64,000 bases of DNA. It comes from a virus (lineage: Duplodnaviria > Heunggongvirae > Uroviricota > Caudoviricetes). The DNA lies in IMG/VR virus record IMGVR_UViG_3300029610_000357, positions 52,285 through 116,284 of that record; one strand, 5' to 3'. A program made the translations under genes and the position numbers. Numbering within the stretch: position 1 is the first letter of the stretch; each line of letters starts with the position of its first letter. Below are positions 1 through 64,000 of the stretch, piece after piece. Under the pieces are notes generated by a model. The model was not told where the DNA came from. It saw nothing but the letters and a program-made list of their open reading frames with translations, and made no database searches.

Positions 1-623
1 TTCTTAGTTTCTTCATCCAAAAAGTTAACAAGCTGAGAGTAGAGTAGAGGCATGTCTTTTTCACTTGGGTATTCATCAAATGGATCATACCCAATGATTT
101 TAATGACATCCTTCCTATTTTGTTCATATGCTTCTTTAAGAGCTTCAGCATCGGTATAAATGGATTCTGTTTTCACCTTCGACACATGAGTCATATCTTT
201 AAAAATATCACTATCACGCCAACGCTTGCCATGATACTGATTCAAACCAAGACTTGTTAGATAAACACCCCATATAGTTTTATTTTCTTTCTTTTTACCT
301 CTTTCTGGAGGCTTGTTTGCACTGAATACAGCAGTTTCCCATAAATCTTCATAGAATGGCTTATCTAAATACTCTAAAGCATCTTGAACGCTTTCTCTTG
401 TCTCTCCAAGAAATTCTCCAGCATCAGTTTTTCTACGAGCAACAGCAGTAGAACAATCTTTACAGATTCTTGTAATACCTGTTAAAACTCTAGGATCTGA
501 ACTACTATAGAATTTTGTCTTTGGAAGATCTTTGTTGCAAAAAGGACAGCGAAATGTTTCTTCTTTTTGTGCTTGTACCTTTTTAGCAGAGGATTGTGTA
601 CGGCGCATTGCAGTTTTCGCCAT
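1..623 (-). CDS. partial CDS, zinc-ribbon protein of unknown function (C-terminus lies beyond left edge)
   Basis: Own minus-strand translation from ATG 623-621: MAKTAMRRTQSSAKKVQAQKEETFRCPFCNKDL...RICKDCSTAVARRK. Open to nt 1, with a CxxC..CxxC pair. Missing from the ORF track only because it has no stop in the window. Confidence 0.55.
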   Translation of the reverse strand, partial: MAKTAMRRTQSSAKKVQAQKEETFRCPFCNKDLPKTKFYSSSDPRVLTGITRICKDCSTAVARRKTDAGEFLGETRESVQDALEYLDKPFYEDLWETAVFSANKPPERGKKKENKTIWGVYLTSLGLNQYHGKRWRDSDIFKDMTHVSKVKTESIYTDAEALKEAYEQNRKDVIKIIGYDPFDEYPSEKDMPLLYSQLVNFLDEETK

Positions 624-632
624 ATCTTACTC

Positions 633-1835
633 CTAACTTAAATATATTTTTTCAGAAGCGGTTCTACCCTTACCTTCTTCAAAGATCGTAAAGTAGGCAG
701 CAGAATCGCTTGATTGTAAAATTTTCTCAGCGAATGGATCAACACCCATTACACTTGGAACATTAATAACTTCAGCATGACGACCAACATCAGAGCTTTC
801 TAGATGATGTATGTGACCTGCAACCAAGTAGTCTAACTTTACACCATAGAAGTTCTGAAATTTACCATACGCATCTTTAATGTTCTTTTTATCACCATGA
901 AAAGCCAGAACATTGAAACCACAGATGTTTTCATAGATCAATCCAGTGGGATTCTCAATTACCTCAATGTTCGGGTTATTCTCTAATAATATTTTTAACA
1001 TTGCTCTTACTACGATACCAAGATTTTCATGAGTGAAAGTACCCTTAGGCTGTCCAAGCATTCTCAATTCACTATGGTTGCCATCAGTCATGTGGAATTT
1101 GATTCGTGCGTATTGAGACAATTCATTTAACCAATTTGCAAGAAAATATCCATATCTTACAGAGCTATCAATAACTCCATATCGCAATATGAATAATTGT
1201 CCAACTCTCAGAAGACCATCAATAAAGTCTCCAAGAGAGAAGATGTGTAGCTCTGATAGATTATGTTCATCAATCAGGCCAATTGTGTAGCTTAAAAGTT
1301 TATACATTCGATCTTCAAAGATTTCTGGGTTATATGAATTGATAATCTCACCTGAAAGGCCTTTAATTTCAAATTCAACACCATAGTGTTCATCTCCGAA
1401 GAACAAACAACCAGCTTCTCTATTATGAGTTACCGGCAATAAATCTGGAATTATAAAAGGTTCAAGATCTTTCATTGCCGATCCAATCTTTTCAAAGATC
1501 AGATCATCTCGACCAATCTCACGTTTCCATCTGTTTAATTCAAGTTTTTCTGTTTGAACCTGTGTCTTCAAAAGCTCTAACTCTCTAGTTTTAGCTTTCA
1601 CGGCAATAAGTTCACTGCTCTGAGTCATATCAGAAAATACATTTTCATAATATTTCTGAGCGTTTTGATATTCTTTACGATACTTAGACTCCCCATAGTT
1701 GTAACCAAGTTCTTTATTAAGATGTTTGGCTAATTCTTCCCAACTATTGCCTATAATACCGTTACTCTTCATGTCACACAGTCTCCATATGTACTGTTTT
1801 TCGTTTTCGTTTTCCTGTCTGTTTAAATCTACCAA
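633..1835 (-). CDS. calcineurin-like metallophosphoesterase (Mre11/SbcD-type) with N-terminal coiled-coil region
   Basis: Motifs GDEHYG, GDFIDG, GNHS, FHGD, GHIHH in canonical order. Confidence 0.75.
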   Translation of the reverse strand: MVDLNRQENENEKQYIWRLCDMKSNGIIGNSWEELAKHLNKELGYNYGESKYRKEYQNAQKYYENVFSDMTQSSELIAVKAKTRELELLKTQVQTEKLELNRWKREIGRDDLIFEKIGSAMKDLEPFIIPDLLPVTHNREAGCLFFGDEHYGVEFEIKGLSGEIINSYNPEIFEDRMYKLLSYTIGLIDEHNLSELHIFSLGDFIDGLLRVGQLFILRYGVIDSSVRYGYFLANWLNELSQYARIKFHMTDGNHSELRMLGQPKGTFTHENLGIVVRAMLKILLENNPNIEVIENPTGLIYENICGFNVLAFHGDKKNIKDAYGKFQNFYGVKLDYLVAGHIHHLESSDVGRHAEVINVPSVMGVDPFAEKILQSSDSAAYFTIFEEGKGRTASEKIYLS

Positions 1836-1841
1836 TGTGTC

Positions 1842-2252
1842 TTAACCCTCCCAATCTTCGTTTACCAGTTCCTTAAATCTATCAGTGAATTTACCATATG
1901 GTTGTAGTTTTGCAGGAACTGTAATAGGTTCTCTGTTCCTTGGATCAACCAATTCCTTTTCAGGAATATACCGAGATCCCAGTACAATACCAGAAGCGAG
2001 AGAAATCTCAGTGTCTTCAGCATCATTAGTTTCTTTCATAATCTTCATAACACAATCAGGAATAGCATCTAACACGATTTTACAATCACCCTTAGTGAAA
2101 CCTGTTGCATCAGAGACCATTGAAACAAGATCACGTTGTTTGTGTTTAAAATAATCTCTTTTTTTCTTTTTCAATTTTCCAGCACCATCCTTTTTATCAT
2201 TTCTCCGAGTTACAGTCCGTGCTTGCTGCTCATAATGAGTCAGCGTACACAT
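1842..2252 (-). CDS. HU/IHF-like DNA-binding protein with basic N-terminal extension
   Basis: C-terminal ~90 aa follow the HU pattern (DLVSMVSDATGFTKGDCKIVLDAI ... PRNREPITVPAKLQPYGKF). Confidence 0.55.
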   Translation of the reverse strand: MCTLTHYEQQARTVTRRNDKKDGAGKLKKKKRDYFKHKQRDLVSMVSDATGFTKGDCKIVLDAIPDCVMKIMKETNDAEDTEISLASGIVLGSRYIPEKELVDPRNREPITVPAKLQPYGKFTDRFKELVNEDWEG

Positions 2253-2262
2253 TTGGACATAG

Positions 2263-2335
<73 letters not shown>

Positions 2336-2519
2336 ACAAAAAGAGTACATTGTAACTACCAACAATGTACTCAAACTTAGAAAAGAGGTATAAATTATGA
2401 TTCCTACAAGAAATCTTAATAGCTTTGTAAATCTTTCTGAGGTATGAAACAACAGTAGAAAAGCGCAATAATCAAAACTTCACAAGAAAGGAGATAATAT
2501 GATTCCTCAGAAAGATTAA

Positions 2520-2591
2520 CAGGGATAACTGGATTTGAACCAGTGAATACAGCAGTCAAAGTGCTGTGCCTTACCGCTTGGCGATATCCCT
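2520..2591 (-). tRNA. tRNA-Gln(UUG)
   Basis: Acceptor AGGGATA/TATCCCT, anticodon arm CAGCA-CTTTGAC-TGCTG, T-arm ACTGG-TTCAAAT-CCAGT. Confidence 0.9.
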
Positions 2592-3204
2592 ATATGTATT
2601 TTAATTTTAAAGCAGGTCTTCACCTTACAGTCATTTGTGGAATAGTTTGTTCTGCAACATAGTAGATAAGTCTGAGCTTCGAGGAGCGACCTCTAACTTC
2701 TTACCTAAGTCTAAAAGACCAGTTCTATGACATGATCAATACATGCAATGTCAACCCACCATTCAGAATTAAGTTTTATTGTTATATACTCTATTAGCAT
2801 ATATATTCATTTTGAATTTGAACTTGCCCTTAACTGACTTGAGCGACATACCAGCGACTTTTCTTATACACTGTCTTTTGAACAGCTTCACATCAAACTA
2901 CATTATTTGGCTTTTCCACCTTTTACGTACCTGCCAGAGTACGCATTGAAGTGGATTATTCTCCACAGGAGCGTCTATTGTTGTAGCGAAAAGTTCTGTG
3001 CGTTAACCAGACCAAAATGCTGCACAATATCCATTTGCTTGAGAGTTTCTCTCTTGTCCATATCAGATCACTCCGACATAAAAAGAGACACAAAGAACGT
3101 ATCCGTACAATGTATCTCTCCAATTCGACATATGTGCCTAGAATATCTCTCGGACTCATGGCATTGAGTTTTATAACCGAGTTGCTTATGTTTTAAAATA
3201 CAAA
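2592..3204 (-). other. 613-nt ORF-free spacer inside the tRNA array (possible co-transcribed structured RNA)
   Basis: Flanked directly by tRNA-Gln and tRNA-Trp. Only short overlapping shadow ORFs without RBS, and no tRNA fold found by eye. Confidence 0.3.
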
Positions 3205-3276
3205 CACCCTAAGCTGGATTTGAACCAGCACGAACGGTTTTGGAGACCGTCATTCTACCAACTAAATTATTAGGGC
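3205..3276 (-). tRNA. tRNA-Trp(CCA)
   Basis: Acceptor GCCCTAA/TTAGGGT, anticodon arm ACGGT-CTCCAAA-ACCGT, T-arm GCTGG-TTCAAAT-CCAGC. Confidence 0.85.
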
Positions 3277-3283
3277 GATATTA

Positions 3284-3357
3284 CTGACATGACAGGACTC
3301 GAACCTGCAACACCAACGTCCGTAGCGTTGTGCTCTGTCCAGTTGAGCTACATGTCA
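3284..3357 (-). tRNA. tRNA-Arg(ACG)
   Basis: Acceptor TGACATG/CATGTCA, D-arm GCTC..GAGC, anticodon arm CAACG-CTACGGA-CGTTG, T-loop TTCGAGT. Confidence 0.9.
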
Positions 3358-3570
3358 ATAACGAATATGTATTTACCTCTCATACGTACACACTGGCGAG
3401 ACAATACATATTTCTAAAAAGCAACAGTGTGTAAGTATTGCTTTTCTAGGGCGAACTGAAGTGATGAACTCCATCAGAATATCAGAAGAGGTATACATTC
3501 CAATATCCACCAACCATCAGGGTGTTCGCATATTTTTTGGTTAATCTATCGTATAGTTACTAACCTAATC

Positions 3571-3656
3571 ATCCCTGTTGAGGGAATCGAACCCACTCGT
3601 GACCGAAGCCGCAAAATTTACAGTTTTGCCTGTCTCCTTAGCAGTATAAACAGGGA
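3571..3656 (-). tRNA. tRNA-Tyr(GUA), type II with long variable arm
   Basis: Acceptor TCCCTGT/ACAGGGA, anticodon arm GCAAAA-CTGTAAA-TTTTGC, variable arm GGCTTCGGTCAC, T-loop TTCGATT. Confidence 0.8.
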
Positions 3657-3695
3657 TATTAGCCCACAAGTCCGAAGAACATTGTAGGACAAACA

Positions 3696-3770
3696 TCACA
3701 CCAACGAGAGTCGAACTCGTATTGCATCCGTGAAAGGGATGTGTCCTAAAACCATTTAGACGATGGTGCG
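3696..3770 (-). tRNA. tRNA-Glu(UUC)
   Basis: Acceptor CGCACCA/TGGTGTG, Glu-type D-arm GTCT..AGGAC, anticodon arm CATCC-CTTTCAC-GGATG, T-arm ACGAG-TTCGACT-CTCGT. Confidence 0.85.
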
Positions 3771-3776
3771 ATTTAG

Positions 3777-3868
3777 CGTACGGACTGGGCTACGACCCCA
3801 GGATACACATGTTCGTATGTATACAGGATTAGCAATCCTGCGCATTAAACCAGCTCTGCCACCCGTAC
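3777..3868 (-). tRNA. tRNA-Ser(GCU), type II
   Basis: Acceptor GTACGGG/TCCGTAC, anticodon arm CAGGA-TTGCTAA-TCCTG, 22-nt variable arm, T-arm CTGGG-GTCGTAG-CCCAG (non-canonical T-loop). Confidence 0.8.
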
Positions 3869-4201
3869 ATAATTTTTTGTAGACCACTTTTAATCAAAGA
3901 TTCACTTCCAAACCACATGAGTCAAATTATCGTTAAGCTTCTACACGTCTTGTCTCTTGTACTTCGAAACAAGCATTCTCCGATTTATGGTTTCTTTTGC
4001 TGTTCAGTAGCTAATCTACTGCAAACAATTGACTCACCAACAACTTCCGCAGAAGCATTGGATCTTCTTTTTGTTGGGCACGCAAGGTGCAATGTTTTGC
4101 CTGTTGTCAGCAGACACTACTACATATGTGTCTATGAGTTGCTGACAATATTTAATGACCTATAGGCGATATTTCTTACGTGTGATAACATTAGCTTTTT
4201 G

Positions 4202-4591
4202 TTATTTTACCACATATACTTTACTGTACTTTTTGCCGAATCTCTTGACCTGTGAGTGAGAAGAGAAGTACATGTCGATATGTTTTCCTCTTACTCCGCC
4301 ACCAACGTCTTCCGCTGTATACAGATGTCCATTGATTCTGACCTTAGTACCTAATTTAATTTTTCTCCTATCAACAGAAATGGTTCTGCCTTGTTTTGCT
4401 CTGCGACCTGAAGCAGTTCGGGTTCCCCAACCACCAGAACATGACCGACAACCGCAGTATGCAGTAATCTTGTATGTTCCCAAACATTTAACTTTTTTAT
4501 TTTTCGCAGAGACAGCAGTAGAAGTAGTGAACCCTCCAACTGCCAATAGCATTGCCATTAACAGTGCGATCATTGAAATTTTCTTTTTCAT
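4202..4591 (-). CDS. secreted 3D-domain protein (cell-wall binding/lytic-transglycosylase-like)
   Basis: Signal peptide MKKKISMIALLMAMLLAVGG..AVSA. 3D-domain pattern YKITAYC..G..TASG...ISVD...LGT.V...G..YTAEDVGGGV.G.HIDMYF. Confidence 0.7.
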   Translation of the reverse strand: MKKKISMIALLMAMLLAVGGFTTSTAVSAKNKKVKCLGTYKITAYCGCRSCSGGWGTRTASGRRAKQGRTISVDRRKIKLGTKVRINGHLYTAEDVGGGVRGKHIDMYFSSHSQVKRFGKKYSKVYVVK

Positions 4592-4794
4592 GTTTATCTC
4601 CTTTGGTTGCTTTTACAAGTTTCCTCTGGAGGTCTATATATGTTATGGACAGTTGCAAGTCTCGGATGTCATCTCTGATTTTTGTTTTTAGCATAGACCT
4701 CGGAACCTACGAAGCGAATATTCTTTGTTGAAACAGCGTAGGCGTGAATCTTTGATCCACTGGCATTTTGAGATTTTATCTGTCCGAATAACCA

Positions 4795-4917
4795 ATTATT
4801 TATTCTTGGAATCTTTTTTGATCTGCTGGCGTTTCTTGAATGGAACTGGTTTCAATCCCCATGCAGTTCTTAAATCTTCCAGTGAGTTGTAATGTTCAGT
4901 TACTGTATTCCTTTTCA
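4795..4917 (-). CDS. small ORF (40 aa) directly downstream of structured element copy 1
   Basis: Own translation MKRNTVTEHYNSLEDLRTAWGLKPVPFKKRQQIKKDSKNK*. AGGAAGGA RBS 8 nt upstream. Confidence 0.3.
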
Positions 4918-4920
4918 TTG

Positions 4921-5017
4921 CTTATATCCTTCCTTTCATATATCACTATTTTACCACCCCTTCAAAACACTAGGTTTTACCTAGGTTTCTGAGGGGTATT
5001 TAATGTGGTAATTCTGC
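4921..5017 (-). ncRNA. conserved structured element, copy 1 of 3
   Basis: Minus sense: TTACCAC-ATTAAATA-CCCCTCAGAAAC..hairpin..GTTTTGAAGGGG-TGGTAAAATAGTGATATATG-AAGGAAGGA. Homologous to 5107-5202 and 47683-47772. Confidence 0.45.
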
Positions 5018-5106
5018 TCACCACTCAAAATTTTACCTTGAAATACACTTTTTAGTATATATAATTAACTCTTATTTCCTTTTCGAAAATCTGATCTTTT
5101 GAGCAT

Positions 5107-5202
5107 TTCCTTATCCTTCCTTCCATATATCACTATTTTACCACCCCCTGAAGAACGTAGGCAGAACCTAGCGTTTTCAGGGTCAATTAATGTGGTAATT
5201 CT
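5107..5202 (-). ncRNA. conserved structured element, copy 2 of 3
   Basis: Minus sense: TTACCAC-ATTAATTGA-CCCTGAAAACGCTAGG-TTCTG-CCTACGTTCTTCAGGG-G-GTGGTAAAATAGTGATATATGGAAGGAAGGATAAGG. Confidence 0.45.
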
Positions 5203-5213
5203 TTTTGCTGGCC

Positions 5214-6068
5214 TTATTTTTTGTCAGAATTATAGTATTTGGTATATCTATTTAACTGCATTTCACTCTTACAAGAAGTACAATACTGTCTAAGCCGTCC
5301 TTTACGATGCTTTTTCTTTTTTGAGATGTCTCTAAAAGGTTCTCCACAACAGGAGCATACAGAAATCTCAGGATATCCAATAAAGTGAAGGTATCTGTTC
5401 CCAAGATTCTTGAAGTCTGTAATCTCAAGAGCAACATCTCCTGAATCGACAAGAATATCTACAGAGAAGTTTAAGCTATTAACTTTCTTGCTCATTGTTA
5501 TACAATCGCTTCTGAACAGCCTGCCGATTATTTGGCATCTACGTTCTCTTGTACCTACTGTATTACCCAATGAGAATAAATATTTGTAGTCTGTATTCAC
5601 CCAATTATTGTTTTGAGGATTCAGAGCATTATAATACTTGGCCAAGCAAAGAGCAGTGAAGAGAATCTTTTGATCTCTAAGATTCTCTAACCCATTTATG
5701 GTTTCCATTTCAGACTCATAGATCGGCAGTGAATCAATTTCCACAAGAGGATACTTTTTAGCTTTGTGAATGATCTCATCAATGCATGAATACCATTTAG
5801 CTTCTCTGTAGCTCTCACAGGACTCTTTTAAGAACTCATTGATAGTTTTATATACCTGTGCAGGTTCTAAGCCTTTCTCGTGGATGTAATACTTTGCAAG
5901 CAGGGTAGCAGTATATGGGATACTGCTTTCCAACTCTTTTGTTTCTAAAATTTTTTCTACCAGTGTTTTTTCATTCAGTACGATATTAATAACAATCAGC
6001 CTCCTCAAACATAGATGATTCAATTTGTTTAATAGTTTCAATGACGAAAGAATCTCCGTCATATTCAA
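5214..6068 (-). CDS. hypothetical protein with C-terminal zinc ribbon (CSCCG..CTSC); start uncertain
   Basis: ORF track. The 5' 83 nt overlap the upstream gene, so the true start may be internal. Confidence 0.5.
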   Translation of the reverse strand: MNMTEILSSLKLLNKLNHLCLRRLIVINIVLNEKTLVEKILETKELESSIPYTATLLAKYYIHEKGLEPAQVYKTINEFLKESCESYREAKWYSCIDEIIHKAKKYPLVEIDSLPIYESEMETINGLENLRDQKILFTALCLAKYYNALNPQNNNWVNTDYKYLFSLGNTVGTRERRCQIIGRLFRSDCITMSKKVNSLNFSVDILVDSGDVALEITDFKNLGNRYLHFIGYPEISVCSCCGEPFRDISKKKKHRKGRLRQYCTSCKSEMQLNRYTKYYNSDKK

Positions 6069-7128
6069 AATCTCCTGATTCAGCTCTTACAGGATAAGAG
6101 ATCTGGTGATAGTTTCTCTCTAAGAGTCTTTGGACAAGGATGTCTCCAAACATGTCCCATACAAACTGCTTACTCTTGCCATTGGTATAGCAGAGGTCAA
6201 GAAGAATGTCACAAGCTTTCTCAGGATCAGGAACAGCAGTGGCAACAGCTTCTCTGAACAACATGACTCGGTTATTGATGATGTCTGTTACATTTAGTCC
6301 AAAGACACCCCGGCCATTGATTAGAGCATTCAGGGTTTTCATTTTCTTTGAATACTCGCTGTATAACTTCTTAAGAGCATAATAATCATTCTTGTTGTAC
6401 TCATGATCTCTTTTGAGAATGGAGTAATCAAAATCTGTTTGTGTATTCAACTTCTTTAAGTAGCCATCAAACTCATCCTCAAAGAGCTTACAGATTCGAT
6501 TCATTACACAAGGCCCTGTACCTACAGGTAAGAACTTATAGTAGTGATCTAAGAATTCTGCTTCATCCTCTGTGATAGGTTCTGTATCAGCTTTCTTGAG
6601 CAATTCATCAATCGTGCATCCAAACCAGATAATACATTTATCGTTTGAAGCTTTCACATAATTTGTGTAATCCTTTCTCAGGTGAGAGTAAATGTAGATC
6701 ATGAAGTATGGTTTCTTGTCAGCTACGATTCTCTGATTGAATTCTTTTCGCTTACGATCCTTTGATGAGTCTTCAGGATGGATGTTGTTGTCTTTTCTGT
6801 TATACCAGTAAGATGGGATAGGTTTACACACAATGCCCTTCAATTTGTCAATCGAATTTTGTTGGTATAGCTGACCGCAAATGATTCTGTAATCCAGTTC
6901 TTTAAACTCATCACTGTCAGGAGAGTAATGAGACTGTACTTCAAACTGAGAAGTGATGATGTTTGTTGTGAAGCCAATTTCGTCTCCAAAGGCATCCTTG
7001 TAAGCTTTTAAAATGTCTTTTCGTTTAGGGACAATCTTGTTAGCTTTGCGTTGAGCACAAATGATTGATGGAAGAGGACGATTGTTTTCAACAAGTATTC
7101 TATTGTTAGTTGTGAAGAAGAGGTCTCC
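5986..7128 (-). CDS. YonO-like single-subunit two-barrel RNA polymerase candidate, exon 2
   Basis: Frame stays open upstream of the track start. Own translation from 7128 gives GDLFFTTNNRILVENNRPLPSIICAQRKANKIVPKRKD...LKGIVCKPIPSYWY. Length is 1143 nt (381 codons), joining in frame to exon 1. Confidence 0.6.
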   Translation of the reverse strand, partial: GDLFFTTNNRILVENNRPLPSIICAQRKANKIVPKRKDILKAYKDAFGDEIGFTTNIITSQFEVQSHYSPDSDEFKELDYRIICGQLYQQNSIDKLKGIVCKPIPSYWYNRKDNNIHPEDSSKDRKRKEFNQRIVADKKPYFMIYIYSHLRKDYTNYVKASNDKCIIWFGCTIDELLKKADTEPITEDEAEFLDHYYKFLPVGTGPCVMNRICKLFEDEFDGYLKKLNTQTDFDYSILKRDHEYNKNDYYALKKLYSEYSKKMKTLNALINGRGVFGLNVTDIINNRVMLFREAVATAVPDPEKACDILLDLCYTNGKSKQFVWDMFGDILVQRLLERNYHQISYPVRAESGDFEYDGDSFVIETIKQIESSMFEEADCY

Positions 7129-7464
7129 CGATGTACCCTCGGTTTCCCGATATTTATGGAGAAAGGGGACTAGACTATATCATTACACAGCATAGGTCTT
7201 ACACTGTGATGCTCGGCACTTCCCTTGGGGAGTTTCACCCTTTTGGTACTCTACTTGCTACCGATACCGTATTCCTCGAATATCAGTGCTTTGGATAGTC
7301 GTTTGACTTTCAATTTCTGCTTAGCACAGGATTACCACCGGCATTACCCGCTGAGGCTCCCCTGTTAGCATATGCGTTAACTTCCATTTCCTGAAGCTAC
7401 TGTACGTCACATATACACCTTACATTTGTAAGTTCACCGAGTTTTACTTCGACCAAGTAAACTA
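7129..7464 (-). ncRNA. group I self-splicing intron, ORF-less (336 nt)
   Basis: 5' exon ends UUCGAU. The intron guide GUCGAA (11 nt in) pairs with it, giving a U.G wobble at the splice site. The intron ends ..GGUACAUCG (terminal G). It contains GAUAUAGUCUAGUCC and is homologous to the intron at 56040-56387. Confidence 0.7.
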
Positions 7465-9114
7465 ATCGAAGTCGCAACCGTTAAGTGATTCACATGTATT
7501 ATCCCAATCATTGATCACACAAATGGATGGGAGATACTGGAACCAGTATGAAAGCTGCTCATTGTTCTTCACTTTAAGATTGACGATGTTATAATGGCTT
7601 GTCATTGGAGCTCTGAAGCAAGCTACTTCATCAACCTGTCTATCGATCCAATGCTTGTGATACATTTCTCCTGCTTTAAGCAATCCTGTAACTTCAAGTC
7701 CAAACATGGATTGCATGAGAGCATATGGATCACCAGCAACGATTGAATAATTACCTTTCACTTTGATGCGTCCGATCTTAGCATCTTGGATTCGTTTCTT
7801 GATGAGAGAATGAATCTTAGATCGAATGAAAGGATCTTTGATCATCTCAGGTTCAGCTATGAGTGCCTGAATGTATGTAAAAGCATCTGACTGTAAGATG
7901 TTCTTCTCAGTCATATTCTTACCTCGCAGGAAGAGCAGAGTCTTTCTGTAATCCATCCCAAGAATGTCTTTGATCTCTTTTATGGTTGGCTCACAAAGCT
8001 CTCTTATTTGGTCGTCTGTAAGATAATAGCTCTGTAAGAACTGATAGTTAAGATTCCTTTCAGTATCACATTCTTGTTCGGCTGTTTTGGCAAGAGCAAA
8101 GTGATAATCATACTTCTCAATGTTCTCTAAGTAGTCTTCCATAGAGTCATATGCATCCCATAGCTTAAACATAGATGTTGTAAGTATCACCTGAGCGTCT
8201 CTAACGTCCCTAGGATGGCCCCAAGCATCAATAATGGTATAAGTCTTAGCTACGTCCTCTGCAAAGGCTCTAAAGTCCATACAGTGAAGCATACCTTTAC
8301 AGAATGGCCATCCTCTCATGTTGCCAGATGGAAGAGGAGTATCATAATCTCCATTCAGTTCACCATTCCATTGTCTTGCAAGTTCTGGAAGAACTAATCC
8401 TTCTCCATCAGACCCATTGTGTACAAACTCTTGATCATCAAGAAGAGTTACTTCTGGTTCATCTGAGTTTGTATCATCCACATAAAGAGCTTGTCCCTTA
8501 AAGATCGTCTCACAGTCTTGTACAACAATCACTCCTGATGGTGGAGTAACAACTGTAGAAGAAGAGCAGAAGAGTGCTTTGTACGCTCCGAGCTTGTTTG
8601 GTATGATCGGAACTTCTTTATTCCTCCCGGCATCTACTTTCTCACAGAGAGCATCGTATACATTGTCACTGACAAAGATTACAACACTGTTCTTTAAGCC
8701 TCCTGTGGTTCCTAAGAAGAGATTGTAGTGGAGATCATTTACAATGAATCCATGCTTGCTGCAGTAGTCATAATCTTTCTTTGTGTCGAAGACCACTGTG
8801 AGGTAGTCTGTTTGGAATCGACATTTGTACAGATCATTGTAGAGTAGTGAGATAAGTTCTTTGCTTCCTCTGTTGGCTGAAAGCTCTTTGATCTTCTTTC
8901 GGATTCTTTTTGCTCTTATGTCTGAATCATAGTCATGGATCAATGAGTCAATTGTTCTTAATGCTTCAGAACTTGAAAGAGTAATAATGTCGTCTCCATT
9001 CTCCCTCGCTTCATTGAGTGGTAGAGAAAGTTTCCACTTCGCCTTTCTTAATCGGCTGCTGTGTAGTTTGTAAATATATTTCTGACTCGTTTTTTGCTTA
9101 GAAATAATGATCAC
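7465..9114 (-). CDS. YonO-like single-subunit two-barrel RNA polymerase candidate, exon 1
   Basis: 550 codons ending ...CESLNGCDFD. Splicing to exon 2 restores NGCDFDGD, resembling the NADFDGD/DxDGD metal-binding motif of two-barrel RNAPs. Confidence 0.6.
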
Positions 9115-9228
9115 TCCTTTTTTGATTTTTTATGTGTTGAGTGGAGAGAAGTTTTTGTAATTTTTAGCCTCTCCAAAACTTAACCTCTTAGTATAAAAAT
9201 TTCGGCGTCCATAATTTAAGTAATATTC

Positions 9229-9251
9229 TTAATGTTACTACGTAACATTAA
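9229..9251. promoter_or_regulatory. perfect 10-bp inverted repeat TTAATGTTAC-tac-GTAACATTAA in AT-rich leader of the RNAP gene
   Basis: Read directly. A half-site-like TTAATGTTAAT recurs at ~9281. Confidence 0.35.
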
Positions 9252-9340
9252 AAATATTATTAAATCATTTAATTTCTTTTTAATGTTAATTACTATTTAA
9301 TATTTAATTAATACATATCCTTATATTTATATACGGTTTT

Positions 9341-9374
9341 AAAAAAGACACGCTTTTATGCGGGTTTAAGATCC
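9341..9374 (-). promoter_or_regulatory. conserved 33-nt box, copy 1 (AAAAAAGACACGCTTTTATGCGGGTTTAAGATCC)
   Basis: Near-identical to 11324-11356. Minus sense contains CGCATAAAAG, resembling the ATCATAAA boxes of the right arm. Confidence 0.35.
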
Positions 9375-10502
9375 AATTCGGGGGATAAAACTGGGACCCA
9401 TGATCCAGTGCTTTTTGCCTCCTTGAAAGAGCATATCAACGACTTTTCGAACATCTGTTCCATAGCGAGCATATCTTTTTGACCAAAATTCTGTAGTAGA
9501 TAATTCATATACAGAAGTTAATGAATCGATTACGTCTTGAGGAGTTCCTTCTGGGAATTCTTTTAGACAACTGTAATAAGCTGTAAGATTTTTAATCAAC
9601 TCTTCCTTCTTTGACTGAGCATTTTTTAAAACTTTTGGTTTAAAAATTTGTTGAATTCTTTTCTGATAAGTATAGAATTCGTACTCTCTTAAGTAGCTGT
9701 GCTCATCTGGATAAAGATACTCAGGCTCGATCACATACTTAAAATAAAGTTTGGAAAACTCCTTATGAGATTTAAGTGCCTTTAGGAATTTTGGATAAAC
9801 TTCTGGATATAATCTCACAGTTGTAATGTCAAGATCGTGTTTTGGTATGCGGAGACTATCACATAAAGTATCTTCATAAATCTTACGTTCTTTTTCTGTG
9901 AGATCTCTGAGTGGTTCGAATGGACTGCTGCCACATACGATTCGTTTTTTCTGTCTGATGATTCCTCTATTTTCCATACTTACAAGCAGATTATAAAATC
10001 GTCCATGTGCTAAATTCTGCATACTCTCATAAGCTGTGTCGAAGTATGTACCAGGATATTTATCAAACTTATCAAGGTCGTAATCTTTCTTCTTTGCTGG
10101 AATGAGTCCAAGCACTTCACACCATTTGTTCTTATCCCAATTTTCATTGATGTGGTTGTCTAAGATATGGATGATCATCATTTCCATCATATAGTTGATT
10201 CCCATGAAAGGACTTCTAAGTTCCCAAGAGAATGGGTTCTCAATATATTCACCTTTGATCTTTGTGATTTTAATCTGACCATCTTTCTGCTTCTTTGTAC
10301 ATATGAAGTGATCAAGATTTGCTTTGTGGACTGCATAGTGACTCTTTCTGCCTTCTTTATCGATTCCAACTAATTGAAGAATGTCTGAGTACTTGTTGTA
10401 CTTGTGGCCTTCTTTCAGATTGGATAAATCGAAGAGATGTTGTTTTTCTTTCATGAACCAGAATTGTTCAGCTAAGTAATCGTTTCTTTCTTGTATCGTC
10501 AT
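9366..10502 (-). CDS. hypothetical protein (378 aa)
   Basis: ORF track. AGGAGG RBS (plus-strand CCTCCT at 10510-10515). No motif recognised. Confidence 0.6.
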   Translation of the reverse strand: MTIQERNDYLAEQFWFMKEKQHLFDLSNLKEGHKYNKYSDILQLVGIDKEGRKSHYAVHKANLDHFICTKKQKDGQIKITKIKGEYIENPFSWELRSPFMGINYMMEMMIIHILDNHINENWDKNKWCEVLGLIPAKKKDYDLDKFDKYPGTYFDTAYESMQNLAHGRFYNLLVSMENRGIIRQKKRIVCGSSPFEPLRDLTEKERKIYEDTLCDSLRIPKHDLDITTVRLYPEVYPKFLKALKSHKEFSKLYFKYVIEPEYLYPDEHSYLREYEFYTYQKRIQQIFKPKVLKNAQSKKEELIKNLTAYYSCLKEFPEGTPQDVIDSLTSVYELSTTEFWSKRYARYGTDVRKVVDMLFQGGKKHWIMGPSFIPRIGS

Positions 10503-11060
10503 TTTTGACCTCCTTTTTGCTGTTTCTTTTTGTTAATTCAATGAAAAAATGCATTTGTCTGAGTAATGACACTTTTCTTTCGATAAATTCACATTACCAC
10601 AGATGTAGAGTAAAATCAATAGTTTTCTGAAGAAAAAATAAAATTGTGCGAGCAATGACACTTTTTATTTCATTTAAGTACGTTTAAGGAGGCTTAGACT
10701 GGGATTTTTATGTCAAGTGTTTTTTGGAAATTTCTTAAAATAGTGCTTTCTTTGGCTGTTTTACTTGGTTTGTTCTGGATTTTTCTTTGACTTGTTGTAC
10801 TTAGATGGGTAGAAATATGGCTGTTTTATGCGATTGTACAAAAATAAAATAAATTAATTCTTTATATGCTAAAGTATTGACTTTTGAAAAATCAAGTGTT
10901 TTTTGAAAGAAATTTAAAAAAATTTTTACCGTGTGGAATTCTCAGAGAAGGGGTTTGCATTTATATAAGAAGAGCTTGGTTTTTGAAAAAATTTCAGAGA
11001 GATGGGTTTATAGCAGAACAGGTGTTCTATATTTTAGAGTGTGTTAAGAGGTGCGTTTCT

Positions 11061-11167
11061 GGGGAAAGTTTTTATGAGGGGGAGGGGTGTATGTGGGGGT
11101 GTTTGGAAAGAAATGTTGGGGATGTTTTTAGGGGGTTTTGAGGGGGTTAAATGGCGTAGATGTGGGG
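11061..11167 (+). repeat. cluster of nine G4-G5 tracts (G-quadruplex-prone)
   Basis: GGGG/GGGGG runs at 11061, 11078, 11084, 11095, 11118, 11131, 11142, 11164 and others, within ~107 nt of an otherwise AT-rich genome. Confidence 0.6.
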
Positions 11168-11323
11168 TGGAGAAACGTCTGGCTGAACTTGTGGTATAGA
11201 ATTACCAGCTATACAAATATCAGCAAAACTGCGATTTAAAAATAGTTTTAAGTAGCCCCCTAAACACTTGTAAAAGTCCGTAAATAACTATTTACTTGCG
11301 TTTTTGATCAGAAATAGATAGTC

Positions 11324-11356
11324 AAAAAAGCACGTATTTATGCGGGTTTGAGACCG
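11324..11356 (-). promoter_or_regulatory. conserved 33-nt box, copy 2 (AAAAAAGCACGTATTTATGCGGGTTTGAGACCG)
   Basis: Direct repeat of 9341-9374. Confidence 0.35.
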
Positions 11357-12327
11357 TTTGAAAAGATTTTTAAAAATAATTTTTTTAGGGTATTGCAATA
11401 TTTTCGTGGGCATGGTCTTATACAGTTGTTCAAACGAACAGGGAACTTGATAAAACAACAACCGGCAAGGGTTGTAAAACGTGCTTGCCAATATTTCAAC
11501 ATAAAAAGGGGGTAGCCCTACCCCTGTATAAAAATTGGGCGTGTACCTTGATAACTGAATAAGTCTGAATCCGTTCGGCAAGTCTCCGAACAGGTTCAAA
11601 AAATCAGTTTCTTTGGAAACTGAACGACAGGCTAAAACTCTGCCCTGTTACTCATTCGTGACAGGCAGACAAGTAAACCTTTGACTTATTGCCTGTACCC
11701 AATGTCACACGAACGTGGTACAGGATTTATAAGAAGTCGTTGCAAGTCCAAAGAAGTGTAGCAGATTTTTTGAATCGGTTCGCAAAAATACAGGTAGTGA
11801 CAGCCTGTAGACAAACTACCAAACAGACGAAAGACTTCCTAAACGATATATTTTATATTGCTTAGTATAGTCGATATGACAGGGTGTCAAACATTGACGG
11901 TTGACCCAAAACACGTTCACATACTATAAGTCCCTGTGGTGGTGGGGTCCTGTCTTTCAAGTGTTTGAGAAGCGTTGTTGTTGACACTATAACAGAGTAC
12001 CGCCCACGGTAGAAAGTTCTAACAGGCACGACAACGGCTCTCATTCGAGCTGGGTATATTGTGCATTGAATACTACTACTTATCTAGTTCAACGGTAGGA
12101 GACTAGACTCTGTGAAATAATAGGCTATGACAGGTGCAACCCCTGTATAGTATCGAGTGAGTGCATGAACACTTGCGAGCGGTCAAAAGTCCCTTTAGGG
12201 ATAATATTAGAACTCTGTGAGTTCATTAGAATACACCTAACAGGTGTGGTCTAATGAGTTCATAGGAACTCAATGCAACAAATACATATTTTTTAGGGTA
12301 CGACTGTATCCGGAATAGGAGTTTATC

Positions 12328-13305
12328 ATGAGTAGAAAATCAACAAAAACAACAACAGTAGCAAACATTACACTACCAGTCCGTAAAATGGACTTCACAG
12401 AAGCAACTAAAGAATTCCGTACTCTTTGTCGCAATTTCTACACAGATTTTGAGAAAGTCGCAGAGAACAGGGAAGCTCTACGAGCAGAGAAAACAGAGTG
12501 TGAAGAACACTTTGACACTCGAGTAAACAATGCTTTTGACGTATCCGAACCTGTGGATACAGACAAAGAATTACCAGCGGAGTATGCAGACCTTAGGAAT
12601 ATTCTAGAAAAATATTCTGTAATACAGGCTACAGGTCTGCTTTCTAAGGAAGATAATGACTATCTTTCTGCACTTTGCGATAAGTGGAAAAAAGCTGACG
12701 CAAAGATTAGAAACTTAAAAAATCCAGTGCCTGAGAAGTCTCTAGTTGTAGATGCAATCTATGACCTATACAAGGGATGCTCTACAGATATGAGTGAAAA
12801 CCGTGACGGCTACGCTCGTAAAGTCAAGGGGTTCTTTGAATCTAAAGGCATGACACTAACTTCTTATGGTTGGGATGTGTTCAATGCTTCCATTGGGTTC
12901 AATGTGAATAATGACAAAAACTTCTTAGAGACAGGTAAGTTCTTCAACCCTATCAAAAAGAGCAAGTTTGTAGAAAGATTCTATATGTTCTTCTGTGAGG
13001 GGTTTGTAAGTGCAGATTGCTTCCCTAAGACTAAGAAAGCACGTCATGTAGATGCAGAAGAACAGGCACCAGTGGCACCTCAGAAAGTTGAAACACCTGA
13101 GGAAGTACATGAAAAGTGTGCAGACGCTCGTGCTGAAATCTCAGCTCAGAAACTGGGTACAACTGAGTCCAAACCAATGGACAAAATGACAGTGGCAGAG
13201 TTACGTACTTTCATTAAGAAACATGATACAACTGCCAAAGTATCTAAGTTGAAAAAAGCTGACTTAGTAGCTATGGCTACAAAGTTCACAAATGTAGCAG
13301 CTTAA
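12328..13305 (+). CDS. hypothetical protein with C-terminal SAP/HeH (Rho-N-like) motif
   Basis: First gene of the rightward arm. GGAG RBS. C-terminus MTVAELRTFIKKHDTTAKVSKLKKADLVAMATKF. Confidence 0.6.
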   Translation: MSRKSTKTTTVANITLPVRKMDFTEATKEFRTLCRNFYTDFEKVAENREALRAEKTECEEHFDTRVNNAFDVSEPVDTDKELPAEYADLRNILEKYSVIQATGLLSKEDNDYLSALCDKWKKADAKIRNLKNPVPEKSLVVDAIYDLYKGCSTDMSENRDGYARKVKGFFESKGMTLTSYGWDVFNASIGFNVNNDKNFLETGKFFNPIKKSKFVERFYMFFCEGFVSADCFPKTKKARHVDAEEQAPVAPQKVETPEEVHEKCADARAEISAQKLGTTESKPMDKMTVAELRTFIKKHDTTAKVSKLKKADLVAMATKFTNVAA

Positions 13306-13317
13306 TCTTACACAAAT

Positions 13318-13338
13318 AAATACCCATAGTGGGTATTT
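13318..13338 (+). terminator. palindromic hairpin AAATACCCA-tag-TGGGTATTT after the gene end (weak U-tract)
   Basis: Read directly, 13 nt after the stop. Confidence 0.35.
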
Positions 13339-13344
13339 GTATAA

Positions 13345-13415
13345 GCCTGAGTGGGTACTCACTTCCAACACCTCCGAAGTGAGTACGTCACAGGGTTCGA
13401 CTCCCTGTACAGGTT
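13345..13415 (+). ncRNA. tRNA-like element: long hairpin plus canonical T-arm and acceptor-like stem
   Basis: GCCTGAG..GTACTCACTTC-caacacctcc-GAAGTGAGTAC..CAGGG-TTCGACT-CCCTG-TACAGGT. No D-arm or 7-nt anticodon loop. Confidence 0.35.
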
Positions 13416-13466
13416 ATAACTATCAATTTTGAATTGGGTACGATTGTGCCCAGAAAGGGGTATACC

Positions 13467-13763
13467 ATGATGTATACAAACAATTCAACAAATGACACGA
13501 TGCACGAAAACTACGTCAACAGCTTACAGGCAGATATTGACAAGCTCAAAGCAACTCTGCCAACAATTACAGACACCTATAAAAAAGACCAATGTATTAA
13601 ATACATTAAGGCTTTACAGGAAGAGAAACAGGAATGTAAATACGAAACCTGTGCACTCTGTGGTGGAATCTGTGACCGTTGTTACTACACAGAAGCCTGT
13701 GAACGCTACAATGGAACAGGAACGGAAACACCAGTAGTCCGCAATGGGTTTGTAATTGGATAA
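13467..13763 (+). CDS. small Cys-rich protein
   Basis: ATG 13467 follows a GGGG RBS. CALCGGICDRCYYTEAC. Confidence 0.5.
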   Translation: MMYTNNSTNDTMHENYVNSLQADIDKLKATLPTITDTYKKDQCIKYIKALQEEKQECKYETCALCGGICDRCYYTEACERYNGTGTETPVVRNGFVIG

Positions 13764-13775
13764 GGGGGTATAACC

Positions 13776-14078
13776 ATGAGTAAGAAAGTTAAAGTAGCTG
13801 TCTGTAAAGGCAGACACGAAATCCCACAGGCAATAGATGGGGCAATCTTTGAACAGACAATAACGGAAATGGATCCATTTAGTCTGTTATTAGAAGCATC
13901 AAAGAGATTGTTCTCTGACTTTGCTTTACGTAGTGGAGATAGAGTAGACCTGTATGTAACAGGTCTAACAATGGCGACTCTAGCCATAGTAAATGCTTGT
14001 CTTTCGACAGGCATAAGGATTGTATGCTATCACTATGATAGAGAAACAGGGAAATATATCCCACAGCCTATGCTGTAA
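13776..14078 (+). CDS. hypothetical protein (100 aa)
   Basis: ORF track; RBS GGGGG. Confidence 0.55.
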   Translation: MSKKVKVAVCKGRHEIPQAIDGAIFEQTITEMDPFSLLLEASKRLFSDFALRSGDRVDLYVTGLTMATLAIVNACLSTGIRIVCYHYDRETGKYIPQPML

Positions 14079-14103
14079 GACAAACTAAAACAGAAACCAA
14101 AAA

Positions 14104-14136
14104 AGCACGGAAGATAAAATAATTCCGTGCTTTTTC
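14104..14136 (+). terminator. rho-independent terminator
   Basis: AGCACGGA-loop-TCCGTGCT followed by TTTTT. Confidence 0.85.
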
Positions 14137-14160
14137 TATGCTTAAAGAAAGGAAATCAAA

Positions 14161-14448
14161 ATGAAAAAAATCAAAGCATTTTTAAAAGACAGAACAATAG
14201 AAATCATTGGATGCTCTCTAATGATTGTAGCAGTAGTTGGTTGTTATTTAATTGGGCCAAACACTCGCACAATCACAGGCACATACAACAACGGAACCAT
14301 CACGACCAAAGATGGAAACGTATGGAAAGTGTCTAATCACAACGGAATCAGCACAAACAAATCTGTTAAAGTATCTGTCAAGTTTGATACAAAAGGAACT
14401 GACAGCGTACTTGATGACGAAATTGTAGAAATCACAGAAATCAGATAG
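14161..14448 (+). CDS. membrane-anchored small protein
   Basis: One N-terminal TM helix (IEIIGCSLMIVAVVGCYLIG). Confidence 0.6.
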   Translation: MKKIKAFLKDRTIEIIGCSLMIVAVVGCYLIGPNTRTITGTYNNGTITTKDGNVWKVSNHNGISTNKSVKVSVKFDTKGTDSVLDDEIVEITEIR

Positions 14449-14468
14449 AAAAGAAAGGAAAAACAATC

Positions 14469-14948
14469 ATGAAAAAATATACAGCAACATCACAGGCAAT
14501 TAACTATGCAACAAAACACTTGTTAGACAGACCAGGGACATGGGCATCTGCGGAAACTGGAAAGATGGTAACTCGTTGGGATGATGAGCTTAAGTTTGAA
14601 TGTGAGTCAGATAAAGGAGTATTCTACACCGACAATATCATGGAAGCTGTAGGTTGGCTGTACGCAGAGCAAGACCCATATAAAGAAGAAAGCAAACCAG
14701 AATCAGAAGTAAAATTCACAACAGAAGCGAGTGTACAGGTTACAGATGAGTACATTGAGAAAGCGAAAAGGGAAGCCAAAAGAGAAATCTTGGAACATTT
14801 ACAGGCTCATTTAGATGTAATGGCACAGCAGTCTTGGGAACTTTACATAGACGAAGGTGTAGAACAAGGGAATGATATGCACTTAGGAGAGCAGAGAGCC
14901 TTTGCAATGACGCTCGCACAGGTAAACACAATTCTTAAAAACTTATAG
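14469..14948 (+). CDS. hypothetical protein
   Basis: ORF track. Shares the motif E.IE.AKREA..E.L with the next gene. Confidence 0.6.
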   Translation: MKKYTATSQAINYATKHLLDRPGTWASAETGKMVTRWDDELKFECESDKGVFYTDNIMEAVGWLYAEQDPYKEESKPESEVKFTTEASVQVTDEYIEKAKREAKREILEHLQAHLDVMAQQSWELYIDEGVEQGNDMHLGEQRAFAMTLAQVNTILKNL

Positions 14949-14965
14949 GAAAGGAAACTAAGACC

Positions 14966-15517
14966 ATGAGAACAAAAAGAGAATTAATGACAGAAATTTT
15001 AGAAACAGCTGTAATCGAATCTGTAAAATCAGATTGTGAAGTTGTCCATTACGATGTAGAAGTACACGGGGAGATGCACAGATTACAAGTAATTACAGGT
15101 CAATTTTTTGTTGAGTTTCATCATCTGGAAGATGGAGAGTATAACTACAATTGTCCACACTTAGTCTATACTTTCGATCCATGGGAAATCGAAGAAGCGT
15201 TGGATACTTTCTTTATGATGGATGGAGAAACAGGAGAACTTCATGTTGACGAAAGCAAAATCGAACTTGGTATTGACTCTGATTTTACACCAGAAGCGAA
15301 ACCAGAAATCACACGAGAAGATATCGAGGAAGCGAAAAGAGAAGCACAAATTGAGATGCTTCATCGTATTAAAACCTATAGCCTTTCTGTAAGTTTTGAA
15401 AACGCAAAGAACCTCAACAAAACAGGGAACTGCTTTTATGATGGTAAAATAGAAGCATATAAAGACATTAATGAAATGTGTGAAGCTTTGCTATACCGAT
15501 TAGGAGAAGAAGATTAA
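14966..15517 (+). CDS. hypothetical protein (distant paralog of 14469..14948)
   Basis: EDIEEAKREAQIEMLHRI versus EYIEKAKREAKREILEHL. Confidence 0.6.
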   Translation: MRTKRELMTEILETAVIESVKSDCEVVHYDVEVHGEMHRLQVITGQFFVEFHHLEDGEYNYNCPHLVYTFDPWEIEEALDTFFMMDGETGELHVDESKIELGIDSDFTPEAKPEITREDIEEAKREAQIEMLHRIKTYSLSVSFENAKNLNKTGNCFYDGKIEAYKDINEMCEALLYRLGEED

Positions 15518-15594
15518 AGCAAATCAATACATAGAGGGGTAGTGATTTGATATATATCTAGTACAAATTATATATATTTGTAGCTAGAAAATCA

Positions 15595-15633
15595 GCCTTA
15601 GATAGCCAGTAAAGGAAATCTAAGGCTTTTTTT
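15595..15633 (+). terminator. rho-independent terminator
   Basis: AGCCTTAGAT-loop-ATCTAAGGCT followed by TTTTTTT. Confidence 0.85.
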
Positions 15634-15685
15634 GTATCTATAAATATATTAATTCTTGTGGATGCACAAGAGAAAGGAAGAGCCT

Positions 15686-15958
15686 ATGGGATTAACAAAA
15701 AAAGAAATCTGTGAACGCTCAGAAACCATTGCATATTACAGTGGTTTATGTGGCGTAGAAGTGAAACAAATTACTTATGGAATTGAAGACTACATGTACT
15801 GTGAGTCTGGAGCTTGGGGTGGTGGTAAGAGCTATCACAAACTGAAAATCCAGACAGACATCAAAGGAAATATGTTCGTTAAATTACACGGGTATAGACT
15901 ATTCTTAGATGAATTCATTCGTACAGGAAAGGAACAGACAAAGCTATGGGAACAATAA
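15686..15958 (+). CDS. hypothetical protein
   Basis: ATG 15686 after a GGAAG RBS. The track start at 15656 is less likely. Confidence 0.5.
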   Translation: MGLTKKEICERSETIAYYSGLCGVEVKQITYGIEDYMYCESGAWGGGKSYHKLKIQTDIKGNMFVKLHGYRLFLDEFIRTGKEQTKLWEQ

Positions 15959-16233
15959 CATCTTTAACATTGTTTGAACAACAATGTATGGAACAAAAGA
16001 TATTCAAACTGAAAACACTAAAAGATTTTGGTCATGCAACTTACAAAGGATTTACACTTCGCAATGGTTATAGATACGGAATCACAGAGGAAGACGGAAT
16101 CCATGTTGCGACTTCAAACTGGCAGCAAGGGAATTTCATTTACATGTACTTCTACAATGAATTAACAAACCAGTGGGAAGGATTGTGGATTGACTTAGAA
16201 GACGTAGAAATTGTGGAAGAGAAAGGAAATTAA
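15946..16233 (+). CDS. hypothetical protein
   Basis: ORF track; overlapping (coupled) start. Confidence 0.5.
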   Translation: MGTITSLTLFEQQCMEQKIFKLKTLKDFGHATYKGFTLRNGYRYGITEEDGIHVATSNWQQGNFIYMYFYNELTNQWEGLWIDLEDVEIVEEKGN

Positions 16234-16234
16234 G

Positions 16235-16675
16235 ATGGAAATTATAATTATTGCAAGTGCACTTTTTGGGATTATGACCGGATGGGTGTTAGGATACTCA
16301 ATTAAAGAAGCTGAGGTAAAAGATACAAAGAACTTAGTCGATAATCTGAACAAGTTAACCAGCAAAATAACCGAAGTCGAAAAGGAACTGGCAGAAACCA
16401 AAAAGGAAAGAGATTACGAAAAAAGCATGAACATTCATTGGTTCAATGAATATGAAAGAATACGAGAAAAACATTATAGAGAAATGTCAAAACTCCGCCA
16501 GCAAACGGACTTTTTCGCAGCTGATGGAATAGACAAGTTTGTGGAAATGCGAAAACTAAAAAGCAAATGTTCAGAAGCTGTCAAGTATGCTATGAAAATG
16601 TCTCATCCAGACAACAATGGAAACGCCGAAGACTTTATGAAGTTCAGAAAGCTTTATAAAGAAATAACAGAATAG
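16235..16675 (+). CDS. membrane-anchored coiled-coil protein with C-terminal J-domain-like HPD segment
   Basis: TM helix, then VKYAMKMSHPDNNGNAEDFMKFRKLYKEI. Paralog of 40360..40794. Confidence 0.55.
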   Translation: MEIIIIASALFGIMTGWVLGYSIKEAEVKDTKNLVDNLNKLTSKITEVEKELAETKKERDYEKSMNIHWFNEYERIREKHYREMSKLRQQTDFFAADGIDKFVEMRKLKSKCSEAVKYAMKMSHPDNNGNAEDFMKFRKLYKEITE

Positions 16676-16687
16676 GAAGTGAAACAT

Positions 16688-16984
16688 ATGTGGGAAATTG
16701 GAGATAGAGTGGTTGTTACTAAAGCCCCAGGTAGAACAATTGTAGCTAAGCTAGGCTACAAGGGAACAGTTATTGATGTAGTAGATACAAGCGTACTTGT
16801 TGAATTTGATAAATACATTGGTGGACATAGTGGAAGTTGGAGTTCTCGTAACGGAAAGTTCGGACATTGTTATTGGCTACATCAGCTTGACGATGCAGAC
16901 ACAATTGGGGCTTATGTAGACTTTGCTTTAAGAGAAGAAGACTGTGTGTGTAAGAAAATCAAAAGAAAAAACAACTTCTACTAA
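16688..16984 (+). CDS. KNNYY-tail family member 1 (group A)
   Basis: MWEIGDRVVV...VEFDKYIGGHSG...; ends KRKNNFY*. ATG 16688 preferred over GTG 16679. Confidence 0.8.
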   Translation: MWEIGDRVVVTKAPGRTIVAKLGYKGTVIDVVDTSVLVEFDKYIGGHSGSWSSRNGKFGHCYWLHQLDDADTIGAYVDFALREEDCVCKKIKRKNNFY

Positions 16985-17002
16985 AAGAAAGGCAAGGTAA
17001 AC

Positions 17003-17302
17003 ATGAGAGAACTTAAACTTGAAGATTGTAAAGTTGGGATGACTCTTAAGCTAAAGGAAGATTGTCCTTTTAGAAAGTATTGGGAAATAGATCCTAAGGA
17101 ACCGGTAAAGTGCATTGTCGTAGCAATGAACAGGAGTCGAAAAGATAACATTTTTGTAGATATCTACTATGAACATGAGCGAAAATGTACCCCAAAGAAT
17201 TGGTATTTCTATACAGAGGATTCATTAATAGACACTAACGATGATGAACTAATCTCAAAAAACTTAGAGTATCCGAACAAGCGAAAGAACAATTATTACT
17301 AA
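17003..17302 (+). CDS. KNNYY-tail family member 2 (group B)
   Basis: LKLEDCKVGMTLKLKEDCPF; ends KRKNNYY*. Confidence 0.8.
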   Translation: MRELKLEDCKVGMTLKLKEDCPFRKYWEIDPKEPVKCIVVAMNRSRKDNIFVDIYYEHERKCTPKNWYFYTEDSLIDTNDDELISKNLEYPNKRKNNYY

Positions 17303-17312
17303 GAGGTGTAAT

Positions 17313-17639
17313 ATGCAGAAAGAAAGAGAAATTCAATTTGAAGATTGTCATATTGGCGATGTTTTTAAGTTAGATAGACGCTCGCCATGGGTTATGGAAT
17401 GGATAATGGAATCAAATGGATACATCCCTAGAGAAGAAATCACAGCAGAGATTGTACATATGATAAATAATGGTGACATCAAAGAAGTTGGAATAAATGT
17501 TTATATAGGTAAAGCTTCATATGATCATTATGATACTTCTTATCTCCGAGAGGGAAGTAGGTATAAGGAAGACAATCTTGAAATGAATCTTAAAATGAAA
17601 AATCGTATCAAAGCAGGAAGAAAGAACAATTATTATTAG
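17313..17639 (+). CDS. KNNYY-tail family member 3 (group B)
   Basis: IQFEDCHIGDVFKLDRRSPW; ends GRKNNYY*. Confidence 0.8.
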   Translation: MQKEREIQFEDCHIGDVFKLDRRSPWVMEWIMESNGYIPREEITAEIVHMINNGDIKEVGINVYIGKASYDHYDTSYLREGSRYKEDNLEMNLKMKNRIKAGRKNNYY

Positions 17640-17649
17640 GAGTGGTTAT

Positions 17650-17958
17650 ATGAAGACAAAAGAAAGGGGAATTCGATTCGAAGATTGCCATGTTGGAGAT
17701 GTACTTAGGTTAAAAACAAGATGTCCTTTTGTGGACTTTTACCTTACATCTGAAGGAATTCCTGTGGCAAAAGAAGATAAGGTCACCGCAACAGTAGTTC
17801 ATAAAGGAAAAAATATTCTTGATGTAATAGTACATGTAAATGGAAAAAGATGTGCACTATATTGGGATTGTTGGCTTGCAAGTCCTACGGCTTATCGTGA
17901 ACATAATCTTCACATTAATGTCGATTCAAAGATTAATCGAAAGAACAACTATTATTAG
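17650..17958 (+). CDS. KNNYY-tail family member 4 (group B)
   Basis: IRFEDCHVGDVLRLKTRCPF; ends NRKNNYY*. Confidence 0.8.
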   Translation: MKTKERGIRFEDCHVGDVLRLKTRCPFVDFYLTSEGIPVAKEDKVTATVVHKGKNILDVIVHVNGKRCALYWDCWLASPTAYREHNLHINVDSKINRKNNYY

Positions 17959-17983
17959 ATATAAGAGAAAGGAAAATAAGGCT

Positions 17984-18277
17984 ATGGGATATTTTAAAGT
18001 AGGAGATAGAGTAGAAGTTATTAAAAGCCATACCGAGGATTCATGTATTGATCACTATGCTCCTGTAGGGCTTAAAGGAACTGTAGTTTATACAGAACCG
18101 AGACATTTGACAAAGCAAATAGCTGTTGAGTTTGATAAGTCTTTTAAAGAAGGACACGGTTGTGATGGAAAAGTAAGAGGTAAGCGAGGGCAGTGGTATG
18201 AATATGATCCACATTCCAATATATATTGGAAAAATTGCTTAAAAATCTTATCCAAAAAGAAAAACAACTATTACTAA
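17984..18277 (+). CDS. KNNYY-tail family member 5 (group A)
   Basis: MGYFKVGDRVEVIK...VEFDKSFKEGHG; ends KKKNNYY*. ATG 17984 after an AGGAAA RBS; the track start at 17840 overlaps the previous gene. Confidence 0.75.
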   Translation: MGYFKVGDRVEVIKSHTEDSCIDHYAPVGLKGTVVYTEPRHLTKQIAVEFDKSFKEGHGCDGKVRGKRGQWYEYDPHSNIYWKNCLKILSKKKNNYY

Positions 18278-18324
18278 AGGTATTTCAAAATCAGTGGAGT
18301 GATTTTTGTTAATACATGAAGAAA

Positions 18325-18349
18325 GGCGGGATTTATTCCCGTCTTTTTT
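18325..18349 (+). terminator. rho-independent terminator splitting the array
   Basis: GGCGGGA-tttat-TCCCGTC followed by TTTTTT. Confidence 0.75.
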
Positions 18350-18370
18350 CAAAACAGAAAGGAAATTAAG

Positions 18371-18766
18371 ATGAGCAAATTTAGATATTTAAATGAAGAA
18401 GAAACAAAAGTGTTATTACAGGTAACAGAATGGTTAGATAATCATTTCTTTAGTCCAGAAAATAAATTCGATGAAGAATATTTTGAGAAATACATGAGAG
18501 CAATCATTGACAACACAAGAGAAATGTACGAAGCGGTATACATTTGTGTGAACACAAAACCTGTAACTGTAATGATTTATGACTATGTGCTTGACATTAT
18601 TATTGCTGATGCACGAGTTGACAAAGAAGATAGAGAGATTGTAGAGATTGCCTTTACAACTTGGTTAATAAACATGACAGATAAACCATTTGAAAAGATT
18701 TTTGAATGGATGATTGAAGAAAGTTACAGGGGAAGAAAAGGAAGAGAGGATGAAGATAATGAATAG
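18371..18766 (+). CDS. hypothetical protein (no KNNYY tail)
   Basis: ORF track. Confidence 0.55.
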   Translation: MSKFRYLNEEETKVLLQVTEWLDNHFFSPENKFDEEYFEKYMRAIIDNTREMYEAVYICVNTKPVTVMIYDYVLDIIIADARVDKEDREIVEIAFTTWLINMTDKPFEKIFEWMIEESYRGRKGREDEDNE

Positions 18767-18902
18767 ATTTGAAACAGTAATGAAGTTAATTTGTTGGATT
18801 GCAGCAGTGACATTGGCATGGATGCACGTTTCAATTGTTGCAGTGATTGCACTTGCATTGGTTGGAACTTTTGGAAGCGAGGTTGATTTGAGTGCAAAGT
18901 AG
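18759..18902 (+). CDS. small membrane protein (47 aa)
   Basis: MNRFETVMKLICWIAAVTLAWMHVSIVAVIALALVGTF; two hydrophobic helices. Confidence 0.4.
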   Translation: MNRFETVMKLICWIAAVTLAWMHVSIVAVIALALVGTFGSEVDLSAK

Positions 18903-19212
18903 AGAAACGAGAAGAAAAGTACACTTTGGAGATTGTCATGTAGGCGATATTTTTAAGATAAGTTTGGATAGTCCTTGGTATGAGAAAGTAGGTCAATACC
19001 AATTTGAATTTAGTAGCGTTACTCTGTTCACCACACTAACAGTCAAAGTAGAAAAAATAAAACCAAGAGATGGAACCGTTTTAACACGCTTTTATATTGG
19101 TAATACACCAACAGAGTATAAATGGTGGTTTTTTAGAACTCCAGGGTCTGATATAGAAGCACTATCAGATAATCTTGAGTTTCTACCAAAGAGAAAGAAT
19201 AACTACTGGTAA
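18892..19212 (+). CDS. KNNYY-tail family member 6 (group B)
   Basis: GTG start. VHFGDCHVGDIFKISLDSPW; ends KRKNNYW*. Confidence 0.7.
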   Translation: MQSRETRRKVHFGDCHVGDIFKISLDSPWYEKVGQYQFEFSSVTLFTTLTVKVEKIKPRDGTVLTRFYIGNTPTEYKWWFFRTPGSDIEALSDNLEFLPKRKNNYW

Positions 19213-19226
19213 AGAGAGGTGTGAGG

Positions 19227-19544
19227 ATGGAAGAGAAAAGAGAAGTATGCTTCGATGATTGCGAAGTTGGCATGTTTTTTAGGATTGATAAAGACTGTCC
19301 ATGGATGTATGACAATGAGTGGATGGATGGTTTTGATACATTGACAAACGCAGATGAGTTAAAAGTTAAAATTATCGATAAAGATGCTGATGATAGCAGT
19401 GTTGAGATAGAATTTTGGGCAGATGGTCAAAAGACAGATATAACAGATTGGCTCTATCAGTTTGAAGACGATCCAGAAGACAGAATTGGAAATAACCTTG
19501 AGTTTATATTAAAGAGGAAAAATAGAAAAAATAACTATTGGTGA
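19227..19544 (+). CDS. KNNYY-tail family member 7 (group B)
   Basis: MEEKREVCFDDCEVGMFFRIDKDCPW; ends NRKNNYW*. Confidence 0.8.
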   Translation: MEEKREVCFDDCEVGMFFRIDKDCPWMYDNEWMDGFDTLTNADELKVKIIDKDADDSSVEIEFWADGQKTDITDWLYQFEDDPEDRIGNNLEFILKRKNRKNNYW

Positions 19545-19554
19545 GGTGGTGTAA

Positions 19555-19815
19555 ATGGATAATGAATTAAAAATTGGAATGAAGTTCTTAGAAGTAAAAA
19601 CCGGAATTGTCTGGAAGCTTACAGATATGAATTTTATACAAGAAGGGTTTTATATAATAGACAAATCATTGTGTTTTCAAGCTGTACGTATAAATACAGA
19701 CGAGGATGATGTATGGAGAAGTACATCGTCAATGATACCTAAGACAATGCTCGAAAGAAGATTGAAAAAAGGCGAATGGAAACAAATAAACAATAGAAAA
19801 AACAATTACTATTGA
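19555..19815 (+). CDS. KNNYY-tail family member 8 (group C)
   Basis: Ends NRKNNYY*. Confidence 0.8.
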   Translation: MDNELKIGMKFLEVKTGIVWKLTDMNFIQEGFYIIDKSLCFQAVRINTDEDDVWRSTSSMIPKTMLERRLKKGEWKQINNRKNNYY

Positions 19816-19837
19816 TTAATAGTAGAAAGGACATATT

Positions 19838-20977
19838 ATGGAGGATTTAAGATTAGTAACAACAGAAGAATTTAATGGAGTTGATTGCAACTTTTACAAG
19901 GCAGATAGTAACATGTGGATGACCAGAGGGCAGATTGGTAAAGCTTTAGGATATCACAACCCAAGGATTGCAATCGGGAAAATACATACTGCACATAGAG
20001 ATAGACTTGATCCACTTTCAGTTGATACCAATTTAGGGTCTACTGATGGAAAAGAATATTCTACTTATATATATAATGAAAGAGGCATCTTTGAAATCTG
20101 TAGATGGTCGAGACAGCCAAAAGCAAATGAATTTATGGATTGGGTATGGGACATTATAGAAGCTTACAGACATGGAGAATTCCAGAGAAAGCCTAGGGAA
20201 ACAGCCATTACACCTGTTGAGAAATTCTTAGATGGAATGCAGAATATGTTCTTAGAAATGAGAGAAGAGAACAAAATATTCAAAGATACTGTGTTGAAGA
20301 TTTTAGAATCTCAGCAAGGACAGGAAGTACAAAAACCTGTTGAAAAACTTGAAGCTCAAGAGAAAACTGTTAATCAAGTAAAAACAAAAGCAGCTGTTAA
20401 GCCAGTTGTTAAGATTGAAAACCCTAGATTAGACACTTGGAAGTTCGAAATTGGTACTAAAGCAGCTTATATTGTTTTTAATGGAAATGAATATAAAACA
20501 AAAGGAAAAGTATTCTCAGCATGTTATTCAAAAATGAAGAATGTGTATGGAATTTGTTGGTCACAGGAAAATAAAGAATACAGAAGAGCTTTCGGATTAG
20601 AATCTCAGAGAGGTAGATTAAGTACTTTAGATGTTGTATTCAATGATGAAAATTTGAAAGACCTGTTTGACAGTATTCTTGATGGAATATATGAAAACAC
20701 AAAAAGAAAAGCTATAAAGAAAAATACGGGAACCAATCCAGAAAAAGATTGGCAATATTATAAAGAAAAGATTCAAAAACTTTGTGAGCAAACAGGCAAC
20801 AAAAGTTTAGGCGGAAGCTCTATTTACTCAGGAATCATTAGAAAGATGGATGTAGACTGGAGCAAGTATGAAACAAACAAAAAGAAAACTGAATTAGTTA
20901 GAAAGTATCCAGAGTTATTTGCAGAGTTCTCTAAGACAGCGGATAAATATTTAGAGGAGAAGTTAAATGAGTATTAA
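19838..20977 (+). CDS. Bro-N-like DNA-binding domain protein interrupting the array
   Basis: N-terminus FNGVDCNFYKADSNMWMTRGQIGKALGYHNPRIAIGKIH resembles the Bro-N/antirepressor pattern. Confidence 0.5.
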   Translation: MEDLRLVTTEEFNGVDCNFYKADSNMWMTRGQIGKALGYHNPRIAIGKIHTAHRDRLDPLSVDTNLGSTDGKEYSTYIYNERGIFEICRWSRQPKANEFMDWVWDIIEAYRHGEFQRKPRETAITPVEKFLDGMQNMFLEMREENKIFKDTVLKILESQQGQEVQKPVEKLEAQEKTVNQVKTKAAVKPVVKIENPRLDTWKFEIGTKAAYIVFNGNEYKTKGKVFSACYSKMKNVYGICWSQENKEYRRAFGLESQRGRLSTLDVVFNDENLKDLFDSILDGIYENTKRKAIKKNTGTNPEKDWQYYKEKIQKLCEQTGNKSLGGSSIYSGIIRKMDVDWSKYETNKKKTELVRKYPELFAEFSKTADKYLEEKLNEY

Positions 20978-21086
20978 AATTTTAGGGCTTCGTCAAGATT
21001 GCTACAAAGTAATCATTGATGGAGTCCTTTTTAAATTCCCAACAGAACAAGAGTTTTTGGAATTCTTAGAGGAGATTGAGATATGA
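20967..21086 (+). CDS. small ORF (39 aa), coupled at both ends
   Basis: Own translation MSIKILGLRQDCYKVIIDGVLFKFPTEQEFLEFLEEIEI*. ATGA overlap with the next gene. Confidence 0.35.
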   Translation: MSIKILGLRQDCYKVIIDGVLFKFPTEQEFLEFLEEIEI

Positions 21087-21361
21087 GTTTTAGATTTGAA
21101 GTAGGTCAAGAGTTGGAATTACACAATAACTTGACGGATATGAAAGTTTACATGAGATCGGGAACGGTTGTTCGTATCTTAAGTAGAAAAACAAGAATGG
21201 ATCATACACAAGAGGTTGAGAGAAATCGTTACAAGATTGCATATGAATTTCATACAAATTTTTTGAAAATTGGAGATGGTTGTTGCCACTCTGGAAAAGA
21301 CTTTGTCTGGGAAGAAGATTTAATTAGAGCTGTCGGTCAACGGAAAAATAATTATTATTGA
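21083..21361 (+). CDS. KNNYY-tail family member 9 (group E singleton)
   Basis: Ends QRKNNYY*. Confidence 0.8.
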   Translation: MSFRFEVGQELELHNNLTDMKVYMRSGTVVRILSRKTRMDHTQEVERNRYKIAYEFHTNFLKIGDGCCHSGKDFVWEEDLIRAVGQRKNNYY

Positions 21362-21373
21362 GAGGTGATTAAA

Positions 21374-21643
21374 ATGTGGAAAGTTGGAGATAGAGTCGTA
21401 ATTATTCAAGATACTAGGAGACCTTTAAAATCCTTTGTAGGCTTTAAAGGAACTGTTAACTTTGTAGAAGAGGATGGGATAGGTGTAGCTTTTGACAAAT
21501 ATGTAAACGGTCATATGTTAGGAGGGAGTTGCCAAGACGGTCATGGATGGTATTTGTCCACAGACGGAGAGAACGAAAACGAAGCCGAAGCAAATGGAGT
21601 AAGAGTCAAGAAAATTAACAACAGAAAAAATAATTATTGGTAG
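21374..21643 (+). CDS. KNNYY-tail family member 10 (group A)
   Basis: MWKVGDRVVII...VAFDKYVNGH; ends NRKNNYW*. Confidence 0.8.
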   Translation: MWKVGDRVVIIQDTRRPLKSFVGFKGTVNFVEEDGIGVAFDKYVNGHMLGGSCQDGHGWYLSTDGENENEAEANGVRVKKINNRKNNYW

Positions 21644-21652
21644 GTGATAGGA

Positions 21653-21925
21653 ATGTGGGAAAAAGGTACAAGGGTTAGAATTATAAAATCAAATAGATCT
21701 ACAACACCAGTTGGTATCATAGGTACTGTGGTTTACATACGTAAGGATAAAAACGATCGTTTTATAGTAGAGTTTGACGAACCCATGGATGGGAATACCT
21801 TAACTGTTCTTTGTGATTGCAAACCGAACTGCTGGTGGTGGTTTGATAATGTTCCGGGGAGAGTTGTTGAAACAGATGGTATAACAATTGAAAAAATAGG
21901 AAAAAGAAAAAACAATTATTACTAA
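21653..21925 (+). CDS. KNNYY-tail family member 11 (group A)
   Basis: MWEKGTRVRII...VEFDEPMDG; ends KRKNNYY*. Confidence 0.8.
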   Translation: MWEKGTRVRIIKSNRSTTPVGIIGTVVYIRKDKNDRFIVEFDEPMDGNTLTVLCDCKPNCWWWFDNVPGRVVETDGITIEKIGKRKNNYY

Positions 21926-21937
21926 GGTGGTGAGAAT

Positions 21938-22249
21938 ATGTGGGAGATTGGAGATAGAGTGGCTGTTACAGACTTGGGCAAAGCCTCACAAGAGGATTTT
22001 GGAGTTGAAATAAAGGTTGGATACAAAGGAACTATTATCAACTTTTTAAAGGTTGCTGCCCCATGAAGTCCTGATGAGATAATTAAATTCTTAGTAGAGT
22101 TTGACGAATCCATGGGTGGACATAGTGGAAATGGAGCTTATGAAGGAAAGCGGGGACATTGTTGGTGGTTTGATTATTGTTTAGAAAAGGTTACTATCAC
22201 AGATGGCATAAGCATTGAGCAAGTCAAAAGGAAAAATAATTTTTACTAA
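21938..22249 (+). pseudogene. KNNYY-tail family member 12 (group A) with one in-frame TGA at 22064-22066
   Basis: Own translation MWEIGDRVAVTDLGK...KVAAP*SPDEIIKFLVEFDESMGGHSGNG...VKRKNNFY*. Family features are intact on both sides of the stop. Confidence 0.55.
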
Positions 22250-22261
22250 GGGGTGATTAAA

Positions 22262-22495
22262 ATGTGGGAAGTAGGTGACAGAGTAGTAGTTACTCGTGGA
22301 ATTAAAGCTAGTAGCGTATTTGAGACTAAAGCGAAAGGGACAGTCATTGCTATAGATGCGGAATTTACAATACCCGTATTGGTTGAAATAGATGGAACAG
22401 GAACAAGTATGTGGTTCTATGAAAATGGTGATGATTTAATCTGGGGCGGCATTACTTGCACACGAGCAAAAAAGAGAAAAAACAATTATTATTGA
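22262..22495 (+). CDS. KNNYY-tail family member 13 (group A)
   Basis: MWEVGDRVVVTRG; ends KRKNNYY*. Confidence 0.8.
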   Translation: MWEVGDRVVVTRGIKASSVFETKAKGTVIAIDAEFTIPVLVEIDGTGTSMWFYENGDDLIWGGITCTRAKKRKNNYY

Positions 22496-22511
22496 GAAAG
22501 GATGATGACAG

Positions 22512-22799
22512 GTGTTTAAGGTTGGAGATAGGATCGTATTAACAGAAGAAAGCCGCCAACATTGCAATATATTTGATGAACATCCGGGAGATATCGCAAC
22601 GGTTATTAGAGTTTCGCAAGTAACGAATGAACATGGTTATGAATGTGTTTTAGAATTTGATAAACATATTGGTGGACATGATGGATTAATCGATGCTAGA
22701 GGCAAGAACGGTCATTGTGTTATCTATTATTTTTGTTCAACACAGTGGGATAAGTATTTTAGGAAAATCCAAACCAAACGTAAGAATAACTATTATTGA
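22512..22799 (+). CDS. KNNYY-tail family member 14 (group A)
   Basis: GTG start. FKVGDRIVL...LEFDKHIGGHDG; ends KRKNNYY*. Confidence 0.75.
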   Translation: MFKVGDRIVLTEESRQHCNIFDEHPGDIATVIRVSQVTNEHGYECVLEFDKHIGGHDGLIDARGKNGHCVIYYFCSTQWDKYFRKIQTKRKNNYY

Positions 22800-22814
22800 G
22801 AAAGAGGTGATCGT

Positions 22815-23132
22815 ATGCCAGAGGATGTAAAGTACCGTCCAGTTCCTAAAGGATATAAAGGTGTTTTTAGACTAAGAAAAGATATAATATCCTTAAACAA
22901 TGAATTTTATGGGGCATGGGGCATTATAGACGACAAATTTTTAATCGATGAAGATTATTATAATGAAGAAAATGAATTTAAGGGAGATCCTAGTCATGTA
23001 ATTCGAGCAAGTTTTTACCCTAGCCTTTTAGATCTGCAAAGAGGTGAAAATCTTATTAGAGAAGTAGGAAGAGTGTCTGGGACAGAAAAGTGTTGTTATA
23101 TTCCTTTTAAAAGAAAAAATAATTACTATTAA
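22815..23132 (+). CDS. KNNYY-tail family member 15 (group D)
   Basis: KYRPVPKGYKGVFRLRKD; ends KRKNNYY*. Confidence 0.8.
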   Translation: MPEDVKYRPVPKGYKGVFRLRKDIISLNNEFYGAWGIIDDKFLIDEDYYNEENEFKGDPSHVIRASFYPSLLDLQRGENLIREVGRVSGTEKCCYIPFKRKNNYY

Positions 23133-23147
23133 GAAAGAGGTGATCAA

Positions 23148-23462
23148 ATGGAGAATGATGGTAAATATCCTCCAGTACCTAAAGGATACAAGGGTATTTT
23201 TAGAGTTAGACCTGATATGATAGAGTCAAATAATGTGTTCTATGGAGCATATGGTATTACAGGAAAAGGTATTATAGAAGACAGTGATTATTTAGAAGAC
23301 CAAGGAGAATTTACAGGAAATCCACATCATATAATTAAAGCCATTTTTTATCAAACCTATGAAGACTTAAAGAGCAGAGAATGTATGATACAGGGAAGGC
23401 CTGTTAAAATAAGAGAATGCTTGCTTTATCCAGTATCCAACAAGAAGAACAATTACTGGTAG
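23148..23462 (+). CDS. KNNYY-tail family member 16 (group D)
   Basis: KYPPVPKGYKGIFRVRPD; ends NKKNNYW*. Confidence 0.8.
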   Translation: MENDGKYPPVPKGYKGIFRVRPDMIESNNVFYGAYGITGKGIIEDSDYLEDQGEFTGNPHHIIKAIFYQTYEDLKSRECMIQGRPVKIRECLLYPVSNKKNNYW

Positions 23463-23472
23463 GTGGTTTAAG

Positions 23473-23742
23473 ATGATAGAAGCAAAAGATATTAAAGAGG
23501 GTATGAAAATTAAGTATGAAGGCTGGGAATGGACTATAACAAAAGTGTTTGCAAAATATAATAATGTCTTGGATCTTCGGAATGGTTATACTAAAAAAAT
23601 CATTGATCAAGATAGTTCATTGATTTGGATTGAAGCATCGAAGAGACGCTTTGTGCCTGAATCAATGACTATGGAATGGTTCTTTAAAGAACTGAAATAT
23701 GGAACAATAAAGATTTTAAATCGTAAAAATAATTATTATTGA
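23473..23742 (+). CDS. KNNYY-tail family member 17 (group C)
   Basis: IKEGMKIKYEGWEWTITKV; ends NRKNNYY*. Confidence 0.8.
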   Translation: MIEAKDIKEGMKIKYEGWEWTITKVFAKYNNVLDLRNGYTKKIIDQDSSLIWIEASKRRFVPESMTMEWFFKELKYGTIKILNRKNNYY

Positions 23743-23748
23743 GGTGAT

Positions 23749-24039
23749 ATGATGTATTTAGAAGACATTAAAGTTGGTCAGAGAGTGAATTATCGAGGTC
23801 ATTCCTATACAATAACTAAAAATGTTGTAAAGCGATGGAAAACAATAAGCCCCCATTCCTTATATTCATACATTAAGATAAGTACAAATTATTATAGATC
23901 ACGAATGTATTTCCAAAGAGTGGAAGACAAAAGTGAATCAGTTGACGGATTTTGGTTATTATATGACGAGATTGAAGAAAAAATGGATCGAGGGCTTATT
24001 AAATTTTTGAACATGTCAAAGAAAAATAATTATTATTAA
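23749..24039 (+). CDS. KNNYY-tail family member 18 (group C)
   Basis: IKVGQRVNYRGHSYTITKN; ends SKKNNYY*. Confidence 0.8.
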   Translation: MMYLEDIKVGQRVNYRGHSYTITKNVVKRWKTISPHSLYSYIKISTNYYRSRMYFQRVEDKSESVDGFWLLYDEIEEKMDRGLIKFLNMSKKNNYY

Positions 24040-24054
24040 AGAGGGTGTTACAAA

Positions 24055-25347
24055 GTGAACGAGATCAATAAAAGGAAATTAGAACTGTTCATGGATGATC
24101 AGCTATGGAGACAAAATATCACACATCAGCAAAGCAAAGGTGTACATAGAGATGTATTAAGAATTGTATGTGATCCAGAATACAAAGCACGGCTTTTAGG
24201 AATGATCTGGGATGGTAATTACAAAATTGCACCTCCGTATGTAGTAGAAATTCCTAAAGACAATGGAAAAGTAAGAGAAGTGTATGTTAATCAGCCAATT
24301 GACAGATTTGTTATGACACAAATCAATTATGTTTATATGCAATTATATGGTCATATGATTCATCCAAGATGTGTGTCTTATCAGAAAGGAATTGGAGTTA
24401 AAAATATCGTAGATGATATTTGTATGGAGCTTAAGAAACATCAAGGAGCTGTTGGGTATAAGGTAGACATTAGTAAGTATTTTGACAGTGTAAGCCGTGA
24501 GGTACTTAATGAAATGATTGATAAAATTGATACAGGAAGTCCTATTGATCAGATTGTAAGAGATTATTATATGGATGATTGTATCATTGATCAGAAAAGA
24601 AATGTTATTGAGAAATACAAAAGTATGACTCAAGGTTGTGCAGTGTCTACATTCTTTGCCAATTGTGTTTTAAGAGATGTAGACGAAGAGTTAAGCAAGA
24701 TGGATATTATTTATTACAGATATTCAGATGATATCTTGATGGTTGGTAAGGATGCAGATAAGGCTTTGAAGATGTTAGGAGAGATGTTAGAAACAAAAGG
24801 ACTTACATTAAATCCCAAAAAGGTAGAAACAGTCAGTACAGATCAATGGTTTACATTCTTAGGAGTGCGAATTAATGGACAGAAGAGAAGTTTTTCTGAA
24901 AAGAGCTTAAAGGAATTTCAGAAACACATTAGAGAATATGTAAATAAGAAAGCAGGAATTGGTAGCGTAAAAGTTGCAATCAGACAAATTAATAAATATC
25001 TGTATTTGAATTTCTTAAGGAATCCGAATGAGTTTGGTTGGGCTGAGTATTTCTTTAGTATTGTGAATGTCGAAGATGATATTAAGACATTAGATATGTG
25101 GATTAAAGATACACTCAGAGGTTTGTATACTGGTAAGAGAAAGGTTGGTGGTCTTGGTGTAAATAAAGTAACTGATGAATGTGGAGTATTAAGAGGGAAA
25201 GGAAAAAACGTAAGTGCAAATCTTGGTAAAACAAGAAGCGATAAAGACATTTTAGAAGAAGCAGGATATATCAGCATGAATGAAATGTATCATCAGTTTA
25301 GATACAGTAAAGAATTGTACAGGGCTTCATTGACGGCTTTATCTTAA
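24055..25347 (+). CDS. reverse transcriptase (stand-alone, class unassigned)
   Basis: RT motifs IPKDNGKVREVY, YKVDISKYFDSV, QGCAVSTFFANCVL, YYRYSDDILMVG (YxDD), LTLNPKKVE, FTFLGVRI, plus a ~140-aa C-terminal extension. GTG start 15 nt after the last KNNYY gene. Confidence 0.9.
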   Translation: MNEINKRKLELFMDDQLWRQNITHQQSKGVHRDVLRIVCDPEYKARLLGMIWDGNYKIAPPYVVEIPKDNGKVREVYVNQPIDRFVMTQINYVYMQLYGHMIHPRCVSYQKGIGVKNIVDDICMELKKHQGAVGYKVDISKYFDSVSREVLNEMIDKIDTGSPIDQIVRDYYMDDCIIDQKRNVIEKYKSMTQGCAVSTFFANCVLRDVDEELSKMDIIYYRYSDDILMVGKDADKALKMLGEMLETKGLTLNPKKVETVSTDQWFTFLGVRINGQKRSFSEKSLKEFQKHIREYVNKKAGIGSVKVAIRQINKYLYLNFLRNPNEFGWAEYFFSIVNVEDDIKTLDMWIKDTLRGLYTGKRKVGGLGVNKVTDECGVLRGKGKNVSANLGKTRSDKDILEEAGYISMNEMYHQFRYSKELYRASLTALS

Positions 25348-25403
25348 GTCAAACCTAACACGAGGTACTTATGTGAGATGTTATAAGTCAAATTAGATCA
25401 CTA

Positions 25404-25480
25404 GGAAGCTCTGGTGATTCCATGCATGGTTGATAACCAGCATTCCATCACCACTTCTTCCCAGATCTTATCATCATAAA
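25404..25480 (+). other. hairpin-box module A1: ~58-nt imperfect hairpin followed by ATCATAAA
   Basis: GGAAG-ctc-TGGTGA..ATGC-a-TGGTT-gat-AACCA-GCAT..TCACCA-ctt-CTTCC, then ATCATAAA at 25473-25480. Confidence 0.5.
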
Positions 25481-25563
25481 GGGAATTTAGAAACGTGTTA
25501 TTAACATGAACATAAGAAAGTTACTATGGACGTTGTATGTGAGACAATGGAATTACATATAAG

Positions 25564-25640
25564 GCGCGTTGAAGCTGCAGGATGACTGGCAATACATTGA
25601 CCAAGTCATCCCTGCAGCTCAACCGCTTTATAATCATAAA
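25564..25640 (+). other. hairpin-box module A2
   Basis: GCGCGTTGAAGCTGCAGGATGACTGG-loop-CCAAGTCATCCCTGCAGCTCAACCGC, then ATCATAAA at 25633-25640. Confidence 0.55.
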
Positions 25641-25721
25641 AGAATAAAGGAACATAGCATTATTGTGAGCATACAAACAAGCTAACATGGGCTAAACATA
25701 CGAGACGTTGAATCATACATA

Positions 25722-25815
25722 ATAAGGGCACAGCTGCCTTATGCAGCGGGAAATTAGTCTCCTCGACAATAATTTCACCGCTGCCACAGGCGTGCGTGCC
25801 CTTATTAATCATAAA
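25722..25815 (+). other. hairpin-box module A3
   Basis: ATAAGGGCAC...GCAGCGGGAAATT-loop-AATTTCACCGCTGC...GTGCCCTTAT, then ATCATAAACCAATAGAGAAA at 25808. Confidence 0.55.
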
Positions 25816-25864
25816 CCAATAGAGAAAACATGTCGCCAATGTAGAGTATGTAGAAAGGAAAATC

Positions 25865-26401
25865 ATGAAAAGTTTATTTAAAGTATTGTATGAGCTGTCA
25901 CAAGGAAATACCTTAATGATTAATAGTTGCATGTCTTTTAGAATGACAACTGATCTATACAAAAGACAAGTGAGATTTAAGAAGTATAAGGTTGTTGATC
26001 AAGGAAGCGTAGTAAGTGATGTGACATTGTGTAGTGGAGAAGTTATTGAGTATGATGACTTAATAAAGGAAGGAGATTTAGATTTTATATTGCCAACTGA
26101 ATTAAATGAAAAAGAAAATCCATATGAGGTTATTGAATACCTGTATGGATTATTTTATTGCTCAGTTCCTGATAGATCTGCTGTTCAAAAGAAACAAAAT
26201 TTTATAGCAAAAGGATTAAATGATTTTGGGGCAAATGATTTTACAGGAATGAGAAGAAGTGAAATTCAGCCATTGTTAGAGCTCTATGTGTTACTCGCTG
26301 GAATGAAAGGATGGATCACTTGGAAAGATGATAAGTTGTTCTTTTGGAAAGGTGGACATAAGAGTTTGTATATATATAGAAAATGGATTTTAGGTTATTA
26401 G
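25865..26401 (+). CDS. hypothetical protein
   Basis: ORF track; AGGAAA RBS. Confidence 0.5.
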   Translation: MKSLFKVLYELSQGNTLMINSCMSFRMTTDLYKRQVRFKKYKVVDQGSVVSDVTLCSGEVIEYDDLIKEGDLDFILPTELNEKENPYEVIEYLYGLFYCSVPDRSAVQKKQNFIAKGLNDFGANDFTGMRRSEIQPLLELYVLLAGMKGWITWKDDKLFFWKGGHKSLYIYRKWILGY

Positions 26402-26418
26402 GAAAGGAAGAATGTAAA

Positions 26419-27180
26419 ATGAATGTAGAAAAGAGTTTAGAAAAAGCAGGAGTAGACACAAAGAAATATCCTTCATTAGCTATGCAGAATATTTTAGGAT
26501 ATCAAGGGAAAGCGTTTGCAGAAAATTCATACCTGTATAAAAAGATTATGGAAGATGGACATGTGTTTAATCCTTATATACACAGAAGATGGCTTCCATA
26601 TCAGTTTATGAATGCTGTCCATTGGACAAGACGGTATTATGTAGAGACTATTGGTTATGTAAAGATGCTTGAAAAAGAATTGATGCGTGGCAATAATGTA
26701 GATAATTGGAAATATATGTACGATAAATTTGGAAAAGAGCTTAATGCTTTATATACACTCTCAAAAAGAGATAAAAAAGCGTATAAAGAAAGATGGGCTG
26801 CTTTTGGAAGGTTAGAAATTTTGAATTATTTTTCTCAAGGGTTTGATTGTATAGGGATAAATCAGAATACATTCTTGGAAATGAAAAATTTATTAGCGGA
26901 TGAAAGATTTGAAGCTGAACGATATTGGCGATATACTAATTGTTTATTGTATAAACAGTCACAATTTAGAAAAGATTTGGTAACAACAACTTTCCATTCA
27001 GGAATTTATTTTACATTAAAACACATTATGATGTTTGATTATGACAAATTACATATGTCTTCATCCCAAAAAGAAAGCCTAAAACGAATTAGAGAAGACT
27101 TAATTAATGGAGATTTCAATTATGAGCAGGCTTTTACAATTATTGAAGATTACGTAGCAAGATATTACAATCCAAGATAG
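26419..27180 (+). CDS. hypothetical protein
   Basis: ATG 26419 after a GGAAAGGAAG RBS. Confidence 0.55.
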   Translation: MNVEKSLEKAGVDTKKYPSLAMQNILGYQGKAFAENSYLYKKIMEDGHVFNPYIHRRWLPYQFMNAVHWTRRYYVETIGYVKMLEKELMRGNNVDNWKYMYDKFGKELNALYTLSKRDKKAYKERWAAFGRLEILNYFSQGFDCIGINQNTFLEMKNLLADERFEAERYWRYTNCLLYKQSQFRKDLVTTTFHSGIYFTLKHIMMFDYDKLHMSSSQKESLKRIREDLINGDFNYEQAFTIIEDYVARYYNPR

Positions 27181-27193
27181 AGAGGGGAATTAT

Positions 27194-27691
27194 ATGCCAG
27201 AAGAAGTAAAGAAATTAACTATTAAAGAAGCAGATGAGTTTATTAAAAAGAAAGTAATCGGAGTTCTCATAAAAGCAGATGTAACAATAATAGTAAATGA
27301 ATTAGAAGCTATTTATGGAGATTCGTTAGCAAATGGAACGGTTGGAGATTCGTTTTATATTTATAACTGTCCAGAAAATTATGATGAATCAGATTATGAA
27401 GAGCTTGAGTATATTGACTATGATGATATGTGTGAAGATGATATTCGTGAAGAGAGAGCTGAAGCAGGAGATTTCAATCTTAAAGTATATAAGTGGTTCA
27501 TTGTTGATCCAAGATTTACAGAATTATTAAAAGATTTAGGAGAGATAGTTGCTCCAGATATTAACCTTTGGGGATGTTGTGAAGACATTGAAGACGCAAG
27601 CGAAGCAACTGTAATTGAAGAATTTTTTGAGAGAATGCAGATTCTGTATGGACAAAAGAATGCAATTATTACAGAAAAATTGAGTGCCTAA
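27194..27691 (+). CDS. acidic hypothetical protein
   Basis: ORF track; D/E-rich. Confidence 0.55.
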   Translation: MPEEVKKLTIKEADEFIKKKVIGVLIKADVTIIVNELEAIYGDSLANGTVGDSFYIYNCPENYDESDYEELEYIDYDDMCEDDIREERAEAGDFNLKVYKWFIVDPRFTELLKDLGEIVAPDINLWGCCEDIEDASEATVIEEFFERMQILYGQKNAIITEKLSA

Positions 27692-27743
27692 ACCAACAAA
27701 AGGGAGATGTACCCTTTGTAGAAATACTTATCATCAACCATCA

Positions 27744-27859
27744 AAGAAGGAGGATCTTCAGAACCCTCCGCATTGATTACGCTAAACATCACTTCGTAAT
27801 GATTTAGCAGCATCAACTGCGAGAGGAGTTCATGAAGATCCTCCTTCTTGAATCATAAA
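27744..27859 (+). other. hairpin-box module B1
   Basis: 17-bp perfect outer stem AAGAAGGAGGATCTTCA/TGAAGATCCTCCTTCTT enclosing further pairing, then ATCATAAATACATAGAGG at 27852. Confidence 0.55.
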
Positions 27860-27955
27860 TACATAGAGGAATACATCGAAGATAAGTTGTTCTACATTTT
27901 TTTTGCAAGAGATATACTTGCTGATTTAATGAATTGTGTTTGAATCACTCACATA

Positions 27956-28076
27956 ATCAGGAGAAAGGAGGCATAATCTCATCTCCTTCACTGGCAAGCC
28001 AGGAAGGACTTGATGAGATTACACTCCGCTGCGGCGTCATTGTGCCTCCATACTCCTGATCATGTTTGATCATAAA
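27956..28076 (+). other. hairpin-box module B2
   Basis: ATCAGGAG..GGAGGCA-TAATCTCATC..GATGAGATTA..TGCCTCC..CTCCTGAT, then ATCATAAACCAATAGAGAAA at 28069. The box plus 12 nt are identical to A3. Confidence 0.55.
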
Positions 28077-28149
28077 CCAATAGAGAAATATATCACCTCA
28101 CAATGAGTTAAATCTGTAACTATTAATTTACATAGAAAAGGAGAAACAG

Positions 28150-28722
28150 ATGAAAGCGATTTTTAAAGGAGAAACGGTTGTAAGAACTAAATTAACATTA
28201 GATACTGGGCTTGAGAAATTAGATGGATCTGATGTTAGGTATTTTGTAAGAGAGCCTAAACTGATACATGAGTGTACGAATGAAGATTGGGGGATTGTGT
28301 TAGAAAAAGATCTTTCATTCAATAAGATTATGCTTATTAATTCTTATATCGATGAAGTAGTTTTAGATGGAATTACACTTGAGTTTCCAGATATTGTATA
28401 TCTTAATCTTGAAGAAGATAAAGTAATTTTTGAAGTTGGTGGTTCTTATACAATTAAAGATAAAGACGAGGAAGAGAAAATTGAAACATACCACAAGCTT
28501 ATGGAAGCTTACAATAAGCAAGTAAGAACTAGAGAAGAGAACGAAGATGATTGCTGTGGTTGTGGATTCTGCTCAAAAGAGGGTGACTTCTCTGGAGAGG
28601 AATATGATGAAATAAAAGGGTTCAATGAAGAGGACATTGAAAAGAAAGCAATGGATGATCTAGATGATCTAAATGAAATTCTTACAGCATTCTTTGGGGA
28701 TGTTCCGGGATTCAAGTGTTAG
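28150..28722 (+). CDS. acidic hypothetical protein
   Basis: ORF track; GGAGAAA RBS. Confidence 0.55.
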   Translation: MKAIFKGETVVRTKLTLDTGLEKLDGSDVRYFVREPKLIHECTNEDWGIVLEKDLSFNKIMLINSYIDEVVLDGITLEFPDIVYLNLEEDKVIFEVGGSYTIKDKDEEEKIETYHKLMEAYNKQVRTREENEDDCCGCGFCSKEGDFSGEEYDEIKGFNEEDIEKKAMDDLDDLNEILTAFFGDVPGFKC

Positions 28723-28740
28723 TTAAAGATTGATATTGAG

Positions 28741-28769
28741 AGAGACACTTCGTATGAGGTGTCTCTTTT
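28741..28769 (+). terminator. rho-independent terminator
   Basis: AGAGACAC-loop-GTGTCTCT followed by TTT. Confidence 0.7.
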
Positions 28770-28807
28770 AGTATATAAATTTTTTAGAAAGGAGATGAAA
28801 AAGGAAG

Positions 28808-29596
28808 ATGGCAACAGAGTTTGACAAACGAATGAAAGCTTATGAATGTGTCTCAAGACAGTACTTAACAAGAAGAGTACCAGTTGCGATCAGAGTAGAT
28901 GGAAAGGCATTTCATACATTCACTAGAGGGTTTCAGAAACCGTTCGATGAAGTGCTTAGCAATGCAATGCAGGCCACAATGATGAAAATGTGTAGACAGA
29001 TTCAAGGTTGTGTGTTTGCTTACACACAGAGTGATGAAATTACATTTATTCTTATCGATTATCAGAAGCTAAATTCTGATGGCTGGTTTAACTACCGTAC
29101 TGATAAGATGTGTAGCATTGCAGCGAGTATGGCTACTATGGAGTTCAATAAGGTATTTAGTGCTTTTGTTTATGGATTTAAGGTAAACAAGGGAGAAGAC
29201 ATATCAAGTGAAGATATGGAAGTGCTTAAAGCCTATGAGAAATCTAAAGAACGTGGAGCTATGTTTGATGCTAGAGCATTTTCAATTCCAAAAGAAGAAG
29301 TTACGAATCTAATTTATTGGAGACAGCAAGACGCTATGAGGAATGCAGTTCAGATGGTTGGACAAGCATTTTATTCCCACAAAGAGCTTCAGGGTGTTAA
29401 TTGTGAGATGCTTAAAGAAATGTTACTGGCTGATAAGGGAATTGATTGGGATAAGATTCCTGTGAAATATCAGAGAGGTAGCTGTTGTGTCAAGGTTGAT
29501 GGTGAATGGACTATTGACAATAACATTTCTATCTTCAGAGGTAGTGACAGAGAGCAAATTGATAAGCTTGTGTTTGTTGAGAGTGAAGAGAACTGA
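28808..29596 (+). CDS. Thg1-like protein (tRNA-His guanylyltransferase family, 3'-5' polymerase)
   Basis: FDKRMKAYE...PVAIRVDGKAFHTFTRGFQKPFD...AYTQSDEITFIL matches the Thg1 catalytic pattern (RxDG..F, SDE). Confidence 0.75.
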   Translation: MATEFDKRMKAYECVSRQYLTRRVPVAIRVDGKAFHTFTRGFQKPFDEVLSNAMQATMMKMCRQIQGCVFAYTQSDEITFILIDYQKLNSDGWFNYRTDKMCSIAASMATMEFNKVFSAFVYGFKVNKGEDISSEDMEVLKAYEKSKERGAMFDARAFSIPKEEVTNLIYWRQQDAMRNAVQMVGQAFYSHKELQGVNCEMLKEMLLADKGIDWDKIPVKYQRGSCCVKVDGEWTIDNNISIFRGSDREQIDKLVFVESEEN

Positions 29597-29665
29597 GCGT
29601 CTGATTAGACGTGCAGATATAGAAATGAACTGTCGCAGAGTTGCGACGGTTGGAAAGGAGAAGGG

Positions 29666-29827
29666 ATGGAAATAAAAGGTGACACTATAAAAACCGTAAA
29701 AGAAGTAAATCCAAGTAAGTTTGAAGAAGAAGTTTCTAATTTGATTAATAAAGGATACAAATTAGAAGCTTCTTCTTGTAATAGTACTTATTGGAAAGCT
29801 ATTTTAGTTTTAGAGAGAAAGGAGTAG
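29666..29827 (+). CDS. small ORF (53 aa)
   Basis: Own translation MEIKGDTIKTVKEVNPSKFEEEVSNLINKGYKLEASSCNSTYWKAILVLERKE*; strong GGAAAGGAGAAGGG RBS. Confidence 0.45.
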   Translation: MEIKGDTIKTVKEVNPSKFEEEVSNLINKGYKLEASSCNSTYWKAILVLERKE

Positions 29828-29829
29828 AG

Positions 29830-30573
29830 ATGAATGAAGTAGAAACAAAAGAGATCCCGTTTTATGGAGATACGCTTTTAGGTGTAAAAGATGAGGATGG
29901 AGAAGTTTGGTTGGCAATCAGAAGCACATGTATACAGCTAGGGTTTAATGAAAGACGAGCAAGGGCACAAAGAGAGAAAATTCAAGCTGACAAAGTCTTA
30001 TCCAAAGGTGGCCGAAATTTTGGCCTCCTTACAGCAGGGGGTAAACAAGAAACATTTTGCTTACATGAAACATATGTGCCACTTTGGTTAGCTAAAATTA
30101 CATTAACCAAAAAGATGGAAGAGGATATTCCCAATGTTGTTGAAAAGCTAGAAAGATATCAACTTGAAGCAAGAGATGTTTTACATAGGGAAATGTATGG
30201 CACAGAAGAACAGAAAGAAAAGCTTCACAATAACCTAGGTTTGCAAGGAGAGATTATACAACTAAAAGATGCTGTAGATTCTGTAACTGAACAGCTTAAA
30301 GATCAAACAGAGAGATTAGATTTAGTAATGAACAATATGACTATTGATACTAAAAAGCAGAGTCGTATTCAAAAGGCCGCAAAGGAAAGAGTAAGTGAAT
30401 TACTTGGTGGAGCTCATTCAGGACTGTATAAAGCTAAAGGTGCTTTGTATTTTGCAAATCTGTGGCATCAATTGAGATTAGAATTTGAATGTGGAACTTA
30501 TAAAGATCTTAGTCCAAACGATTTTGATGATGCTATGAGCTTTATTCAGAGTTGGACATATGTAGAAAGGTAG
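29830..30573 (+). CDS. antirepressor-like protein (P22 AR N-terminal-like plus ORF6C-like C-terminal domain)
   Basis: IPFYGDTLLGVKDEDGEVWLAIRSTCIQLGF. The C-terminus RVSELLGGAHSGLYKAKGALYFANLWHQLRLEFECG is paralogous to 36072..36815. Confidence 0.55.
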   Translation: MNEVETKEIPFYGDTLLGVKDEDGEVWLAIRSTCIQLGFNERRARAQREKIQADKVLSKGGRNFGLLTAGGKQETFCLHETYVPLWLAKITLTKKMEEDIPNVVEKLERYQLEARDVLHREMYGTEEQKEKLHNNLGLQGEIIQLKDAVDSVTEQLKDQTERLDLVMNNMTIDTKKQSRIQKAAKERVSELLGGAHSGLYKAKGALYFANLWHQLRLEFECGTYKDLSPNDFDDAMSFIQSWTYVER

Positions 30574-30584
30574 AGGGAAGAAAG

Positions 30585-31553
30585 ATGAGAACAATTACAA
30601 ATACACATACAGGAAAAATTATTTCTGATACAGATTTAACATTGGAATATCTTTATGTTGGAGATTATGGAAAAGAAAATAACATTAAAGCAGATTTTCT
30701 TGGATATAACAAACGTATTGAGAAAGTAGAACATAAACCTGTTAATGTAAAAGAAAAATTAGTTGTTACTGTTTCTTCCCAGAAAGGTTGTCCAATGCAT
30801 TGTAATTTCTGTGATTGTCCTAAGCTTGGATTTAAAGGAAATGCATCTTTAGCTGAGCTCATGGCTGAAATCACATCTGGAATCGCTTTATCTGGAGTAA
30901 AAGATGGAGAACGACTAAATGCGCATTATGCCAGAATGGGTGAACCTACATTTAATCCAAATGTAATTGTTTCTGCAAGACAGGTTGCTCTAATGTTGGC
31001 TGATCCTGATGGAGATATTCATTTTGATACATATCACCCTGTTGTTTCTACAATGATGCCAAAAGCAAATCAGAACTTGAAAGCGTTTTTATTCAAATGG
31101 ATAGCAACAGGTTTCCAATACGGTGGAGAAGATGGTTTCGGTCTTCAGTTTTCTATCAATACATTAGATGAAGAACAGCGAAATGAAATGTTTAGAGAAT
31201 GTTCTTTGTCGTTAGAAGAAATTGGAGCTATTATTGACGATCTTCCAATGCCAAAGAAACGCAAATATACATTAAATTTTGCAGTTACATCTGAAAGCAA
31301 CTTGGATGTTGATTTAATGAACAAGTATTTTGACAAAGAAAAGTGCATTGTTAAGATTACTCCAATTCATGAAACAGTTGAAGCTGTCGATGAAGGTTAT
31401 GAGATTGTTACAGATTTTGATGTTTATGAAAAATTTGAACAGCCTTTAGTAGAAGACGGTTGGGATGTAATTGTATTTGTTCCATCAAAAGAAGAAGATG
31501 CAGACAGAATTACATGTGGAAATTCATTGATTGCATTGAACAAAGATGAATAG
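30585..31553 (+). CDS. radical SAM enzyme, RlmN/Cfr-like RNA methyltransferase
   Basis: VSSQKGCPMHCNFCDCPKLGFKGNASLAEL (CxxxCxxC in RlmN-like context), MGEPTFNPN, C-terminal ITCGNSL (compare aaCGQL). Confidence 0.55.
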   Translation: MRTITNTHTGKIISDTDLTLEYLYVGDYGKENNIKADFLGYNKRIEKVEHKPVNVKEKLVVTVSSQKGCPMHCNFCDCPKLGFKGNASLAELMAEITSGIALSGVKDGERLNAHYARMGEPTFNPNVIVSARQVALMLADPDGDIHFDTYHPVVSTMMPKANQNLKAFLFKWIATGFQYGGEDGFGLQFSINTLDEEQRNEMFRECSLSLEEIGAIIDDLPMPKKRKYTLNFAVTSESNLDVDLMNKYFDKEKCIVKITPIHETVEAVDEGYEIVTDFDVYEKFEQPLVEDGWDVIVFVPSKEEDADRITCGNSLIALNKDE

Positions 31554-31574
31554 AAAGGTAGAGGAAGTTTAGAA

Positions 31575-32450
31575 ATGTTAATGTTTTTTAGAGTGTTGTT
31601 AATTGTTGCAACCATTGTGTTAATTGTTGTTGGGTGTTTTGATTCCAATAAAGAGGAATCAAAGGAATCCAAGAAAGGTGCTTTATGGGCTTTAGTTCCT
31701 ATTGTGATTTTTGTACTTACATTGTGTGTTGTATATGTACCATCTAATAATGTAGGAATCCGTTGGTCAGCGTTCAGTGGAACTAGCAGCAAGACATTAA
31801 ACGAAGGAATTACATTCAAAAGTCCAATTGATAAGGTATTTCTTATTCCAACCACTGTAGAAGAGAGAACAATCAAAAACGTAAATGTGCAGACTAAAGA
31901 TGCACAGTTTGTCAGAGCTGAAGTGAATGTCAAGTTCCGTGTTAATCAGAAAGACGCCTTTAAGGTATACAAGAGATACACAACACTTGACAACCTAAAG
32001 CAGAATATCATTAGCAACTATGCACAGAAGAGTATTGAAACAGTTGTAACTCAGTACAATGTGATTGACACTCTTGGAGCTAAGAAAAATGAAATCTACG
32101 CCTTAGCTACAAAAGATTTACAGAACATGCTTAAAGATGAGGGTGTTGAGCTTGTGCAGCTGACTATCAAAGACATGAACGCAGGTAGTGAGATTGAAAA
32201 AGCGATCGCTGATGAGGCAGTTGCCAAGAAACGTGTAGAAACAGCAGAGCAGAATCGTCTTAAAGCTAAGAAAGATGCTGAGACTAAGGTAGTTAATGCT
32301 AAAGCAGAGGCAGATGCAAACAAAATCTTAGAGAAACAGTTGACAAATAAAATCTTAATTCAGCAGTGGATTGAGAAATGGAACGGAGAAGTTCCTAAAG
32401 TATCCGGAGATAGTAAATCTATGATTAATATTCAGGATCTCTTGAATTAG
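31575..32450 (+). CDS. SPFH/band-7 (prohibitin/HflK-like) membrane protein
   Basis: N-terminal TM helices, then VGIRWSAFSG..LNEGITFKSPIDKV..V.TKD.Q.V...V.V.FRV and a coiled-coil tail. Confidence 0.7.
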   Translation: MLMFFRVLLIVATIVLIVVGCFDSNKEESKESKKGALWALVPIVIFVLTLCVVYVPSNNVGIRWSAFSGTSSKTLNEGITFKSPIDKVFLIPTTVEERTIKNVNVQTKDAQFVRAEVNVKFRVNQKDAFKVYKRYTTLDNLKQNIISNYAQKSIETVVTQYNVIDTLGAKKNEIYALATKDLQNMLKDEGVELVQLTIKDMNAGSEIEKAIADEAVAKKRVETAEQNRLKAKKDAETKVVNAKAEADANKILEKQLTNKILIQQWIEKWNGEVPKVSGDSKSMINIQDLLN

Positions 32451-32481
32451 TATTAAGCCGGCTCGTAAGAGCTGGCATCTT

Positions 32482-32631
32482 GGGGACATAGCTTAATAGG
32501 TAAAGCAAAACTATATTTTTCCATAAAGAACTTAAAACTAAAATTTTCATATTAAATATAAACATTTTGTACCTCCCTATTGTAATAAAATAACACTTAT
32601 ATTTATGTGGGTTCGAGTCCCACTGTCCCCA
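32482..32631 (+). tRNA. tRNA-like gene interrupted by a ~75-nt AT-rich insertion; anticodon unresolved
   Basis: GGGGACA-TA-GCTT-AATAGGTA-AAGC ... GTGGG-TTCGAGT-CCCAC-TGTCCCC-A. Acceptor, D- and T-arms are perfect, but no 5-7-5 anticodon arm can be drawn. Confidence 0.45.
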
Positions 32632-32672
32632 TTGTAGTTTTAAATAAGGAAGTAAAGAAAGGAAGTAGAAGT

Positions 32673-32912
32673 ATGTTAATTGTAAACCAGAAGAAATCTG
32701 AAGTCTATAATATACAGATGATGAAATGCTTGTATGTATCTCATTCTGGAGATTGGTTTTTTATCAACATGGATCTTTTAGGAGAAGAAAATGTAACCTT
32801 AGGGGATTTTAGTTCATATGAAAAAGCGAATGAGGTGTTACTTAAATTTGTAGATGAATATAAGAACCGTATTCCAGATCAGAATACGGTTTTTTACATA
32901 CCAGAAAAGTAA
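32673..32912 (+). CDS. hypothetical protein
   Basis: ATG 32673 after an AGGAAG RBS. The track start at 32607 lies inside the tRNA-like element. Confidence 0.5.
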   Translation: MLIVNQKKSEVYNIQMMKCLYVSHSGDWFFINMDLLGEENVTLGDFSSYEKANEVLLKFVDEYKNRIPDQNTVFYIPEK

Positions 32913-32922
32913 AGGTGAGGTT

Positions 32923-33390
32923 ATGAAGAAATTAGAATATAAAAAATATTATCATTTGATTTATAAAAGACGAAATGGAGACTTAACCTTGCAGCCATCA
33001 ACAATAGATTATGATGACTCAATGTGTCATGCAGAGGATATGTGCGAGTGTATGATATTCTGTGGGTTTTATGATAGTTGTCTAAATGTTGAAAAAGCAT
33101 GGAATACCATAAAGGAATTTGAAGGACAGAAGTTTACATGGAAAGATGTGGTAGAAATCAATGGAAAACACTATGCGGAGGAATTTCCAATTTCAGGGCT
33201 AATGGATAGTGAGGATGTTTATCAGATTGATGATTTCTTAGAGTCTGTTGGAAGGAAATATAATGTATATCCGGGAAACATTAAGACGTATATGATGGAC
33301 GGAATTGCTTTCGATCCTAAAGAAGTAGAGTTTGGTGCTGAAAGTTGCGGATGCTATATCAATGGAATTCCTGAAGAATGTTATGAGTAA
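32923..33390 (+). CDS. hypothetical protein
   Basis: ATG 32923 after an AGGTGAGG RBS. Confidence 0.55.
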   Translation: MKKLEYKKYYHLIYKRRNGDLTLQPSTIDYDDSMCHAEDMCECMIFCGFYDSCLNVEKAWNTIKEFEGQKFTWKDVVEINGKHYAEEFPISGLMDSEDVYQIDDFLESVGRKYNVYPGNIKTYMMDGIAFDPKEVEFGAESCGCYINGIPEECYE

Positions 33391-33403
33391 AGGAGTGAAA
33401 GCA

Positions 33404-33460
33404 ATGGAAATGATTGAAATTGAGATTAAGCCAGAGACAAGAGAACAGTGCAATAATTAG
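33404..33460 (+). CDS. micro-ORF, 18 aa, MEMIEIEIKPETREQCNN
   Basis: AGGAG RBS 8 nt upstream. Paralog at 33777-33821 differs by synonymous changes plus an in-frame 6-nt indel. Confidence 0.45.
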   Translation: MEMIEIEIKPETREQCNN

Positions 33461-33472
33461 AGAGGAGAATTT

Positions 33473-33772
33473 ATGAGCGTAAGGGAGCTTTTAGATAAAG
33501 TAATTGAGTTAAATGTAAAATTTTTAGAGAAACAGATAAAAGGGGAAATTGATCATAGCTTTAGAGATCCTGATACTATTTTAGCAGATCTTATGGATGA
33601 TCAAGACTTTGAAGTAAATGGAACAGCAATTGAATTGTTTTCAATTTACAGAGATCAAGAGAATGGACATGAGACTTTTAATGACATGTTCAGATTCTTT
33701 ACAGGAAAGGAATTCGAAGATTATTTGAAAGAGTGTAAAGAAGTTTTAGAGCATGAGATTGATCAAAACTAG
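33473..33772 (+). CDS. acidic helical hypothetical protein (99 aa)
   Basis: ORF track; GAGAGGAG RBS. Confidence 0.55.
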   Translation: MSVRELLDKVIELNVKFLEKQIKGEIDHSFRDPDTILADLMDDQDFEVNGTAIELFSIYRDQENGHETFNDMFRFFTGKEFEDYLKECKEVLEHEIDQN

Positions 33773-33776
33773 AAGA

Positions 33777-33821
33777 GTGATCGAAATTAAATCAGAGATA
33801 AGAGAACAGTGTAATAATTAG
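33777..33821 (+). CDS. micro-ORF, 14 aa, (V/M)IEIKSEIREQCNN
   Basis: GTG start with a weak RBS. 3' 40 nt nearly identical to 33421-33470. Confidence 0.35.
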   Translation: MIEIKSEIREQCNN

Positions 33822-33834
33822 AGAGGAGGACACT

Positions 33835-34746
33835 ATGGATAGAACAGACCAAACAGCAATTATGGAATCCGATGCAGTAGATTTGAATCAGCTAAAACAC
33901 AAAATTTATCAAGAAGCAATTAGAGATATCGGCCAATCAGGATATGAAGCCCATATGCGTGATTTATTTGGTCGTCCAGTACTTGATTTTGCAAAAACAC
34001 TTGTTATAAATCTTCCGGGTTCCTGTTATGCAAATTGTCCTTATTGTATTGATAAAGGCTTACGCAAAAATGTTATGGACTATGATGATTTTCTCGAAAC
34101 ATGTGAGATTGTATTGAAAGAAAAACATGATTTTAATGAAGTTTCTATTACGGGAGGGAGTTTACCTTCTGACAAATTTAATGAGTTGATAGACATTATA
34201 CAGAAGTATTGTCCAGATGTAAAAATCACATGGAATACAAATGGGGCAAACATAAATAGTTCATACAACATATCGCACATTAAGTATATTAACCTACATA
34301 GAAATTCAGCAGATGATAAGACCAATAAAGAACTATTTTATACTGACACAGAAATCATATCCATTGAAGATTTTAAGCAGTTTGCTGAGAATAAGCTTTG
34401 TATAAGAGTAACTGTTGATAAGGATTTTGATATAGATGAGTATGTAAAATATAAAACCCCAATGTATCTTAATCGTTTGTTGCCAGGTAATACTGAGACA
34501 GAAAAGGTATTTAATAAGGTAAAAACAGCTATTAACATTACTGAAGATACCGATGTGCGTCGAAGAAATCATTACATAAATGGAATATATAAAGATATTC
34601 CTGTTAGATTATGTGTTGGAGATCATCTTGCAAAGCATGTACCCAATAAATATCCCGCATGGCTTAATGTAGTTATTATCCATCGTAGTGGAGTGGTTGC
34701 AGGGTCTTGGTATGAAGATGATAAGTTTTTATATAAAAGGAAGTAG
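33835..34746 (+). CDS. radical SAM domain protein (family unassigned, no SPASM-type Cys clusters)
   Basis: LPGSCYANCPYCIDK (CxxxCxxC), VSITGGS (GGE-like). Confidence 0.65.
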   Translation: MDRTDQTAIMESDAVDLNQLKHKIYQEAIRDIGQSGYEAHMRDLFGRPVLDFAKTLVINLPGSCYANCPYCIDKGLRKNVMDYDDFLETCEIVLKEKHDFNEVSITGGSLPSDKFNELIDIIQKYCPDVKITWNTNGANINSSYNISHIKYINLHRNSADDKTNKELFYTDTEIISIEDFKQFAENKLCIRVTVDKDFDIDEYVKYKTPMYLNRLLPGNTETEKVFNKVKTAINITEDTDVRRRNHYINGIYKDIPVRLCVGDHLAKHVPNKYPAWLNVVIIHRSGVVAGSWYEDDKFLYKRK

Positions 34747-34751
34747 TCAAA

Positions 34752-34988
34752 ATGAATAAATTACATGAACGTGCCTATTGTCAAGAATGTGGAAAGTTTG
34801 TTGAGTATGACATTCGTGATGAAATAGTAGAAGAGAACTTCCATGGAACTATAGTTCATTTCCCTTTTAAGGTTGGTCGCTGTAGAGAATGTGGAGCAGA
34901 GATTGCAACAGACAATGGATACAACTTTAGAAGAGGAGATGCAGTGTGGGAAGCTTATAAGAAACTGAAAGGAGAATTCATAAGATGA
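34752..34988 (+). CDS. YgiT/MqsA-type zinc-ribbon protein
   Basis: CQECG...FHGTIVHFPFKVGRCRECGAEI. Paralogous architecture to 39146..39373. Confidence 0.5.
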   Translation: MNKLHERAYCQECGKFVEYDIRDEIVEENFHGTIVHFPFKVGRCRECGAEIATDNGYNFRRGDAVWEAYKKLKGEFIR

Positions 34989-35016
34989 GGTATCAGATGC
35001 GTACCTCATCTTTTTT
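34986..35016 (+). terminator. rho-independent terminator
   Basis: TGAGGTA-loop-TACCTCA followed by TCTTTTTT. Confidence 0.8.
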
Positions 35017-35065
35017 CTAACGTCGCAATTTGCGACTTTAGGCTATCAGAAAGGAAAATTTACAT

Positions 35066-35656
35066 ATGAGTAGAGTAAAAGAAATCAAAAAGCAGACAGA
35101 TAACAAGTTTTTGAATCTGTATGACTATACTGTGGTCGATAAGAATGGAAATGAGCATCCATATTATGTAGCTAGCAGACATAATGAAGAAGAGTTGGTA
35201 GCTAAAGTAGGAGAGCCTAAAGCAGACGCAGTGCTAATGTATGCTTATTATGGTGAGGAAAGAGATAAGTTGGTATTGATCAGACAGTTTAGATATCCAG
35301 TAAATGATTACATATATGAACTTCCTGCGGGTCTTGTAGATGAGGGAGAGACAGTTGTAGAAGCTGCAATTAGAGAAATGAAAGAAGAAACCGGTTTAGA
35401 CTTTAAGCCATGTGATGATATGTCTGGATTAAATAGACCGTGTTTTTCAAGTGCTGGTATGACAGATGAATGTGTTAGTACTGTGTATGGGATTGCAACT
35501 GGTGAGATTGATTTAAGTAAGTTAGAAGCGAATGAAGATTTGACAGTACAGATCGTAGATGTGGATGAAGCAGTGAGGATATTAGCAGAAGAGAAGTTGG
35601 GAATCAGGACTTATTATCTTCTATTGTTGTTTATTGCTGGGTCTAAGAATAGATAG
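35066..35656 (+). CDS. Nudix hydrolase (ADP-ribose pyrophosphatase-like)
   Basis: Nudix box GLVDEGETVVEAAIREMKEETGL. Confidence 0.85.
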   Translation: MSRVKEIKKQTDNKFLNLYDYTVVDKNGNEHPYYVASRHNEEELVAKVGEPKADAVLMYAYYGEERDKLVLIRQFRYPVNDYIYELPAGLVDEGETVVEAAIREMKEETGLDFKPCDDMSGLNRPCFSSAGMTDECVSTVYGIATGEIDLSKLEANEDLTVQIVDVDEAVRILAEEKLGIRTYYLLLLFIAGSKNR

Positions 35657-35669
35657 GAGCGAGTATATT

Positions 35670-36056
35670 ATGAGATGTTATGTAACAGGAAAAGCAAAAA
35701 CAACTGCAAATATGATAGCTATAGACTTTATTGAAGCTAGAAGAGGCGAGGAATTATTTGTCTTAGATTGGGATGAAACAGAATTAGGATTTGATACTGA
35801 TTGTGATGAACACGGATTTAAAAAGTTTTCAGGCAGACTAAAGGGAATTAAATTTAATGACCAGTATGCGAATGGTAAAATTGATGAAATTCGAGGAGCA
35901 CAATTATCTGATGTTCAGTTTTATATTCCAGATTGTACAAATACAGTAAAAGACATTAGCTTCGATAGTGTGCAGCTAGATGATGAAGGCGACTTATATG
36001 ATTTCTGCGTTGATAATCCGTATGAGAATATAATTTATACAATATGCCACGAATAG
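35670..36056 (+). CDS. hypothetical protein
   Basis: ATG 35670 after a GGAGCGAG RBS. Confidence 0.5.
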   Translation: MRCYVTGKAKTTANMIAIDFIEARRGEELFVLDWDETELGFDTDCDEHGFKKFSGRLKGIKFNDQYANGKIDEIRGAQLSDVQFYIPDCTNTVKDISFDSVQLDDEGDLYDFCVDNPYENIIYTICHE

Positions 36057-36071
36057 GAAGGAGATTTACAT

Positions 36072-36815
36072 ATGGCAGAGTTAGTTAAAGTAGAACAGAA
36101 ATCAGAATCAGATCAGTTACAACAGATGGTATTTGATAATGCTGATTTTGGAGAAGTGAGAACGGTTGTTATTGATGGTGATCCGTGGTTTGTTGGGAAA
36201 GATGTGGCCGAGTGTTTGGGTTATACGAATCCAAGTAAAGCATTGGCAGATCATGTTGATGACGATGATAAACTCAATAACAAAACGTTATCGAGTTTAG
36301 GACAACGTGGTGGCTGGCTTATCAACGAGTCAGGTATGTATGCATTGATCTTTGGAAGCAAGTTAGAGAAAGCGAGAGAATTCAAGAGATGGGTAACTTC
36401 AGAAGTGCTTCCAACATTAAGGAAAACAGGACATTATGAAGTTGCGGCGGATCAGAGTGTTAACCAACTTTTAGCAGAGTTTGGAGATTTTAAGGTTACA
36501 TATGTTCAGCAGATGGTCGAATTTAAAGACGCTTTAGAAAAGCAAACAAAGGCATTTGACAAGAGTATTTCAAACATGACTCTTTCAACAACTCAGCAAA
36601 ATAAAGTACATAGAGCAGTTAAAGATAGAGTGGGTTCACTGTTAGGTGGTGCCCACTCTGATTTATATAAAGAGAAAAGCAGAATGTATTTTGCTAATCT
36701 CTGGAATGATCTTAAGGCTGAGTTTGAGTGCGGTAGTAGATGGCAGGATCTGAATCCAGCTTATATGGAAGAAGCTATGAGTTGGATTAGATATTGGAAC
36801 TATGAAGGGAGATAA
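36072..36815 (+). CDS. Bro-N domain antirepressor-like protein with ORF6C-like C-terminus
   Basis: FGEVRTVVIDGDPWFVGKDVAECLGYTNPSKALADHV is the classic Bro-N pattern. Confidence 0.75.
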   Translation: MAELVKVEQKSESDQLQQMVFDNADFGEVRTVVIDGDPWFVGKDVAECLGYTNPSKALADHVDDDDKLNNKTLSSLGQRGGWLINESGMYALIFGSKLEKAREFKRWVTSEVLPTLRKTGHYEVAADQSVNQLLAEFGDFKVTYVQQMVEFKDALEKQTKAFDKSISNMTLSTTQQNKVHRAVKDRVGSLLGGAHSDLYKEKSRMYFANLWNDLKAEFECGSRWQDLNPAYMEEAMSWIRYWNYEGR

Positions 36816-36818
36816 GTT

Positions 36819-37097
36819 ATGACCAATGAAATGAAAGAAATGAAAATCTGGATTTCACAGCGAGATAAGAAGTATAGATATATGTTGTTAGATCGTATGA
36901 GATCAGATTGTGAGTACTACTTAAACGGTCATAAATGTGTTAATCATTTGTGGAGCAAGACGGAAGAAGAACAGATTGATTATATGCTGTTCATTTGGGA
37001 TTTGTTCACAGAAAACGAAAAGCCTGAATGGTTAAGTAGAGAGCAGATCATTGAGTTTGGAAAAAGAATGGGAGTAGAGGTGAAAGAAAATGAGTGA
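36819..37097 (+). CDS. hypothetical protein
   Basis: ORF track. Confidence 0.55.
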   Translation: MTNEMKEMKIWISQRDKKYRYMLLDRMRSDCEYYLNGHKCVNHLWSKTEEEQIDYMLFIWDLFTENEKPEWLSREQIIEFGKRMGVEVKENE

Positions 37098-37605
37098 GAA
37101 TATTACGATTAATCTTGAGGGGTTGAGTAAAGAAGAGAGAGAGCAATTGTTAGGACTGGTTGAGAAAGCTAAGAGGCCTAAAAAGATTTGGAAACCTGAA
37201 TACGGAGACTGGTATTGGTATATAAGTAGTGATGGACAAGTTTATAACTGTGAATGGGAAAATGATCGTATAGACCAGGGAAGATATTCTATGGGGAATT
37301 GCTTCAGAACTAAAGAAGAAGCAGAATTTGCAGGAGAAAAACAGAAAGTTAAGACCGAGCTTCAGAGATATGCTGACGAACACAATGATCCAAATCTTGA
37401 AGAATGGAATGTGAAAAATTGGCACTATTGTATTGAATATCTCCCAAAATGCGACGCACTAGAAATTGTGAGTATGTGTTCCAGAAGAATGGAATCCGTC
37501 ACATATTTCACATCTGAAAACATAGCAGAAGATGCAATGAAGGAAATTGGGAAAAAACGCATCATGAAATATCTATTTGATGTTGATTGTGAGGTGGATG
37601 AATGA
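37090..37605 (+). CDS. hypothetical protein
   Basis: ORF track; overlapping starts. Confidence 0.55.
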   Translation: MSENITINLEGLSKEEREQLLGLVEKAKRPKKIWKPEYGDWYWYISSDGQVYNCEWENDRIDQGRYSMGNCFRTKEEAEFAGEKQKVKTELQRYADEHNDPNLEEWNVKNWHYCIEYLPKCDALEIVSMCSRRMESVTYFTSENIAEDAMKEIGKKRIMKYLFDVDCEVDE

Positions 37606-37925
37606 GTACATATAAAATCGGAGAAATATTAGTATCACAAAGAGAAACAGAAGTTGAAACAATTTTTGGACGAAAAGAGGTAATCCCTAAAGGAAACAAA
37701 ATTATTATTACAGCTCATAAGCTTGGGCATCATATTAGGAACGGCATGAAACAGCCTTTGCAAAAGGATGCTGTTGTAAAAGGTTATGACACAGAAGGGC
37801 TTGCAGAGTATTTGTTTACGTGTATGAAAAGTCATCTTCCGATGGATGATATGATGTATGATTATGACTTAACAGAAGAGGATATCAAAGAAGTTATTGA
37901 AGAAGCATTGGATGAGATTTTTTAG
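37602..37925 (+). CDS. hypothetical protein
   Basis: ORF track. Confidence 0.55.
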   Translation: MSTYKIGEILVSQRETEVETIFGRKEVIPKGNKIIITAHKLGHHIRNGMKQPLQKDAVVKGYDTEGLAEYLFTCMKSHLPMDDMMYDYDLTEEDIKEVIEEALDEIF

Positions 37926-37941
37926 AAGAGGTGGTTAGGAA

Positions 37942-38337
37942 ATGATAACTGTATTGATCATGTTTTCGATTGTGATAGTGTATGTAATTATTTATAAAAC
38001 AAATCATTATTTACTAACACATAAAGAATCACCATGGACATATCCAAGATTACATAAATGCAGATGTGGTGGAAAGCCACAAGTTAAATGGTCTTATAGT
38101 CCAGATTTTAATTATGAAACACATAAATTATGTGGGTTGAGAGGAATATATGAAGTTAAAATCAATTGCCCAAAATGTGGCTTTTCTGTAACAGTAAATA
38201 GGCATTACGATTTATCAACTAAGGGGAACAATTTTAAAACAATTCCCGATCCAGGAAGTATTAATAGGGCAAATATGAAAGCGATAAGAGCATGGAATGA
38301 AACAAGTCCAGAAAAATGTGAGGAGTGTGACCGATGA
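37942..38337 (+). CDS. Lar-like restriction-alleviation zinc-ribbon protein with N-terminal TM helix
   Basis: CRCGGKPQVKW...CPKCGFSV...AIRAWNE resembles the Lar family pattern (C..CG...C..CG...A...WN). Confidence 0.5.
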   Translation: MITVLIMFSIVIVYVIIYKTNHYLLTHKESPWTYPRLHKCRCGGKPQVKWSYSPDFNYETHKLCGLRGIYEVKINCPKCGFSVTVNRHYDLSTKGNNFKTIPDPGSINRANMKAIRAWNETSPEKCEECDR

Positions 38338-38612
38338 AAAAGAAATTGTTAGTTTGTTGTATGGCGACAATTATGGGATGTATGTTAGCAGGGTGTGACG
38401 ATGGCTCATCGTATTATGACGAAAATGGAATCAATAAGACATTTACAATGGAAGACATTAATGGAGAGTTAAAATATGATACTCAAACAAAGATTGTTTA
38501 CTACAGGTATGTAGGAGGGCATGTAGGTTATATGTGTCCATATATCAGTAAAGATGGCCAATATTGTAAGTATGAAGATGGTAAAGTTATTCCTTTAGAG
38601 AAAGGAGAGTAA
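38334..38612 (+). CDS. lipoprotein
   Basis: Signal peptide with lipobox MLAGC. Confidence 0.7.
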   Translation: MKKKLLVCCMATIMGCMLAGCDDGSSYYDENGINKTFTMEDINGELKYDTQTKIVYYRYVGGHVGYMCPYISKDGQYCKYEDGKVIPLEKGE

Positions 38613-38614
38613 TT

Positions 38615-38968
38615 GTGGAAAATAAGAAATTAGATAAGTTCAATATGAAATATCCAGTGATTGTATTTCACGATAAGACACCTAAAGAAATTCCATACAT
38701 AGCCTATATTCCGTATTTCCTATGTAATACACAGGGGAAAACTGAAAAAGAATTGGAGCTTATGGTAGATGATCTTATTAAGATGTGTTTAGAAGAAGAT
38801 CACTGGCAGTTACCAAATTATGCAGATCCTGATATTAGCGATTGGGAATTAAAACAAATTGCAGACAATTCCCTTAAGGATCAGGGAGTGACTGAGGAAG
38901 AAAGAAAACAAATTGAAGTATCTGTTTGGTGGTATGAAGTGAAAACAGAGCTTAGAAAGGAACGATGA
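38615..38968 (+). CDS. hypothetical protein
   Basis: ORF track (GTG start). Confidence 0.5.
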   Translation: MENKKLDKFNMKYPVIVFHDKTPKEIPYIAYIPYFLCNTQGKTEKELELMVDDLIKMCLEEDHWQLPNYADPDISDWELKQIADNSLKDQGVTEEERKQIEVSVWWYEVKTELRKER

Positions 38969-38969
38969 G

Positions 38970-39146
38970 ATGGAAGTGATGTTTTACATATTATGGGTTT
39001 TTGGATTGATCGCAGCTTTGTGTGTGATTATTGGAATCCCATACATGTTAATTTACAACTATAAGAGAATCAGAGCTATTGACAAGAAACTTGATGGGAT
39101 GCTTAGGGGATTAAGCATTATGTTTGGTGAAGGAGATGATGAATAA
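38970..39146 (+). CDS. small membrane protein (58 aa)
   Basis: Own translation MEVMFYILWVFGLIAALCVIIGIPYMLIYNYKRIRAIDKKL...; its stop overlaps the next ATG. Confidence 0.45.
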   Translation: MEVMFYILWVFGLIAALCVIIGIPYMLIYNYKRIRAIDKKLDGMLRGLSIMFGEGDDE

Positions 39147-39373
39147 TGGAAGAAAAATTATTATGTTCTCATTGTCGTGAAAGAGTGCCTTATGAGACTT
39201 TTTCCAAAGAAACAACTGAAGTAATAAAGGGAATAGAAGTTACTTACACAGAAAACTATGGTGTTTGTAAAATTTGTGGACATCGAATCTTTGTTCCAGA
39301 GTTTGAGGATGACAACATGGAAAGATTAGATGAAGCTTATTGGAGAGAAGCAAAAAAGAAAAGGAGTGAATAA
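39146..39373 (+). CDS. YgiT/MqsA-type zinc-ribbon protein
   Basis: CSHCRERV...GIEVTYTENYGVCKICGHRI. Confidence 0.5.
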   Translation: MEEKLLCSHCRERVPYETFSKETTEVIKGIEVTYTENYGVCKICGHRIFVPEFEDDNMERLDEAYWREAKKKRSE

Positions 39374-39375
39374 TA

Positions 39376-39942
39376 ATGAAACCATATGATACAGGACTTG
39401 TTTGCGGAAGATTCCAGACATTTCATAAAGGACATGAGAGACTGGTTGATACCGGTCTTTTATTATGTGACCGTTTATTAATTTTAATTGGATCAGCACA
39501 AGAGTGTGGGACAGAAAGGAATCCATTCAACATTAACACAAGAACAAAAATTCTAAAGGAGATCTATGGAGACCGACCAGAAGTAATGATCTATGGATTA
39601 GCTGATATGACAGATGAAAATGATATCTGTCCTGAGTGGGGTAAATATTTATTAAACAATGTAGATCGTTATATCCACAAGAACCCCGAGATTATGATTT
39701 ATGGGAACGATGAAAGTCGAAGTGGTTGGTTTGACAAGAAAGACTTAGCTAATACGGCAGAGCTGATCGTAAATAGACAGGACTTGCCAATCAGTGCAAC
39801 TATGGTAAGAGAAGCTATGGCAAAAGATGATCGCAAGAAATGGATGAGTTTAGTGAATCCAAGATTACATAAAATGTATGATGAGCTGCGAGCAGAACTT
39901 ATGAGTGTGCCATTTTATCAGGAGTTGAATAAAGGAGAGTGA
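39376..39942 (+). CDS. nicotinamide-nucleotide adenylyltransferase (NadM/archaeal-type NMNAT)
   Basis: GRFQTFHKGH ((H/T)xGH nucleotidyltransferase motif) and ISATMVRE (ISxTxxR). Confidence 0.8.
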   Translation: MKPYDTGLVCGRFQTFHKGHERLVDTGLLLCDRLLILIGSAQECGTERNPFNINTRTKILKEIYGDRPEVMIYGLADMTDENDICPEWGKYLLNNVDRYIHKNPEIMIYGNDESRSGWFDKKDLANTAELIVNRQDLPISATMVREAMAKDDRKKWMSLVNPRLHKMYDELRAELMSVPFYQELNKGE

Positions 39943-39946
39943 TATA

Positions 39947-40354
39947 ATGAATGATTTTAGAATAGGAGATAAGGTATATTTTCATCCATACTGTTATGAT
40001 GATTATAGCATTAAATATGGCACGATTTCTAGATTTGAACAATCGTTAGACCCAGAAAGGCAATATGCAATTATATCATGTAAAAGAGGAGAGGGCCAGG
40101 ATAAGTATCATATGTTTCCTGAGGATTTATATCGTACAAAGGGAAAAGTAGAAGAAATTCTAAAACAGGAGTTTCGCACCAGAGTAGATGAAGTTAAAAA
40201 AGATATTCACACATTAGAGGATCTTTTGAATTTTTTATATGACAATGATGTTGCTATTGACATAGATGAGGACGATGATTATACAGATTGGGTAGATCGT
40301 GTTGCTGTTCAAGAATTAGCAAAAGAAATCTGTGGGATTGAATTAGGAGAGTAG
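39947..40354 (+). CDS. hypothetical protein
   Basis: ORF track. Confidence 0.55.
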   Translation: MNDFRIGDKVYFHPYCYDDYSIKYGTISRFEQSLDPERQYAIISCKRGEGQDKYHMFPEDLYRTKGKVEEILKQEFRTRVDEVKKDIHTLEDLLNFLYDNDVAIDIDEDDDYTDWVDRVAVQELAKEICGIELGE

Positions 40355-40359
40355 TACTT

Positions 40360-40794
40360 ATGAGCTCATTAGATGTTATTTATTTCCTAGTACTGCTCGG
40401 TACGGGATTTGTCTTAGGTTGGGGTTTTCATCTTATTAAAACAGAAAATGAGATGGAAGCAGATATAGGAGATATAGAAGATATAGAAGAACAATACGAA
40501 AGAAAACTTGAATATGCAGAGTATGAAATATCCACATTAAGACGAGAAAATCATAAATTACAAATTCGTGTAAGTGTTTTAAGGGATGATATCATAGCGC
40601 TTAAAACAGAAAGACTCGCAGATATCCAACGACATAAAACATTTGTGGAGGAAACAAAGAAATGGAAGTCTAAACAAATGTCGCCAGAAGTTAAAGAAGT
40701 GGTTAAATATGCTATGAAATCAGCGCATCCTGACAATGGTGGAGATGTAAAAGATTTTATGAAGTTTAGAGAGCTGTATAACAAGATTAAGTAA
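40360..40794 (+). CDS. membrane-anchored coiled-coil protein with J-domain-like HPD segment (paralog of 16235..16675)
   Basis: VKYAMKSAHPDNGGDVKDFMKFRELYNKI. Confidence 0.55.
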   Translation: MSSLDVIYFLVLLGTGFVLGWGFHLIKTENEMEADIGDIEDIEEQYERKLEYAEYEISTLRRENHKLQIRVSVLRDDIIALKTERLADIQRHKTFVEETKKWKSKQMSPEVKEVVKYAMKSAHPDNGGDVKDFMKFRELYNKIK

Positions 40795-40856
40795 ATACAT
40801 AAAGAAACTAATCGAGTATCAGATTTAGGATACAAGGCAGTATTAATCACATAGAG

Positions 40857-40936
40857 ATACGAAGACCCCGGCGACTGGAATCTACCACAGGAAACATTCC
40901 AAGTCGCCAGTCTTCGTATGGCTCTAAGATCATAAA
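40857..40936 (+). other. hairpin-box module C
   Basis: ATACGAAGAC..GCGACT-TGGAAT-loop-ATTCCA-AGTCGCC-GTCTTCGTAT, then ATCATAAA at 40929-40936. Confidence 0.55.
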
Positions 40937-40997
40937 TGAAATAAAGCAAGATACTATACTGATGAGTATTCTATTTAAAAGAAAAGGAGATTACATA

Positions 40998-42167
40998 ATG
41001 AGAGTAGTAGAATCAGGAAGAAAATACAAATTTTACAATAACGCAATTACAACATATGAGCAGTTGCCAGCAAAAACATATAGGGTAGCTTTTAATGATC
41101 AGGAAGGTTTTTCATTGGTTGAAACACATGACTTAGAAATGACAGAAACAAAAGTTTATGGTCAACATTTAGAAAAAGTAGATAAGGTTCTAAATGCATT
41201 AGATAAGATGAAACGTAATTTAGGAGTGATCTTAAGTGGTGACAAAGGAATTGGTAAGTCATTGTTCTCTAAGATGTTAGGAATCAAAGCGAAAGAAAGT
41301 GGAGTGCCAGTTATCTTAGTAGACGAGTATATTCCAGGAATTGCAAATTTCTTAGACGATATTGAACAGACTGTAATGGTATTGTTTGATGAATACGACA
41401 AGACTTTTGATGAAAACAAATATAATTGTCAGGCAGAAATGCTGTCATTGTTTGATGGGATGAGTGCAGGCAAAAAGCTATTTGTTATTACTTGTAATAA
41501 GATTGATGAGCTAAGTTCCTTCTTATTAAATAGACCAGGAAGATTTCATTATCATTTTAGATTTGCTTACCCTACAGTAGATGAGATTCAAGCATATATG
41601 GAAGACAAACTTGAAGAACAGTACTATGGAGAAATTGAAAATGTAATTGCCTTTAGTCTACGAATGAAATTGAATTATGATTGTCTTAGAGCAATTGCAT
41701 TTGAGCTAAATACTGGGTCAAGCTTTAAAGAGGCGATTGAGGATCTTAATATTTTAAGAATGTATAGTACCGAATATATAGATATCGTTGTTGAATTTGA
41801 AAATGGGAAAATATTAGAAGGAAGTGTACCAGAAAATGAACTATATGACGGTTCAGGATATGATATGGATTTGCATATTCCTTTGACTATTTCTAAATTA
41901 TACAATGATAGAGACATTGGAGAAATGAGATTAAATTTCACAGACAATTACGTAGATCCTGAGGAAAAATTAATTATGTTTAATTTTGAAGGTAATGAAG
42001 TCAAATTTTATGATACTTATACACCACATAAAATGCCAGATGAGGCCAAGTCTGAGGTTGCTAGAGAAATTACTAAAATTATTGAGGAAAATTATTCAGA
42101 ACAGCAGGTTAAACGTATTTTTATGGCACCAAAAGAAAACAAAGATGAATATAGATTTTTTGGTTAG
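40998..42167 (+). CDS. AAA+ ATPase
   Basis: Walker A GDKGIGKS, Walker B VMVLFDEYD. ATG 40998 after an AAAGGAG RBS. Confidence 0.7.
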   Translation: MRVVESGRKYKFYNNAITTYEQLPAKTYRVAFNDQEGFSLVETHDLEMTETKVYGQHLEKVDKVLNALDKMKRNLGVILSGDKGIGKSLFSKMLGIKAKESGVPVILVDEYIPGIANFLDDIEQTVMVLFDEYDKTFDENKYNCQAEMLSLFDGMSAGKKLFVITCNKIDELSSFLLNRPGRFHYHFRFAYPTVDEIQAYMEDKLEEQYYGEIENVIAFSLRMKLNYDCLRAIAFELNTGSSFKEAIEDLNILRMYSTEYIDIVVEFENGKILEGSVPENELYDGSGYDMDLHIPLTISKLYNDRDIGEMRLNFTDNYVDPEEKLIMFNFEGNEVKFYDTYTPHKMPDEAKSEVAREITKIIEENYSEQQVKRIFMAPKENKDEYRFFG

Positions 42168-42181
42168 AGAGGAGTGATTGA

Positions 42182-43096
42182 ATGAAGTGTTTTTATCATT
42201 TAGATTTAGATGGGAAGTGTGCGGGCTATTTAGTATGGCATTATGCTTGTTTAGGAGAGGAAGATGAAAACCCAGAGAATTTTATTAAGATTAATTATGG
42301 CATGGAGTTTCCATTAGACAAAATTAAAAGAGATGAAAGAGTGTTTATTGTTGATTTTAGCATTGAACCGGAAGATATGAAAGAACTCTTAAAAATTACA
42401 AAAAATGTAGTTTGGATTGATCATCATAAAACGACTATTGAAAAATATAAGGATTTTGAAAGCTATATTCCAGGGATAAGAATGACAGGGCCTGGAATAT
42501 CAGGGGCTTCATTGACATGGTGGTATTTCAATAATAATGCTCTCTTCGATGGAATGGAAAGGGTACAAGGGTTACAGCCAAAAGAAGATGAAGATTGGGA
42601 TGAAGATATGCCCCTTGCTCTTTTATTAGTAGCTGACTGGGATACATGGACATTCAATTATAGAGAGGAAACTAAATACTTTCATACAGCATTTGAAATG
42701 TTGGAATATGAGCCTTGGCAATTTGGCGAATGGTTCGAGCTTATAAAAGATCCTTATGTTCTTATTGAGCAAGGACGACTTCTTTATAAGTACAAACAGA
42801 AACAGGCAGAAGAATATATCAGTTCAAAGGGATTCGCTGTAGAGTTTGAGGGATATAAGTGTTTCGCTGTGAATCATGGATTGATTAATTCAGATTTCTT
42901 CGAGTCAGTTGATGATAAGTATGATATCTATATTGGATTTGCTTATAATGGTGGAAGCAAGAGATGGAGCTATAGCTTGAGAGCTGCGAATGATGATGTG
43001 GACGTAAGTGAGATCGCTATTAAGTACGGTGGTGGCGGACACAAAGGAGCTGCAGGATTCGCAAGTGATAAGTATGTTTTAGGAGAGATGAGCTAA
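42182..43096 (+). CDS. DHH/DHHA1 phosphoesterase (NrnA/RecJ-like)
   Basis: HLDLDG, VWIDHHKT (DHH), GGGGHKGAAG (DHHA1). Confidence 0.8.
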   Translation: MKCFYHLDLDGKCAGYLVWHYACLGEEDENPENFIKINYGMEFPLDKIKRDERVFIVDFSIEPEDMKELLKITKNVVWIDHHKTTIEKYKDFESYIPGIRMTGPGISGASLTWWYFNNNALFDGMERVQGLQPKEDEDWDEDMPLALLLVADWDTWTFNYREETKYFHTAFEMLEYEPWQFGEWFELIKDPYVLIEQGRLLYKYKQKQAEEYISSKGFAVEFEGYKCFAVNHGLINSDFFESVDDKYDIYIGFAYNGGSKRWSYSLRAANDDVDVSEIAIKYGGGGHKGAAGFASDKYVLGEMS

Positions 43097-43626
43097 TGAA
43101 AAAGTTAAATGATGAACAGAGGAAGTTGATTGAAGATAACTACAAGTTGATTAGGTTCCTATATAGAAGAAGTTATACTAGAGTGTGCTCTTGGGAGGTC
43201 TTTCAAGGGTTAGGACATGAAGCAATATGTAAAGCTGCTTTAGGATATGATCCTTCAAAAGGCAAGTTTACTACATATTTTACTTGGAAAATTAAACAAG
43301 CAATTGAACATTATTTTCGCTGTAACAACTATGATGTTCGAAAAGCCAATGATGGAGCAATGTCACTATATACACCACTTGAAGATTGTAAGAAGAAGGA
43401 AATAACCATATTAGATACATTACAAGCAAGCGATAATATCGCAGATACGGTAACAGAAGAAATTTATTGGAAAGAAAAGATAAGTAAATTACCCGATAAA
43501 ATTAAAAAGATGATCCAATTGACTTATGAAGGATACGGGCGAGAAGAGGTTGCCAAGAAGTTAAATGTCAGTAGATCTCTTGTTAGTGTGCGTATCATTG
43601 AATTTAAAAAGTCCATGGGGTATTAG
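43096..43626 (+). CDS. sigma-70 family RNA polymerase sigma factor
   Basis: Region 2-like FTTYFTWKIKQAIEHYFR and region 4 HTH REEVAKKLNVSRSLVSVRI. Confidence 0.65.
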   Translation: MKKLNDEQRKLIEDNYKLIRFLYRRSYTRVCSWEVFQGLGHEAICKAALGYDPSKGKFTTYFTWKIKQAIEHYFRCNNYDVRKANDGAMSLYTPLEDCKKKEITILDTLQASDNIADTVTEEIYWKEKISKLPDKIKKMIQLTYEGYGREEVAKKLNVSRSLVSVRIIEFKKSMGY

Positions 43627-43644
43627 AAAGGGGAGATGTGAAGA

Positions 43645-44109
43645 ATGGGTTTTTATCAGTATGGTCGTTATTGGGAGAACACGGAAGATGCTCACAATAG
43701 TGACTATTGGAAACACGAGGCAGCAAAAGATTTAAGAAGAAAGGGGATTGAGTGTATCTGGTTTGGTGTAGACAATAGAACACCTGAGATGTGGGCAGAA
43801 ATACAGGAAGACATTGCCAGAGAAGAAAGAGAAAAAGAAGAAGACCGCAAATATATGGAAGAGCATATTGGAGAATATATATGGGCTTTTATTAAAGGAA
43901 TTGTTATAGTCTGTACGTTCCCTTGTTTGTGCTGGCTATACTTAGGTGTTAGGTATGGCCATATGAACTACCAACAAAAAAATGCGTATAAGCTGGCTTG
44001 GGTGTTTAGTTTATTAGCATTAATATTTGGCCCTGTAGGATTTATGATGGTGTTTACACTGTTTGGATTGTATATCATCTTTGATGCAGGGCATGGGATG
44101 ATGCCATAG
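43645..44109 (+). CDS. membrane protein
   Basis: Two C-terminal TM helices. Confidence 0.55.
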   Translation: MGFYQYGRYWENTEDAHNSDYWKHEAAKDLRRKGIECIWFGVDNRTPEMWAEIQEDIAREEREKEEDRKYMEEHIGEYIWAFIKGIVIVCTFPCLCWLYLGVRYGHMNYQQKNAYKLAWVFSLLALIFGPVGFMMVFTLFGLYIIFDAGHGMMP

Positions 44110-44124
44110 AAAGGAGACGATTAA

Positions 44125-45114
44125 GTGAGCAATAGGGAAGGACACGAACAAGAAATTGAAGCAAAGACCAGAGAAAAACTTAAGGATTTGCCAGACTATT
44201 TGAACCAGTTCTATTATAGAATGACAGCAAATGGAATGCAGGCAACTACGAAAAGAAGTTACATTGGTTATTGTGTAAATTTCTTAAAGTATTTTTCTCC
44301 TGATTTGAGCATAGATCCAAACGATATAACAGATAGTGATATTGACAAATATATGGATTCAATCACTTATATAAATGGTAAGAAAGCTTCGGTGTCTAGT
44401 AGGGCAACGAAGCTTTCTGCTTTAAAAACATTCTTTGGATTTATGAAAGAAAGGGGAATTATAGAAAGAGATCCAACTAAAAGTATTAGGCCACCTAAGA
44501 ATAAAGGACTTAATCCTGTTGTATACTTAACAGAAACAGAAATTAAGATGGTTGAGCACACAATTCGTACTGGAGCAGGATCTCATAAAGCAAAAGCCAA
44601 ACAAAAGAAATGGCGGAATAGAGATTTAGCCATTTACTTTTTATTCTTATCAACCGGGATAAGGGTAGAAGCCTTGTCTGAGATTGATGTCGAAGACATT
44701 GACTTTCACGATAAAAAACTAATTGTTATAGACAAAGGTGAGAAAGAAATAATACATTTTTTGTCTGACCAGTTGATAGAATATATACAGATTTGGCTCG
44801 AAGATAGAGAAAAGTTTTTAACAGAAAAAGATAAAGAAGAAAAAGCGTTATTTCTTAACACTTCTTTAAACAGGTTGGGAGCAACAGGTATAAGAAGAAT
44901 GATAAAGAAATATACAGCAAATTTAGATAAAAAAATCACTCCACATAAATTGAGAAGTACATTTGCAACTATGATTTATCAAAAGACAGGGGACATTTAT
45001 TTAGCTTCTCAGATGATAGCTCATGAAAATATTAACACAACAAAGCGATATGCGGCTTGTGTCGAAGAGAGCAAGAGAGAAGCATCAGATATGATAGGAG
45101 ATGTCCTTTTTTAA
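44125..45114 (+). CDS. tyrosine recombinase/integrase (XerC/D-like)
   Basis: N-terminal SAM-like domain; TGIRVEAL, HKLRSTFAT, AHENINTTKRY (R..H.R..Y). Confidence 0.9.
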   Translation: MSNREGHEQEIEAKTREKLKDLPDYLNQFYYRMTANGMQATTKRSYIGYCVNFLKYFSPDLSIDPNDITDSDIDKYMDSITYINGKKASVSSRATKLSALKTFFGFMKERGIIERDPTKSIRPPKNKGLNPVVYLTETEIKMVEHTIRTGAGSHKAKAKQKKWRNRDLAIYFLFLSTGIRVEALSEIDVEDIDFHDKKLIVIDKGEKEIIHFLSDQLIEYIQIWLEDREKFLTEKDKEEKALFLNTSLNRLGATGIRRMIKKYTANLDKKITPHKLRSTFATMIYQKTGDIYLASQMIAHENINTTKRYAACVEESKREASDMIGDVLF

Positions 45115-45130
45115 TAAGGAGGAGTGCTTT

Positions 45131-45472
45131 ATGTGCATGAGGGGAGATATTTATTGTGTTGAATTAAAGAGTTATGAAAAACACGTACAAAAAGGAAAGC
45201 GACCAGTATTGGTCATAAGTAATAACAAAAACAACTTTAATAGTCCAGTAGTTACCGTGGTGCCTTTTACATCTGTAACAAAGAAAATGGATTTGGATAC
45301 ACATGTAGTTATTTATAAGAGCTTTGGATTACGATTGGATTCTATGGCTCTTGGTGAACAGATTATGCCTATCGATAAAAGCAGGCTTACAGAAGATAAT
45401 TTGATAGGTCACATAGACGACAAAAGGCTTTTAGAGAAAATAAAAGAAGCATGTATTTGCCAGATTTCATAG
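45131..45472 (+). CDS. mazF: PemK/MazF-family toxin (endoribonuclease)
   Basis: RGDIYCVEL...KRPVLVISNN..N....VVTVVPFTS. Confidence 0.8.
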   Translation: MCMRGDIYCVELKSYEKHVQKGKRPVLVISNNKNNFNSPVVTVVPFTSVTKKMDLDTHVVIYKSFGLRLDSMALGEQIMPIDKSRLTEDNLIGHIDDKRLLEKIKEACICQIS

Positions 45473-45528
45473 AATCATTATAAATTATATGGTAAGATAA
45501 GAAAAGATATATAGAAAGTTGGTGGAAC

Positions 45529-46323
45529 ATGATTATTACAGAGACCAATAATGAAACAATTGTAGAAAATTTGAAAAAGCTTCTTGAATACAGGGTTGGG
45601 TTGACAAAGTATTTAAGAAAAATAGTTAGTAATTTTGATATAGACTTGGTTAGATTGTCACAAATTGTATCAGGTCAGGTTAAGCTAAATGAAATAACAT
45701 TATATGAATATTATGCAATTTGTTGGGGATTCATAGCTTTTAATAAAGAAAGACATAACTTTTTTAAGACTATTGATCTAAAAGAAGCGACTATTGATTT
45801 AAGTTCAAAAACAATAAAGATTTCTCACCATGTAGAAAAGAATAGAATATTAGAGGTTGTGCCTCAAAAGTATTACACAATCAGATCTTCTATTAAAGAA
45901 TTAAATATGTTGACTCATAATGGACTGATAAAAGAAACAGATGTTATAAAACAAACATTGATATCTCATGATGGTAGATCAGGGTCTTTAGGTTATGGAA
46001 GCAAACGTAGCATAGATGAAATCAGGAATATGATACTAAAGGGAACATATTGGAGTGTTCCAATCACCATAGGCACAATTAAGAATGACATCAAAATAGA
46101 AAATGGTGATTTGGTAATTGCCGGAACCTATGAAATAATAGATGGATACCATACTTTCATGGCATTTAAGGGAATCAGCGAAGAAAAGGATTTTCCAGTA
46201 ATATTAAATGTAGTAAAGCTAGAAGATCAGAATGAAATGGAAAGCATCATTCTTCAAATGGATCATAAAAATACTGTTTGGAAAAATAGTTATGCAAAGA
46301 AAGGGGATTCCTATGGAGAATAA
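45529..46323 (+). CDS. ParB/DGQHR-like domain protein with N-terminal HTH-like region
   Basis: YEIIDGYHTFMAF resembles the DGxHR core. Weak call. Confidence 0.35.
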   Translation: MIITETNNETIVENLKKLLEYRVGLTKYLRKIVSNFDIDLVRLSQIVSGQVKLNEITLYEYYAICWGFIAFNKERHNFFKTIDLKEATIDLSSKTIKISHHVEKNRILEVVPQKYYTIRSSIKELNMLTHNGLIKETDVIKQTLISHDGRSGSLGYGSKRSIDEIRNMILKGTYWSVPITIGTIKNDIKIENGDLVIAGTYEIIDGYHTFMAFKGISEEKDFPVILNVVKLEDQNEMESIILQMDHKNTVWKNSYAKKGDSYGE

Positions 46324-47179
46324 GACTTTTATTGATCAGATGGGAGAGAATGGATACACAATTAATGATGTAACATTCTTTTTAGATATGGTTAAATTAT
46401 ACGAAGAACATTACCAGATGTCTATTGCAGAGTTTGATATAAATAAAATCAACAGTATGCTTAATATTTTAAGTCCTAAAAATTCATTAGAAATCAATGG
46501 TCTAAAAGGCTTGTTGGAGTGCTATTTTAAATATCTAAACGCAAGTATGAAATTCAATCCAAAGGATATAAAGATTCAAATTCCTTACTATCTTATGTGT
46601 GAAGATAAAATACAAAGCGAAGAAGAGATTTTAAGCCAGATTCGCAAGTTGGATAATCCAATAGATAAAGTTATCTTGGCATGTCCTTATTATGGGATAG
46701 GTGGGACAGGTATGAGTGAGCTTTTAGGAATAATGAGCTATGATATGGACTATGAAAATAATCAGGTTGCTGTGTATAAACAAAAAATTGATCCAAACAA
46801 AAGAGTGGTTATTGATTTACCAAAGGAAACAATTTTATGGATGAAAGAGGCTATAGAATGTGTTGAATGTAATGGAGAAATGTTTATACAAGATGATCAT
46901 CTCATTAAGAAAAGAGCTACAAGCAAAGGAGATGATCGAAAAAAATGGGTTGATCAAAGAATGAAGCGAATCAATGAAGAGTTAGGCACTCAGTATTCAT
47001 TTGCGTTATTGAGGAGAACAGGATTGATCAATTCTTTTAGAGCTGCGGCAGAACAATATCATATCAACTTGGATGCGATACTTAATTCAGAAATTGGTGT
47101 GAAGATTATGACACAATACTCGTATCAGACTCGAAGAAAGGCAGTGTTGTTAAATAAATACAAAGAATATGTTGATTAA
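46313..47179 (+). CDS. hypothetical protein
   Basis: ATG 46313 preferred over the track start. Confidence 0.5.
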   Translation: MENKTFIDQMGENGYTINDVTFFLDMVKLYEEHYQMSIAEFDINKINSMLNILSPKNSLEINGLKGLLECYFKYLNASMKFNPKDIKIQIPYYLMCEDKIQSEEEILSQIRKLDNPIDKVILACPYYGIGGTGMSELLGIMSYDMDYENNQVAVYKQKIDPNKRVVIDLPKETILWMKEAIECVECNGEMFIQDDHLIKKRATSKGDDRKKWVDQRMKRINEELGTQYSFALLRRTGLINSFRAAAEQYHINLDAILNSEIGVKIMTQYSYQTRRKAVLLNKYKEYVD

Positions 47180-47182
47180 CTT

Positions 47183-47214
47183 GGAAGTGGTAAATATTAC
47201 CACTTCCTTTTTTT
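47183..47214 (+). terminator. rho-independent terminator
   Basis: GGAAGTGGTAA-at-TTACCACTTCC followed by TTTTTTT. Confidence 0.9.
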
Positions 47215-47291
47215 ATGCAAAATGCTTCACAATATGAATGGAACATGGTAATATATAAAAAGAACATACGTTCGATAGGAGGTGCTACGAT

Positions 47292-47672
47292 ATGAAAGAA
47301 GCAAAAATAAACATCAGAGTGGTAACAGAAGAGGGGGACTACATTGTCGCTGGAAATGTTAGCACAGATTTTAAATTAGCTGCACAAATAAAACGATTAT
47401 ATAATGAAGTTTTATCTGAAAGCGAATTGGTCAAAGTTAAATATAAAAGTGAGGATGATAGTGTTCTAGTTGAACAGGATTATTATTATCCAACTATTAA
47501 TATAGAAGAGAACATTGTAAGTATATTTGATTCAAGAGGCGGAAAAGATATGTCAATCCAATTGCCCGCAATAACAGATATGATTTTTAAAGAAGGAAAT
47601 GGGCGTTTTGATTATACTATAACATTAAAATTACATAGTGGTAAGATTATTTTTAGTGGAATTTTAGAATAG
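47292..47672 (+). CDS. hypothetical protein
   Basis: ORF track; GGAGG RBS. Confidence 0.6.
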   Translation: MKEAKINIRVVTEEGDYIVAGNVSTDFKLAAQIKRLYNEVLSESELVKVKYKSEDDSVLVEQDYYYPTINIEENIVSIFDSRGGKDMSIQLPAITDMIFKEGNGRFDYTITLKLHSGKIIFSGILE

Positions 47673-47682
47673 TCGAGCAGAC

Positions 47683-47772
47683 TTCCCACATTAATTGAAG
47701 CTGAATATCGTAGGCACAGCCTAGTGTTTTATGGGGGTAGTAAAATACTCATATATGCATAGAAGGATAAGG
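47683..47772 (+). ncRNA. conserved structured element, copy 3 of 3
   Basis: CCCACATTAATTGAAGCTGAATATCGTAGG-cacag-CCTAGTGTTTTATGGGGGTAGTAAAATACTCATATATGCATAGAAGGATAAGG. Followed by hairpin AGCAGTCATGAA-ttgt-TCATGGCTGCT plus T-run (47781-47812). Confidence 0.45.
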
Positions 47773-47938
47773 CAACAACAAGCAGTCATGAATTGTTCAT
47801 GGCTGCTTTTGTTATATAAAAATTTATTTTAAAGAAAGGAGACAAAAGAAATGAAAAGGAACAAAGCAAGAGGTTCAGTCCCAATTGGAGACTAAGCAGA
47901 AGGAAATTCTTAATGGTAACCAATCGGGGATTGGAACA

Positions 47939-48136
47939 ATGATGGATAGCACAAGAGTAATTAAACCAAGTGTAAATTATCGATACAAAAAGAAATGGCA
48001 GTGCAAAAAATGTGGTCATATCTTTAGAGCTGGAGAAGCTCATAAAAAGTATCGTAATTATGCAGGTATTCAATTATTTGATATGTGCTGCCCAGAGTGC
48101 GAATCAAATAATTTGTACTCAATGATTCATAACTAA
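47939..48136 (+). CDS. zinc-ribbon protein
   Basis: CKKCGHIF...CCPECES. Confidence 0.5.
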   Translation: MMDSTRVIKPSVNYRYKKKWQCKKCGHIFRAGEAHKKYRNYAGIQLFDMCCPECESNNLYSMIHN

Positions 48137-48167
48137 AAACTATTTAAGAAACAAGGAGAAAAAATTA

Positions 48168-49079
48168 ATGGAACAAACAACAATCTTTTTAAGTCAGGCA
48201 ACAGCAAAAGCTTACACAGAAGGAATTCTATCTGAAATCAAACTTGAAATTGTGAAAGATGAGAAAGATGGAGGAAATAAAGTAGAAGGATACATCACAA
48301 TTAAGACAGATGATATCAATTATACTACTTACAATATTACTGCAAAAGCTACAACAAAAGCAGGTAAGCCAAGTAAATCTTATGAAAATCTGGTTGCATT
48401 TATGGAAAGAGCTCACTCTATCGCTGAAGTTGGAGAAGAGGAAGCTACAAAAGTAAGAGTTAATGGACAGGTAAATCCATGGACATCTTTTAACCAGATG
48501 GGTGCAAAAACTCATAAAGTAGGATACAAAACGGGATTTGTTTCAATTATCTCAGAACTAAAAGATCCACGTAGCACATTTGAAGTTGAGTGTTTCGTTC
48601 AGAGTGTTGATGATGAGTTTGATAAAGAAACTCAGGTTCCAACAGGAAGAGCAATTTTACATACGTTATTACCTATTTACAACAATGGAATTGAGCCATT
48701 AGATATTGTGGTACCTCAGGAATATGCAATGGCTTGTAAGCAGCTGTTTACTCAGCCAGGATGTCAGAGTGCCCATATTATGGGGAATATTGGCAATACA
48801 AAAGAAGAAAAGAAAACTACAGTTGAATATCAGATTGGAGGAGCTGTAACAAAAACTCAGACAAAAAATGTTAATGAGCTTATCTTAACACATGCGGGAA
48901 CAATGGAACAGCAGTATGAGTTGGAAACAATCCAGAGAGCAATTGCTGAATATGATCTTGTCCTTGAATCCAAAAAGAAACGTGCAATGGAAAGCAATAA
49001 AGCAGGTGGCAATAAGACTGTTGGTGGAACAACAATTGGTGCTAGTGCAGCCGCTGGACATAGAAACTTTGGATTTTAG
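48168..49079 (+). CDS. hypothetical protein, possibly ssDNA-binding partner of the downstream ATPase
   Basis: Position only, upstream of the Sak4-like ATPase. No motif recognised. Confidence 0.5.
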   Translation: MEQTTIFLSQATAKAYTEGILSEIKLEIVKDEKDGGNKVEGYITIKTDDINYTTYNITAKATTKAGKPSKSYENLVAFMERAHSIAEVGEEEATKVRVNGQVNPWTSFNQMGAKTHKVGYKTGFVSIISELKDPRSTFEVECFVQSVDDEFDKETQVPTGRAILHTLLPIYNNGIEPLDIVVPQEYAMACKQLFTQPGCQSAHIMGNIGNTKEEKKTTVEYQIGGAVTKTQTKNVNELILTHAGTMEQQYELETIQRAIAEYDLVLESKKKRAMESNKAGGNKTVGGTTIGASAAAGHRNFGF

Positions 49080-49098
49080 TCAGTAGGAGGATAAGTGA

Positions 49099-50091
49099 AT
49101 GCAGATTTTAGATATTTTTAACCCACAGGTAAGTCAGGTAGCTCATGGTTTAGAAGGAAAAATTATTATGCTTTATGGTGGTAACTCAACTGGTAAAACA
49201 TATCAGTCAGTTAGGATGGACAAACCATTTGTACTGGCGTGTGAATCTGGATTGAATGCTCAGAATGGAGTACCCTATGCAAACATTCATACATGGGCAG
49301 ATTTCTTGAATGTTATCAATCAGCTGACAAACCCAACAACAATTGATAAAGCAAAAGAATTATACTCAACCATTATTATAGATGAAGTTTATGCATCAGC
49401 TCAGTTCTGTCAGACTTACATCTGTAATAAACACAACTCTCCAAGCATTGGAGAAGGAAATGGTGGGTATGGGCTTTGGCAGTACTATGAAACTGAGTAC
49501 TGGAAAGCAGTAAACTCAATTGTATCTTCTGGTTACACAGTAGTATTCATTGCTCATGCATCTGAAAATAAAGATGGAAAGATTATTCCTAAAGGAGATA
49601 AGAGATCTATCACACCAATCATGGATAACTGTGATATTATCGCTTTCTTAAACTCCAATGGAGTAGATGAACATGGTAAAGTTGTTCATTCTTCTGCTTA
49701 CTTTGCAGAGACAGATGCTTACTTTGCAAGAAGCAGATTTGATTACATTGTGCCTTACATTGAAGATTTTACAGCTGAAAATCTAAGCAAAGCTATTCAA
49801 GATGCGATTGAAGCTCAGGAAGAAGCTGAAGGATTCGAAAGTGTATCATATGAAGTTCAGACACAGAATAAAACAATTGATAAGATTCCTTTTGATAAAT
49901 TAAAAGAAGATGTAGTTGCTTTAGGAATGAATTTCTGTGAGGCGGGTCATCAAGAACGTCTACAGGAATTAATTGCTGATTGTCTAGGTGAAGGAAATTC
50001 AGTACAGGAAGCGACAGAGAGACAGTATGAATCATTAGAAATCTTACTGGCTAAATTAGAAGAACAGAAACAGAAGTTAGGTGTAGCTTAG
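49099..50091 (+). CDS. RecA-like NTPase (Sak4/AAA_24-type recombination ATPase)
   Basis: Walker A YGGNSTGKT, Walker B TIIIDEVY. Confidence 0.65.
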   Translation: MQILDIFNPQVSQVAHGLEGKIIMLYGGNSTGKTYQSVRMDKPFVLACESGLNAQNGVPYANIHTWADFLNVINQLTNPTTIDKAKELYSTIIIDEVYASAQFCQTYICNKHNSPSIGEGNGGYGLWQYYETEYWKAVNSIVSSGYTVVFIAHASENKDGKIIPKGDKRSITPIMDNCDIIAFLNSNGVDEHGKVVHSSAYFAETDAYFARSRFDYIVPYIEDFTAENLSKAIQDAIEAQEEAEGFESVSYEVQTQNKTIDKIPFDKLKEDVVALGMNFCEAGHQERLQELIADCLGEGNSVQEATERQYESLEILLAKLEEQKQKLGVA

Positions 50092-50107
50092 GCTACGCTT
50101 TTTTAGT

Positions 50108-50710
50108 TTGGAGGCAAATAGCTTGAGTAAAAGGAAATGTGTTATTTGCTCTAACTGGATAGAAAAAGGAGATGAGACGGTTCCTTATAAGAATCGTCTC
50201 GCCCATGTCCAGTGCTTTAATTCGATGATGAAAATGGCTGTAAAAAGCAATTCTGAGAAGAAAGCAGCTAAGAGTAAAAAGACTAAGAAAATTAATCCTA
50301 AGTCTACGGTCTTGGGAGATTGTTTGACAGAAGAAGAAAGCAAGCAAAAAAGATCCTTGATCAGTTATATTGAAGAGCTGTTTGGTGAAAAAGCAAACGC
50401 TAAGACATATACACAGATCAAAAATCTTATGAGAGATTATCCCTATTTTACTTATGTGGGATTGGAACAATCGATAAGGTTTTTCTATGAGATTAAAGAG
50501 AATCCGATCACTAATCAAGGTTTGGGAATAGTTCCCTATGTCTATGATCAGGCTCAGGAATACTTTAAGAATCTCGGCGAAGTACAGTCCCACAATGCTT
50601 CCATATCAAATGTAAATGAGTTATACACTCATAAAAAAGTGAGAATAGCACCACCTAAGATAGTGGAAGAAGAAAGTATAGAAAGAACTGGAGGTGGTTA
50701 CGATTGGTAG
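50108..50710 (+). CDS. hypothetical zinc-ribbon protein (possible helicase loader); start uncertain
   Basis: CVICSNW..HVQC; position upstream of the helicase. Confidence 0.45.
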   Translation: MEANSLSKRKCVICSNWIEKGDETVPYKNRLAHVQCFNSMMKMAVKSNSEKKAAKSKKTKKINPKSTVLGDCLTEEESKQKRSLISYIEELFGEKANAKTYTQIKNLMRDYPYFTYVGLEQSIRFFYEIKENPITNQGLGIVPYVYDQAQEYFKNLGEVQSHNASISNVNELYTHKKVRIAPPKIVEEESIERTGGGYDW

Positions 50711-52302
50711 GATTAATTAATAAGCGAGCCATTGTACAGGTGTTAGGCTGCTTATTAAATAAACCAGACCTGTTAGATACCTATTATATAGAAGAAATAG
50801 ATGTTGACGAAGACTTTTATGTGTATATTTTGAATACAATTAAAGTTTTACATAAGCAAAATGTACCAGTGATTGATGCATTTGCAATTGATTCTTATCT
50901 ATCGTCTTATGATGCTCAGTATAAGATCTTTTCGATGAATAATGGTGTGGATTACATAGAGAACGCTAAGAAAATAGCTGTTCTTGAGAACTTTGAGTAC
51001 AACTACAAGACTCTTAAGAAGTTCACATTATTGAGATATTACGACTATAAGGGAACTGATATTAAATTCATTTATGATCCAACAAAGTTGAATCCTGAGG
51101 ATCAGGAGAGAGAGACAAGGAAATTAGATGAATATACAGTAGATGAGATTATCGAGCTTGTTGAGCTGGAAATGGTTACAAAGCCTAAGTTACATTTTAA
51201 TACAGTTCAATCAGAACAGGGACAGTTAGCTGGATCTGGACTGAAAGAATTAAAAGAGAAATGGAAACAAGAGCCAGAGTTCGGTATTTCATTACAAAGT
51301 CCAACAATGAACACAATTGCCAGAGGAGCTCGATTGAAAAAGTTTTATTTGAGATCAGGTGGAACAGCCTCAGGTAAAACAAGAATGGCTGTTGGAGATG
51401 TTTGTACGTATTCTGTACCATGGTTTTATGATACTTTCGAGTGCGAATGGAAATTTACAGGTTTCTCAGAGCCAGCTTTGTTTATCTCAACAGAATTAGA
51501 GGCAGATGAGATTCAGAGTATGATCATAGCTTTTGTAAGTGGTGTAAACGAATCTAAAATCTTGGATGGTAAATATTCAGGAGATGAAGAAGAACGTGTA
51601 GATAAAGCTATTCAGTTTATTGAGAGCGCCCCTTTATATATTGAACACATTGATGATTTTGATATTAATGATATTGAGAATCTAATCAAGAGATATAAAA
51701 AAGAAAAGGGTGTGCTGTATGTAAGCTTTGACTACATTCATACATCAGTAAAGTTGATCATGCAAATTGCCAGTATGTCAAAGGGAATGAAATTACAAGA
51801 ACATCAGATCTTATATATGTTTGCTATAAAACTAAAAGAACTCTGCAATAAGTTAGGAGTACATATTGATTCAAGTACACAGCTTAATGGAGAGTATAAA
51901 AATGCAAGAGATAAGGATGAGACTCTCTTGCGAGGCGCAAAAAGTATAGCAGATAAGATAGATATAGGTATTATATCAATGCCTCCGACAAGAGAGGAAC
52001 TCAAAGCAGTAGAACCGATCTTAGAAGACAGAGGCGTAACGATGAATCCAAACTTAATTTACCATATATATAAGGTAAGAAGAGGAAAGATTTCACGAGT
52101 TCGATTGTGGCTTCATGCAGATCTAGGTACATGTAGATCATATGATCTGTTTGTAACAAACAATGACAATGAGCTTATACCAGTCGAACAAATAACAATT
52201 GAAAATGTAGAACAGATTCTTGAAGATAACTCAGTAGAGCATGACGACATTCCATTAAATGAAGAAGAACACGATGAAGCTATTAAGCAGTTTTTCTTTT
52301 AG
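50704..52302 (+). CDS. dnaB: DnaB-like replicative helicase
   Basis: Walker A GGTASGKT, RecA-like core, DnaB-type N-terminal domain. TTG start after GGAGGTGG. Confidence 0.75.
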   Translation: MVGLINKRAIVQVLGCLLNKPDLLDTYYIEEIDVDEDFYVYILNTIKVLHKQNVPVIDAFAIDSYLSSYDAQYKIFSMNNGVDYIENAKKIAVLENFEYNYKTLKKFTLLRYYDYKGTDIKFIYDPTKLNPEDQERETRKLDEYTVDEIIELVELEMVTKPKLHFNTVQSEQGQLAGSGLKELKEKWKQEPEFGISLQSPTMNTIARGARLKKFYLRSGGTASGKTRMAVGDVCTYSVPWFYDTFECEWKFTGFSEPALFISTELEADEIQSMIIAFVSGVNESKILDGKYSGDEEERVDKAIQFIESAPLYIEHIDDFDINDIENLIKRYKKEKGVLYVSFDYIHTSVKLIMQIASMSKGMKLQEHQILYMFAIKLKELCNKLGVHIDSSTQLNGEYKNARDKDETLLRGAKSIADKIDIGIISMPPTREELKAVEPILEDRGVTMNPNLIYHIYKVRRGKISRVRLWLHADLGTCRSYDLFVTNNDNELIPVEQITIENVEQILEDNSVEHDDIPLNEEEHDEAIKQFFF

Positions 52303-52314
52303 GAGGTGTTTAAA

Positions 52315-53421
52315 ATGCAGAGTTTAGATAAGGATTTGATCAAGGAGAGCTTAACTCTTGATGATATTAGAGTAATCCTAAGGGATTTAGGATCGGAAGA
52401 ACCGATCTTAGATGATAAAGGGAATTTAATTGCTCAGACAATATGTCATCATGGAAGCAAATTTAAGCTGTATTATTATCCAGATTCTCGAATGTTTCAT
52501 TGCTACACAGATTGTGGTGACTCATTTGACATTTATGAACTGGTAATTAGAAGCAAAAGAAGTGTAGGTATTACAATATCTTTTCCTCAAGCAGTGAGAT
52601 ACGTAGCAAATATATCTAATTTATTATTGTTTGAGAATGATGAGTTGGAACAATTCAAGGAACAGAAAATAGATGATTGGGGCTGGTTATCTAAGTTTAC
52701 TCAGAAAGAAAAGAAATTTAGAAATCCAGGAGCAATCAGTGAGAATATACTTGAAATGTTTTGTTACAGACCTCATGAATTATGGATTAAAGACAATATT
52801 AGTCCAGAATCCATGAAGAAATTTGAAATTAGCTATTGGGGCAAAGAGAATAAAATAATCATTCCTCATAGAGATATTTGTGGAAATCTAATAGGTATCA
52901 GAGGAAGAAACTTAAATGAAGAAGAATTAGCAGCTGGACGAAAATATATGCCAATTACAGTGGAAGGAAAGACTTTGAAGCATAATTTGGGAGATACATT
53001 ATATGGATTGTATCAAAACAAAGATGCGATTGTTCGGTCTGGAAGATTGTTTTTGGTTGAAAGTGAAAAGTCTGTGTTGCAAATTGAAACAATGTATCCA
53101 GATTATAATTATGCATTGGCGGTATGTGGATCAAATCTGACAGATCATCAATGTGAGATTATAAAAAGCTTAGGTGTTGATCGATGTTATATTGCTTTTG
53201 ATAAGGAATATATCGATCACAAAAGCAAAAGAGCATTGCTGTACTATGAAAAATTGTGCAAGCTTGCTGAGAAACTAAATCCATATATGTCAGTTTACCT
53301 GATTATGGATCGACAGAATTTACTTCAAGAAAAAGATAGTCCTTCTGATAGAGGGAAAGAAATCTTTGAAAAGCTCTTAGATGATAAGATTGAAGTAAAG
53401 CCAAAAGAGAGAAAGGAGTAA
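52315..53421 (+). CDS. dnaG: DNA primase (CHC2 zinc finger plus TOPRIM)
   Basis: CHHGSKFKLYYYPDSRMFHCYTDCG; TOPRIM LVESEKSVL..VCGSN..FDKE. Confidence 0.85.
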   Translation: MQSLDKDLIKESLTLDDIRVILRDLGSEEPILDDKGNLIAQTICHHGSKFKLYYYPDSRMFHCYTDCGDSFDIYELVIRSKRSVGITISFPQAVRYVANISNLLLFENDELEQFKEQKIDDWGWLSKFTQKEKKFRNPGAISENILEMFCYRPHELWIKDNISPESMKKFEISYWGKENKIIIPHRDICGNLIGIRGRNLNEEELAAGRKYMPITVEGKTLKHNLGDTLYGLYQNKDAIVRSGRLFLVESEKSVLQIETMYPDYNYALAVCGSNLTDHQCEIIKSLGVDRCYIAFDKEYIDHKSKRALLYYEKLCKLAEKLNPYMSVYLIMDRQNLLQEKDSPSDRGKEIFEKLLDDKIEVKPKERKE

Positions 53422-53423
53422 CC

Positions 53424-53639
53424 ATGAGAAGATTAGCATTTCTTGATTATGGTACAAAGGTAGTAGATACAGTTACTGGTTATTGCGGTATTGTGACTGC
53501 TGCTGCGCATTATTACGACAAGTGCCCGAATCGGTATTACATTGAAGGTATCGACAGTACAGGGAGACCTTGTGGAGATTGGTTTGATGCAGAAAGATTA
53601 GAAGTAGAAGAGGAAGTAAACAATGATAGTCCAAAATGA
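53424..53639 (+). CDS. hypothetical protein (71 aa)
   Basis: ORF track. Confidence 0.5.
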   Translation: MRRLAFLDYGTKVVDTVTGYCGIVTAAAHYYDKCPNRYYIEGIDSTGRPCGDWFDAERLEVEEEVNNDSPK

Positions 53640-54621
53640 TTTAATTGAATTGATCAAAGACTCTGTAGTGAATATGACCAAAGATGAGGCAAAAGAGTCT
53701 GGGCTACCGCAGTTCAGTTATTCCAAACTTGATGTATTACACCAATGTAACAGAAGATATAAACTGAAATACGTAGACAAAAACTATTCAAAAAGTTCAA
53801 CAATTCCTTTGGAATTTGGTAGTTTATTACATAGAGTTTTAGAAGAAAAAGGAAATATGATTCTCTCTGGGGAAGAAGTTGATTATGGAAAGCTTAGAGA
53901 GATGCTTAATGATGGGGTTCCAGATGAAGAACTCCTTGGAGTTAAGGGTCTTGCAGGTAAATATTTAATGGACTTCTATGAGGGAGATAATGCAACTGGA
54001 AGGAACTATCCTGAAAAGGCATACTTGTTTGAGACACAGGTATTGCTAAGTAGAATGGAATCAGAAGAATGGCATCCGATTTGTACGGAACAGCCATTCT
54101 TTTTTAGTTTCGATGGGAAAATCGTTTTACATGGATTCATTGATAGAGTGGATCAGGATGCAGACGGGAATCTAAAAGTTATTGATTATAAGACATCCAA
54201 GAAGGTGTTTTCAGAAGACAAATTGAAGACTCCATTACAGATGTTTATATATGATCTGGCCTGTTATGCATTGTTTGGTAAGATTCCAGTTGCTCACGAG
54301 TATGACTTTATTTGTATTGATCAACAGGTAACAGAAGAAGATGGTGTGTGTACAAAAGGCTATTTCAAGAGAGGACTTAAGAAATTGAGAAACCTTCTTG
54401 AACATGAGGAACAGATTACAAAAGATAATGATTTTGCTCCAAATGCAACTCCATTATGTTACTGGTGTGATTTTGCAGGTCATACACCGAACGCTGATCC
54501 GACATTGAAAGGTATGTGTCCTTATTATTCTTTATGGACACCCACCCAGAAGACGTTTAAGGTTAATGCTCGGTATGAAGAGAAGCAAGATATTAGTTCA
54601 AATAGAAAGTTTATTTTCTAG
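53623..54621 (+). CDS. PD-(D/E)xK nuclease, Cas4/RecB-like with C-terminal Cys cluster
   Basis: GFIDRVD...VIDYKTSK; CYWCDF...CPYY. Confidence 0.8.
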   Translation: MIVQNDLIELIKDSVVNMTKDEAKESGLPQFSYSKLDVLHQCNRRYKLKYVDKNYSKSSTIPLEFGSLLHRVLEEKGNMILSGEEVDYGKLREMLNDGVPDEELLGVKGLAGKYLMDFYEGDNATGRNYPEKAYLFETQVLLSRMESEEWHPICTEQPFFFSFDGKIVLHGFIDRVDQDADGNLKVIDYKTSKKVFSEDKLKTPLQMFIYDLACYALFGKIPVAHEYDFICIDQQVTEEDGVCTKGYFKRGLKKLRNLLEHEEQITKDNDFAPNATPLCYWCDFAGHTPNADPTLKGMCPYYSLWTPTQKTFKVNARYEEKQDISSNRKFIF

Positions 54622-54629
54622 GAGATAGC

Positions 54630-56039
54630 ATGACAGATTTAGAATTTTATTCATTACACAATCATACTGAATATTCAAATATAAGGTTAATTGATTGTAT
54701 CAATAAGATTCCTATGTTAATCAAAAGAGCGGTTAAATTGGGCATGAAAGGAATTGCGATCACTGATCATGAAACATTAAGTGGTCATATTCAGGCAATG
54801 ATTTATGTCCGTGATGAGAAAAAGAAAGGTAACATTCCCAAGGATTTTAAATTGATTCTTGGGAATGAAATCTATCTAGTCAATGGAACCGCAGATTACA
54901 TAAAGGAAAATTTTAAAGCTGGAGATGGGAAGTTGTTTTATCATTACATTCTTTTAGCAAAGGATGAAATTGGTCATAGACAGCTTAGAGAATTGAGTTC
55001 AAATGCATGGGACAGATCTTTTCAAACAGGAAAAATGACAAGAGTTCCAACTGAGAAATCAGACCTTGAGAAGATCATAAGAAAAGAACCGGGTCATTTG
55101 ATTGCATCGACAGCTTGCTTAGGCGGAGAGCTTCCTACTTTGATTATGCAGATGGAAGAAGCTCAAAGTGAACTGGAAGTATATGAAGCCAAATGTAAAA
55201 TTGATGATTTCGTTCGATGGAACATTGATTTGTTTGGTGAAGATTTCTTTTTTGAAATGCAACCGGGAGCATCTGAAGAACAAGAAAAGGTTAATAAATG
55301 GTTACTTAAATTGTCAAAAGTTTATGGTGTTAAGTGTATCATAACAACCGATTCACATTATTTATCTAAGAATTCTCAGATGATTCATAAAGCGTATTTG
55401 CAAAGTAAAGAGGAAGAAAGAGAAGTAGATGATTTCTATCAGACTACATATTTAATGGAAATTCCAGAAATGTACGATTACATGAAGTACTTTGACGAAG
55501 AAACTATAGCAGAAGCTATCAACAATACAGCGATCATTGGAAACAAGATTAAAGAGTATTCATTAAGTTGTTCTACGATCGTCCCTGAAGCAGAAGTACC
55601 AAAATTTGAAGTAGAAAATTATTTTGAAAAATATTATCAGAGATTTACAACACTGCAGGAATACGCAAATAGCAGCAACATCTATGACAGATATCTGTTG
55701 TACTTAATTGAAAAGGGATATCAGAAGAAAGAAATTCATGCAAAAGTTCGCAGGAATGACTTTACCGAAGAGCAAAAAGTGGAACGAATAGCTATTGAAT
55801 TACAAGAGATGGCATTGGTTACAGAGAAGATTAAGTCAAGTATTTCTTCCTATTATATATCAACCTTAGAACTAATCAATATCATGTGGAAAGAGGGAGA
55901 TAGCTTGGTAGGGGTAGCCAGAGGATCAGTTACTGGTATGTATACAATGTATTTAATTGATTTAATACAAATGAATCCTTTAGATTGGGGATTGCCTCAT
56001 TGGAGACATATTTCCCATGAGAAAGCAGAGTTATCGGAT
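54630..56039 (+). CDS. dnaE: DNA polymerase III alpha (DnaE-like), exon 1 (PHP domain)
   Basis: FYSLHNHTEYS..., ITDHETLSG. The exon ends ...HEKAELSD; the track ORF continues into the intron and stops. Confidence 0.85.
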
Positions 56040-56387
56040 TTGAAAAAGTCCGCTTATATAGTGATATATATGACAAAATGTGGTGAACCCATAAATATGG
56101 GGTGTGCGTAAGTGCTAACGGTATCAGTTAAATAAGGCAAGGCTCGAATACGCTGACTAAGAGAACCTACGGTCTTGAAAGAGATAGCAGGCAATACCGT
56201 GCTAAGTAAAGAAGTGTAACGACTAAATTGGACAAACTTATAAAACTGTCCTAAGAGGAATAAGGTGAAAGTCCTTATCTGTAGTGCCACACACGAGAAA
56301 TCCTTGTATAAGCAAGCCAATGGATTAACATTGGGTGATGAGATAGTCTAGTCCGTACAGAAATATCACGAAAGTGACGGTAGATCG
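56040..56387 (+). ncRNA. group I self-splicing intron, ORF-less (348 nt)
   Basis: 5' exon CGGAU pairs with the intron guide GUCCG (10 nt in), giving a U.G wobble at the splice site. The intron ends GGUAGAUCG and contains GAGAUAGUCUAGUCC. Joining 56039/56388 restores ELSD-VDIDS (the PDIDID region) in frame with 56559..58961. Confidence 0.75.
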
Positions 56388-58961
56388 GTTGATATTGATT
56401 CACAAAAGAATCGTAGAGAACAAATTATCTCTGCTGTAAAAGATCGAAAAGGAGAAAGAAGAGTATTAAATTGTTGTACATTCAAAACAGAAGGTAGCAA
56501 ATCGGCTATTTTAACTTCATGTAGAGCTTTAGGAATTGATCCAGATACTTCTAGTTATTTGGCTGGAATGGTACCAGTAACAAGAGGTGCTACATGGAGT
56601 TTACATGATTGTATATACGGAAACGAAGAAAAAGAACGAGAAGCAGTGCCGGGGTTTGAGAATGAAATGAGAAGTCATGATCAATTACTTGACATTGCAA
56701 TGGGAATTGAAGGACTAATTTGTGGAAGATCTATTCATGCTTCTGCAGTGTATGTCTTTAATGAAGATTTTATTGCTCATAATGCTCGAATGAAAGCCCC
56801 AAATGGAGTGTTAACAACTCAGTTTAATATGGCTGATTCAGATGAATGTGGTGGGTTAAAGATGGATTTCTTAACGATTGAAGCGCTTGACAAGATCCGC
56901 CTGACAATGGAACAGCTCATTGATGCAGGGTATATGGAATGGCAAGGATCATTAAGAGAAACATATGATAAATATCTTCATCCAGATGTTCTTGATTATG
57001 AAACTAGAGAAATGTGGGATTGGGTAGCAGAAAACAAAGTTGTGGATCTGTTTCAGTTTAATACACAGACAGGATTACAGGCAGCAAGACGTATCCAACC
57101 TCATAGCTTGGAAGAATTGGCTGCAGCAAACTCTATTATGAGACTTATGGTAACAGAAGAGGGAGCTGAACAGCCGATTGATACTTATATTAGATTTAAA
57201 AATGATATTGGCCAATGGTATGACTTGATGAGAACGAAGTATCATTTGACTGATCATGAAATTGAAATTTTAGAGAAATACCTTAAATCCAATTATGGTG
57301 TAGGTGATACTCAGGAAATTGTAATGGAAATCAGTATGGATAAAGAGATTGCTGATTTTAGTGTTGCTGATAGCAATAAGCTGAGGAAAAGTATTGCAAA
57401 GAAGAAACCAGCTTTACAGCAAGCAATGAAAGAGCAATTTTTTGAGAGGGGAAAAGAAAACCATGCTTCAGATAATCTGTTGAACTACGTTTGGAAAGAA
57501 GTTGTAGGGAAACAGCTTGGGTATTCCTTTTCTAAGAATCATACCTATCCATACAGTGCTATAGGATTGCAGGAGTTAAATCTTGCATATCATTATCCGA
57601 TTATTTATTGGAATACAGCTTGCTTAACCGTAAATGCAGGAGCTGATGAAGAATCTAAAGGATCTAAGCAGTCTACAGATTACGGAAAAGTAGCAACGTC
57701 TATAGCACAAATGCAGAAGAGAGGTATTAAAATTCAAGCTCCACTGATTAACAAAGCGGAATTAGGATTTAAAGCCGATGAAGAGAACAATGCAATCTTA
57801 TTTGCATTAAAGAGTATTTCAGGAATCGGTGATGATGTAGTAGAAATTATAAGACAAGCAAGGCCATTCGCTTCATTTGAAGATTTTTATGAAAGAATGG
57901 TTGCCACAAAGCTAGTCAAAACAGGTCAGGTAATTCAGTTGATTAAAGCAGGTTGCTTTGATGAATTTGATGAAAACAGAGTAGATTTGCTTTATACGAT
58001 CGTAAGATTATGTAAATGTAATCTAATCTCAAGTCTGACTAAATCACAATTGAATCGTATGCAGGAATTACAATTTATGTATCCAGAGCTTAATCTTATT
58101 CCAGATGAAGTTTTAGATGGAATTCAAGTATACAATTTCTCACAGTATGTAAAAGAATTGAAAGTTGTAAAGAAATATATTGATCCGTCAAGAAAAATGT
58201 TGAAGTGTGGCTATCATGATGAAATCATTGAACTAGATGATAGAGCAATGCAATTTTTCATAAATCACTACACAGAAGATTCCATCTATGACGTTAAAGA
58301 TGAATATTACTTGATTTACAAAAAGAAATTCAATAAAGAAACTGAAAAGAAATTAGAGTCTCTTAGAGAATATCTGGCTAACCCGAATACATTACTTAAG
58401 TATAATAAAGCTCTCGTGAAAGATGAGGCCAAGAAAGTGGTTACAGGAACCACATCTCATATGGAAATGGAATCACTGTGTGTTTATGTACATGAACATG
58501 AATTGGCAGACCTTAACAAAGATGAATTCAATATCGTCAATTTCTTTAATCTTTCAGAAGAACCAGTAGTTGCATCTACGTATAAAAGAAAGGTTAAGAG
58601 GGTTGAGAATGGACAAGAGATTCAAGAAGTCAAAGAGTTCCCTAAGTATTTTATTAGTAAGATCTGGGGAACTGTCTTAGACAAGAATAAGGATCGACAT
58701 ACGGTTACATTATTGACCCCTGAGGGAGTTGTAAATGTGAAATATACCAAAGGAGCTTTCTTACATTATAACAAGAAGACCTCAATAGAAGAGTCTTGGT
58801 TCAAGAGAGGCCAAATAATAATGGTTACTGGGTATCGCAATGGCGATATGTTCAGATGCTATAACTATGGAGACACAATCTTCAAACATACTACATCATT
58901 GATTACAAACATCGGAGAGAAAGGAGTAGAGGTAATGACAGAAAGGATGAGAGAAGCATGA
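56388..58961 (+). CDS. dnaE: DNA polymerase III alpha (DnaE-like), exon 2
   Basis: Own translation from 56388: VDIDSQKNRREQIISAVKDRKGERRVLNCCTFKTEGSKSAIL..., 57 codons upstream of and in frame with the track ORF. Confidence 0.85.
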   Translation, partial: VDIDSQKNRREQIISAVKDRKGERRVLNCCTFKTEGSKSAILTSCRALGIDPDTSSYLAGMVPVTRGATWSLHDCIYGNEEKEREAVPGFENEMRSHDQLLDIAMGIEGLICGRSIHASAVYVFNEDFIAHNARMKAPNGVLTTQFNMADSDECGGLKMDFLTIEALDKIRLTMEQLIDAGYMEWQGSLRETYDKYLHPDVLDYETREMWDWVAENKVVDLFQFNTQTGLQAARRIQPHSLEELAAANSIMRLMVTEEGAEQPIDTYIRFKNDIGQWYDLMRTKYHLTDHEIEILEKYLKSNYGVGDTQEIVMEISMDKEIADFSVADSNKLRKSIAKKKPALQQAMKEQFFERGKENHASDNLLNYVWKEVVGKQLGYSFSKNHTYPYSAIGLQELNLAYHYPIIYWNTACLTVNAGADEESKGSKQSTDYGKVATSIAQMQKRGIKIQAPLINKAELGFKADEENNAILFALKSISGIGDDVVEIIRQARPFASFEDFYERMVATKLVKTGQVIQLIKAGCFDEFDENRVDLLYTIVRLCKCNLISSLTKSQLNRMQELQFMYPELNLIPDEVLDGIQVYNFSQYVKELKVVKKYIDPSRKMLKCGYHDEIIELDDRAMQFFINHYTEDSIYDVKDEYYLIYKKKFNKETEKKLESLREYLANPNTLLKYNKALVKDEAKKVVTGTTSHMEMESLCVYVHEHELADLNKDEFNIVNFFNLSEEPVVASTYKRKVKRVENGQEIQEVKEFPKYFISKIWGTVLDKNKDRHTVTLLTPEGVVNVKYTKGAFLHYNKKTSIEESWFKRGQIIMVTGYRNGDMFRCYNYGDTIFKHTTSLITNIGEKGVEVMTERMREA

Positions 58962-61258
58962 GATGTATAGGAAAAGCAGTTAAAACTATACATAGAAACA
59001 ATGATTCTTATTTTACAATTGCTTCCTTTGATCTTGTAAAAGAGATCGATGGCGAGGTTGAAATTCATCCAATATATAAAACATTTACAGTAGTCGGTAT
59101 CATGCCATATTTAATGGAAGATGCCGACTATGAAATTTCAGCTACTGAAGTAGAAAATAAGAAATATGGAAAGCAGTATCAAGTTAATTCGATCAATTTA
59201 TATTTGCCAAATGGAATTGAAAGTAAAGAAGGTCAAAAAGAATTTTTAGATATTATCTTTACAAAACTTCAGGTAAAAGAAATGTATGAGGCATTAGATG
59301 ATCCATACATGACATTGAAAGATGGTGATATATCTTCATTGGTCAAAGTTAAAAATTGTGGTATGAAGACAGCAGTTGCTTGGATTGATAAGTTCAAAAC
59401 ATATATGCCATTGTCAAACGCAATGAAAGAGCTTAGTGAGTATGGTTTGACAGAAGCGTTATTAAGAAGAATTGTAAATCATTATAAATCATCTGATATT
59501 GCAGTTGAGATCATTCAGAATAAACCATATAAGCTTATTGAAGTCAATGGTGTTGGATGGCACAAGTGCGATGAGATTGCTATGAAAGGTGGCTTAAAGC
59601 CTGATTCACCAGAAAGAATTGGTACTTACATATTATATTATCTTCAAGAGAGAGCGAATGAGGGATATTCATATATTCCTGCGGATGCTAATACAGAGAT
59701 AGAGAATGGTATTGTCTCAAAAACTCAAAAGCCAATCAATTTTATTGATACAATGATAGAGTTTTTTGGAGATGATATTTCAGATGAGGCGCTAAAAGGT
59801 GGTTTAGATTATGTAAATGATCAACTATGGTTTAGTGACGATCGTAAGTTTGTAGGACTAAAAAGGATCTACGATCTAGAAATGAGCGTTGCTGAGAACT
59901 TAATTAGGATAAGAGATGGAGAAAACGATTTCAAGTATTCTAATTGGAAAAACATCATTAAGCAAAAGGAAATTGATCAAGGTTGGGAGTACAATGAACA
60001 ACAGATTGAAGGCATTAAAGCAGTCTTAGAGAATCAAGTAGTTGTTATCACAGGTAAAGCTGGTACTGGTAAATCATCAATTGTAGATGCTATGATCGCT
60101 GTTTTACAAGGTTATTCATATGCACAAACGGCCTTAAGTGGACGAGCTGCAGCAAGAATGGCTGAAATTACACATGAAGAAGGATATACAATCCACCGTT
60201 TGTTAGGATTTCCTAAAGGAGATCGTGATCACGGTGGTTTTGTTTTTCATGAAGATAATAAATTACCAAGAGATATTATCATTCTTGATGAAGTGTCAAT
60301 GGTAGACGGAGAATTGTTTAACAGACTTGTAAAAGCAATTAAAACAGGATCAAAGTTAATCATGTTAGGAGACACAGGACAGCTTGAATGTATTGGTTGC
60401 ATGAATATAGCGGCTGATTTAATTGCATCAAAGGAAATTGTTTCTATTGAATTAAGCCAGATCCATAGGCAGGCTGCTAATTCAGGAATTATTACAGAGA
60501 GCATAAAAGCCAGAGAGGGTATTCAACTTATTGAAAAAGATTGGATTGGAACTGAGGTTAGAGGTAAACTTAATGACTTGGTTTTAGATTGCTTCTCAGA
60601 TAAAAGTAATACGTTTTATAAGGTAATGCAACATGCTTCATCCGAACTTGAAGATGGAACAGACATTATGGATCTTATGGTAATTGCCCCATCTTATAAA
60701 AATGAGTCGGGTGTAGACAATTTAAACGCAGCTTTACAATCGCTTTACAATCCAGATAGTTCTGAAAAGAAGGAAGTGTTTGTACAAAAAAGTTCTAAAG
60801 CTTGGATACTTCGTGAGGGAGATAAGATAATCAATGTGCAGAATGATTATTATGCAAAGAATAAATTTACTGCAGGAATCTTTAATGGAAACATAGGAGT
60901 TGTTAAAAACATTGATATAGATGCTAATACAATTGCTGTTGATTTTCAGGATATTCCGGGAATTATGATTCTTCCAAAGAAAAACTGGAAAGATTTAGAA
61001 CTAGGATATGCAATCACTTGTCATAAAGCACAGGGATCTCAGTGTAAGAAAGTAATTGTTGGGCTAGATTTTGGATCATTCATACAACTTTCAAGAGAAT
61101 GGGTATACACAGCAATGACAAGAGCTATTGATAAATGTTATATGGTTGCACAAAACAATGCCCTTAGGTATGCAGTAAGCAAGAATAGTATTTCTGTAAA
61201 GAGAACTCATTTAGTAAAGCTGTTGGCCTATAAAGCCGCTAATAAATTTTCATTTTAG
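58958..61258 (+). CDS. recD: RecD/TraA-family SF1 helicase
   Basis: Walker A GKAGTGKSS, IIILDEVSMVD, QLECIG, TCHKAQGSQ. Confidence 0.85.
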   Translation: MRCIGKAVKTIHRNNDSYFTIASFDLVKEIDGEVEIHPIYKTFTVVGIMPYLMEDADYEISATEVENKKYGKQYQVNSINLYLPNGIESKEGQKEFLDIIFTKLQVKEMYEALDDPYMTLKDGDISSLVKVKNCGMKTAVAWIDKFKTYMPLSNAMKELSEYGLTEALLRRIVNHYKSSDIAVEIIQNKPYKLIEVNGVGWHKCDEIAMKGGLKPDSPERIGTYILYYLQERANEGYSYIPADANTEIENGIVSKTQKPINFIDTMIEFFGDDISDEALKGGLDYVNDQLWFSDDRKFVGLKRIYDLEMSVAENLIRIRDGENDFKYSNWKNIIKQKEIDQGWEYNEQQIEGIKAVLENQVVVITGKAGTGKSSIVDAMIAVLQGYSYAQTALSGRAAARMAEITHEEGYTIHRLLGFPKGDRDHGGFVFHEDNKLPRDIIILDEVSMVDGELFNRLVKAIKTGSKLIMLGDTGQLECIGCMNIAADLIASKEIVSIELSQIHRQAANSGIITESIKAREGIQLIEKDWIGTEVRGKLNDLVLDCFSDKSNTFYKVMQHASSELEDGTDIMDLMVIAPSYKNESGVDNLNAALQSLYNPDSSEKKEVFVQKSSKAWILREGDKIINVQNDYYAKNKFTAGIFNGNIGVVKNIDIDANTIAVDFQDIPGIMILPKKNWKDLELGYAITCHKAQGSQCKKVIVGLDFGSFIQLSREWVYTAMTRAIDKCYMVAQNNALRYAVSKNSISVKRTHLVKLLAYKAANKFSF

Positions 61259-61270
61259 AGAGGTGATTGT

Positions 61271-61460
61271 ATGAATTATCCCTGAAGAAGTTCTTATATA
61301 TGATCCATTTTGTATTGCTCTAGTATATGATGTCTCATATAAAGAAGTACAAAAAACATTTAATAACTATATTAAAAAATATGGAAATATGCTTTCTCGT
61401 AGAGAAATATATGATCTTGTTTACTCATATGTAAATCTACACAAGGAAGATATGAAATAA
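61271..61460 (+). CDS. small protein needing a +1 shift at CCC-TGA (or non-ATG start)
   Basis: ATG AAT TAT CCC TGA at 61271-61285. The +1 frame is open from 61284 for 58 codons (EEVLIYDPFCIALVYDVSYKEVQKTFNNYIKKYG...). Confidence 0.3.
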
Positions 61461-61485
61461 TTAAATATTTAAGCAAATTAGAGCT

Positions 61486-61511
61486 CGATGTAAATACATC
61501 GGGTTCTTTTT
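61486..61511 (+). terminator. rho-independent terminator
   Basis: CGATGT-aaat-ACATCG followed by GGTTCTTTTTT. Confidence 0.65.
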
Positions 61512-61538
61512 TAATTTACAAAGAAAAGGAGAAGAAAC

Positions 61539-61673
61539 ATGACAACAGAAACAAAAATCACATTATTAAAAAGCAGAGTGGAACTTTTAAAGAGTAGAGG
61601 TACTCAGTGTAGTAGAATCATTGCTAAACTTCAGAGAAAAATTAGAAATCTGGAGGGTTGCGTAAATGATTAA
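61539..61673 (+). CDS. small coiled-coil ORF (44 aa)
   Basis: Own translation MTTETKITLLKSRVELLKSRGTQCSRIIAKLQRKIRNLEGCVND*; AAAGGAGAAG RBS. Confidence 0.45.
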   Translation: MTTETKITLLKSRVELLKSRGTQCSRIIAKLQRKIRNLEGCVND

Positions 61674-62943
61674 GATTGAACATCCAGTATTTCCAAGTCC
61701 AGAGCAAATGGATTTTATTATAGAAGGTATGCGTAACCCTATGGACAGTCATAAATTAAGCGATAGTTTTAAATGTACAGACACTAATGCGTGTCAAGGC
61801 TGCCCCTCAAATGGCGGAGATAGATGCAGATCTTTCAGTCCTATTGGGGGGATGACTTTAGGAGACAAAGATTTTGCTTTAATGGGGAAATTAGCAAAGG
61901 CAGGTAGCGATCATAGAAAGTATCTCCGAATGATGCAGGTGGGAGTAAGAATTACAGCACCCTTGTATTTTTATAAAGAACTAGATACATACAAGGTTGG
62001 TACAGTATGTAATTCATGTAGCACAATGCATAAAATCCAAGCGAAAGAATTTACATTAGATGAATTTAGTTGTGAGCATTTATATTTCAATCCAATTTTG
62101 TGTAATATAGAACATACTATTAAATTGTTAAACGAATGGCGAGTTTTATTTAATTATACGGACGAGCAGCGTAAAGATTACTTTGAACAGAATGGACATC
62201 CAAGAGTATTAACCAAAAAAGAATGTTGGTGGCAGATGATTCAGTTGCTTCCATCAAGTTATAATCAAACACGAAATTATACATTTACATACGAAAATTT
62301 AATCAACATGTACTTCGCAAGGAGAAATCATAAATTGGACGAGTGGAGAATCTTCTGTCAGTGGATGTTAGACAATGTGCCATATTTCAAAGAATTAGTA
62401 GATTACATAGAAAAAGGAGACAACAAAGTGAGCAAAGGAATTAAGTTTAGTTACGTAGGAAAAGATGAAAAAGTTAAATCATTAAAAGAGTTCTTCTCAG
62501 CAGAAGGCTTTGAAATGTCAGATGAGGAATTGGCTGCAATGACTGTAGAACTTCCTAAGAGAGCTACAAAAGGATCTGCAGGATATGATTGCTATAGTCC
62601 AATTGGTTTTTGCTTAGAACCTGGACAGGAAATTAAATTACCTACATTGCTTAAGGCATATATGCCTCAGGATATTTTCTTAGGAGCTTATCCAAGAAGT
62701 GGATTAGGATTTAAGTATTATGCAAGATTAGCTAACACAGTTGGTATCGTTGACAGCGACTATGCTGATAATGAAGGCAATGAGGGTCATATCTTTGTAA
62801 AGATCAGAAATGAAGGAGACAAGCCTATGAGTATTAATCCGGGAGATGGTATTTGTCAGTTTATTTTCCAGAAGTATTTCACGACAGAAGATGATGAATC
62901 TGAAGGAACTAGAGAAGGTGGTTTTGGTAGCACAGATAAATAG
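61666..62943 (+). CDS. dut: fusion: ThyX-like (Thy1-fold) N-terminal domain plus trimeric dUTPase C-terminal domain
   Basis: dUTPase motifs KGSAGYD, PRSGLG, GIVDSDY, GDGICQ, REGGFGST. The N-terminal 260 aa resemble ThyX topology but lack a clear RHRxxS motif. Confidence 0.7.
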   Translation: MIKIEHPVFPSPEQMDFIIEGMRNPMDSHKLSDSFKCTDTNACQGCPSNGGDRCRSFSPIGGMTLGDKDFALMGKLAKAGSDHRKYLRMMQVGVRITAPLYFYKELDTYKVGTVCNSCSTMHKIQAKEFTLDEFSCEHLYFNPILCNIEHTIKLLNEWRVLFNYTDEQRKDYFEQNGHPRVLTKKECWWQMIQLLPSSYNQTRNYTFTYENLINMYFARRNHKLDEWRIFCQWMLDNVPYFKELVDYIEKGDNKVSKGIKFSYVGKDEKVKSLKEFFSAEGFEMSDEELAAMTVELPKRATKGSAGYDCYSPIGFCLEPGQEIKLPTLLKAYMPQDIFLGAYPRSGLGFKYYARLANTVGIVDSDYADNEGNEGHIFVKIRNEGDKPMSINPGDGICQFIFQKYFTTEDDESEGTREGGFGSTDK

Positions 62944-62955
62944 GAGGTATTTTCA

Positions 62956-63498
62956 ATGATAATGAAAAAATTAATTATTGCAGGAGTTATTACTATTACA
63001 TTAACGTGTGCAGCATCTTTTTATGCTTTCGCATCACCAGAGACAAAGAAAGTGGGTAAATCAACTGAAACCTCTGCCAAGGTTACAGCGGTTGCCACAA
63101 CAGAAGCAACAACTGAGCAAAAGAAAAAATCAAAAACAGTTGACGAAGTAAAATTTCAGAATGAAACAAAAGAAGAATCATTAAATAATACGCCTAAAGA
63201 ATCAACTGAGGGAATCGATAGAGATGAATTTGAGAATCCTGATGAATATGAAGATGATTCTTTAGAAAGATGTGATCATGACTGGGATACCAGTATTGCA
63301 TACGATTCTGAAAAAGGATACGTATGGGAAAAAACTTGTAATAAGTGCCATAGTGTTGTAACTGAGCCAGCAACACAGGAAGAGTATGAGAAATATGAAC
63401 CTAAATATGACGATTCTGACAGTGAATATGTTGATGACGAGTCTACAGAAGCAGTAAAAGAATCTACAGAAGAGGTATCAAATGAAGAACTTAAATAG
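62956..63498 (+). CDS. secreted/anchored acidic protein
   Basis: N-terminal signal/TM; T/E-rich linker; CDHDW..CNKCH. Confidence 0.55.
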   Translation: MIMKKLIIAGVITITLTCAASFYAFASPETKKVGKSTETSAKVTAVATTEATTEQKKKSKTVDEVKFQNETKEESLNNTPKESTEGIDRDEFENPDEYEDDSLERCDHDWDTSIAYDSEKGYVWEKTCNKCHSVVTEPATQEEYEKYEPKYDDSDSEYVDDESTEAVKESTEEVSNEELK

Positions 63499-63694
63499 AA
63501 ATGATATCCATATAGGCTGTGCTATGGCTCTAGTTTTAGGAATCATTTGGATATTAATCTGGTTTGCAATCTATTCTATATTAGCAGCAGGAATGTTGTG
63601 GGTACTTACATTGATTGCACCAACTGTTACATTTTCAATTAAATTTGTACTTATAGTCGGAGTGTTGTTAGCAATCCTTCGATTTATTTTGTAA
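63482..63694 (+). CDS. small membrane protein (2 TM)
   Basis: ORF track; hydrophobic. Confidence 0.55.
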   Translation: MKNLNRNDIHIGCAMALVLGIIWILIWFAIYSILAAGMLWVLTLIAPTVTFSIKFVLIVGVLLAILRFIL

Positions 63695-63709
63695 GAAAGA
63701 AGTGATCAA

Positions 63710-63982
63710 GTGCTCAAGATCAAAAAGGCACATAAAGACAAAGATGAATGGATTTTATACAATCCAGACAACTTTGCATTACATACACATTGTAGAAGTT
63801 TCAGGGTCGCTTTGAGCATTAAAAAGAATGTAGAGAAGAAGCGATTACCAAGAAGCAGGAATTTAAGGACATTAGAGAGTCACAGGAGAGTAACAGGTAA
63901 TCGCAAATACATTCGTCAATTGGATGCACTAATAGAAGAAGTTAAAAGTGAGAAAGGAGAAAAAAAGAATGATAATTGCTAG
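63710..63982 (+). CDS. basic hypothetical protein
   Basis: ORF track (GTG start). Confidence 0.5.
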   Translation: MLKIKKAHKDKDEWILYNPDNFALHTHCRSFRVALSIKKNVEKKRLPRSRNLRTLESHRRVTGNRKYIRQLDALIEEVKSEKGEKKNDNC

Positions 63983-64000
63983 CGTAATTAATATTATCGC

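What the first reader, a model, noticed from the sequence alone, without database searches (positions are those of the whole stretch)
11357..12327. About 1 kb of ORF-free, GC-enriched, hairpin-dense sequence at the strand-switch hub: candidate large structured RNA or origin
Between the divergent arms there is no credible ORF, but stems are densely packed. Examples are GGCAAG/CTTGCC, CAGTTTC-tttg-GAAACTG, CTGCCCTGT/ACAGGCAG, CCTGTACC/GGTACAGG, CCGTTCGG/CCGAACAGG and CACCT-aac-AGGTG. The last is flanked by direct repeats GAGTTCAT[TA][AG]GAA. By eye the GC content is clearly above the coding average. Large ornate RNAs such as ROOL and GOLLD are known to reside in Firmicutes phages near tRNAs, so this is one place to look. 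A replication origin is the alternative.
Basis: partly seen in the sequence, partly recalled or inferred. Interest (0 to 1): 0.6.

Follow-up and report, generated by a model that had tools for sequence, protein, structure and literature searches.

The report
New structured phage leader RNA
The ORF-free kilobase is a real, previously undescribed, about 900-nt highly folded RNA that precedes the first gene of a gut phage's early operon; it matches no known RNA family and its function is still unknown.

Summary
Window 11357-12327 has no credible ORF and folds far better than shuffles (z -7.45 on the + strand). It lies at the strand switch of a roughly 130-kb SPbeta/c-st-like gut phage with a split YonO RNA polymerase. 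GC enrichment is only modest (0.405 vs 0.351, the same as the neighbouring genes).

It is not ROOL, GOLLD, HEARO, OLE or raiA: Rfam gives nothing here, although a true ROOL lies at 2594-3205.

Divergent copies were found upstream of homologues of the downstream 325-aa protein, at 83%, 56% and more remote identity. They show strong covariation: 34 of 154 pairs have compensatory changes, against 6.4 +/- 2.2 in shuffles, and 97% of cells are paired. An about 100-nt core (11877-11977) is better conserved than the adjacent gene. G·U pairs and consensus energy (-135 vs -97 kcal/mol) point to the + strand.

A promoter-like site conserved in position (TTGCAA-17-TCTTAT, 11393-11421) puts the 5' end near 11428. 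A 24-bp G·U-rich hairpin and a small hairpin abutting the Shine-Dalgarno sequence end the element.

Best reading: a new lineage-restricted structured 5' leader, or leader-derived ncRNA, exchanged as one cassette with its gene. No origin features were found. Function is inferred, not shown.

The parts
11323..11349 (+). Conserved hub motif CAAAAAAGCACGTATTTATGCGGGTTT, about 45 nt upstream of the putative -35. Function unknown: possibly a regulator site, or a weak terminator for the - strand.
   Evidence: It is kept at a similar distance (about 40-45 nt) upstream of the TTG of the -35-like hexamer in every lineage, including the remote L090 (GTACGAATTTATGCGGTTT). A second exact copy of ACGNNTTTATGCGGGTTT lies at 9350-9367; 0.02 copies are expected by chance.
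11393..11421 (+). Putative sigma-A-type promoter of the leader: -35 TTGCAA (11393-11398), 17-nt spacer, -10 TCTTAT (11416-11421). The inferred start is about 11428. The A/T-rich run containing TTTTTTAGGGTA (11381-11392) lies just upstream.
   Evidence: The position is conserved across lineages: L066 has TTGACA-17-TCTTAT, L090 has TTGCAA-17-TAGTAT, and L004/L083 have TTGTGT-16-TATAGT. Cassette breakpoints in relatives fall just downstream, at about 11396-11458. This is inferred; there are no transcript data, and the hexamers fall below the consensus scanner's threshold.
11430..11875 (+). 5' domain of the structured RNA: a chain of hairpins at 11465-11489, 11509-11524, 11573-11594, 11604-11623, 11640-11668, 11692-11724, 11789-11808 and 11839-11865. 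Several have conserved loops (GGCAAGU, CUCAUUCG, CAAY..GAACGUGG).
   Evidence: z = -5.31 against 100 shuffles. Compensatory changes occur within the window clade and in L065 and L083, for example CTGCCC../..GGCAG to CTACCC../..GGTAG, GGGGTAG/CTACCCC to GGTGGTAG/CTACCACC, and CCGTTCGG/CCGAACAGG to CAGTGGTC/GACCACTG with the loop kept. ACAGG/CCTGT occurs 17 times against about 2.3 expected across the whole finding, 11357-12327.
11876..11981 (+). Near-invariant core: a long irregular hairpin (helices 3-7 of alignment A5), GACAGGGUGUCA..UUGACGGUUGACCC..AACACGU..CAUACUAUA.GUCCCUGUGGGGGUGGGGUCCUGUC.
   Evidence: It is 80-88% identical to L065 and 80% to L066 over 11888-11967, where the adjacent gene is only 61% identical in DNA and 56% in protein to L066. 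The closing helix UCAAACA/UGUUUGA becomes UCACUGU/ACAGUGA in L066, four compensatory pairs. Covariance model R1 scores 115-131 bits in the three lineages. A weak match to the apical part sits at the same relative position in L083-type loci.
11982..12212 (+). 3' multi-helix domain. It includes hairpin 12035-12052 (CGGCUC-UCAUUC-GAGCUG), hairpin 12125-12150 with the conserved loop UGCAAYC, and the invariant CGAGCGGUCAA at 12176-12186.
   Evidence: In helix 12, all 6 pairs show changes on both sides. Helix 14 has 4 such pairs out of 10, and helices 8, 9, 11, 13, 15 and 16 each have 1-2.
12215..12265 (+). 24-bp G·U-rich hairpin whose arms are direct repeats at the DNA level (GAGTTCAT). Proposed to be a double-strand-specific (RNase III-type) processing or stability element.
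   Evidence: (I1) identifies the arms. Six pairs carry compensatory changes in L066/L065 and 98% of cells are paired (helix 18). The four to five G·U pairs would be A·C mismatches on the - strand. The processing role is an inference.
12289..12321 (+). 3' end architecture: U6 run (12289-12294), a 6-bp hairpin GGGUAC-GACU-GUAUCC (12296-12311), then the Shine-Dalgarno sequence GGAAUAGGAG (12312-12321) and AUG at 12328.
   Evidence: The hairpin is kept through one- and two-sided changes: GGAUAC/GUAUCC in L065, GGGUAC/GUACUC in L066, GGGUGC/GCACUC in L083. Alternative cassettes place a different small hairpin at the same spot (L009 GATTGC-AACC-GCAATC; L090 CCTAT-GTAGT-ATAGG).
12328..13305 (+). 325-aa first gene of the rightward early arm. 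It is all-helical with a C-terminal HeH (Rho-N/SAP-like) motif and always travels with the leader.

Best explanation
Window ~11428-12327 encodes, on the + strand, a ~900-nt highly structured RNA. It is the 5' leader of the rightward early/replication operon of a temperate-type SPbeta/c-st-like gut phage, and it belongs to no described RNA family.

Proposed working, with shown and inferred steps marked:
1. Host RNA polymerase starts at a positionally conserved sigma-A-like promoter (TTGCAA-17-TCTTAT) (inferred).
2. The nascent RNA folds into at least 20 helices around a near-invariant ~100-nt core (shown by covariation).
3. The fold governs how much transcription or translation reaches the 325-aa gene and the more than 50 kb of early genes behind it. 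It would do so as a cis-regulatory platform (attenuation, antitermination or protein binding), possibly recognised by the co-inherited HeH-domain protein (inferred).
4. The 24-bp hairpin near the 3' end is cut by a double-strand-specific RNase. This releases the folded RNA and leaves an mRNA whose 5' end is protected by the small hairpin abutting the Shine-Dalgarno sequence (inferred, by analogy with 5' stabilisers and RNase III processing of Bacillus phage early RNAs; that analogy is from my own knowledge).
For: Structure is real:
- z = -7.45 for the whole region and z = -5.31 for the 5' half.
- On nine sequences from three lineages, 154 consensus pairs are 97.2% paired. 34 pairs have changes on both sides, against 6.4 +/- 2.2 in 500 shuffles (0/500) and 2-5 in slid controls.
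- A four-lineage consensus keeps 121 pairs, 47 of them with double changes.

Purifying selection:
- The core is 80% identical to L066, where the neighbouring gene is 61% identical in DNA and 56% in protein.

Strand:
- Consensus energy is -134.8 kcal/mol on + against -97.1 on -, with 154 against 126 pairs.
- The arms of the 24-bp hairpin are DNA direct repeats that pair only through G·U.

Leader anatomy:
- The promoter-like site is conserved in position in five lineages.
- Cassette breakpoints in relatives lie just after it.
- No ORF with a Shine-Dalgarno sequence lies inside.
- No canonical + strand terminator lies between the last big hairpin and the gene.
- A small hairpin directly before the Shine-Dalgarno sequence is present in every lineage.

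Linkage to the gene:
- Every homologue of the 325-aa protein with enough flanking DNA has 0.96-1.9 kb of sequence without a credible gene upstream.
- Leader type and gene type are swapped together.

The arm it heads carries helicase, primase, DNA polymerase, integrase and anti-repressor genes.
Against: - There are no expression data. The start site, the processing and even transcription itself are inferred.
- The promoter hexamers are weak (TCTTAT lacks the A at position 2) and were not called by the consensus scan.
- Sampling is shallow: four lineages, one of them supplying most sequences. Part of the covariation rests on MAFFT alignments of a 55-65% identical sequence, and the structure was predicted from the same alignment.
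- Nothing ties the RNA to a specific mechanism. No riboswitch, T-box, put, EAR or C4 similarity was found, and the partner protein has no informative fold.
- Three hairpins (11458-11475, 11509-11524, 11604-11623) look like terminators on the - strand, so some stems may serve the opposite strand.
- A free-standing RNA ending before 12289 cannot be excluded.
Confidence: 0.58

Rival explanations
1. It is a free-standing, trans-acting large ornate ncRNA, comparable in role to ROOL or GOLLD, that merely sits upstream of the 325-aa gene. The gene would have its own promoter in the conserved U-run/AGGGTA region.
For: Its size (about 0.85 kb), its many helices with conserved loops and its near-invariant core resemble ornate RNAs. 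The same phage already carries a ROOL. The motif TTTTTTAGGGTA occurs exactly twice in 64 kb, once before the element and once before the gene, as two copies of a promoter element might.
Against: The second TTTTTTAGGGTA copy is part of an RNA hairpin kept by compensatory changes (GGGUAC/GUAUCC, GGAUAC/GUAUCC, GGGUGC/GCACUC), not a promoter-like invariant. No intrinsic terminator follows the last large hairpin. The family is found only next to one protein family and only in one narrow phage group. This is unlike the widely dispersed ornate RNAs.
Confidence: 0.17
2. It is a leader-derived immunity or anti-repressor control RNA of the P4 CI or P1/P7 C4 kind. A small stable RNA would be cut out of the leader and pair with repeated complementary sequences in the same leader, causing premature termination or translation block of the early (anti-repressor-containing) operon.
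For: The complementary 5-mers ACAGG and CCTGT occur 17 times against about 2.3 expected. An anti-repressor (Bro-N/Ant) gene lies downstream in the same arm. The alternative leader cassettes of sister phages carry a tRNA-like cloverleaf with a 7-bp acceptor stem and a GGTTCGACTCC T-arm, with covarying stems, just before the gene; this is the type of RNase P substrate used to mature C4 and CI (the RNase P link is from my own knowledge). The hub is where a lysis-lysogeny switch would be expected.
Against: There is no Rfam C4 or related hit at E <= 10. The window-type leader has no tRNA-like element. Most ACAGG/CCTGT copies are already used as the two sides of local stems. The element is ten times larger than those RNAs.
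Confidence: 0.12
3. It is a DNA-level element: a replication origin, a pac site, or hairpin-type promoters for the phage's YonO polymerase. The stems would form as DNA cruciforms or single-strand hairpins.
For: GC skew changes sign at the strand switch. In SPbeta the pac site was mapped to the equivalent yonP-yonR divergent region (PMC8270828). A G-run-rich, R-loop-prone tract lies 200-400 bp to the left. The adjacent protein carries a HeH nucleic-acid-binding motif and is swapped together with the element, as initiator-origin modules are.
Against: There are no DnaA boxes, iterons or tandem repeats in 11357-12327, and GC of 0.40-0.47 is not an unwinding element. The helices depend on many conserved G·U pairs: 252 G·U cells against 11 A·C, and a consensus energy of -135 against -97 kcal/mol for the complement. 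The key 24-bp hairpin cannot form in the complementary strand. The skew switch is equally explained by gene orientation. The part of the gap conserved in all relatives is 10027-11400, not this segment.
Confidence: 0.07
4. It has no function: fortuitous hairpins in a recombination-prone spacer.
For: Within the window clade the spacer is not more conserved than the neighbouring gene: 2-5% divergence against about 1%.
Against: z = -7.45. 34 compensatory pairs against 6.4 expected. The core is more conserved than the adjacent coding sequence at 56% protein identity.
Confidence: 0.03

Closest known systems
ROOL and GOLLD (large ornate RNAs of Firmicutes and their phages)
   Same: It is several hundred nucleotides long, has many helices with conserved loops, is phage-borne, has no coding capacity and has unknown function. 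A genuine ROOL is present in the same phage at 2594-3205 among tRNAs.
   Different: There is no sequence or structure match to either model. It is not next to tRNAs. It sits between a promoter and a Shine-Dalgarno sequence as a leader. It is restricted to one narrow phage group and tied to one protein family.
Leader-derived phage immunity RNAs (P1/P7 C4, P4 CI)
   Same: It lies in the leader of an early or anti-repressor operon at a regulatory hub. It has repeated complementary motifs. Sister cassettes carry a tRNA-like processing-type element.
   Different: It is about ten times larger. There is no Rfam match. The window-type copy has no tRNA-like element. Processing has not been shown.
Cis-acting processive antitermination RNAs (HK022 put, Bacillus EAR)
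   Same: It is a structured RNA at the head of a very long co-directional operon (more than 50 kb on the + strand here). It is conserved as structure rather than as sequence.
   Different: Those elements are 70-120 nt with defined two-hairpin or pseudoknot folds. There is no similarity by covariance-model scan, and no terminators have been shown to be overridden.
SPbeta's unannotated ncRNA at the head of its YonO-transcribed late operon (PMC5467207)
   Same: The phage lineage is related (YonO polymerase), and there is a kilobase-scale unannotated gap holding an RNA at the start of a long operon.
   Different: That RNA heads the late arm, downstream of yonN. In this window the equivalent place holds the tRNAs and ROOL. 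The element studied here heads the opposite (early) arm. There is no sequence or model match to the SPbeta region.

Membership tests
ROOL (RF03087) | Match to the Rfam covariance model at or above its gathering score | tested here: not met
   cmscan of the whole window finds ROOL only at 2594-3205 (306 bits). Nothing appears in 10500-12450 even at E <= 10.
GOLLD, HEARO, OLE, raiA and every other Rfam 15 family | Match to the family covariance model | tested here: not met
   No hit at gathering score. The permissive scan of 10500-12450 gives only chance-level hits (best E 0.43, 19.5 bits against a threshold of 80), and only one of them (bxd_1, 15.4 bits against a threshold of 75, E 2.2) lies within 11400-12327. 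Alternative cassettes L009 and L015 are also negative.
Conserved structured RNA (generic criteria) | Folding energy beyond dinucleotide shuffles | tested here: met
   z = -7.45 for 971 nt and z = -5.31 for the 5' half. Local windows 11400-11900 and 12100-12400 give z of -2.4 to -4.7.
Conserved structured RNA (generic criteria) | Compensatory base-pair changes in homologues, above controls | tested here: met
   34 of 154 pairs against 6.4 +/- 2.2 in shuffles (0/500). Slid controls give 2-5. 97.2% of cells are paired.
Conserved structured RNA (generic criteria) | Strand asymmetry (G·U-dependent helices) | tested here: met
   The + consensus is -134.8 kcal/mol with 154 pairs; the - consensus is -97.1 with 126 pairs. 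There are 252 G·U cells against 11 A·C on the + strand structure (this count is biased by prediction on the + strand).
Conserved structured RNA (generic criteria) | A transcript of the predicted strand and extent exists | not testable with these tools
   No RNA-seq is available. Only a promoter-like site conserved in position supports transcription.
Replication origin | Initiator boxes or iterons plus an AT-rich unwinding element | tested here: not met
   No DnaA box with one mismatch or fewer lies in 9799-12551. No tandem or iterated repeats lie within 11384-12335. GC is 0.405, above the window mean.
Replication origin | GC-skew polarity switch or marker-frequency peak | tested here: inconclusive
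   Cumulative skew has its minimum near 9-10 kb, but this coincides with the switch of gene orientation. Marker frequency is not testable here.
P1/P7 C4 and P4 CI type leader-derived RNA | tRNA-like RNase P substrate in the leader and complementarity to repeated leader targets | tested here: inconclusive
   No tRNA-like element is in the window copy and no C4 model hit was found. Sister cassettes do have a covarying tRNA-like cloverleaf. ACAGG/CCTGT is enriched, but mostly within local stems.
Riboswitch or attenuator leader | Known aptamer, or a terminator/antiterminator alternative directly upstream of the gene | tested here: inconclusive
   No aptamer family matches. Two weak + strand terminator-like sites lie at 11932-11947 and 12035-12052. 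A possible start-codon-occluding helix (12269-12276 with 12326-12333) is only partly supported: 1 compensatory pair and 3 pairs with unpaired cells (helix 19).

The most novel reading that the evidence does not exclude
The element and the HeH-domain protein it precedes form a new co-evolving RNA-protein module. In this reading, a roughly 0.9-kb ornate RNA with a near-invariant core works together with its cognate protein as a ribonucleoprotein. The module would set the early programme of a group of large gut phages (lysis-lysogeny or superinfection immunity, or a counter-defence function). Phages would exchange it as interchangeable 'leader plus gene' cassettes, and the alternative cassettes would use quite different RNAs (a twin-GGUUAG three-way junction plus a tRNA-like cloverleaf).
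Probability: 0.22. Interest if true: 0.78.

Novelty: new variant of a known kind. Interest (0 to 1): 0.62.

Why it matters
Very few bacterial or phage RNAs longer than 500 nt have well-supported structures, and each new one has opened unexpected biology. This one is attached to a defined promoter and gene, so it can be tested genetically by deleting, swapping or compensating. It also comes in natural cassette variants within otherwise near-identical phages, which amounts to a ready-made swap experiment. It sits at the control hub of an abundant, poorly understood group of human-gut phages that use a YonO-type single-chain RNA polymerase. If it controls the early programme, it would be a new type of RNA-based phage switch. 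If it does not, it is at least a new RNA family for Rfam and a caution that 'empty' kilobase gaps in phage genomes encode RNA.

Tried and rejected
- Rfam at gathering and permissive thresholds on the window gap and on two alternative cassettes gave nothing relevant.
- blastn of the gap against INPHARED phages and PLSDB plasmids gave no match.
- Protein-anchored scans of IMG/VR, JGI metagenomes and GTDB genomes with the 325-aa and 378-aa proteins returned only near-identical relatives or nothing. These relatives were too similar for a purifying-selection test.
- nhmmer of the gap against distant YonO-phage loci gave no homology.
- An exact-pattern scan with the core motif CCCTNTGGNGGTGGGGTCCTG returned the same clade plus one chance hit inside a high-GC coding gene (L070). 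It gave only chance hits in high-GC or unrelated genomes.
- Core covariance model R1 found nothing in SPbeta, c-st, PMBT24 or 22 distant YonO-phage loci, and only a weak apical match in L083-type loci.
- Small-ORF search with Shine-Dalgarno sequences found none.
- DnaA boxes and tandem repeats: none.
- A possible internal promoter in the core (TTGACC-18-TATAAG) was considered and rejected. The -10 loses its match in L065 and L066 (TATACG), and the block is enclosed by a covarying helix.
- My first transcription of a consensus structure for the count of structure pairs was unbalanced. One sliding-window script timed out. Both were redone.
Full report
**Observation.** Every quoted stem is present at its stated position, and the region lies at a strand switch.
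- To the left are a 378-aa gene (9366-10502) and a 550-aa gene (7462-9114), both on the - strand. To the right, from 12328, every sizeable ORF is on the + strand.
- The ORF-free gap is larger than reported: 10503-12327, 1825 bp.
- Within 11357-12327 there is no ORF of 10 codons or more preceded by a Shine-Dalgarno sequence. The longest mechanical ORF (103 aa, TTG start, - strand) is interrupted by a cassette replacement in close relatives.
- The 971 nt fold to -295 kcal/mol against -244 +/- 7 for dinucleotide shuffles (z -7.45). The complement gives z -5.43. The 5' half alone gives z -5.31 with 100 shuffles. Sliding 200-nt windows show local structure at 11400-11900 and 12100-12400, with the middle relying on long-range pairs.
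- GC is 0.405 against 0.351 for the window, in the top 4.4% of windows of that length. It is no higher than the flanking genes at 0.398-0.399, so 'GC-enriched' is only partly right.

**Context.**
- The 550-aa protein is the N-terminal part of a split YonO-type single-chain RNA polymerase. It is 40.7% identical to Clostridium phage c-st CST179, 39.5% to Enterocloster phages and 29% to SPbeta YonO. PHROGs suggests 5986-6843 is the C-terminal part.
- The - strand arm continues to seven tRNAs, a full-length ROOL RNA (2594-3205, 306 bits) and a yonJ-like exonuclease.
- The + strand arm carries an anti-repressor, a reverse transcriptase, an integrase, a DnaB-like helicase, a primase, a split DNA polymerase and an exonuclease V-like helicase. 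This is the early/replication arm.
- The finding therefore sits at the divergent control hub between the polymerase/late arm and the early arm of a roughly 130-kb phage from human-gut metagenomes.

**Not a known family.** Rfam 15 gives no hit in the gap at gathering thresholds, and only chance-level hits at E <= 10. The gap has no blastn match in 50,697 phage records or 72,556 plasmids.

**Close relatives and mosaicism.** About twenty IMG/VR and ENA contigs carry the hub.
- The left part (about 10027-11400) is 85-97% identical in all of them, even where the 378-aa protein is only 54% identical.
- The flagged segment behaves as a cassette.
  - Eight IMG/VR contigs, plus four metagenome contigs found later, keep it at 95-98% identity.
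  - Four of these replace 11396-11542 by another hairpin module.
  - Five others (L009, L013, L015, L018, L037) replace everything from about 11401-11458 to 13.5-14.3 kb. The replacement is a different leader of about 490 nt and a different first gene of 291-333 aa.
- The breakpoints lie just downstream of a promoter-like site. What is exchanged is 'leader plus first gene'.

**Divergent homologues and covariation.** The 325-aa protein has few relatives.
- Contigs encoding P0002 (83% identity; L065) and P0004 (56%; L066) carry 959 and 1023 nt upstream with no called gene.
- These upstream sequences align with the window leader.
- On nine sequences from three lineages, RNAalifold predicts 154 pairs for window 11848-12339. 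97.2% of cells are paired.
- 34 pairs have changes on both sides, against 6.4 +/- 2.2 in 500 column shuffles (none reached the observed value) and 2-5 when partners are slid by 1-3 columns.
- Examples:
  - the helix closing the core, UCAAACA/UGUUUGA, becomes UCACUGU/ACAGUGA in L066;
  - all six pairs of hairpin 12035-12052 change;
  - six pairs change in the 24-bp hairpin 12215-12265;
  - four pairs change in hairpin 12125-12150, whose loop UGCAAYC is kept.
- A block of about 100 nt (11876-11981) is almost invariant. It is 80% identical to L066, where the adjacent gene is 61% identical in DNA and 56% in protein.
- A fourth lineage (P0005, 328 aa; L083-L088) has the same layout. Its leader is much more diverged but keeps loops (GGCAAGU, CAAY..GAACGUGG, AAACUACC), covarying stems and the hairpin before the Shine-Dalgarno sequence. 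A four-lineage consensus keeps 121 pairs, 47 with double changes.
- A fifth, remote lineage (P0008, 277 aa; L090-L092) shares only the architecture: a 1.6-kb gene-free gap, the hub motif, a promoter-like site and a small hairpin before the Shine-Dalgarno sequence.

**Strand.** The consensus fold of the + strand alignment is -134.8 kcal/mol with 154 pairs. The complement gives -97.1 with 126 pairs. The large 3' hairpin is decisive. Its arms are direct repeats in DNA (GAGTTCAT...) that pair through four to five G·U wobbles, so the complementary strand cannot form it. L066 nevertheless preserves it through compensatory changes.

**Boundaries.**
- A sigma-A-like site has -35 TTGCAA (11393-11398), a 17-nt spacer and -10 TCTTAT (11416-11421). 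It recurs at the same position as TTGACA-17-TCTTAT (L066), TTGCAA-17-TAGTAT (L090) and TTGTGT-16-TATAGT (L004, L083). The inferred start is near 11428.
- About 45 nt upstream of the -35 lies a motif, AAAAAGCACGTATTTATGCGGGTTT, conserved even in L090. It is present a second time at 9350-9367.
- At the 3' end, all lineages have a U-run, a 5-6-bp hairpin and then the Shine-Dalgarno sequence. No canonical + strand terminator separates the RNA from the gene.
- The simplest reading is one transcript: promoter, then a roughly 900-nt folded leader, then the 325-aa gene and the early operon.

**Mechanism.**
- Shown: a conserved, strand-specific secondary structure with a highly constrained core, physically and evolutionarily linked to one protein family.
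- Inferred: transcription from the conserved promoter, a cis-regulatory role over the early operon, cleavage at the 24-bp hairpin by a double-strand-specific RNase, and protection of the resulting mRNA by the hairpin next to the Shine-Dalgarno sequence.
- The alternative cassettes support the processing idea by analogy. At the place of the long hairpin they carry a tRNA-like cloverleaf, which is the classic RNase P/Z substrate. It has a 7-bp acceptor stem CTCAACY/RGTTGAG and a T-arm GGTTCGACTCC, both covarying, followed by a small hairpin and the Shine-Dalgarno sequence.

**Rivals.**
- A free-standing ornate RNA is possible. It is disfavoured because there is no terminator, and because the second TTTTTTAGGGTA copy is a covarying RNA hairpin rather than a promoter.
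- A leader-derived immunity RNA of the P4 CI or P1 C4 kind fits the location, the 17 copies of ACAGG/CCTGT (about 2.3 expected) and the tRNA-like element of sister cassettes. It has no direct support in the window copy.
- An origin or pac site is not supported for this segment. It remains open for the conserved left half of the gap with its G-run tract. In SPbeta the pac site maps to the equivalent yonP-yonR region.

**Verdict.** The 'structured RNA' reading is supported, but as a new leader-type family and not as ROOL or GOLLD. The origin reading is not supported.
- Confidence that this is a selected + strand RNA structure: about 0.85.
- Confidence that it is a cis leader with a regulatory or processing role: about 0.55-0.6.
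- Confidence in any specific mechanism: 0.3 or less.

Noticed in passing
window 2594-3205 (-), with tRNAs at 2262-3868 (-): There is a full-length ROOL RNA (RF03087, 306 bits, E 1.9e-69) embedded in a cluster of seven tRNA genes on the late (YonO) arm. This is the positional equivalent of SPbeta's 1.7-kb unannotated yonN-yonK gap, where an 'unannotated ncRNA' heads the YonO-transcribed operon.
   Followed up: partly
window ~10930-11170 (+): A G-rich, C-poor tract has at least 7 runs of GGGG(G) within 11070-11170, giving it G-quadruplex or R-loop potential. On the - strand it is C-rich and essentially unstructured (-9 to -14 kcal/mol per 200 nt), which is rut-like. It is conserved at 95-97% in all relatives regardless of which cassette follows.
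   Followed up: partly
window 9350-9367 and 11332-11349 (+): The 18-mer ACGNNTTTATGCGGGTTT occurs exactly twice in 64 kb (0.02 expected). One copy lies at the stop codon of the 378-aa gene (- strand), in the spacer that precedes the YonO gene; the other lies in the hub. It is conserved in remote lineages such as L090. On the - strand it reads as a weak hairpin followed by T6.
   Followed up: partly
L009 4543-4733 (-), L013 4537-4729 (-), L015 4607-4792 (-), L037 3146-3340 (-): The alternative leader cassettes carry a tRNA-like cloverleaf just before the first gene. It has a 7-bp acceptor stem and a GGTTCGACTCC T-arm, with covarying stems. ARAGORN and Rfam do not call it.
   Followed up: partly
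L015 ~4926-4976 (-) and the equivalent in L009 and L013: In the alternative cassettes there is a three-way junction with two adjacent hairpins whose loops are GGTTAGYCC. The stems covary (GACGG/CCGTC, GGCGG/CCGCC, CATGG/CCATG, TACGG/CCGTA), as does the outer stem. There is no Rfam match.
   Followed up: partly
window 7462-9114 (-) and 5986-6843 (-): The YonO-type RNA polymerase is split into N- and C-terminal genes with intervening ORFs, as in Clostridium phage c-st (CST179/CST177).
   Followed up: partly
window 24055-25347 (+): A 430-aa reverse transcriptase (phrog_1423, E 9e-30) lies inside the early arm. Its type (retron, DGR, group II or defence-type) was not determined.
   Followed up: no
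window 32482-32631 (+): Rfam gives a tRNA hit spanning 150 nt (42.5 bits) that ARAGORN does not call. It may be an intron-containing or otherwise interrupted tRNA.
   Followed up: no
window 10711-10791 (+): A small hydrophobic ORF (MSSVFWKFLKIVLSLAVLLGLFWIFL, 26 aa) follows AAGGAGG at 10686-10692, though the 18-nt spacing is long. It could be a small membrane peptide or toxin in the conserved left half of the gap (read by eye).
   Followed up: no
window 11458-11475, 11509-11524, 11604-11623 (- strand sense): Three of the leader's perfect hairpins are followed by T-runs on the - strand, so they look like intrinsic terminators for leftward transcription. They may insulate the YonO arm from antisense transcription.
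   Followed up: no

Follow-up and report, generated by a model that had tools for sequence, protein, structure and literature searches.

Why should a run of small phage genes with dissimilar bodies all end in the same six residues? A six-frame scan of the window, by which we mean the whole 64-kb stretch of DNA analysed, returned 18 open reading frames ending in [RK]KNN[YF][YW]-stop, all of them on the plus strand between 16688 and 24039 (Table 1), and none outside this array on either strand. The expectation by chance, given the amino-acid composition and the 244 ORFs that span 60 codons or more from stop to stop, was 4e-5. An earlier reading made from the bare sequence (hereafter the sequence-only reading) had counted 18 such genes, which is exact as a count of tails, but only 17 of the genes are intact and the remaining one is a recombinant pseudogene. 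That reading also had the array broken by a terminator and a Bro-N gene; both were confirmed, the former as a hairpin and T-run close to the 18325-18349 first proposed (a hairpin scan lists it on the minus strand only), and two further ORFs without the tail likewise interrupt the array.

Table 1. Features of the tailed array and its surroundings (window coordinates; the right-hand coordinate of each tailed gene is the end of its stop codon)
Feature	Position	Strand	Evidence or remark
A1, group A SH3-like, 98 aa, ends KRKNNFY	16688-16984	+	SH3_12 E=2e-4, below threshold
B1, group B, 99 aa, ends KRKNNYY	17003-17302	+	
B2, group B, 108 aa, ends GRKNNYY	17313-17639	+	
B3, group B, 102 aa, ends NRKNNYY	17650-17958	+	sequence used for structure model
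A2, group A, 97 aa, ends KKKNNYY	17984-18277	+	followed by intrinsic terminator
Terminator-like hairpin and T-run	18326-18349	+	sequence read; closes first block of five tailed genes
131-aa ORF inside array, no tail	18371-18766	+	no family match; conserved in L117
Small overlapping ORF within array	18714-18902		
B4, group B, 106 aa, ends KRKNNYW	18892-19212	+	
B5, group B, ends NRKNNYW	19221-19544	+	likely start ATG 19227
E, own group, 86 aa, ends NRKNNYY	19555-19815	+	
Bro-N domain protein, 379 aa, no tail	19838-20977	+	Pfam Bro-N E=1e-7
F, own group, 92 aa, ends QRKNNYY	21083-21361	+	dN/dS 0.17
A3, group A, 89 aa, ends NRKNNYW	21374-21643	+	dN/dS 0.73
A4, group A, 90 aa, ends KRKNNYY	21653-21925	+	dN/dS 0.37
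Tailed pseudogene	21938-22249	+	in-frame TGA at 22064
A6, group A, 77 aa, ends KRKNNYY	22262-22495	+	dN/dS 0.53
A7, group A, 95 aa, ends KRKNNYY	22512-22799	+	dN/dS 0.60
D1, group D, 105 aa, ends KRKNNYY	22815-23132	+	
D2, group D, 104 aa, ends NKKNNYW	23148-23462	+	
C1, group C, 89 aa, ends NRKNNYY	23473-23742	+	
C2, group C, 96 aa, ends SKKNNYY	23749-24039	+	stop 15 nt before RT start
UG27-class reverse transcriptase (RT)	24055-25347	+	PADLOC RT_UG27 E=3e-168; Pfam RVT_1
UG27-associated non-coding region, three long hairpins	25348-25864	+	
RTas346	25865-26401	+	PADLOC E=2e-13; RTas346/RTas337 pair spans 25865-27180
RTas337	26383-27180	+	PADLOC E=5e-10
Radical-SAM-like genes	30552-31553 and 33835-34746		weak sub-threshold matches

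The tail is conserved as a peptide rather than as a stretch of DNA. Across the 18 copies, position -6 is encoded by AGA (9), CGA (2), CGT (2), CGG (1), AGG (1), and AAG (3), the lysine by AAA (12) or AAG (6), and the two asparagines by AAC and AAT in ratios of 9/9 and 6/12; both TAT and TAC are used for tyrosine, and the stop is TAA in 8 cases, TGA in 6, and TAG in 4. These synonymous proportions are close to the codon usage of the whole window, information content in the aligned gene ends drops to background directly 5' of the tail, and the only conserved DNA on the 3' side is the Shine-Dalgarno sequence of the next gene. Because the codons follow the usage of the window and the flanking DNA is not conserved, selection acts on the tail peptide and not on a DNA site, as had been argued earlier against an attC-like element from the synonymous variation and the mixture of stops. 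Every tailed gene has its own Shine-Dalgarno sequence and start codon, also as proposed, with spacers from stop to next start of 6-25 nt rather than the 3-20 nt first given.

The constraint on each residue was read from 263 unique tailed proteins, gathered from every locus retrieved. Asn -4 and Asn -3 never vary, and 257 of the 263 have Lys -5, which is never replaced by arginine, while position -6 exchanges freely (R in 218, K in 42). The aromatic positions differ in what they accept, with Y or F but never W at -2, and Y or W but never F at -1. In every case the motif is placed directly before the stop codon, with no internal occurrence in homologues, which fits recognition that includes the free C-terminus. 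The last eight residues carry a net positive charge in all tailed proteins, which are hydrophilic, and the charge of the bodies is inconsistent (that of B5 is acidic, with a net charge of -18). A full-text search of the literature for KNNYY gave nothing relevant, and neither Pfam nor NCBIfam holds a corresponding family, in agreement with the sequence-only reading; the tail looks like a tag without an earlier description.

Stripped of their tails, the proteins of the window form several groups as suggested before, although we count six, with 21083-21361 standing apart, rather than five; nine BLAST families of tailed proteins exist in the clade. No profile-profile similarity was detectable between the stripped groups, the major ones giving hhalign probabilities below 10%, and the groups are to this extent unrelated as claimed. 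That term could apply to sequence only, and a single very divergent fold is possible, since group A is SH3-like and group B is modelled as an SH3/Tudor-like barrel. Group A is a widespread SH3-like (repeat) domain that matches SH3_12 (31.3 bits for A2, against a cutoff of 26.2). Structure prediction, which had been recommended, gave for group B a small beta-barrel with a disordered tail (pLDDT 72) and weak matches to SH3, Tudor, and KOW domains, whereas the AF2 model of group D (pLDDT 50) was too weak for use. Homologues without the tail, named beforehand as evidence that would count against the proposal, were found among distant relatives of the group A domain and not within the clade.

The tail is limited to a single clade of SPbeta-like gut phages of about 131 kb, each with at least 20 tailed genes per genome. 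The array forms the head of a long rightward operon running into replication genes (helicase, Pol III alpha, and RecD-like). In each of the three tailed sublineages the array includes the Bro-N gene (orthologues at 62% identity in L083 and 41% in L080), and tail-less outgroups lack a full-length orthologue within 10 kb; in L080 an ArdA anti-restriction gene is flanked by tailed genes, and a ClpP gene lies about 10 kb past the right end of the window. Since the tail is found in one clade only, its co-occurrence with the Bro-N gene, p165, p190, ClpP, and the ubiquitin-like cassette described below is confounded by shared ancestry.

Within this clade the tailed genes change rapidly. Their dN/dS values range from 0.17 to 0.73, whereas the RT has 0.03, Thg1 0.02, and RTas346 0.11; paralogue chimeras together with gain or loss of cassettes separate strains whose RTs are 97-100% identical. 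Chimeras of D paralogues are present in public data (P0144, P0162). A7 has 23 homologue clusters at 69-97% identity, and the orthologues examined keep the tail, the exceptions being variants or frameshifted forms (P0023 and P0020 among them); at the A1 position of a sibling strain the tail reads KKRNNNFY.

On balance we favor a reading in which fast-evolving small binder domains carry one invariant, free C-terminal docking peptide. Each protein would have two parts, a variable body of about 70-100 aa, built at least in groups A and B as a small SH3/Tudor-like beta-barrel, and a flexible basic stretch with the invariant C-terminus. The free end, [KN]-[RK]-K-N-N-[YF]-[YW]-COOH, would serve as a short linear docking motif recognised together with its terminal carboxylate by one shared reader, and the body would supply the target particular to each member. 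A generic tag remains the best class of explanation, as in the earlier proposal of a docking, packaging, or degradation tag. Both the docking and the identity of the partner are inferred, and the near-invariant lysine and the two asparagines are equally compatible with covalent chemistry.

Such chemistry might come from a ubiquitin-like/E1/JAMM cassette that the array surrounds in nearly all relatives. Of 10 contigs whose RT is identical, 9 have it embedded there, as do the L080 and L083 sublineages. We consider it unlikely, but less so than the other alternatives, that the tail is a covalent acceptor or recognition tag of this system, in which the E1-like ThiF would attach a 79-aa beta-grasp-like modifier to Lys -5, the JAMM peptidase would remove it, and [NN][YF][YW]-COOH would act as the recognition element in place of an E2 or E3. 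The E1-like enzyme matches ThiF (E=4.7e-21), seven homologues keep every residue of the JAMM motif (E, HxH, S, D), and the 79-aa protein has a conserved end, VVKA[DEA][SA]A, with ThiS as its best, though not significant, PDB profile match (E=0.37). No E2 was recognised by Pfam or NCBIfam, and the absence of arginine at -5 would suit an acceptor lysine, but that model leaves the equal invariance of the two asparagines unexplained. Phages without the tail also have the cassette beside UG27 RTs, a neighboring position counts for little in an accessory region that is mosaic, and the window has lost the cassette altogether. Two paralogues, which in relatives stand on either side of the cassette, are fused in the chimeric pseudogene (its nt 1-243 align at 90% with L001 1948-2196 and its nt 163-327 at 91.5% with L001 8035-8199), and the pseudogene marks the scar of a deletion of about 5.6 kb. 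Because tail-less outgroups (L012, L013, L015, L016, L097, and L099) keep the cassette and the window keeps 17 tails without it, neither obviously requires the other.

A virion-targeting tag has a precedent in the internal proteins of T4, diverse anti-defence proteins from a hyperplastic locus whose only common feature is a short targeting peptide (PMC3012670), an architecture that also illustrates how diverse proteins may share one peptide under the docking reading. Here the tail would attach the proteins to a component of the capsid, scaffold, or portal, and a diverse set of anti-defence proteins would be packaged and injected with the DNA, in keeping with the fast evolution of the bodies; we regard this as improbable, given that the array shares its operon with replication rather than structural genes, and that the tag is C-terminal with no indication of cleavage. 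We attach a similarly low probability to descent from one tailed ancestor with the tail kept as an intramolecular or self-associating element, which might pack on the barrel or drive oligomerisation. The groups are alike in length and beta-rich content, many have in common an N-terminal phi-x-phi-G-D/x-x-phi strand and a phi-x-phi-x-K-phi strand directly before the tail, and the SH3-like character of groups A and B points the same way. However, the group B model predicts a disordered tail, distant group A and tandem-repeat homologues fold without it, and bodies so dissimilar are unlikely to retain one common intramolecular binding site.

The neighboring enzymes offer far less. The tail had been suggested as a substrate of the RT, and might also be its primer (through protein priming from the terminal tyrosines) or cofactor; in favor of this, the last tailed gene stops just ahead of the RT and the final residue of its tail is tyrosine. 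The published UG27 system consists of the RT, a three-hairpin ncRNA, and two other genes (PMC9226505), and all of these components are present here, the non-coding region folding at -162.6 kcal/mol (z = -9.6 against shuffles), which leaves no need for the array. Co-occurrence of tail and RT, the check proposed earlier, fails: the tail is missing from all 68 other UG27 loci (RTs 37-52% identical), which repeat no other C-terminal 4-mer apart from scattered matches of two copies, and L080 has further tailed genes 5-8 kb downstream of its RT. The substrate reading is therefore disfavored and very improbable. No better placed is the suggestion that the ORFs are RiPP-like precursors whose K-x3-[YW] spacing is crosslinked by a streptide-like radical-SAM or other enzyme. 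The window does hold two radical-SAM-like ORFs, but these have RlmN/Cfr-like and MoaA-like cores with no SPASM match, lie 6.5-10 kb from the array beyond the RT system, and are variably present in tailed phages (the first is absent from L116, L080, and L083, the second from L107, L109, L111, L113, and L115); the would-be substrates are, moreover, folded domains of 77-108 aa and not leader-core peptides. Finally, a nucleic-acid signal (an attC-like recombination site, translational coupling or an enhancer, or stop readthrough into polyproteins) is scarcely credible, for although the codons of the tail are rich in A/U and closely precede the next ribosome-binding site, and 8 of 10 adjacent gene pairs in the RT-proximal block are in a common frame, the frames arise because paralogues carry duplicated 12- and 15-nt spacers, the tail also precedes the terminator and the RT, each gene starts independently, and the codon data speak against it.

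To return to the docking reading, we rank three candidate readers of the tail. The first would be an AAA+ protease system, with host ClpX or ClpC and the phage ClpP, for which the tail would be a turnover or delivery tag; to our knowledge it matches no known degron sequence, and its resemblance to the ssrA or MuA ClpX motif is presumably of a general kind only. The second would be the ubiquitin-like cassette acting on Lys -5, and the third a virion component, for which the tail would direct packaging much as the capsid targeting sequence does in T4. Taken as a whole, the tailed ORFs probably, if by a modest balance of the evidence, represent a clade-specific, fast-diversifying family of small soluble accessory proteins of an SPbeta-like temperate phage from the human gut. 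The members of this family would act as interchangeable adaptors or effectors that plug into a shared machine, with takeover of the host or counter-defence as the most plausible role.

Our analyses show that the many small proteins of the array, which evolve fast and have bodies unrelated in sequence, share one tail, a strictly conserved, free C-terminal hexapeptide that is predicted to be disordered. In a six-frame scan of the window, [RK]KNN[YF][YW] followed by a stop codon ended exactly 18 ORFs, all on the + strand between 16946 and 24039, with no such end elsewhere in the 64 kb and a chance expectation of 4e-5 among 244 long ORFs based on amino-acid composition; the common end described for these 18 same-strand ORFs in the sequence-only reading was thereby confirmed. 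The tailed proteins are hydrophilic and 77-108 aa in length. Each ORF is preceded by its own GGAGG/GAGGTG-type ribosome-binding site, as had been proposed, and the spacers, earlier given as 3-20 nt, measure 6-25 nt from the preceding stop to the start codon. The two interruptions of the array noted previously, a terminator-like hairpin and a Bro-N protein, are both present, together with a tail-less 131-aa ORF that the earlier description did not include. The tailed member at 21938-22249 contains an in-frame TGA at 22064. A promoter scan was uninformative, with fewer matches than in shuffled sequence. Over 14055-35347 the window matches ENA ERZ918360, a 216-kb contig from a human-gut metagenome, at 100% identity.

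Within the window array, five different codons encode the tail Arg, both codons each of Lys, Asn, and Tyr appear in proportions near those of the window as a whole, and the genes end in any of the three stop codons. The information content per column was at background just 5' of the tail, and 3' of it only the next Shine-Dalgarno (SD) sequence was conserved. Based on this synonymous variation and the flat flanking profile, we concluded that the constraint acts on the protein, which upholds the earlier claim of selection on a peptide rather than a DNA site, and the codon variation is likewise the reason that nucleic-acid-level readings fail. An integron-like attC array was rejected, with free synonymous sites and no conserved nucleotides beyond the tail codons and the SD; an integrase is encoded at 44125-45114, approximately 20 kb from the array. 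Same-frame runs or readthrough polyproteins were also rejected, given the use of all three stops and a separate SD for every gene, and the shared reading frames of neighbouring genes are due to duplicated 12- and 15-nt spacers.

Compiled from 263 unique tailed proteins of all fetched loci, the motif was [KN]-[RK]-K-N-N-[YF]-[YW] and always abutted the stop codon. Both Asn residues were invariant, Lys at position -5 from the C-terminus was found in 257 of the 263 proteins and was never replaced by Arg, and position -6 swapped freely between Arg and Lys. Trp never occurred at position -2 nor Phe at position -1, and the terminal residue was Tyr in 14 of the 18 window tails. Rare variants were RNNNFY and KTNNYY, and the tails of one more distant sublineage ended in KRKNNY, PRKNNF, or QKNNFY. 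The predicted structure model, made for a group B protein, assigned the tail a pLDDT below 50.

After removal of the last eight residues, an hhalign comparison of the group profiles revealed no detectable similarity among the major groups (A, B, C, D, E, and F; probabilities below 10%), so that hidden homology between them was rejected and their description as unrelated sequence groups stands. The only links recovered were A-H, C1-C2-K, and F-I, and nine BLAST families were defined across the clade. For the SH3_12 domain (PF18129), the group A member A2 scored 31.3 bits against a gathering cutoff of 26.2, A1, A3, and A4 fell below the cutoff at 21-22 bits, and A6, A7, and groups B to F gave no match; groups B to F matched no Pfam model. 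Searching 1.84 billion representative proteins with a profile yielded 867 relatives of group A, most of which carry two to six tandem copies of an SH3-like domain; the long homologues match SH3_12 at up to 63 bits, and the wider repeat family also matches SH3_15, DUF4314, and DUF4926. Against PDB sequences the group A profile had no significant match, and the predicted structure for group D (pLDDT 50) was unusable. Taken together, the absent profile similarity and the SH3-like evidence for group A lead us to regard the groups as unrelated in sequence, yet they may share one small-barrel architecture. By these SH3_12 matches, the group A bodies may be SH3_12/DUF4314-like small beta-barrels (PF18129, PF14192), but those families lack a conserved C-terminal tail. 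The group A body, as seen in the homologues P0164-P0311, is part of an SH3-like repeat family that is large and uncharacterised and has the signature GDRV..GTV..VEFD..GH..G..GHCWW. A single protein can hold as many as six tandem copies, and some members have signal peptides or beta-helix domains. The tail is not a relic of an inter-repeat linker, the tandem group A homologues having KEEPK-type linkers and no internal KNNYY. No consistent body charge, as considered under a DNA mimicry idea, was found across the tailed proteins.

Between strains with RTs 97-100% identical, the tailed genes had dN/dS values of 0.17-0.73; for comparison, the values of the RT, Thg1, and RTas346 were 0.03, 0.02, and 0.11. 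Gene content varied between strains as well, and chimeras of paralogues were frequent, with the tail fixed throughout.

The RT adjacent to the array is of the UG27 class (PADLOC E=3e-168), a system without known function described in gut phages by Mestre et al. 2022 (PMC9226505). The 517-nt non-coding region after the RT contains three long hairpins (z=-9.6) and is followed by two UG27-associated genes. In a survey of 79 UG27 loci from IMG/VR in which all ORF ends were scanned, tails were present in 11, all with an RT at least 97% identical, and were absent from the other 68 (RT 37-52% identical), which also had no other repeated C-terminal 4-mer beyond isolated two-copy matches. Tailed arrays also occur on contigs whose RT is of intermediate identity (85% and 70%), and the tail was found only where the RT was at least 70% identical. 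A DNA-pattern scan of IMG/VR gave multi-tail loci only from the tailed clade among the matches listed, and a protein-guided scan of JGI metagenomes recovered the same clade only, in which as many as 20 tailed genes lay within 20 kb. There was no close relative in GTDB genomes (best RT identity 46%) and no nucleotide match in the GenBank phage collection. Among the group A relatives of the profile search, the tail was confined to short stand-alone members. The expectation that homologues would keep the tail held in part: other short group A homologues lack it, and the tailed relatives that were traced all fall in the tailed phage clade. The phage is approximately 131 kb, with Pfam matches that include YorF, YonJ, and YonG. 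A search with its helicase, which shares 41% identity with SPbeta YorI, shows an SPbeta-like ancestry. In the contig L080, with an RT 70% identical, tailed genes also occur downstream of the RT (16235-16573 and 18316-18615), on either side of an ArdA anti-restriction gene and antirepressor genes of the P22 type.

Features in the window and in the related contig L001
Feature	Position	Strand	Remarks
ROOL RNA	2594-3205	-	Rfam RF03087, 306 bits
Terminator-like hairpin	~18326-18349		interrupts the array
Ubl/E1/JAMM cassette of L001	L001:2496-7633		deletion scar at window 21938-22249
Complete UG27 system	24055-27180		RT, ncRNA region, RTas346, RTas337
Thg1-like gene	28808-29596		3 kb upstream of the tRNA-like gene
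Radical-SAM-like ORF pair	30552-31553 and 33835-34746		below Pfam threshold; RlmN/Cfr-like and MoaA-like cores
tRNA-like gene	32482-32631	+	Rfam tRNA 42.5 bits; missed by ARAGORN

The ROOL RNA is embedded in a cluster of seven tRNAs (Thr, Gln, Trp, Arg, Tyr, Glu, Ser) on the - strand at 2262-3868. In the tRNA-like gene the acceptor stem, D arm, and T arm are intact, but ~78 nt are inserted in the anticodon region; it may be a disrupted tRNA or one that contains an intron.

In nearly all relatives, the array surrounds an undescribed phage ubiquitin-like (Ubl)/E1/JAMM cassette. The cassette is 5.3 kb long and lies inside the array in nine of ten contigs encoding an identical RT, as it does in all IMG/VR relatives and in the two more distant sublineages with tails. 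Two of its gene pairs each encode a ~120-aa protein and a 79-aa beta-grasp-like protein with the ending VVKADSA-x. Its other products are a 574-aa protein in which P-H-x5-C-x-G is invariant, a JAMM peptidase of 321 aa whose motif (E...HSH-x7-S-x2-D) is also invariant, and a 227-aa ThiF-like E1; no E2 was recognised. A tblastn search found no trace of the cassette genes in the window. The pseudogene there, at 21938-22249, is a chimera of the paralogues found on either side of the cassette in relatives, and the cassette was therefore lost by recombination between the two. In the tail-less loci L012, L013, L015, and L016 the cassette directly abuts the UG27 RT on its upstream side (~5900-9950, with the RT at 10001), and it was also found in L097 and L099. 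Neither of the papers naming UG27 also mentions ubiquitin, and the linkage of the cassette to the UG27 RT appears to be undescribed.

As to function, we lean towards the tail being a short linear motif that one shared partner would read, with the variable bodies supplying specificity. A linear motif with a shared reader is the simplest mechanism for a conserved, disordered, free hexapeptide. As the reader, an AAA+ protease would rank first because the motif would need a free terminus and has basic residues before an aromatic end, because a phage ClpP is encoded ~10 kb past the window, and because such a model does not require the cassette; action of the Ubl/E1/JAMM cassette on Lys -5 would rank second and a virion component third. 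The ClpP-family protease gene (L237:22225-22301, to the right of the window end) sits in a replication and nucleotide-metabolism region, after nrdD/nrdG and not beside head genes.

C-terminal degrons of AAA+ proteases, such as the ssrA tag and the ClpX C-motif 2 of MuA (RRKKAI), are short, disordered, and located at the extreme C-terminus, are read together with the free carboxylate, and combine basic residues with nonpolar or aromatic terminal residues; among phage proteins, MuA and lambda O use such degrons. The likeness to our tail is general only (basic stretch, aromatic terminus, extreme C-terminal position); to our knowledge the tail matches no documented degron sequence, and its NN[YF][YW] core is undescribed.

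The closest precedent for the tail is the internal-protein locus of T4, in which diverse anti-defence proteins share only a capsid targeting sequence (CTS) that addresses all of them to one destination (PMC3012670). Both loci are hyperplastic, with diverse fast-evolving small proteins that have only one short peptide in common, and this feature is present here in the combination of tail-stripped groups unrelated by hhalign with an invariant tail. However, the CTS is N-terminal and our tail is C-terminal with a different sequence, and the tailed array is part of an early-type operon in an SPbeta-like, siphovirus-type genome. In T4, the CTS is removed by the prohead protease. No relevant result for the motif came from a full-text literature search, no model in Pfam, NCBIfam, or PADLOC contains the tail, and PDB sequence searches were negative, in keeping with the earlier statement that no described family or sorting signal carries it. 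A shared targeting peptide is known as a principle; this tag and the clade-wide array are not.

A covalent alternative, in which the cassette acts on Lys -5 of the tail, seems to us unlikely, and we are similarly doubtful that a phage ubiquitin-like tagging system uses the tail to recognise its substrates. In such a tagging system the embedded cassette would attach a small protein modifier to Lys -5 and take it off again, and more than 20 interchangeable beta-barrel adaptors would bring the modifier, or a protease recruited through it, to different host targets. An equally new variant would be a natural tag-and-reader system, with NN[YF][YW]-COOH as a degron and a phage ClpP-based machine as its reader. 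Like the bacterial Ubl conjugation systems CBASS Cap2/Cap3, Bil, and Bub (PMC10097602, PMC10557695, PMC11601596), the relatives combine a ThiF-like E1, a JAMM peptidase, and a small beta-grasp-like protein in one cassette. The cassette of the relatives differs in being phage-encoded, in having no recognisable E2, and in a modifier that ends in Ala rather than Gly-Gly. The cassette is absent from the window, and its link to the tail is positional only.

RRNPP/arbitrium-type signalling peptides of SPbeta-group phages act through the final 5-7 residues of a precursor that the phage encodes, and the basic residues before our tail could be a cleavage site. In contrast to such precursors, the tailed proteins are folded, 77-108 aa long, without signal peptides, and number ~20 per genome, and the arbitrium-like idea was rejected after a limited test in which the control region yielded neither an AimR-like receptor nor an AimP-like ORF; the 378-aa neighbour of that region had no Pfam match. 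This large divergent control region comprises ~1.8 kb without a convincing ORF (10503-12327) between leftward genes and the rightward operon.

The two remaining proposals of the sequence-only reading fail on distribution. The tail as a substrate or component of the RT is contradicted by its restriction to the clade, with none of the 68 UG27 loci outside it tailed. A radical-SAM crosslink had been suggested by streptide (KGDGW, Lys-Trp crosslink, radical-SAM StrB), with which the tail shares the K-x3-aromatic spacing, but the tailed locus lacks both a leader-core peptide and a neighbouring SPASM radical-SAM enzyme, its ORFs encode folded domains of 77-108 aa, and the nearest radical-SAM-like genes, both weak matches 6.5-10 kb from the array, are each present in only some otherwise near-identical tailed phages.

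Signal peptides, degrons, and the T4 CTS are examples of short shared peptides that route many proteins to a single destination; such peptides are highly useful handles, and the experimental tractability of this tag is high: the tail peptide can be used as bait for its reader, and a reporter fusion would reveal what the tail does. If the ubiquitin-like reading were true, the system would be a viral, E2/E3-free targeted-modification toolkit. If the bodies bind host factors, they would form a ready-made phage effector library with a common handle. The six-residue tag, borne by ~20 small proteins per genome that evolve rapidly and make up ~5% of a widespread prophage of the human gut, is a direct experimental way into a block of phage 'dark matter'.

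Follow-up and report, generated by a model that had tools for sequence, protein, structure and literature searches.

A phage-borne UG27 reverse transcriptase locus with arrayed hairpin modules, its known partner genes and a clade-specific run of tailed small genes

UG27 is a group of reverse transcriptases (RTs) of gut phages, described together with two partner proteins, RTas346 and RTas337, and a non-coding region of three stem-loops; the group is not enriched in defence islands (Mestre et al. 2022, NAR, PMC9226505). A multi-module UG27 array has probably been described already, the phrase 'UG27 ncRNA array' being used in a 2026 preprint. Within the literature accessible in full, we found no experimental work on UG27, its product or its role. 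The characterised Class 2 RTs of the UG lineage, DRT2, DRT3a, DRT9 and DRT10, each use a non-coding RNA (ncRNA). DRT9 and DRT10 prime in cis: the DNA becomes joined to a Ser or Tyr of the RT, and this residue must stand at the C-terminus of the protein. The AbiK and Abi-P2 enzymes are longer, carry a C-terminal domain of helical repeats and synthesise DNA without a template, starting from one of their own Tyr residues; to our knowledge, they have no ncRNA.

The DNA analysed here (the window) is a stretch of 64,000 nucleotides from a tailed phage, positions 52,285 to 116,284 of IMG/VR record IMGVR_UViG_3300029610_000357. The features surrounding its RT gene are the following.

16679 to 24039, plus strand: small genes ending in [KR]KNN[YF][YW], 18 tails, unlikely to be part of the system.
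24040 to 24054, plus strand: 15-nt spacer, AGAGGGTGTTACAAA, separating the RT from the last tailed gene, with a Shine-Dalgarno-like GAGGGTG.
24055 to 25347, plus strand: UG27 reverse transcriptase of 430 aa, starting with GTG, with its YSDD motif at residues 223-226.
25348 to 25864, plus strand: ncRNA array A, made of three hairpin modules and lying between the genes for the RT and RTas346, MFE -163.5 kcal/mol, z -8.0.
25395 to 25468, 25558 to 25632 and 25720 to 25807, plus strand: hairpins of array A, 74-88 nt long.
25865 to 26401, plus strand: RTas346 partner protein, 178 aa (PADLOC RTas346, E 2.4e-13).
26419 to 27180, plus strand: RTas337 partner protein (PADLOC RTas337, E 5.1e-10).
27194 to 27691, plus strand: acidic protein of 165 aa, between RTas337 and array B.
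27692 to 28149, plus strand: ncRNA array B, two hairpin modules, MFE -160 kcal/mol, z -9.96.
About 27744 to 27849 and 27951 to 28065, plus strand: hairpins of array B, followed by ATCATAAATACATAGAGGAA (27852) and ATCATAAACCAATAGAGAAA (28069), respectively.
40795 to 40961, plus strand: solitary hairpin module before an AAA ATPase gene, fold z -4.7.

Direct reading of the sequence confirmed the gene model of the preliminary description of this DNA, a 430-residue RT bearing YSDD whose GTG start lies 15 nt past the last tailed gene; the frame closes with TAA at 25345-25347. The Pfam RVT_1 domain covers the protein over the full profile (1-205 of 205, E 6.9e-21), and residues D138, Y223, S224, D225 and D226 are invariant among 34 RT homologs of 44-85% identity. 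Homologs at E<=1e-20 number 1481. The best RT profile in PADLOC is RT_UG27, which aligns RT residues 5-428 with profile positions 2-419 of 420 (E 3.2e-168, 558 bits), the runner-up being UG26 (E 5.9e-51, 171 bits). UG17 and Drt9, both at about 1e-29, rank third and fourth among the UG/DRT-named matches behind these two, and UG17, Drt9 and UG4 score roughly 100 bits each. DRT9 is also the best non-intron match in the PDB (7e-14). We assign the RT firmly to UG27, a Class 2 group of the UG/Abi RTs. The preliminary description had held that the context fits none of the classic RT classes, and had named placement in a known class with canonical partners nearby as the outcome that would speak against its reading. 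This is what we found: the RT falls inside UG27 (558 versus 171 bits), with its canonical partners immediately downstream, and the earlier interpretation mostly fails on its own terms.

Its exclusions fared better: the RT is not of the group II intron, retron, diversity-generating or CRISPR-associated type, and the reported lack of cas genes holds. The RT stays below the curated cut-offs of the group II, retron, Drt2, Drt3a and Drt4 profiles. A group II intron RT was rejected on a TIGR04416 score of 121.5 bits against a cut-off of 300 and on the lack of any group II match in Rfam; the DNA upstream of the RT is indeed coding, with no intron RNA. A retron RT was likewise rejected (NF038233, 72.9 bits against a cut-off of 235), and no Rfam msr/msd family matched, in keeping with the earlier failure to see such an element. 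At gathering score Rfam returned no family at all, and at E<=1 it returned chance matches to miRNA hairpins alone. The locus resembles retrons in placing an RT beside a hairpin-rich ncRNA but differs in that retron RT profiles match at only 1e-16 to 1e-20, under the curated cut-off, and in that its modules are arrayed, with a conserved single-stranded element 3' of each hairpin. A diversity-generating retroelement was discarded as well, no TR/VR-like direct repeats being present in 14000-32000; the direct repeats of this region belong to paralogous tailed genes only and none involves the RT flank, so that the TR/VR pair not seen by eye is not found by search either. AbiK and Abi-P2, bacterial RTs of the same UG/Abi type, do not appear among the best 25 of 74 PADLOC matches, and the window RT differs from them in its length of 430 aa and in its association with an ncRNA array.

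The hairpins downstream of the RT and the two genes that follow are known partners of a named RT group, a point overlooked in the preliminary description. Neither RTas346 nor RTas337 matched Pfam or PHROG families, and the AF2 model of RTas346 (pLDDT 38.6) was too low for use. The RTas337 reading frame opens at 26383, and the ATG at 26419 is its probable start. RTas346 homologs follow the RT and a non-coding gap in lineages L012, L013, L016-L022, L024, L029 and L030, and the complete order of RT, non-coding gap, RTas346 and RTas337 is kept in L012, L013, L016-L022 and L024, down to an RT identity of 42%. The 165-aa protein belongs to no Pfam, PHROG or PADLOC family. Its blastp homologs at the same position come from L012 (49%) and L013 (35%) only, and we regard it as conserved solely in the closest lineages. 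A promoter and terminator scan of 15500-28200 gave counts equal to those of shuffles and no plus-strand terminator. On balance, we favour a system made up here of the RT, array A, RTas346 and RTas337, joined in this lineage by the 165-aa protein and array B. The locus agrees with the published UG27 systems (PMC9226505) in its full-length RT_UG27 match, adjacent RTas346 and RTas337 genes, three long stem-loops, large tailed-phage genome and gut-type metagenome; it differs in carrying a second array of two modules and a solitary module, and in an upstream array of tailed small genes specific to the window's clade.

Six modules were found in the window, three in array A, two in array B and one alone, all with a AUCAUAAA..UAAAG motif after the hairpin. 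Their common plan is a long hairpin of variable sequence, a single-stranded AUC(N)UAAA, 3-8 nucleotides, a UAAAG-like element, a short stem and a GAGUAU-like element, such that a conserved single-stranded stretch of 20 nt sits between the long hairpin and the short stem. Each hairpin of array A is followed by ATCATAAA (starting at 25473, 25633 and 25808) and then by a [UA]A[AG]AG element. The solitary module, 15 kb downstream of the RT, has its hairpin at 40852-40926 and ATCATAAATGAAATAAAGCAAG at 40929, and the next ORF encodes an AAA domain. The pattern ATCATAAAN{3,8}WARAGRAA has 4 occurrences in the window, where 0.01 would be expected. A strong hairpin accompanies 6 of the 17 ATCATAAA sites in the window, all six on the plus strand and in non-coding DNA. 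Compared with the rest of the window, the hairpin sequences gave chance matches of 11-12 nt only, and the ncRNA region had no match among GenBank phages.

The same plan recurs beside UG27 RTs wherever, among the lineages sampled, the adjacent non-coding stretch was scanned with the matching motif. Hairpin-plus-motif modules were present in 16 of 19 other distinct loci scanned, none being detected in L029, L032 and L040, and module arrays also occur in the cultured Bacteroides phage BS-TP1 and in MAG-derived loci. The motif itself diverges between loci (AUCAUAAA, AUCUAAA, AUGUAAA, AUCGUAAA, AUCGAAA). Second arrays like array B exist in L001, L012, L013 and L014, and extra hairpin modules lie 1-3 kb past the first array in L018, L021, L030 and L035. 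A curated set of 57 modules from 13 loci has hairpins of 45-136 nt that all fold with z < -3.7 (median -7.5) and are unrelated in sequence. The basal stems of the modules are irregular (1-31 uninterrupted pairs). Covariation among nine near-identical strains was sparse, amounting to 2 compensatory pairs, which is not significant and too little to prove the helices.

The position of the modules could be read differently, as that of cis-acting RNA elements of phage transcripts for processing, stability, antitermination or translational control, independent of reverse transcription and with the RT template lying elsewhere. The modules of the window are indeed dispersed, in groups of three and two plus a single one 15 kb away from the RT, and 20-40 nt separate the final module of each array from the ribosome-binding site and start codon of the gene that follows. 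We nevertheless hold this reading to be improbable: almost every sampled UG27 locus has a module array next to the RT or to its partner genes despite the divergence of the motif, arrays reaching nine tandem modules do not sit easily with 5' UTR regulators, and DRT2, DRT3a, DRT9 and DRT10 use ncRNA of a similar kind. As an observation on their own account, the module 15 kb away and the array ends abutting ribosome-binding sites fit a cis-regulatory role equally well.

Most likely, the UG27 RT would copy the hairpin RNA into cDNA primed from its own C-terminal region. The model is drawn from the characterised Class 2 relatives DRT2, DRT3a, DRT9 and DRT10, with which the window system shares the UG/Abi Class 2 lineage (DRT10 being UG17, DRT9 UG28 and DRT2 UG2) and an adjacent structured ncRNA, stem-loops around a conserved single-stranded stretch. 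It differs from them in being phage-encoded instead of lying in a host defence island, in having no SLATT or other recognised effector, in an ncRNA that is a multi-module array and not a single unit, and in that the A-B-A' microhomology of its modules does not exceed that of shuffles (mean 3.63 nt in the 22-nt single-stranded motif versus 3.51 in composition-matched shuffles). The RT may bind each module by the stem-loops on either side of its conserved single-stranded stretch and copy module RNA into cDNA, which could take the form of short tandem repeats. Priming would come from a hydroxyl in the C-terminal region of the RT, candidate residues being Y405 and S407 in a GY[IV]S[ML] motif, or Y421. 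Y405 is invariant and S407 near-invariant (Thr in some homologs), and Y421 is replaced by Phe in 7 of 34 homologs. The product would benefit the infecting phage, through counter-defence or takeover, and not host defence. The preliminary description had offered an RT acting on the downstream hairpin RNAs as its fallback, and family-wide evidence now points in this direction.

Which part of the module would be copied allows a second reading, in which the long variable hairpins themselves are the template, yielding retron-msd-like hairpin ssDNA or DRT2-like unit concatemers, and each module is a separate cargo. The hairpins are the large and variable part of modules whose flanks are conserved, and the number of modules per UG27 locus ranges from 1 to 9. 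Among nine strains, hairpin 1 has 32.5% variable columns against 11.6% for the RT gene, about three times as many, though hairpin 2 has only 1.3%. DRT2 is a precedent for a long template in a Class 2 RT. Direct repeats of 6-7 nt flank the hairpin in 6 of 57 modules (e.g., AATCATA around 25720-25807), but over all 57 modules flanking repeats, taken as the longest substring common to the 5' and 3' flanks, are not above chance (in the median, a fraction of 0.7 of shuffles did at least as well). For this reason we rejected the idea that direct repeats delimit the long hairpins as DRT2-like templates. Module unit lengths are not biased towards multiples of 3, and none of the frames is free of stops with any consistency, hence there is no neo-like gene. 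The PADLOC retron RT profiles (1e-16) also remain far below UG27. We consider a hairpin template doubtful and retain copying of module RNA with priming from the RT's own C-terminal region as the preferred model.

Upstream of the RT, the 18 plus-strand ORFs with a KNNYY-type tail reported earlier were recovered by count, 12 ending in YY, 4 in YW and 2 in FY; one of them, at 22112-22249, encodes 45 aa and represents the second half of a disrupted gene. Their run is broken by unrelated genes at 18371-18902 and by a Bro-N gene at 19838-20977. The tail is borne by at least four unrelated N-terminal domain families, and several of the proteins are probably SH3-like, with Pfam matches at E 2e-4 and 3e-4 that lie below the curated cut-off. 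The gene before the RT ends in ...AAAAATAATTATTATTAA at 24039. Its junction with the RT had been described as of the same type as those inside the array; this is correct in the generic sense that at all junctions a stop is followed by a Shine-Dalgarno sequence within 3-20 nt, whereas the DNA string is not conserved. Sequences downstream of the tail stops differ between tailed genes. A repeat at the DNA or RNA level was ruled out because the tail codons vary freely among synonyms (AAC/AAT 9:9 and 6:12, TAT/TAC, AGA/CGA/CGT/CGG/AGG) and all three stop codons are used; judged from these codons, the tail is a protein-level tag.

From the tails the preliminary description had inferred that the terminal tyrosines of all 18 KNNYY-tailed proteins might prime DNA synthesis by the RT in trans, giving protein-DNA conjugates. 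A tailed gene does directly precede the RT in the window, in those of its near-identical relatives L001-L010 that were examined and in L012, L013 and L014 (RT identity 55-100%), and L014 has two tailed genes between its RTas346 homolog and the RT, which is a weak hint of closer linkage between RT and tail. Because DRT9 and DRT10 need their priming Ser or Tyr at the protein C-terminus, a C-terminal Tyr would be a chemically right acceptor. Every IMG/VR contig with at least two KNNYY-tail matches also bears a UG27 RT, but this co-occurrence is confounded by phylogeny because a single clade supplies all of it. The tailed genes are in fact confined, among the loci sampled, to a single clade within the UG27 phages: some 17 further UG27 lineages, at 33-52% RT identity, have none within 10 kb of the RT (tail-free loci include L016-L019, L021, L024, L025, L029, L030, L032, L033-L036, L038 and L040). 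Given such tail-free loci, the RT family does not require the tails. In the sister lineage L015 the array of tailed genes is found downstream, and its proteins end in INNF, INNL, INQV or INFV (F, L, V or I), residues that lack a hydroxyl; in L013 the tailed genes are spread across 18 kb. Moreover, the characterised priming of UG/Abi RTs, in DRT9 and DRT10, takes place in cis, on the RT.

Trans priming on the tails is, on this evidence, very improbable, its sole ground having been an adjacency limited to one clade. We give as little credence to a narrower version in which the [KR]KNNY[YW] tails evolved in this clade alone as trans acceptors for the UG27 RT. If it were true, some 18 small proteins from at least four domain families would be covalently tagged with RNA-templated DNA, a new kind of phage-made protein-DNA conjugate. 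The KNNYY-tailed genes most likely encode lineage-specific small proteins with a C-terminal peptide tag and are neighbours of the RT by synteny.

The window locus is a further member of the already known UG27 group, one of the few RT groups that are mainly carried by phages instead of being used against them. Near-identical viral contigs of 70-134 kb in IMG/VR carry the UG27 locus, and genes of phage type (Bro-N/anti-repressor, Thg1) lie nearby. It offers a complete and well-delimited example: an RT, its two partner genes, five hairpin modules close by and a sixth lying farther off. Its main value is corrective: the pairing of RT and tyrosine tails most likely reflects synteny in a single clade, and it is downstream of the RT gene that its real partners are found. 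Among the relatives encountered, Bacteroides phage BS-TP1 is a cultured and tractable carrier of UG27, in which the RT is mis-annotated as a tail protein.

The reverse transcriptase (RT) gene proposed in the preliminary description is present and complete: an open reading frame of 430 aa with a GTG start, beginning 15 nt past the stop codon of a gene ending in ...SKKNNYY, after a GAGGGTG Shine-Dalgarno sequence. Its Pfam RVT_1 match spans positions 1-205 of 205, YSDD occupies residues 223-226, and D138, D225 and D226 are invariant across 34 RT homologs. In a PADLOC search the best match, over the full length of the protein, was RT_UG27 (E 3.2e-168, 558 bits), followed by UG26 (5.9e-51) and by UG17, Drt9 and UG4 (about 1e-27 to 1e-30), while scores fell far under the curated cut-offs of the group II intron, retron, Drt2, Drt3a and Drt4 RT profiles. 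Group II introns and retrons were rejected since Rfam matches were absent and sequence scores were under cut-off, DGRs for want of a TR/VR pair, and CRISPR-associated RTs for want of cas genes; AbiK and Abi-P2 lie outside the top PADLOC matches, and the RT here is short and has an ncRNA.

Mestre et al. 2022 (PMC9226505), who defined UG27, placed it among the Class 2 UG/Abi RTs. In their account the group occurs chiefly in phages of Bacteroidetes and Firmicutes from the human gut, shows no enrichment in defence islands, is linked to gene clusters 346 and 337 of unknown function, and is followed by an intergenic putative ncRNA of "three long stem-loops" 3' of the RT. The window contains the following components.

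Components of the UG27 locus
24055-25347, + strand: RT gene
25348-25864: array A, three hairpin modules
25865-26401: RTas346, PADLOC match, 2.4e-13
26383/26419-27180: RTas337, PADLOC match, 5.1e-10
27692-28149: array B, two further modules, z -9.96
40795-40961 (listed to 40998), + strand: solitary UG27-type module, 15 kb from the RT and followed by an AAA ATPase gene

The earlier view that this context fits none of the classic classes therefore does not hold: the RT belongs to a known group whose canonical partners, 346, 337 and a hairpin ncRNA, adjoin it downstream, the outcome by which the preliminary description had said its reading would fall. This large gut phage carries a UG27 system with all its parts, and the locus is a clean example of the group. 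In related loci, at RT identities from 85% down to 42%, the RT, the non-coding gap, 346 and 337 keep this order. The RTas337 frame opens at 26383, where it overlaps RTas346. Of ten homologs, eight begin at the internal MNVEKSL, which makes 26419 the probable start and leaves no overlap between the genes. Among the UG27 RT loci compared (L001-L040, the first ten near-identical to the window), L014 (8932-11287) differs in that the RTas346 homolog precedes the RT and two tailed genes (ends LRNW and LKNY) separate them. In L025 (9989-14302), a lineage of 35% identity, the two genes directly after the RT (150 and 277 aa) take the place of the partners, though neither resembles RTas346 or RTas337 by blastp; the nine-module array follows them and is broken after module 1 by about 450 nt.

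Folding of the 517-nt gap between RT and RTas346 gives three long hairpins (MFE -163.5 kcal/mol, z -8.0). A conserved single-stranded motif lies 3' of every hairpin, reading in the window lineage AUCAUAAA, 3-7 nt, (A/U)UA(A/G)AG(A/G)AA, and is followed by a short stem and then a GAGUAU-like element. Its sequence drifts among lineages while the architecture is constant: AUCUAAA in L015-17, L025 and L030, AUGUAAA in L018, AUCGUAAA in L019, L021 and L024, and AUCGA(A/C)A in Bacteroides phage BS-TP1. The number of modules also varies.

Modules per first array in UG27 loci
1 (one detected): L034
2: L012, L013, L014, L016
3: window (array A)
4: L017, L030
4-6: L015 to L019
8-9: L021, L024, L025, BS-TP1

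All 57 curated hairpins (45-136 nt) fold far better than their shuffles (median z -7.5, worst -3.7) and have no sequence in common. Strong hairpins occur at 6 of the 17 ATCATAAA sites in the window, all in the six modules. Several relatives carry equivalent arrays or single modules 3' of partner genes. Across nine near-identical strains, hairpin 1 (25395-25468) has 32.5% variable columns, with indels in both arms, and is about three times as variable as the RT gene (11.6%); hairpin 2 (25558-25632) hardly varies (1.3%). For the AAA ATPase frame, the ATG given in the annotation, 40962, sits within the GAUGAGUAU element of the solitary module; translation more probably starts from the ATG at 40998, which follows AAAGGAG. 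A September 2026 preprint uses "ncRNA array" ten times and "UG27 ncRNA array" twice; the array architecture has therefore probably been published already.

In cultured BS-TP1, gp79 (PQ571274.1 79351-80613) is annotated as a "tail protein" and is a UG27-like RT, at 38% identity and 98% coverage. The 1.35 kb of unannotated DNA 3' of it holds about eight hairpin modules.

The preliminary description also suggested that the RT might prime from the terminal tyrosines of the small proteins encoded upstream. The 18 tails are real: + strand frames within 16679-24039 end in [KR]KNN[YF][YW] (12 YY, 4 YW, 2 FY), one of them (22112-22249) being half of a broken gene. The "same junction" said to link these genes amounts to no more than a stop codon plus a Shine-Dalgarno sequence: the tails are written in varying synonymous codons and end at any of the three stop codons, and the bases after them differ. 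Consequently, the tail is a peptide motif rather than a DNA repeat. It is a C-terminal tag: the N-terminal domains that carry it belong to four or more unrelated families, some of them SH3-like, and one such domain has homologs both with and without it. The tail reads [KR]KNNY[YW] in the window and L012, KRKNNY in L013, L[RK]N[YW] in L014, and INNF, INNL, INQV and similar in the sister lineage L015. A tailed gene lies directly 5' of the RT only in the window, L001-L010 (those examined) and L012-L014; in L015 the tailed array is downstream of the RT, and in L013 tailed genes are scattered. No tailed gene was found within 10 kb of the RT in L016-L040 (about 17 lineages). Given this absence and the variable position, the UG27 family does not need tails. 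In the other direction, multi-hit contigs in an IMG/VR scan for the tail pattern were all RT-bearing and of one clade. Priming in trans on the tails is unsupported and very improbable.

The fallback idea, that the RT acts on the downstream hairpin RNAs, is the one favoured by evidence from across the family. Beyond the identity and anatomy of the system, its template, priming and role are those that we would infer from characterised Class 2 relatives. DRT3, DRT9 and DRT10 produce tandem repeats or homopolymers, and in DRT9 and DRT10 the DNA is joined to a C-terminal Ser or Tyr of the RT itself. The UG27 module resembles the ncRNAs of Class 2 relatives in its layout of long hairpin, conserved single-stranded stretch of about 20 nt and short stem. 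By analogy, the RT would bind the modules and copy cDNA from the single-stranded stretch, the hairpin being a less likely template. Synthesis may begin at the C-terminal region of the RT, where G404-Y405 is invariant within GY[IV]S[ML], about 26 residues before the end, and a Tyr nine residues before the end is mostly conserved. The product would presumably serve the phage. Neither direct repeats flanking the hairpins nor A-B-A' repeats within the motif exceeded chance, nor did covariation among close strains, for which the data are too sparse.

One tailed gene of the window is split into 21938-22066 and 22112-22249 (42 + 45 aa). In the near-identical relatives examined, L001 (3366-7633), L004 and L005, the tailed array has five further genes at this site, a block encoding products of 114 aa, 79 aa (ending ..VVKADSA[FMRC]), 574 aa and 321 aa and a ThiF/E1-like enzyme of 227 aa. 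The window lacks the entire block, which looks like a deletion via recombination between paralogous tailed genes. The ThiF-like block, together with its small ..VVKADSA-ending proteins, recurs just 5' of the UG27 RT in lineages whose RTs have 48-85% identity (L012 3936-9125, L013 4324-9360, L014 3912-8020, L015 3367-7248, and also L016, L017 and L019); L018 and L021-L033 lack the block. It may be a system that modifies peptides or proteins.

Elsewhere in the window, a Thg1-like 3'-5' nucleotidyltransferase gene (28808-29596, + strand; PF04446, E 7.8e-32) lies about 660 nt past array B, a position kept in L012 and not in L013. A full-length ROOL RNA (Rfam RF03087, 306 bits; 2594-3205, - strand) lies within a cluster of six tRNA genes (2263-3868, - strand). 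The tRNA match at 32482-32631 (+ strand) spans 150 nt against a 71-position model, which points to a large insertion or an intron in a tRNA gene.
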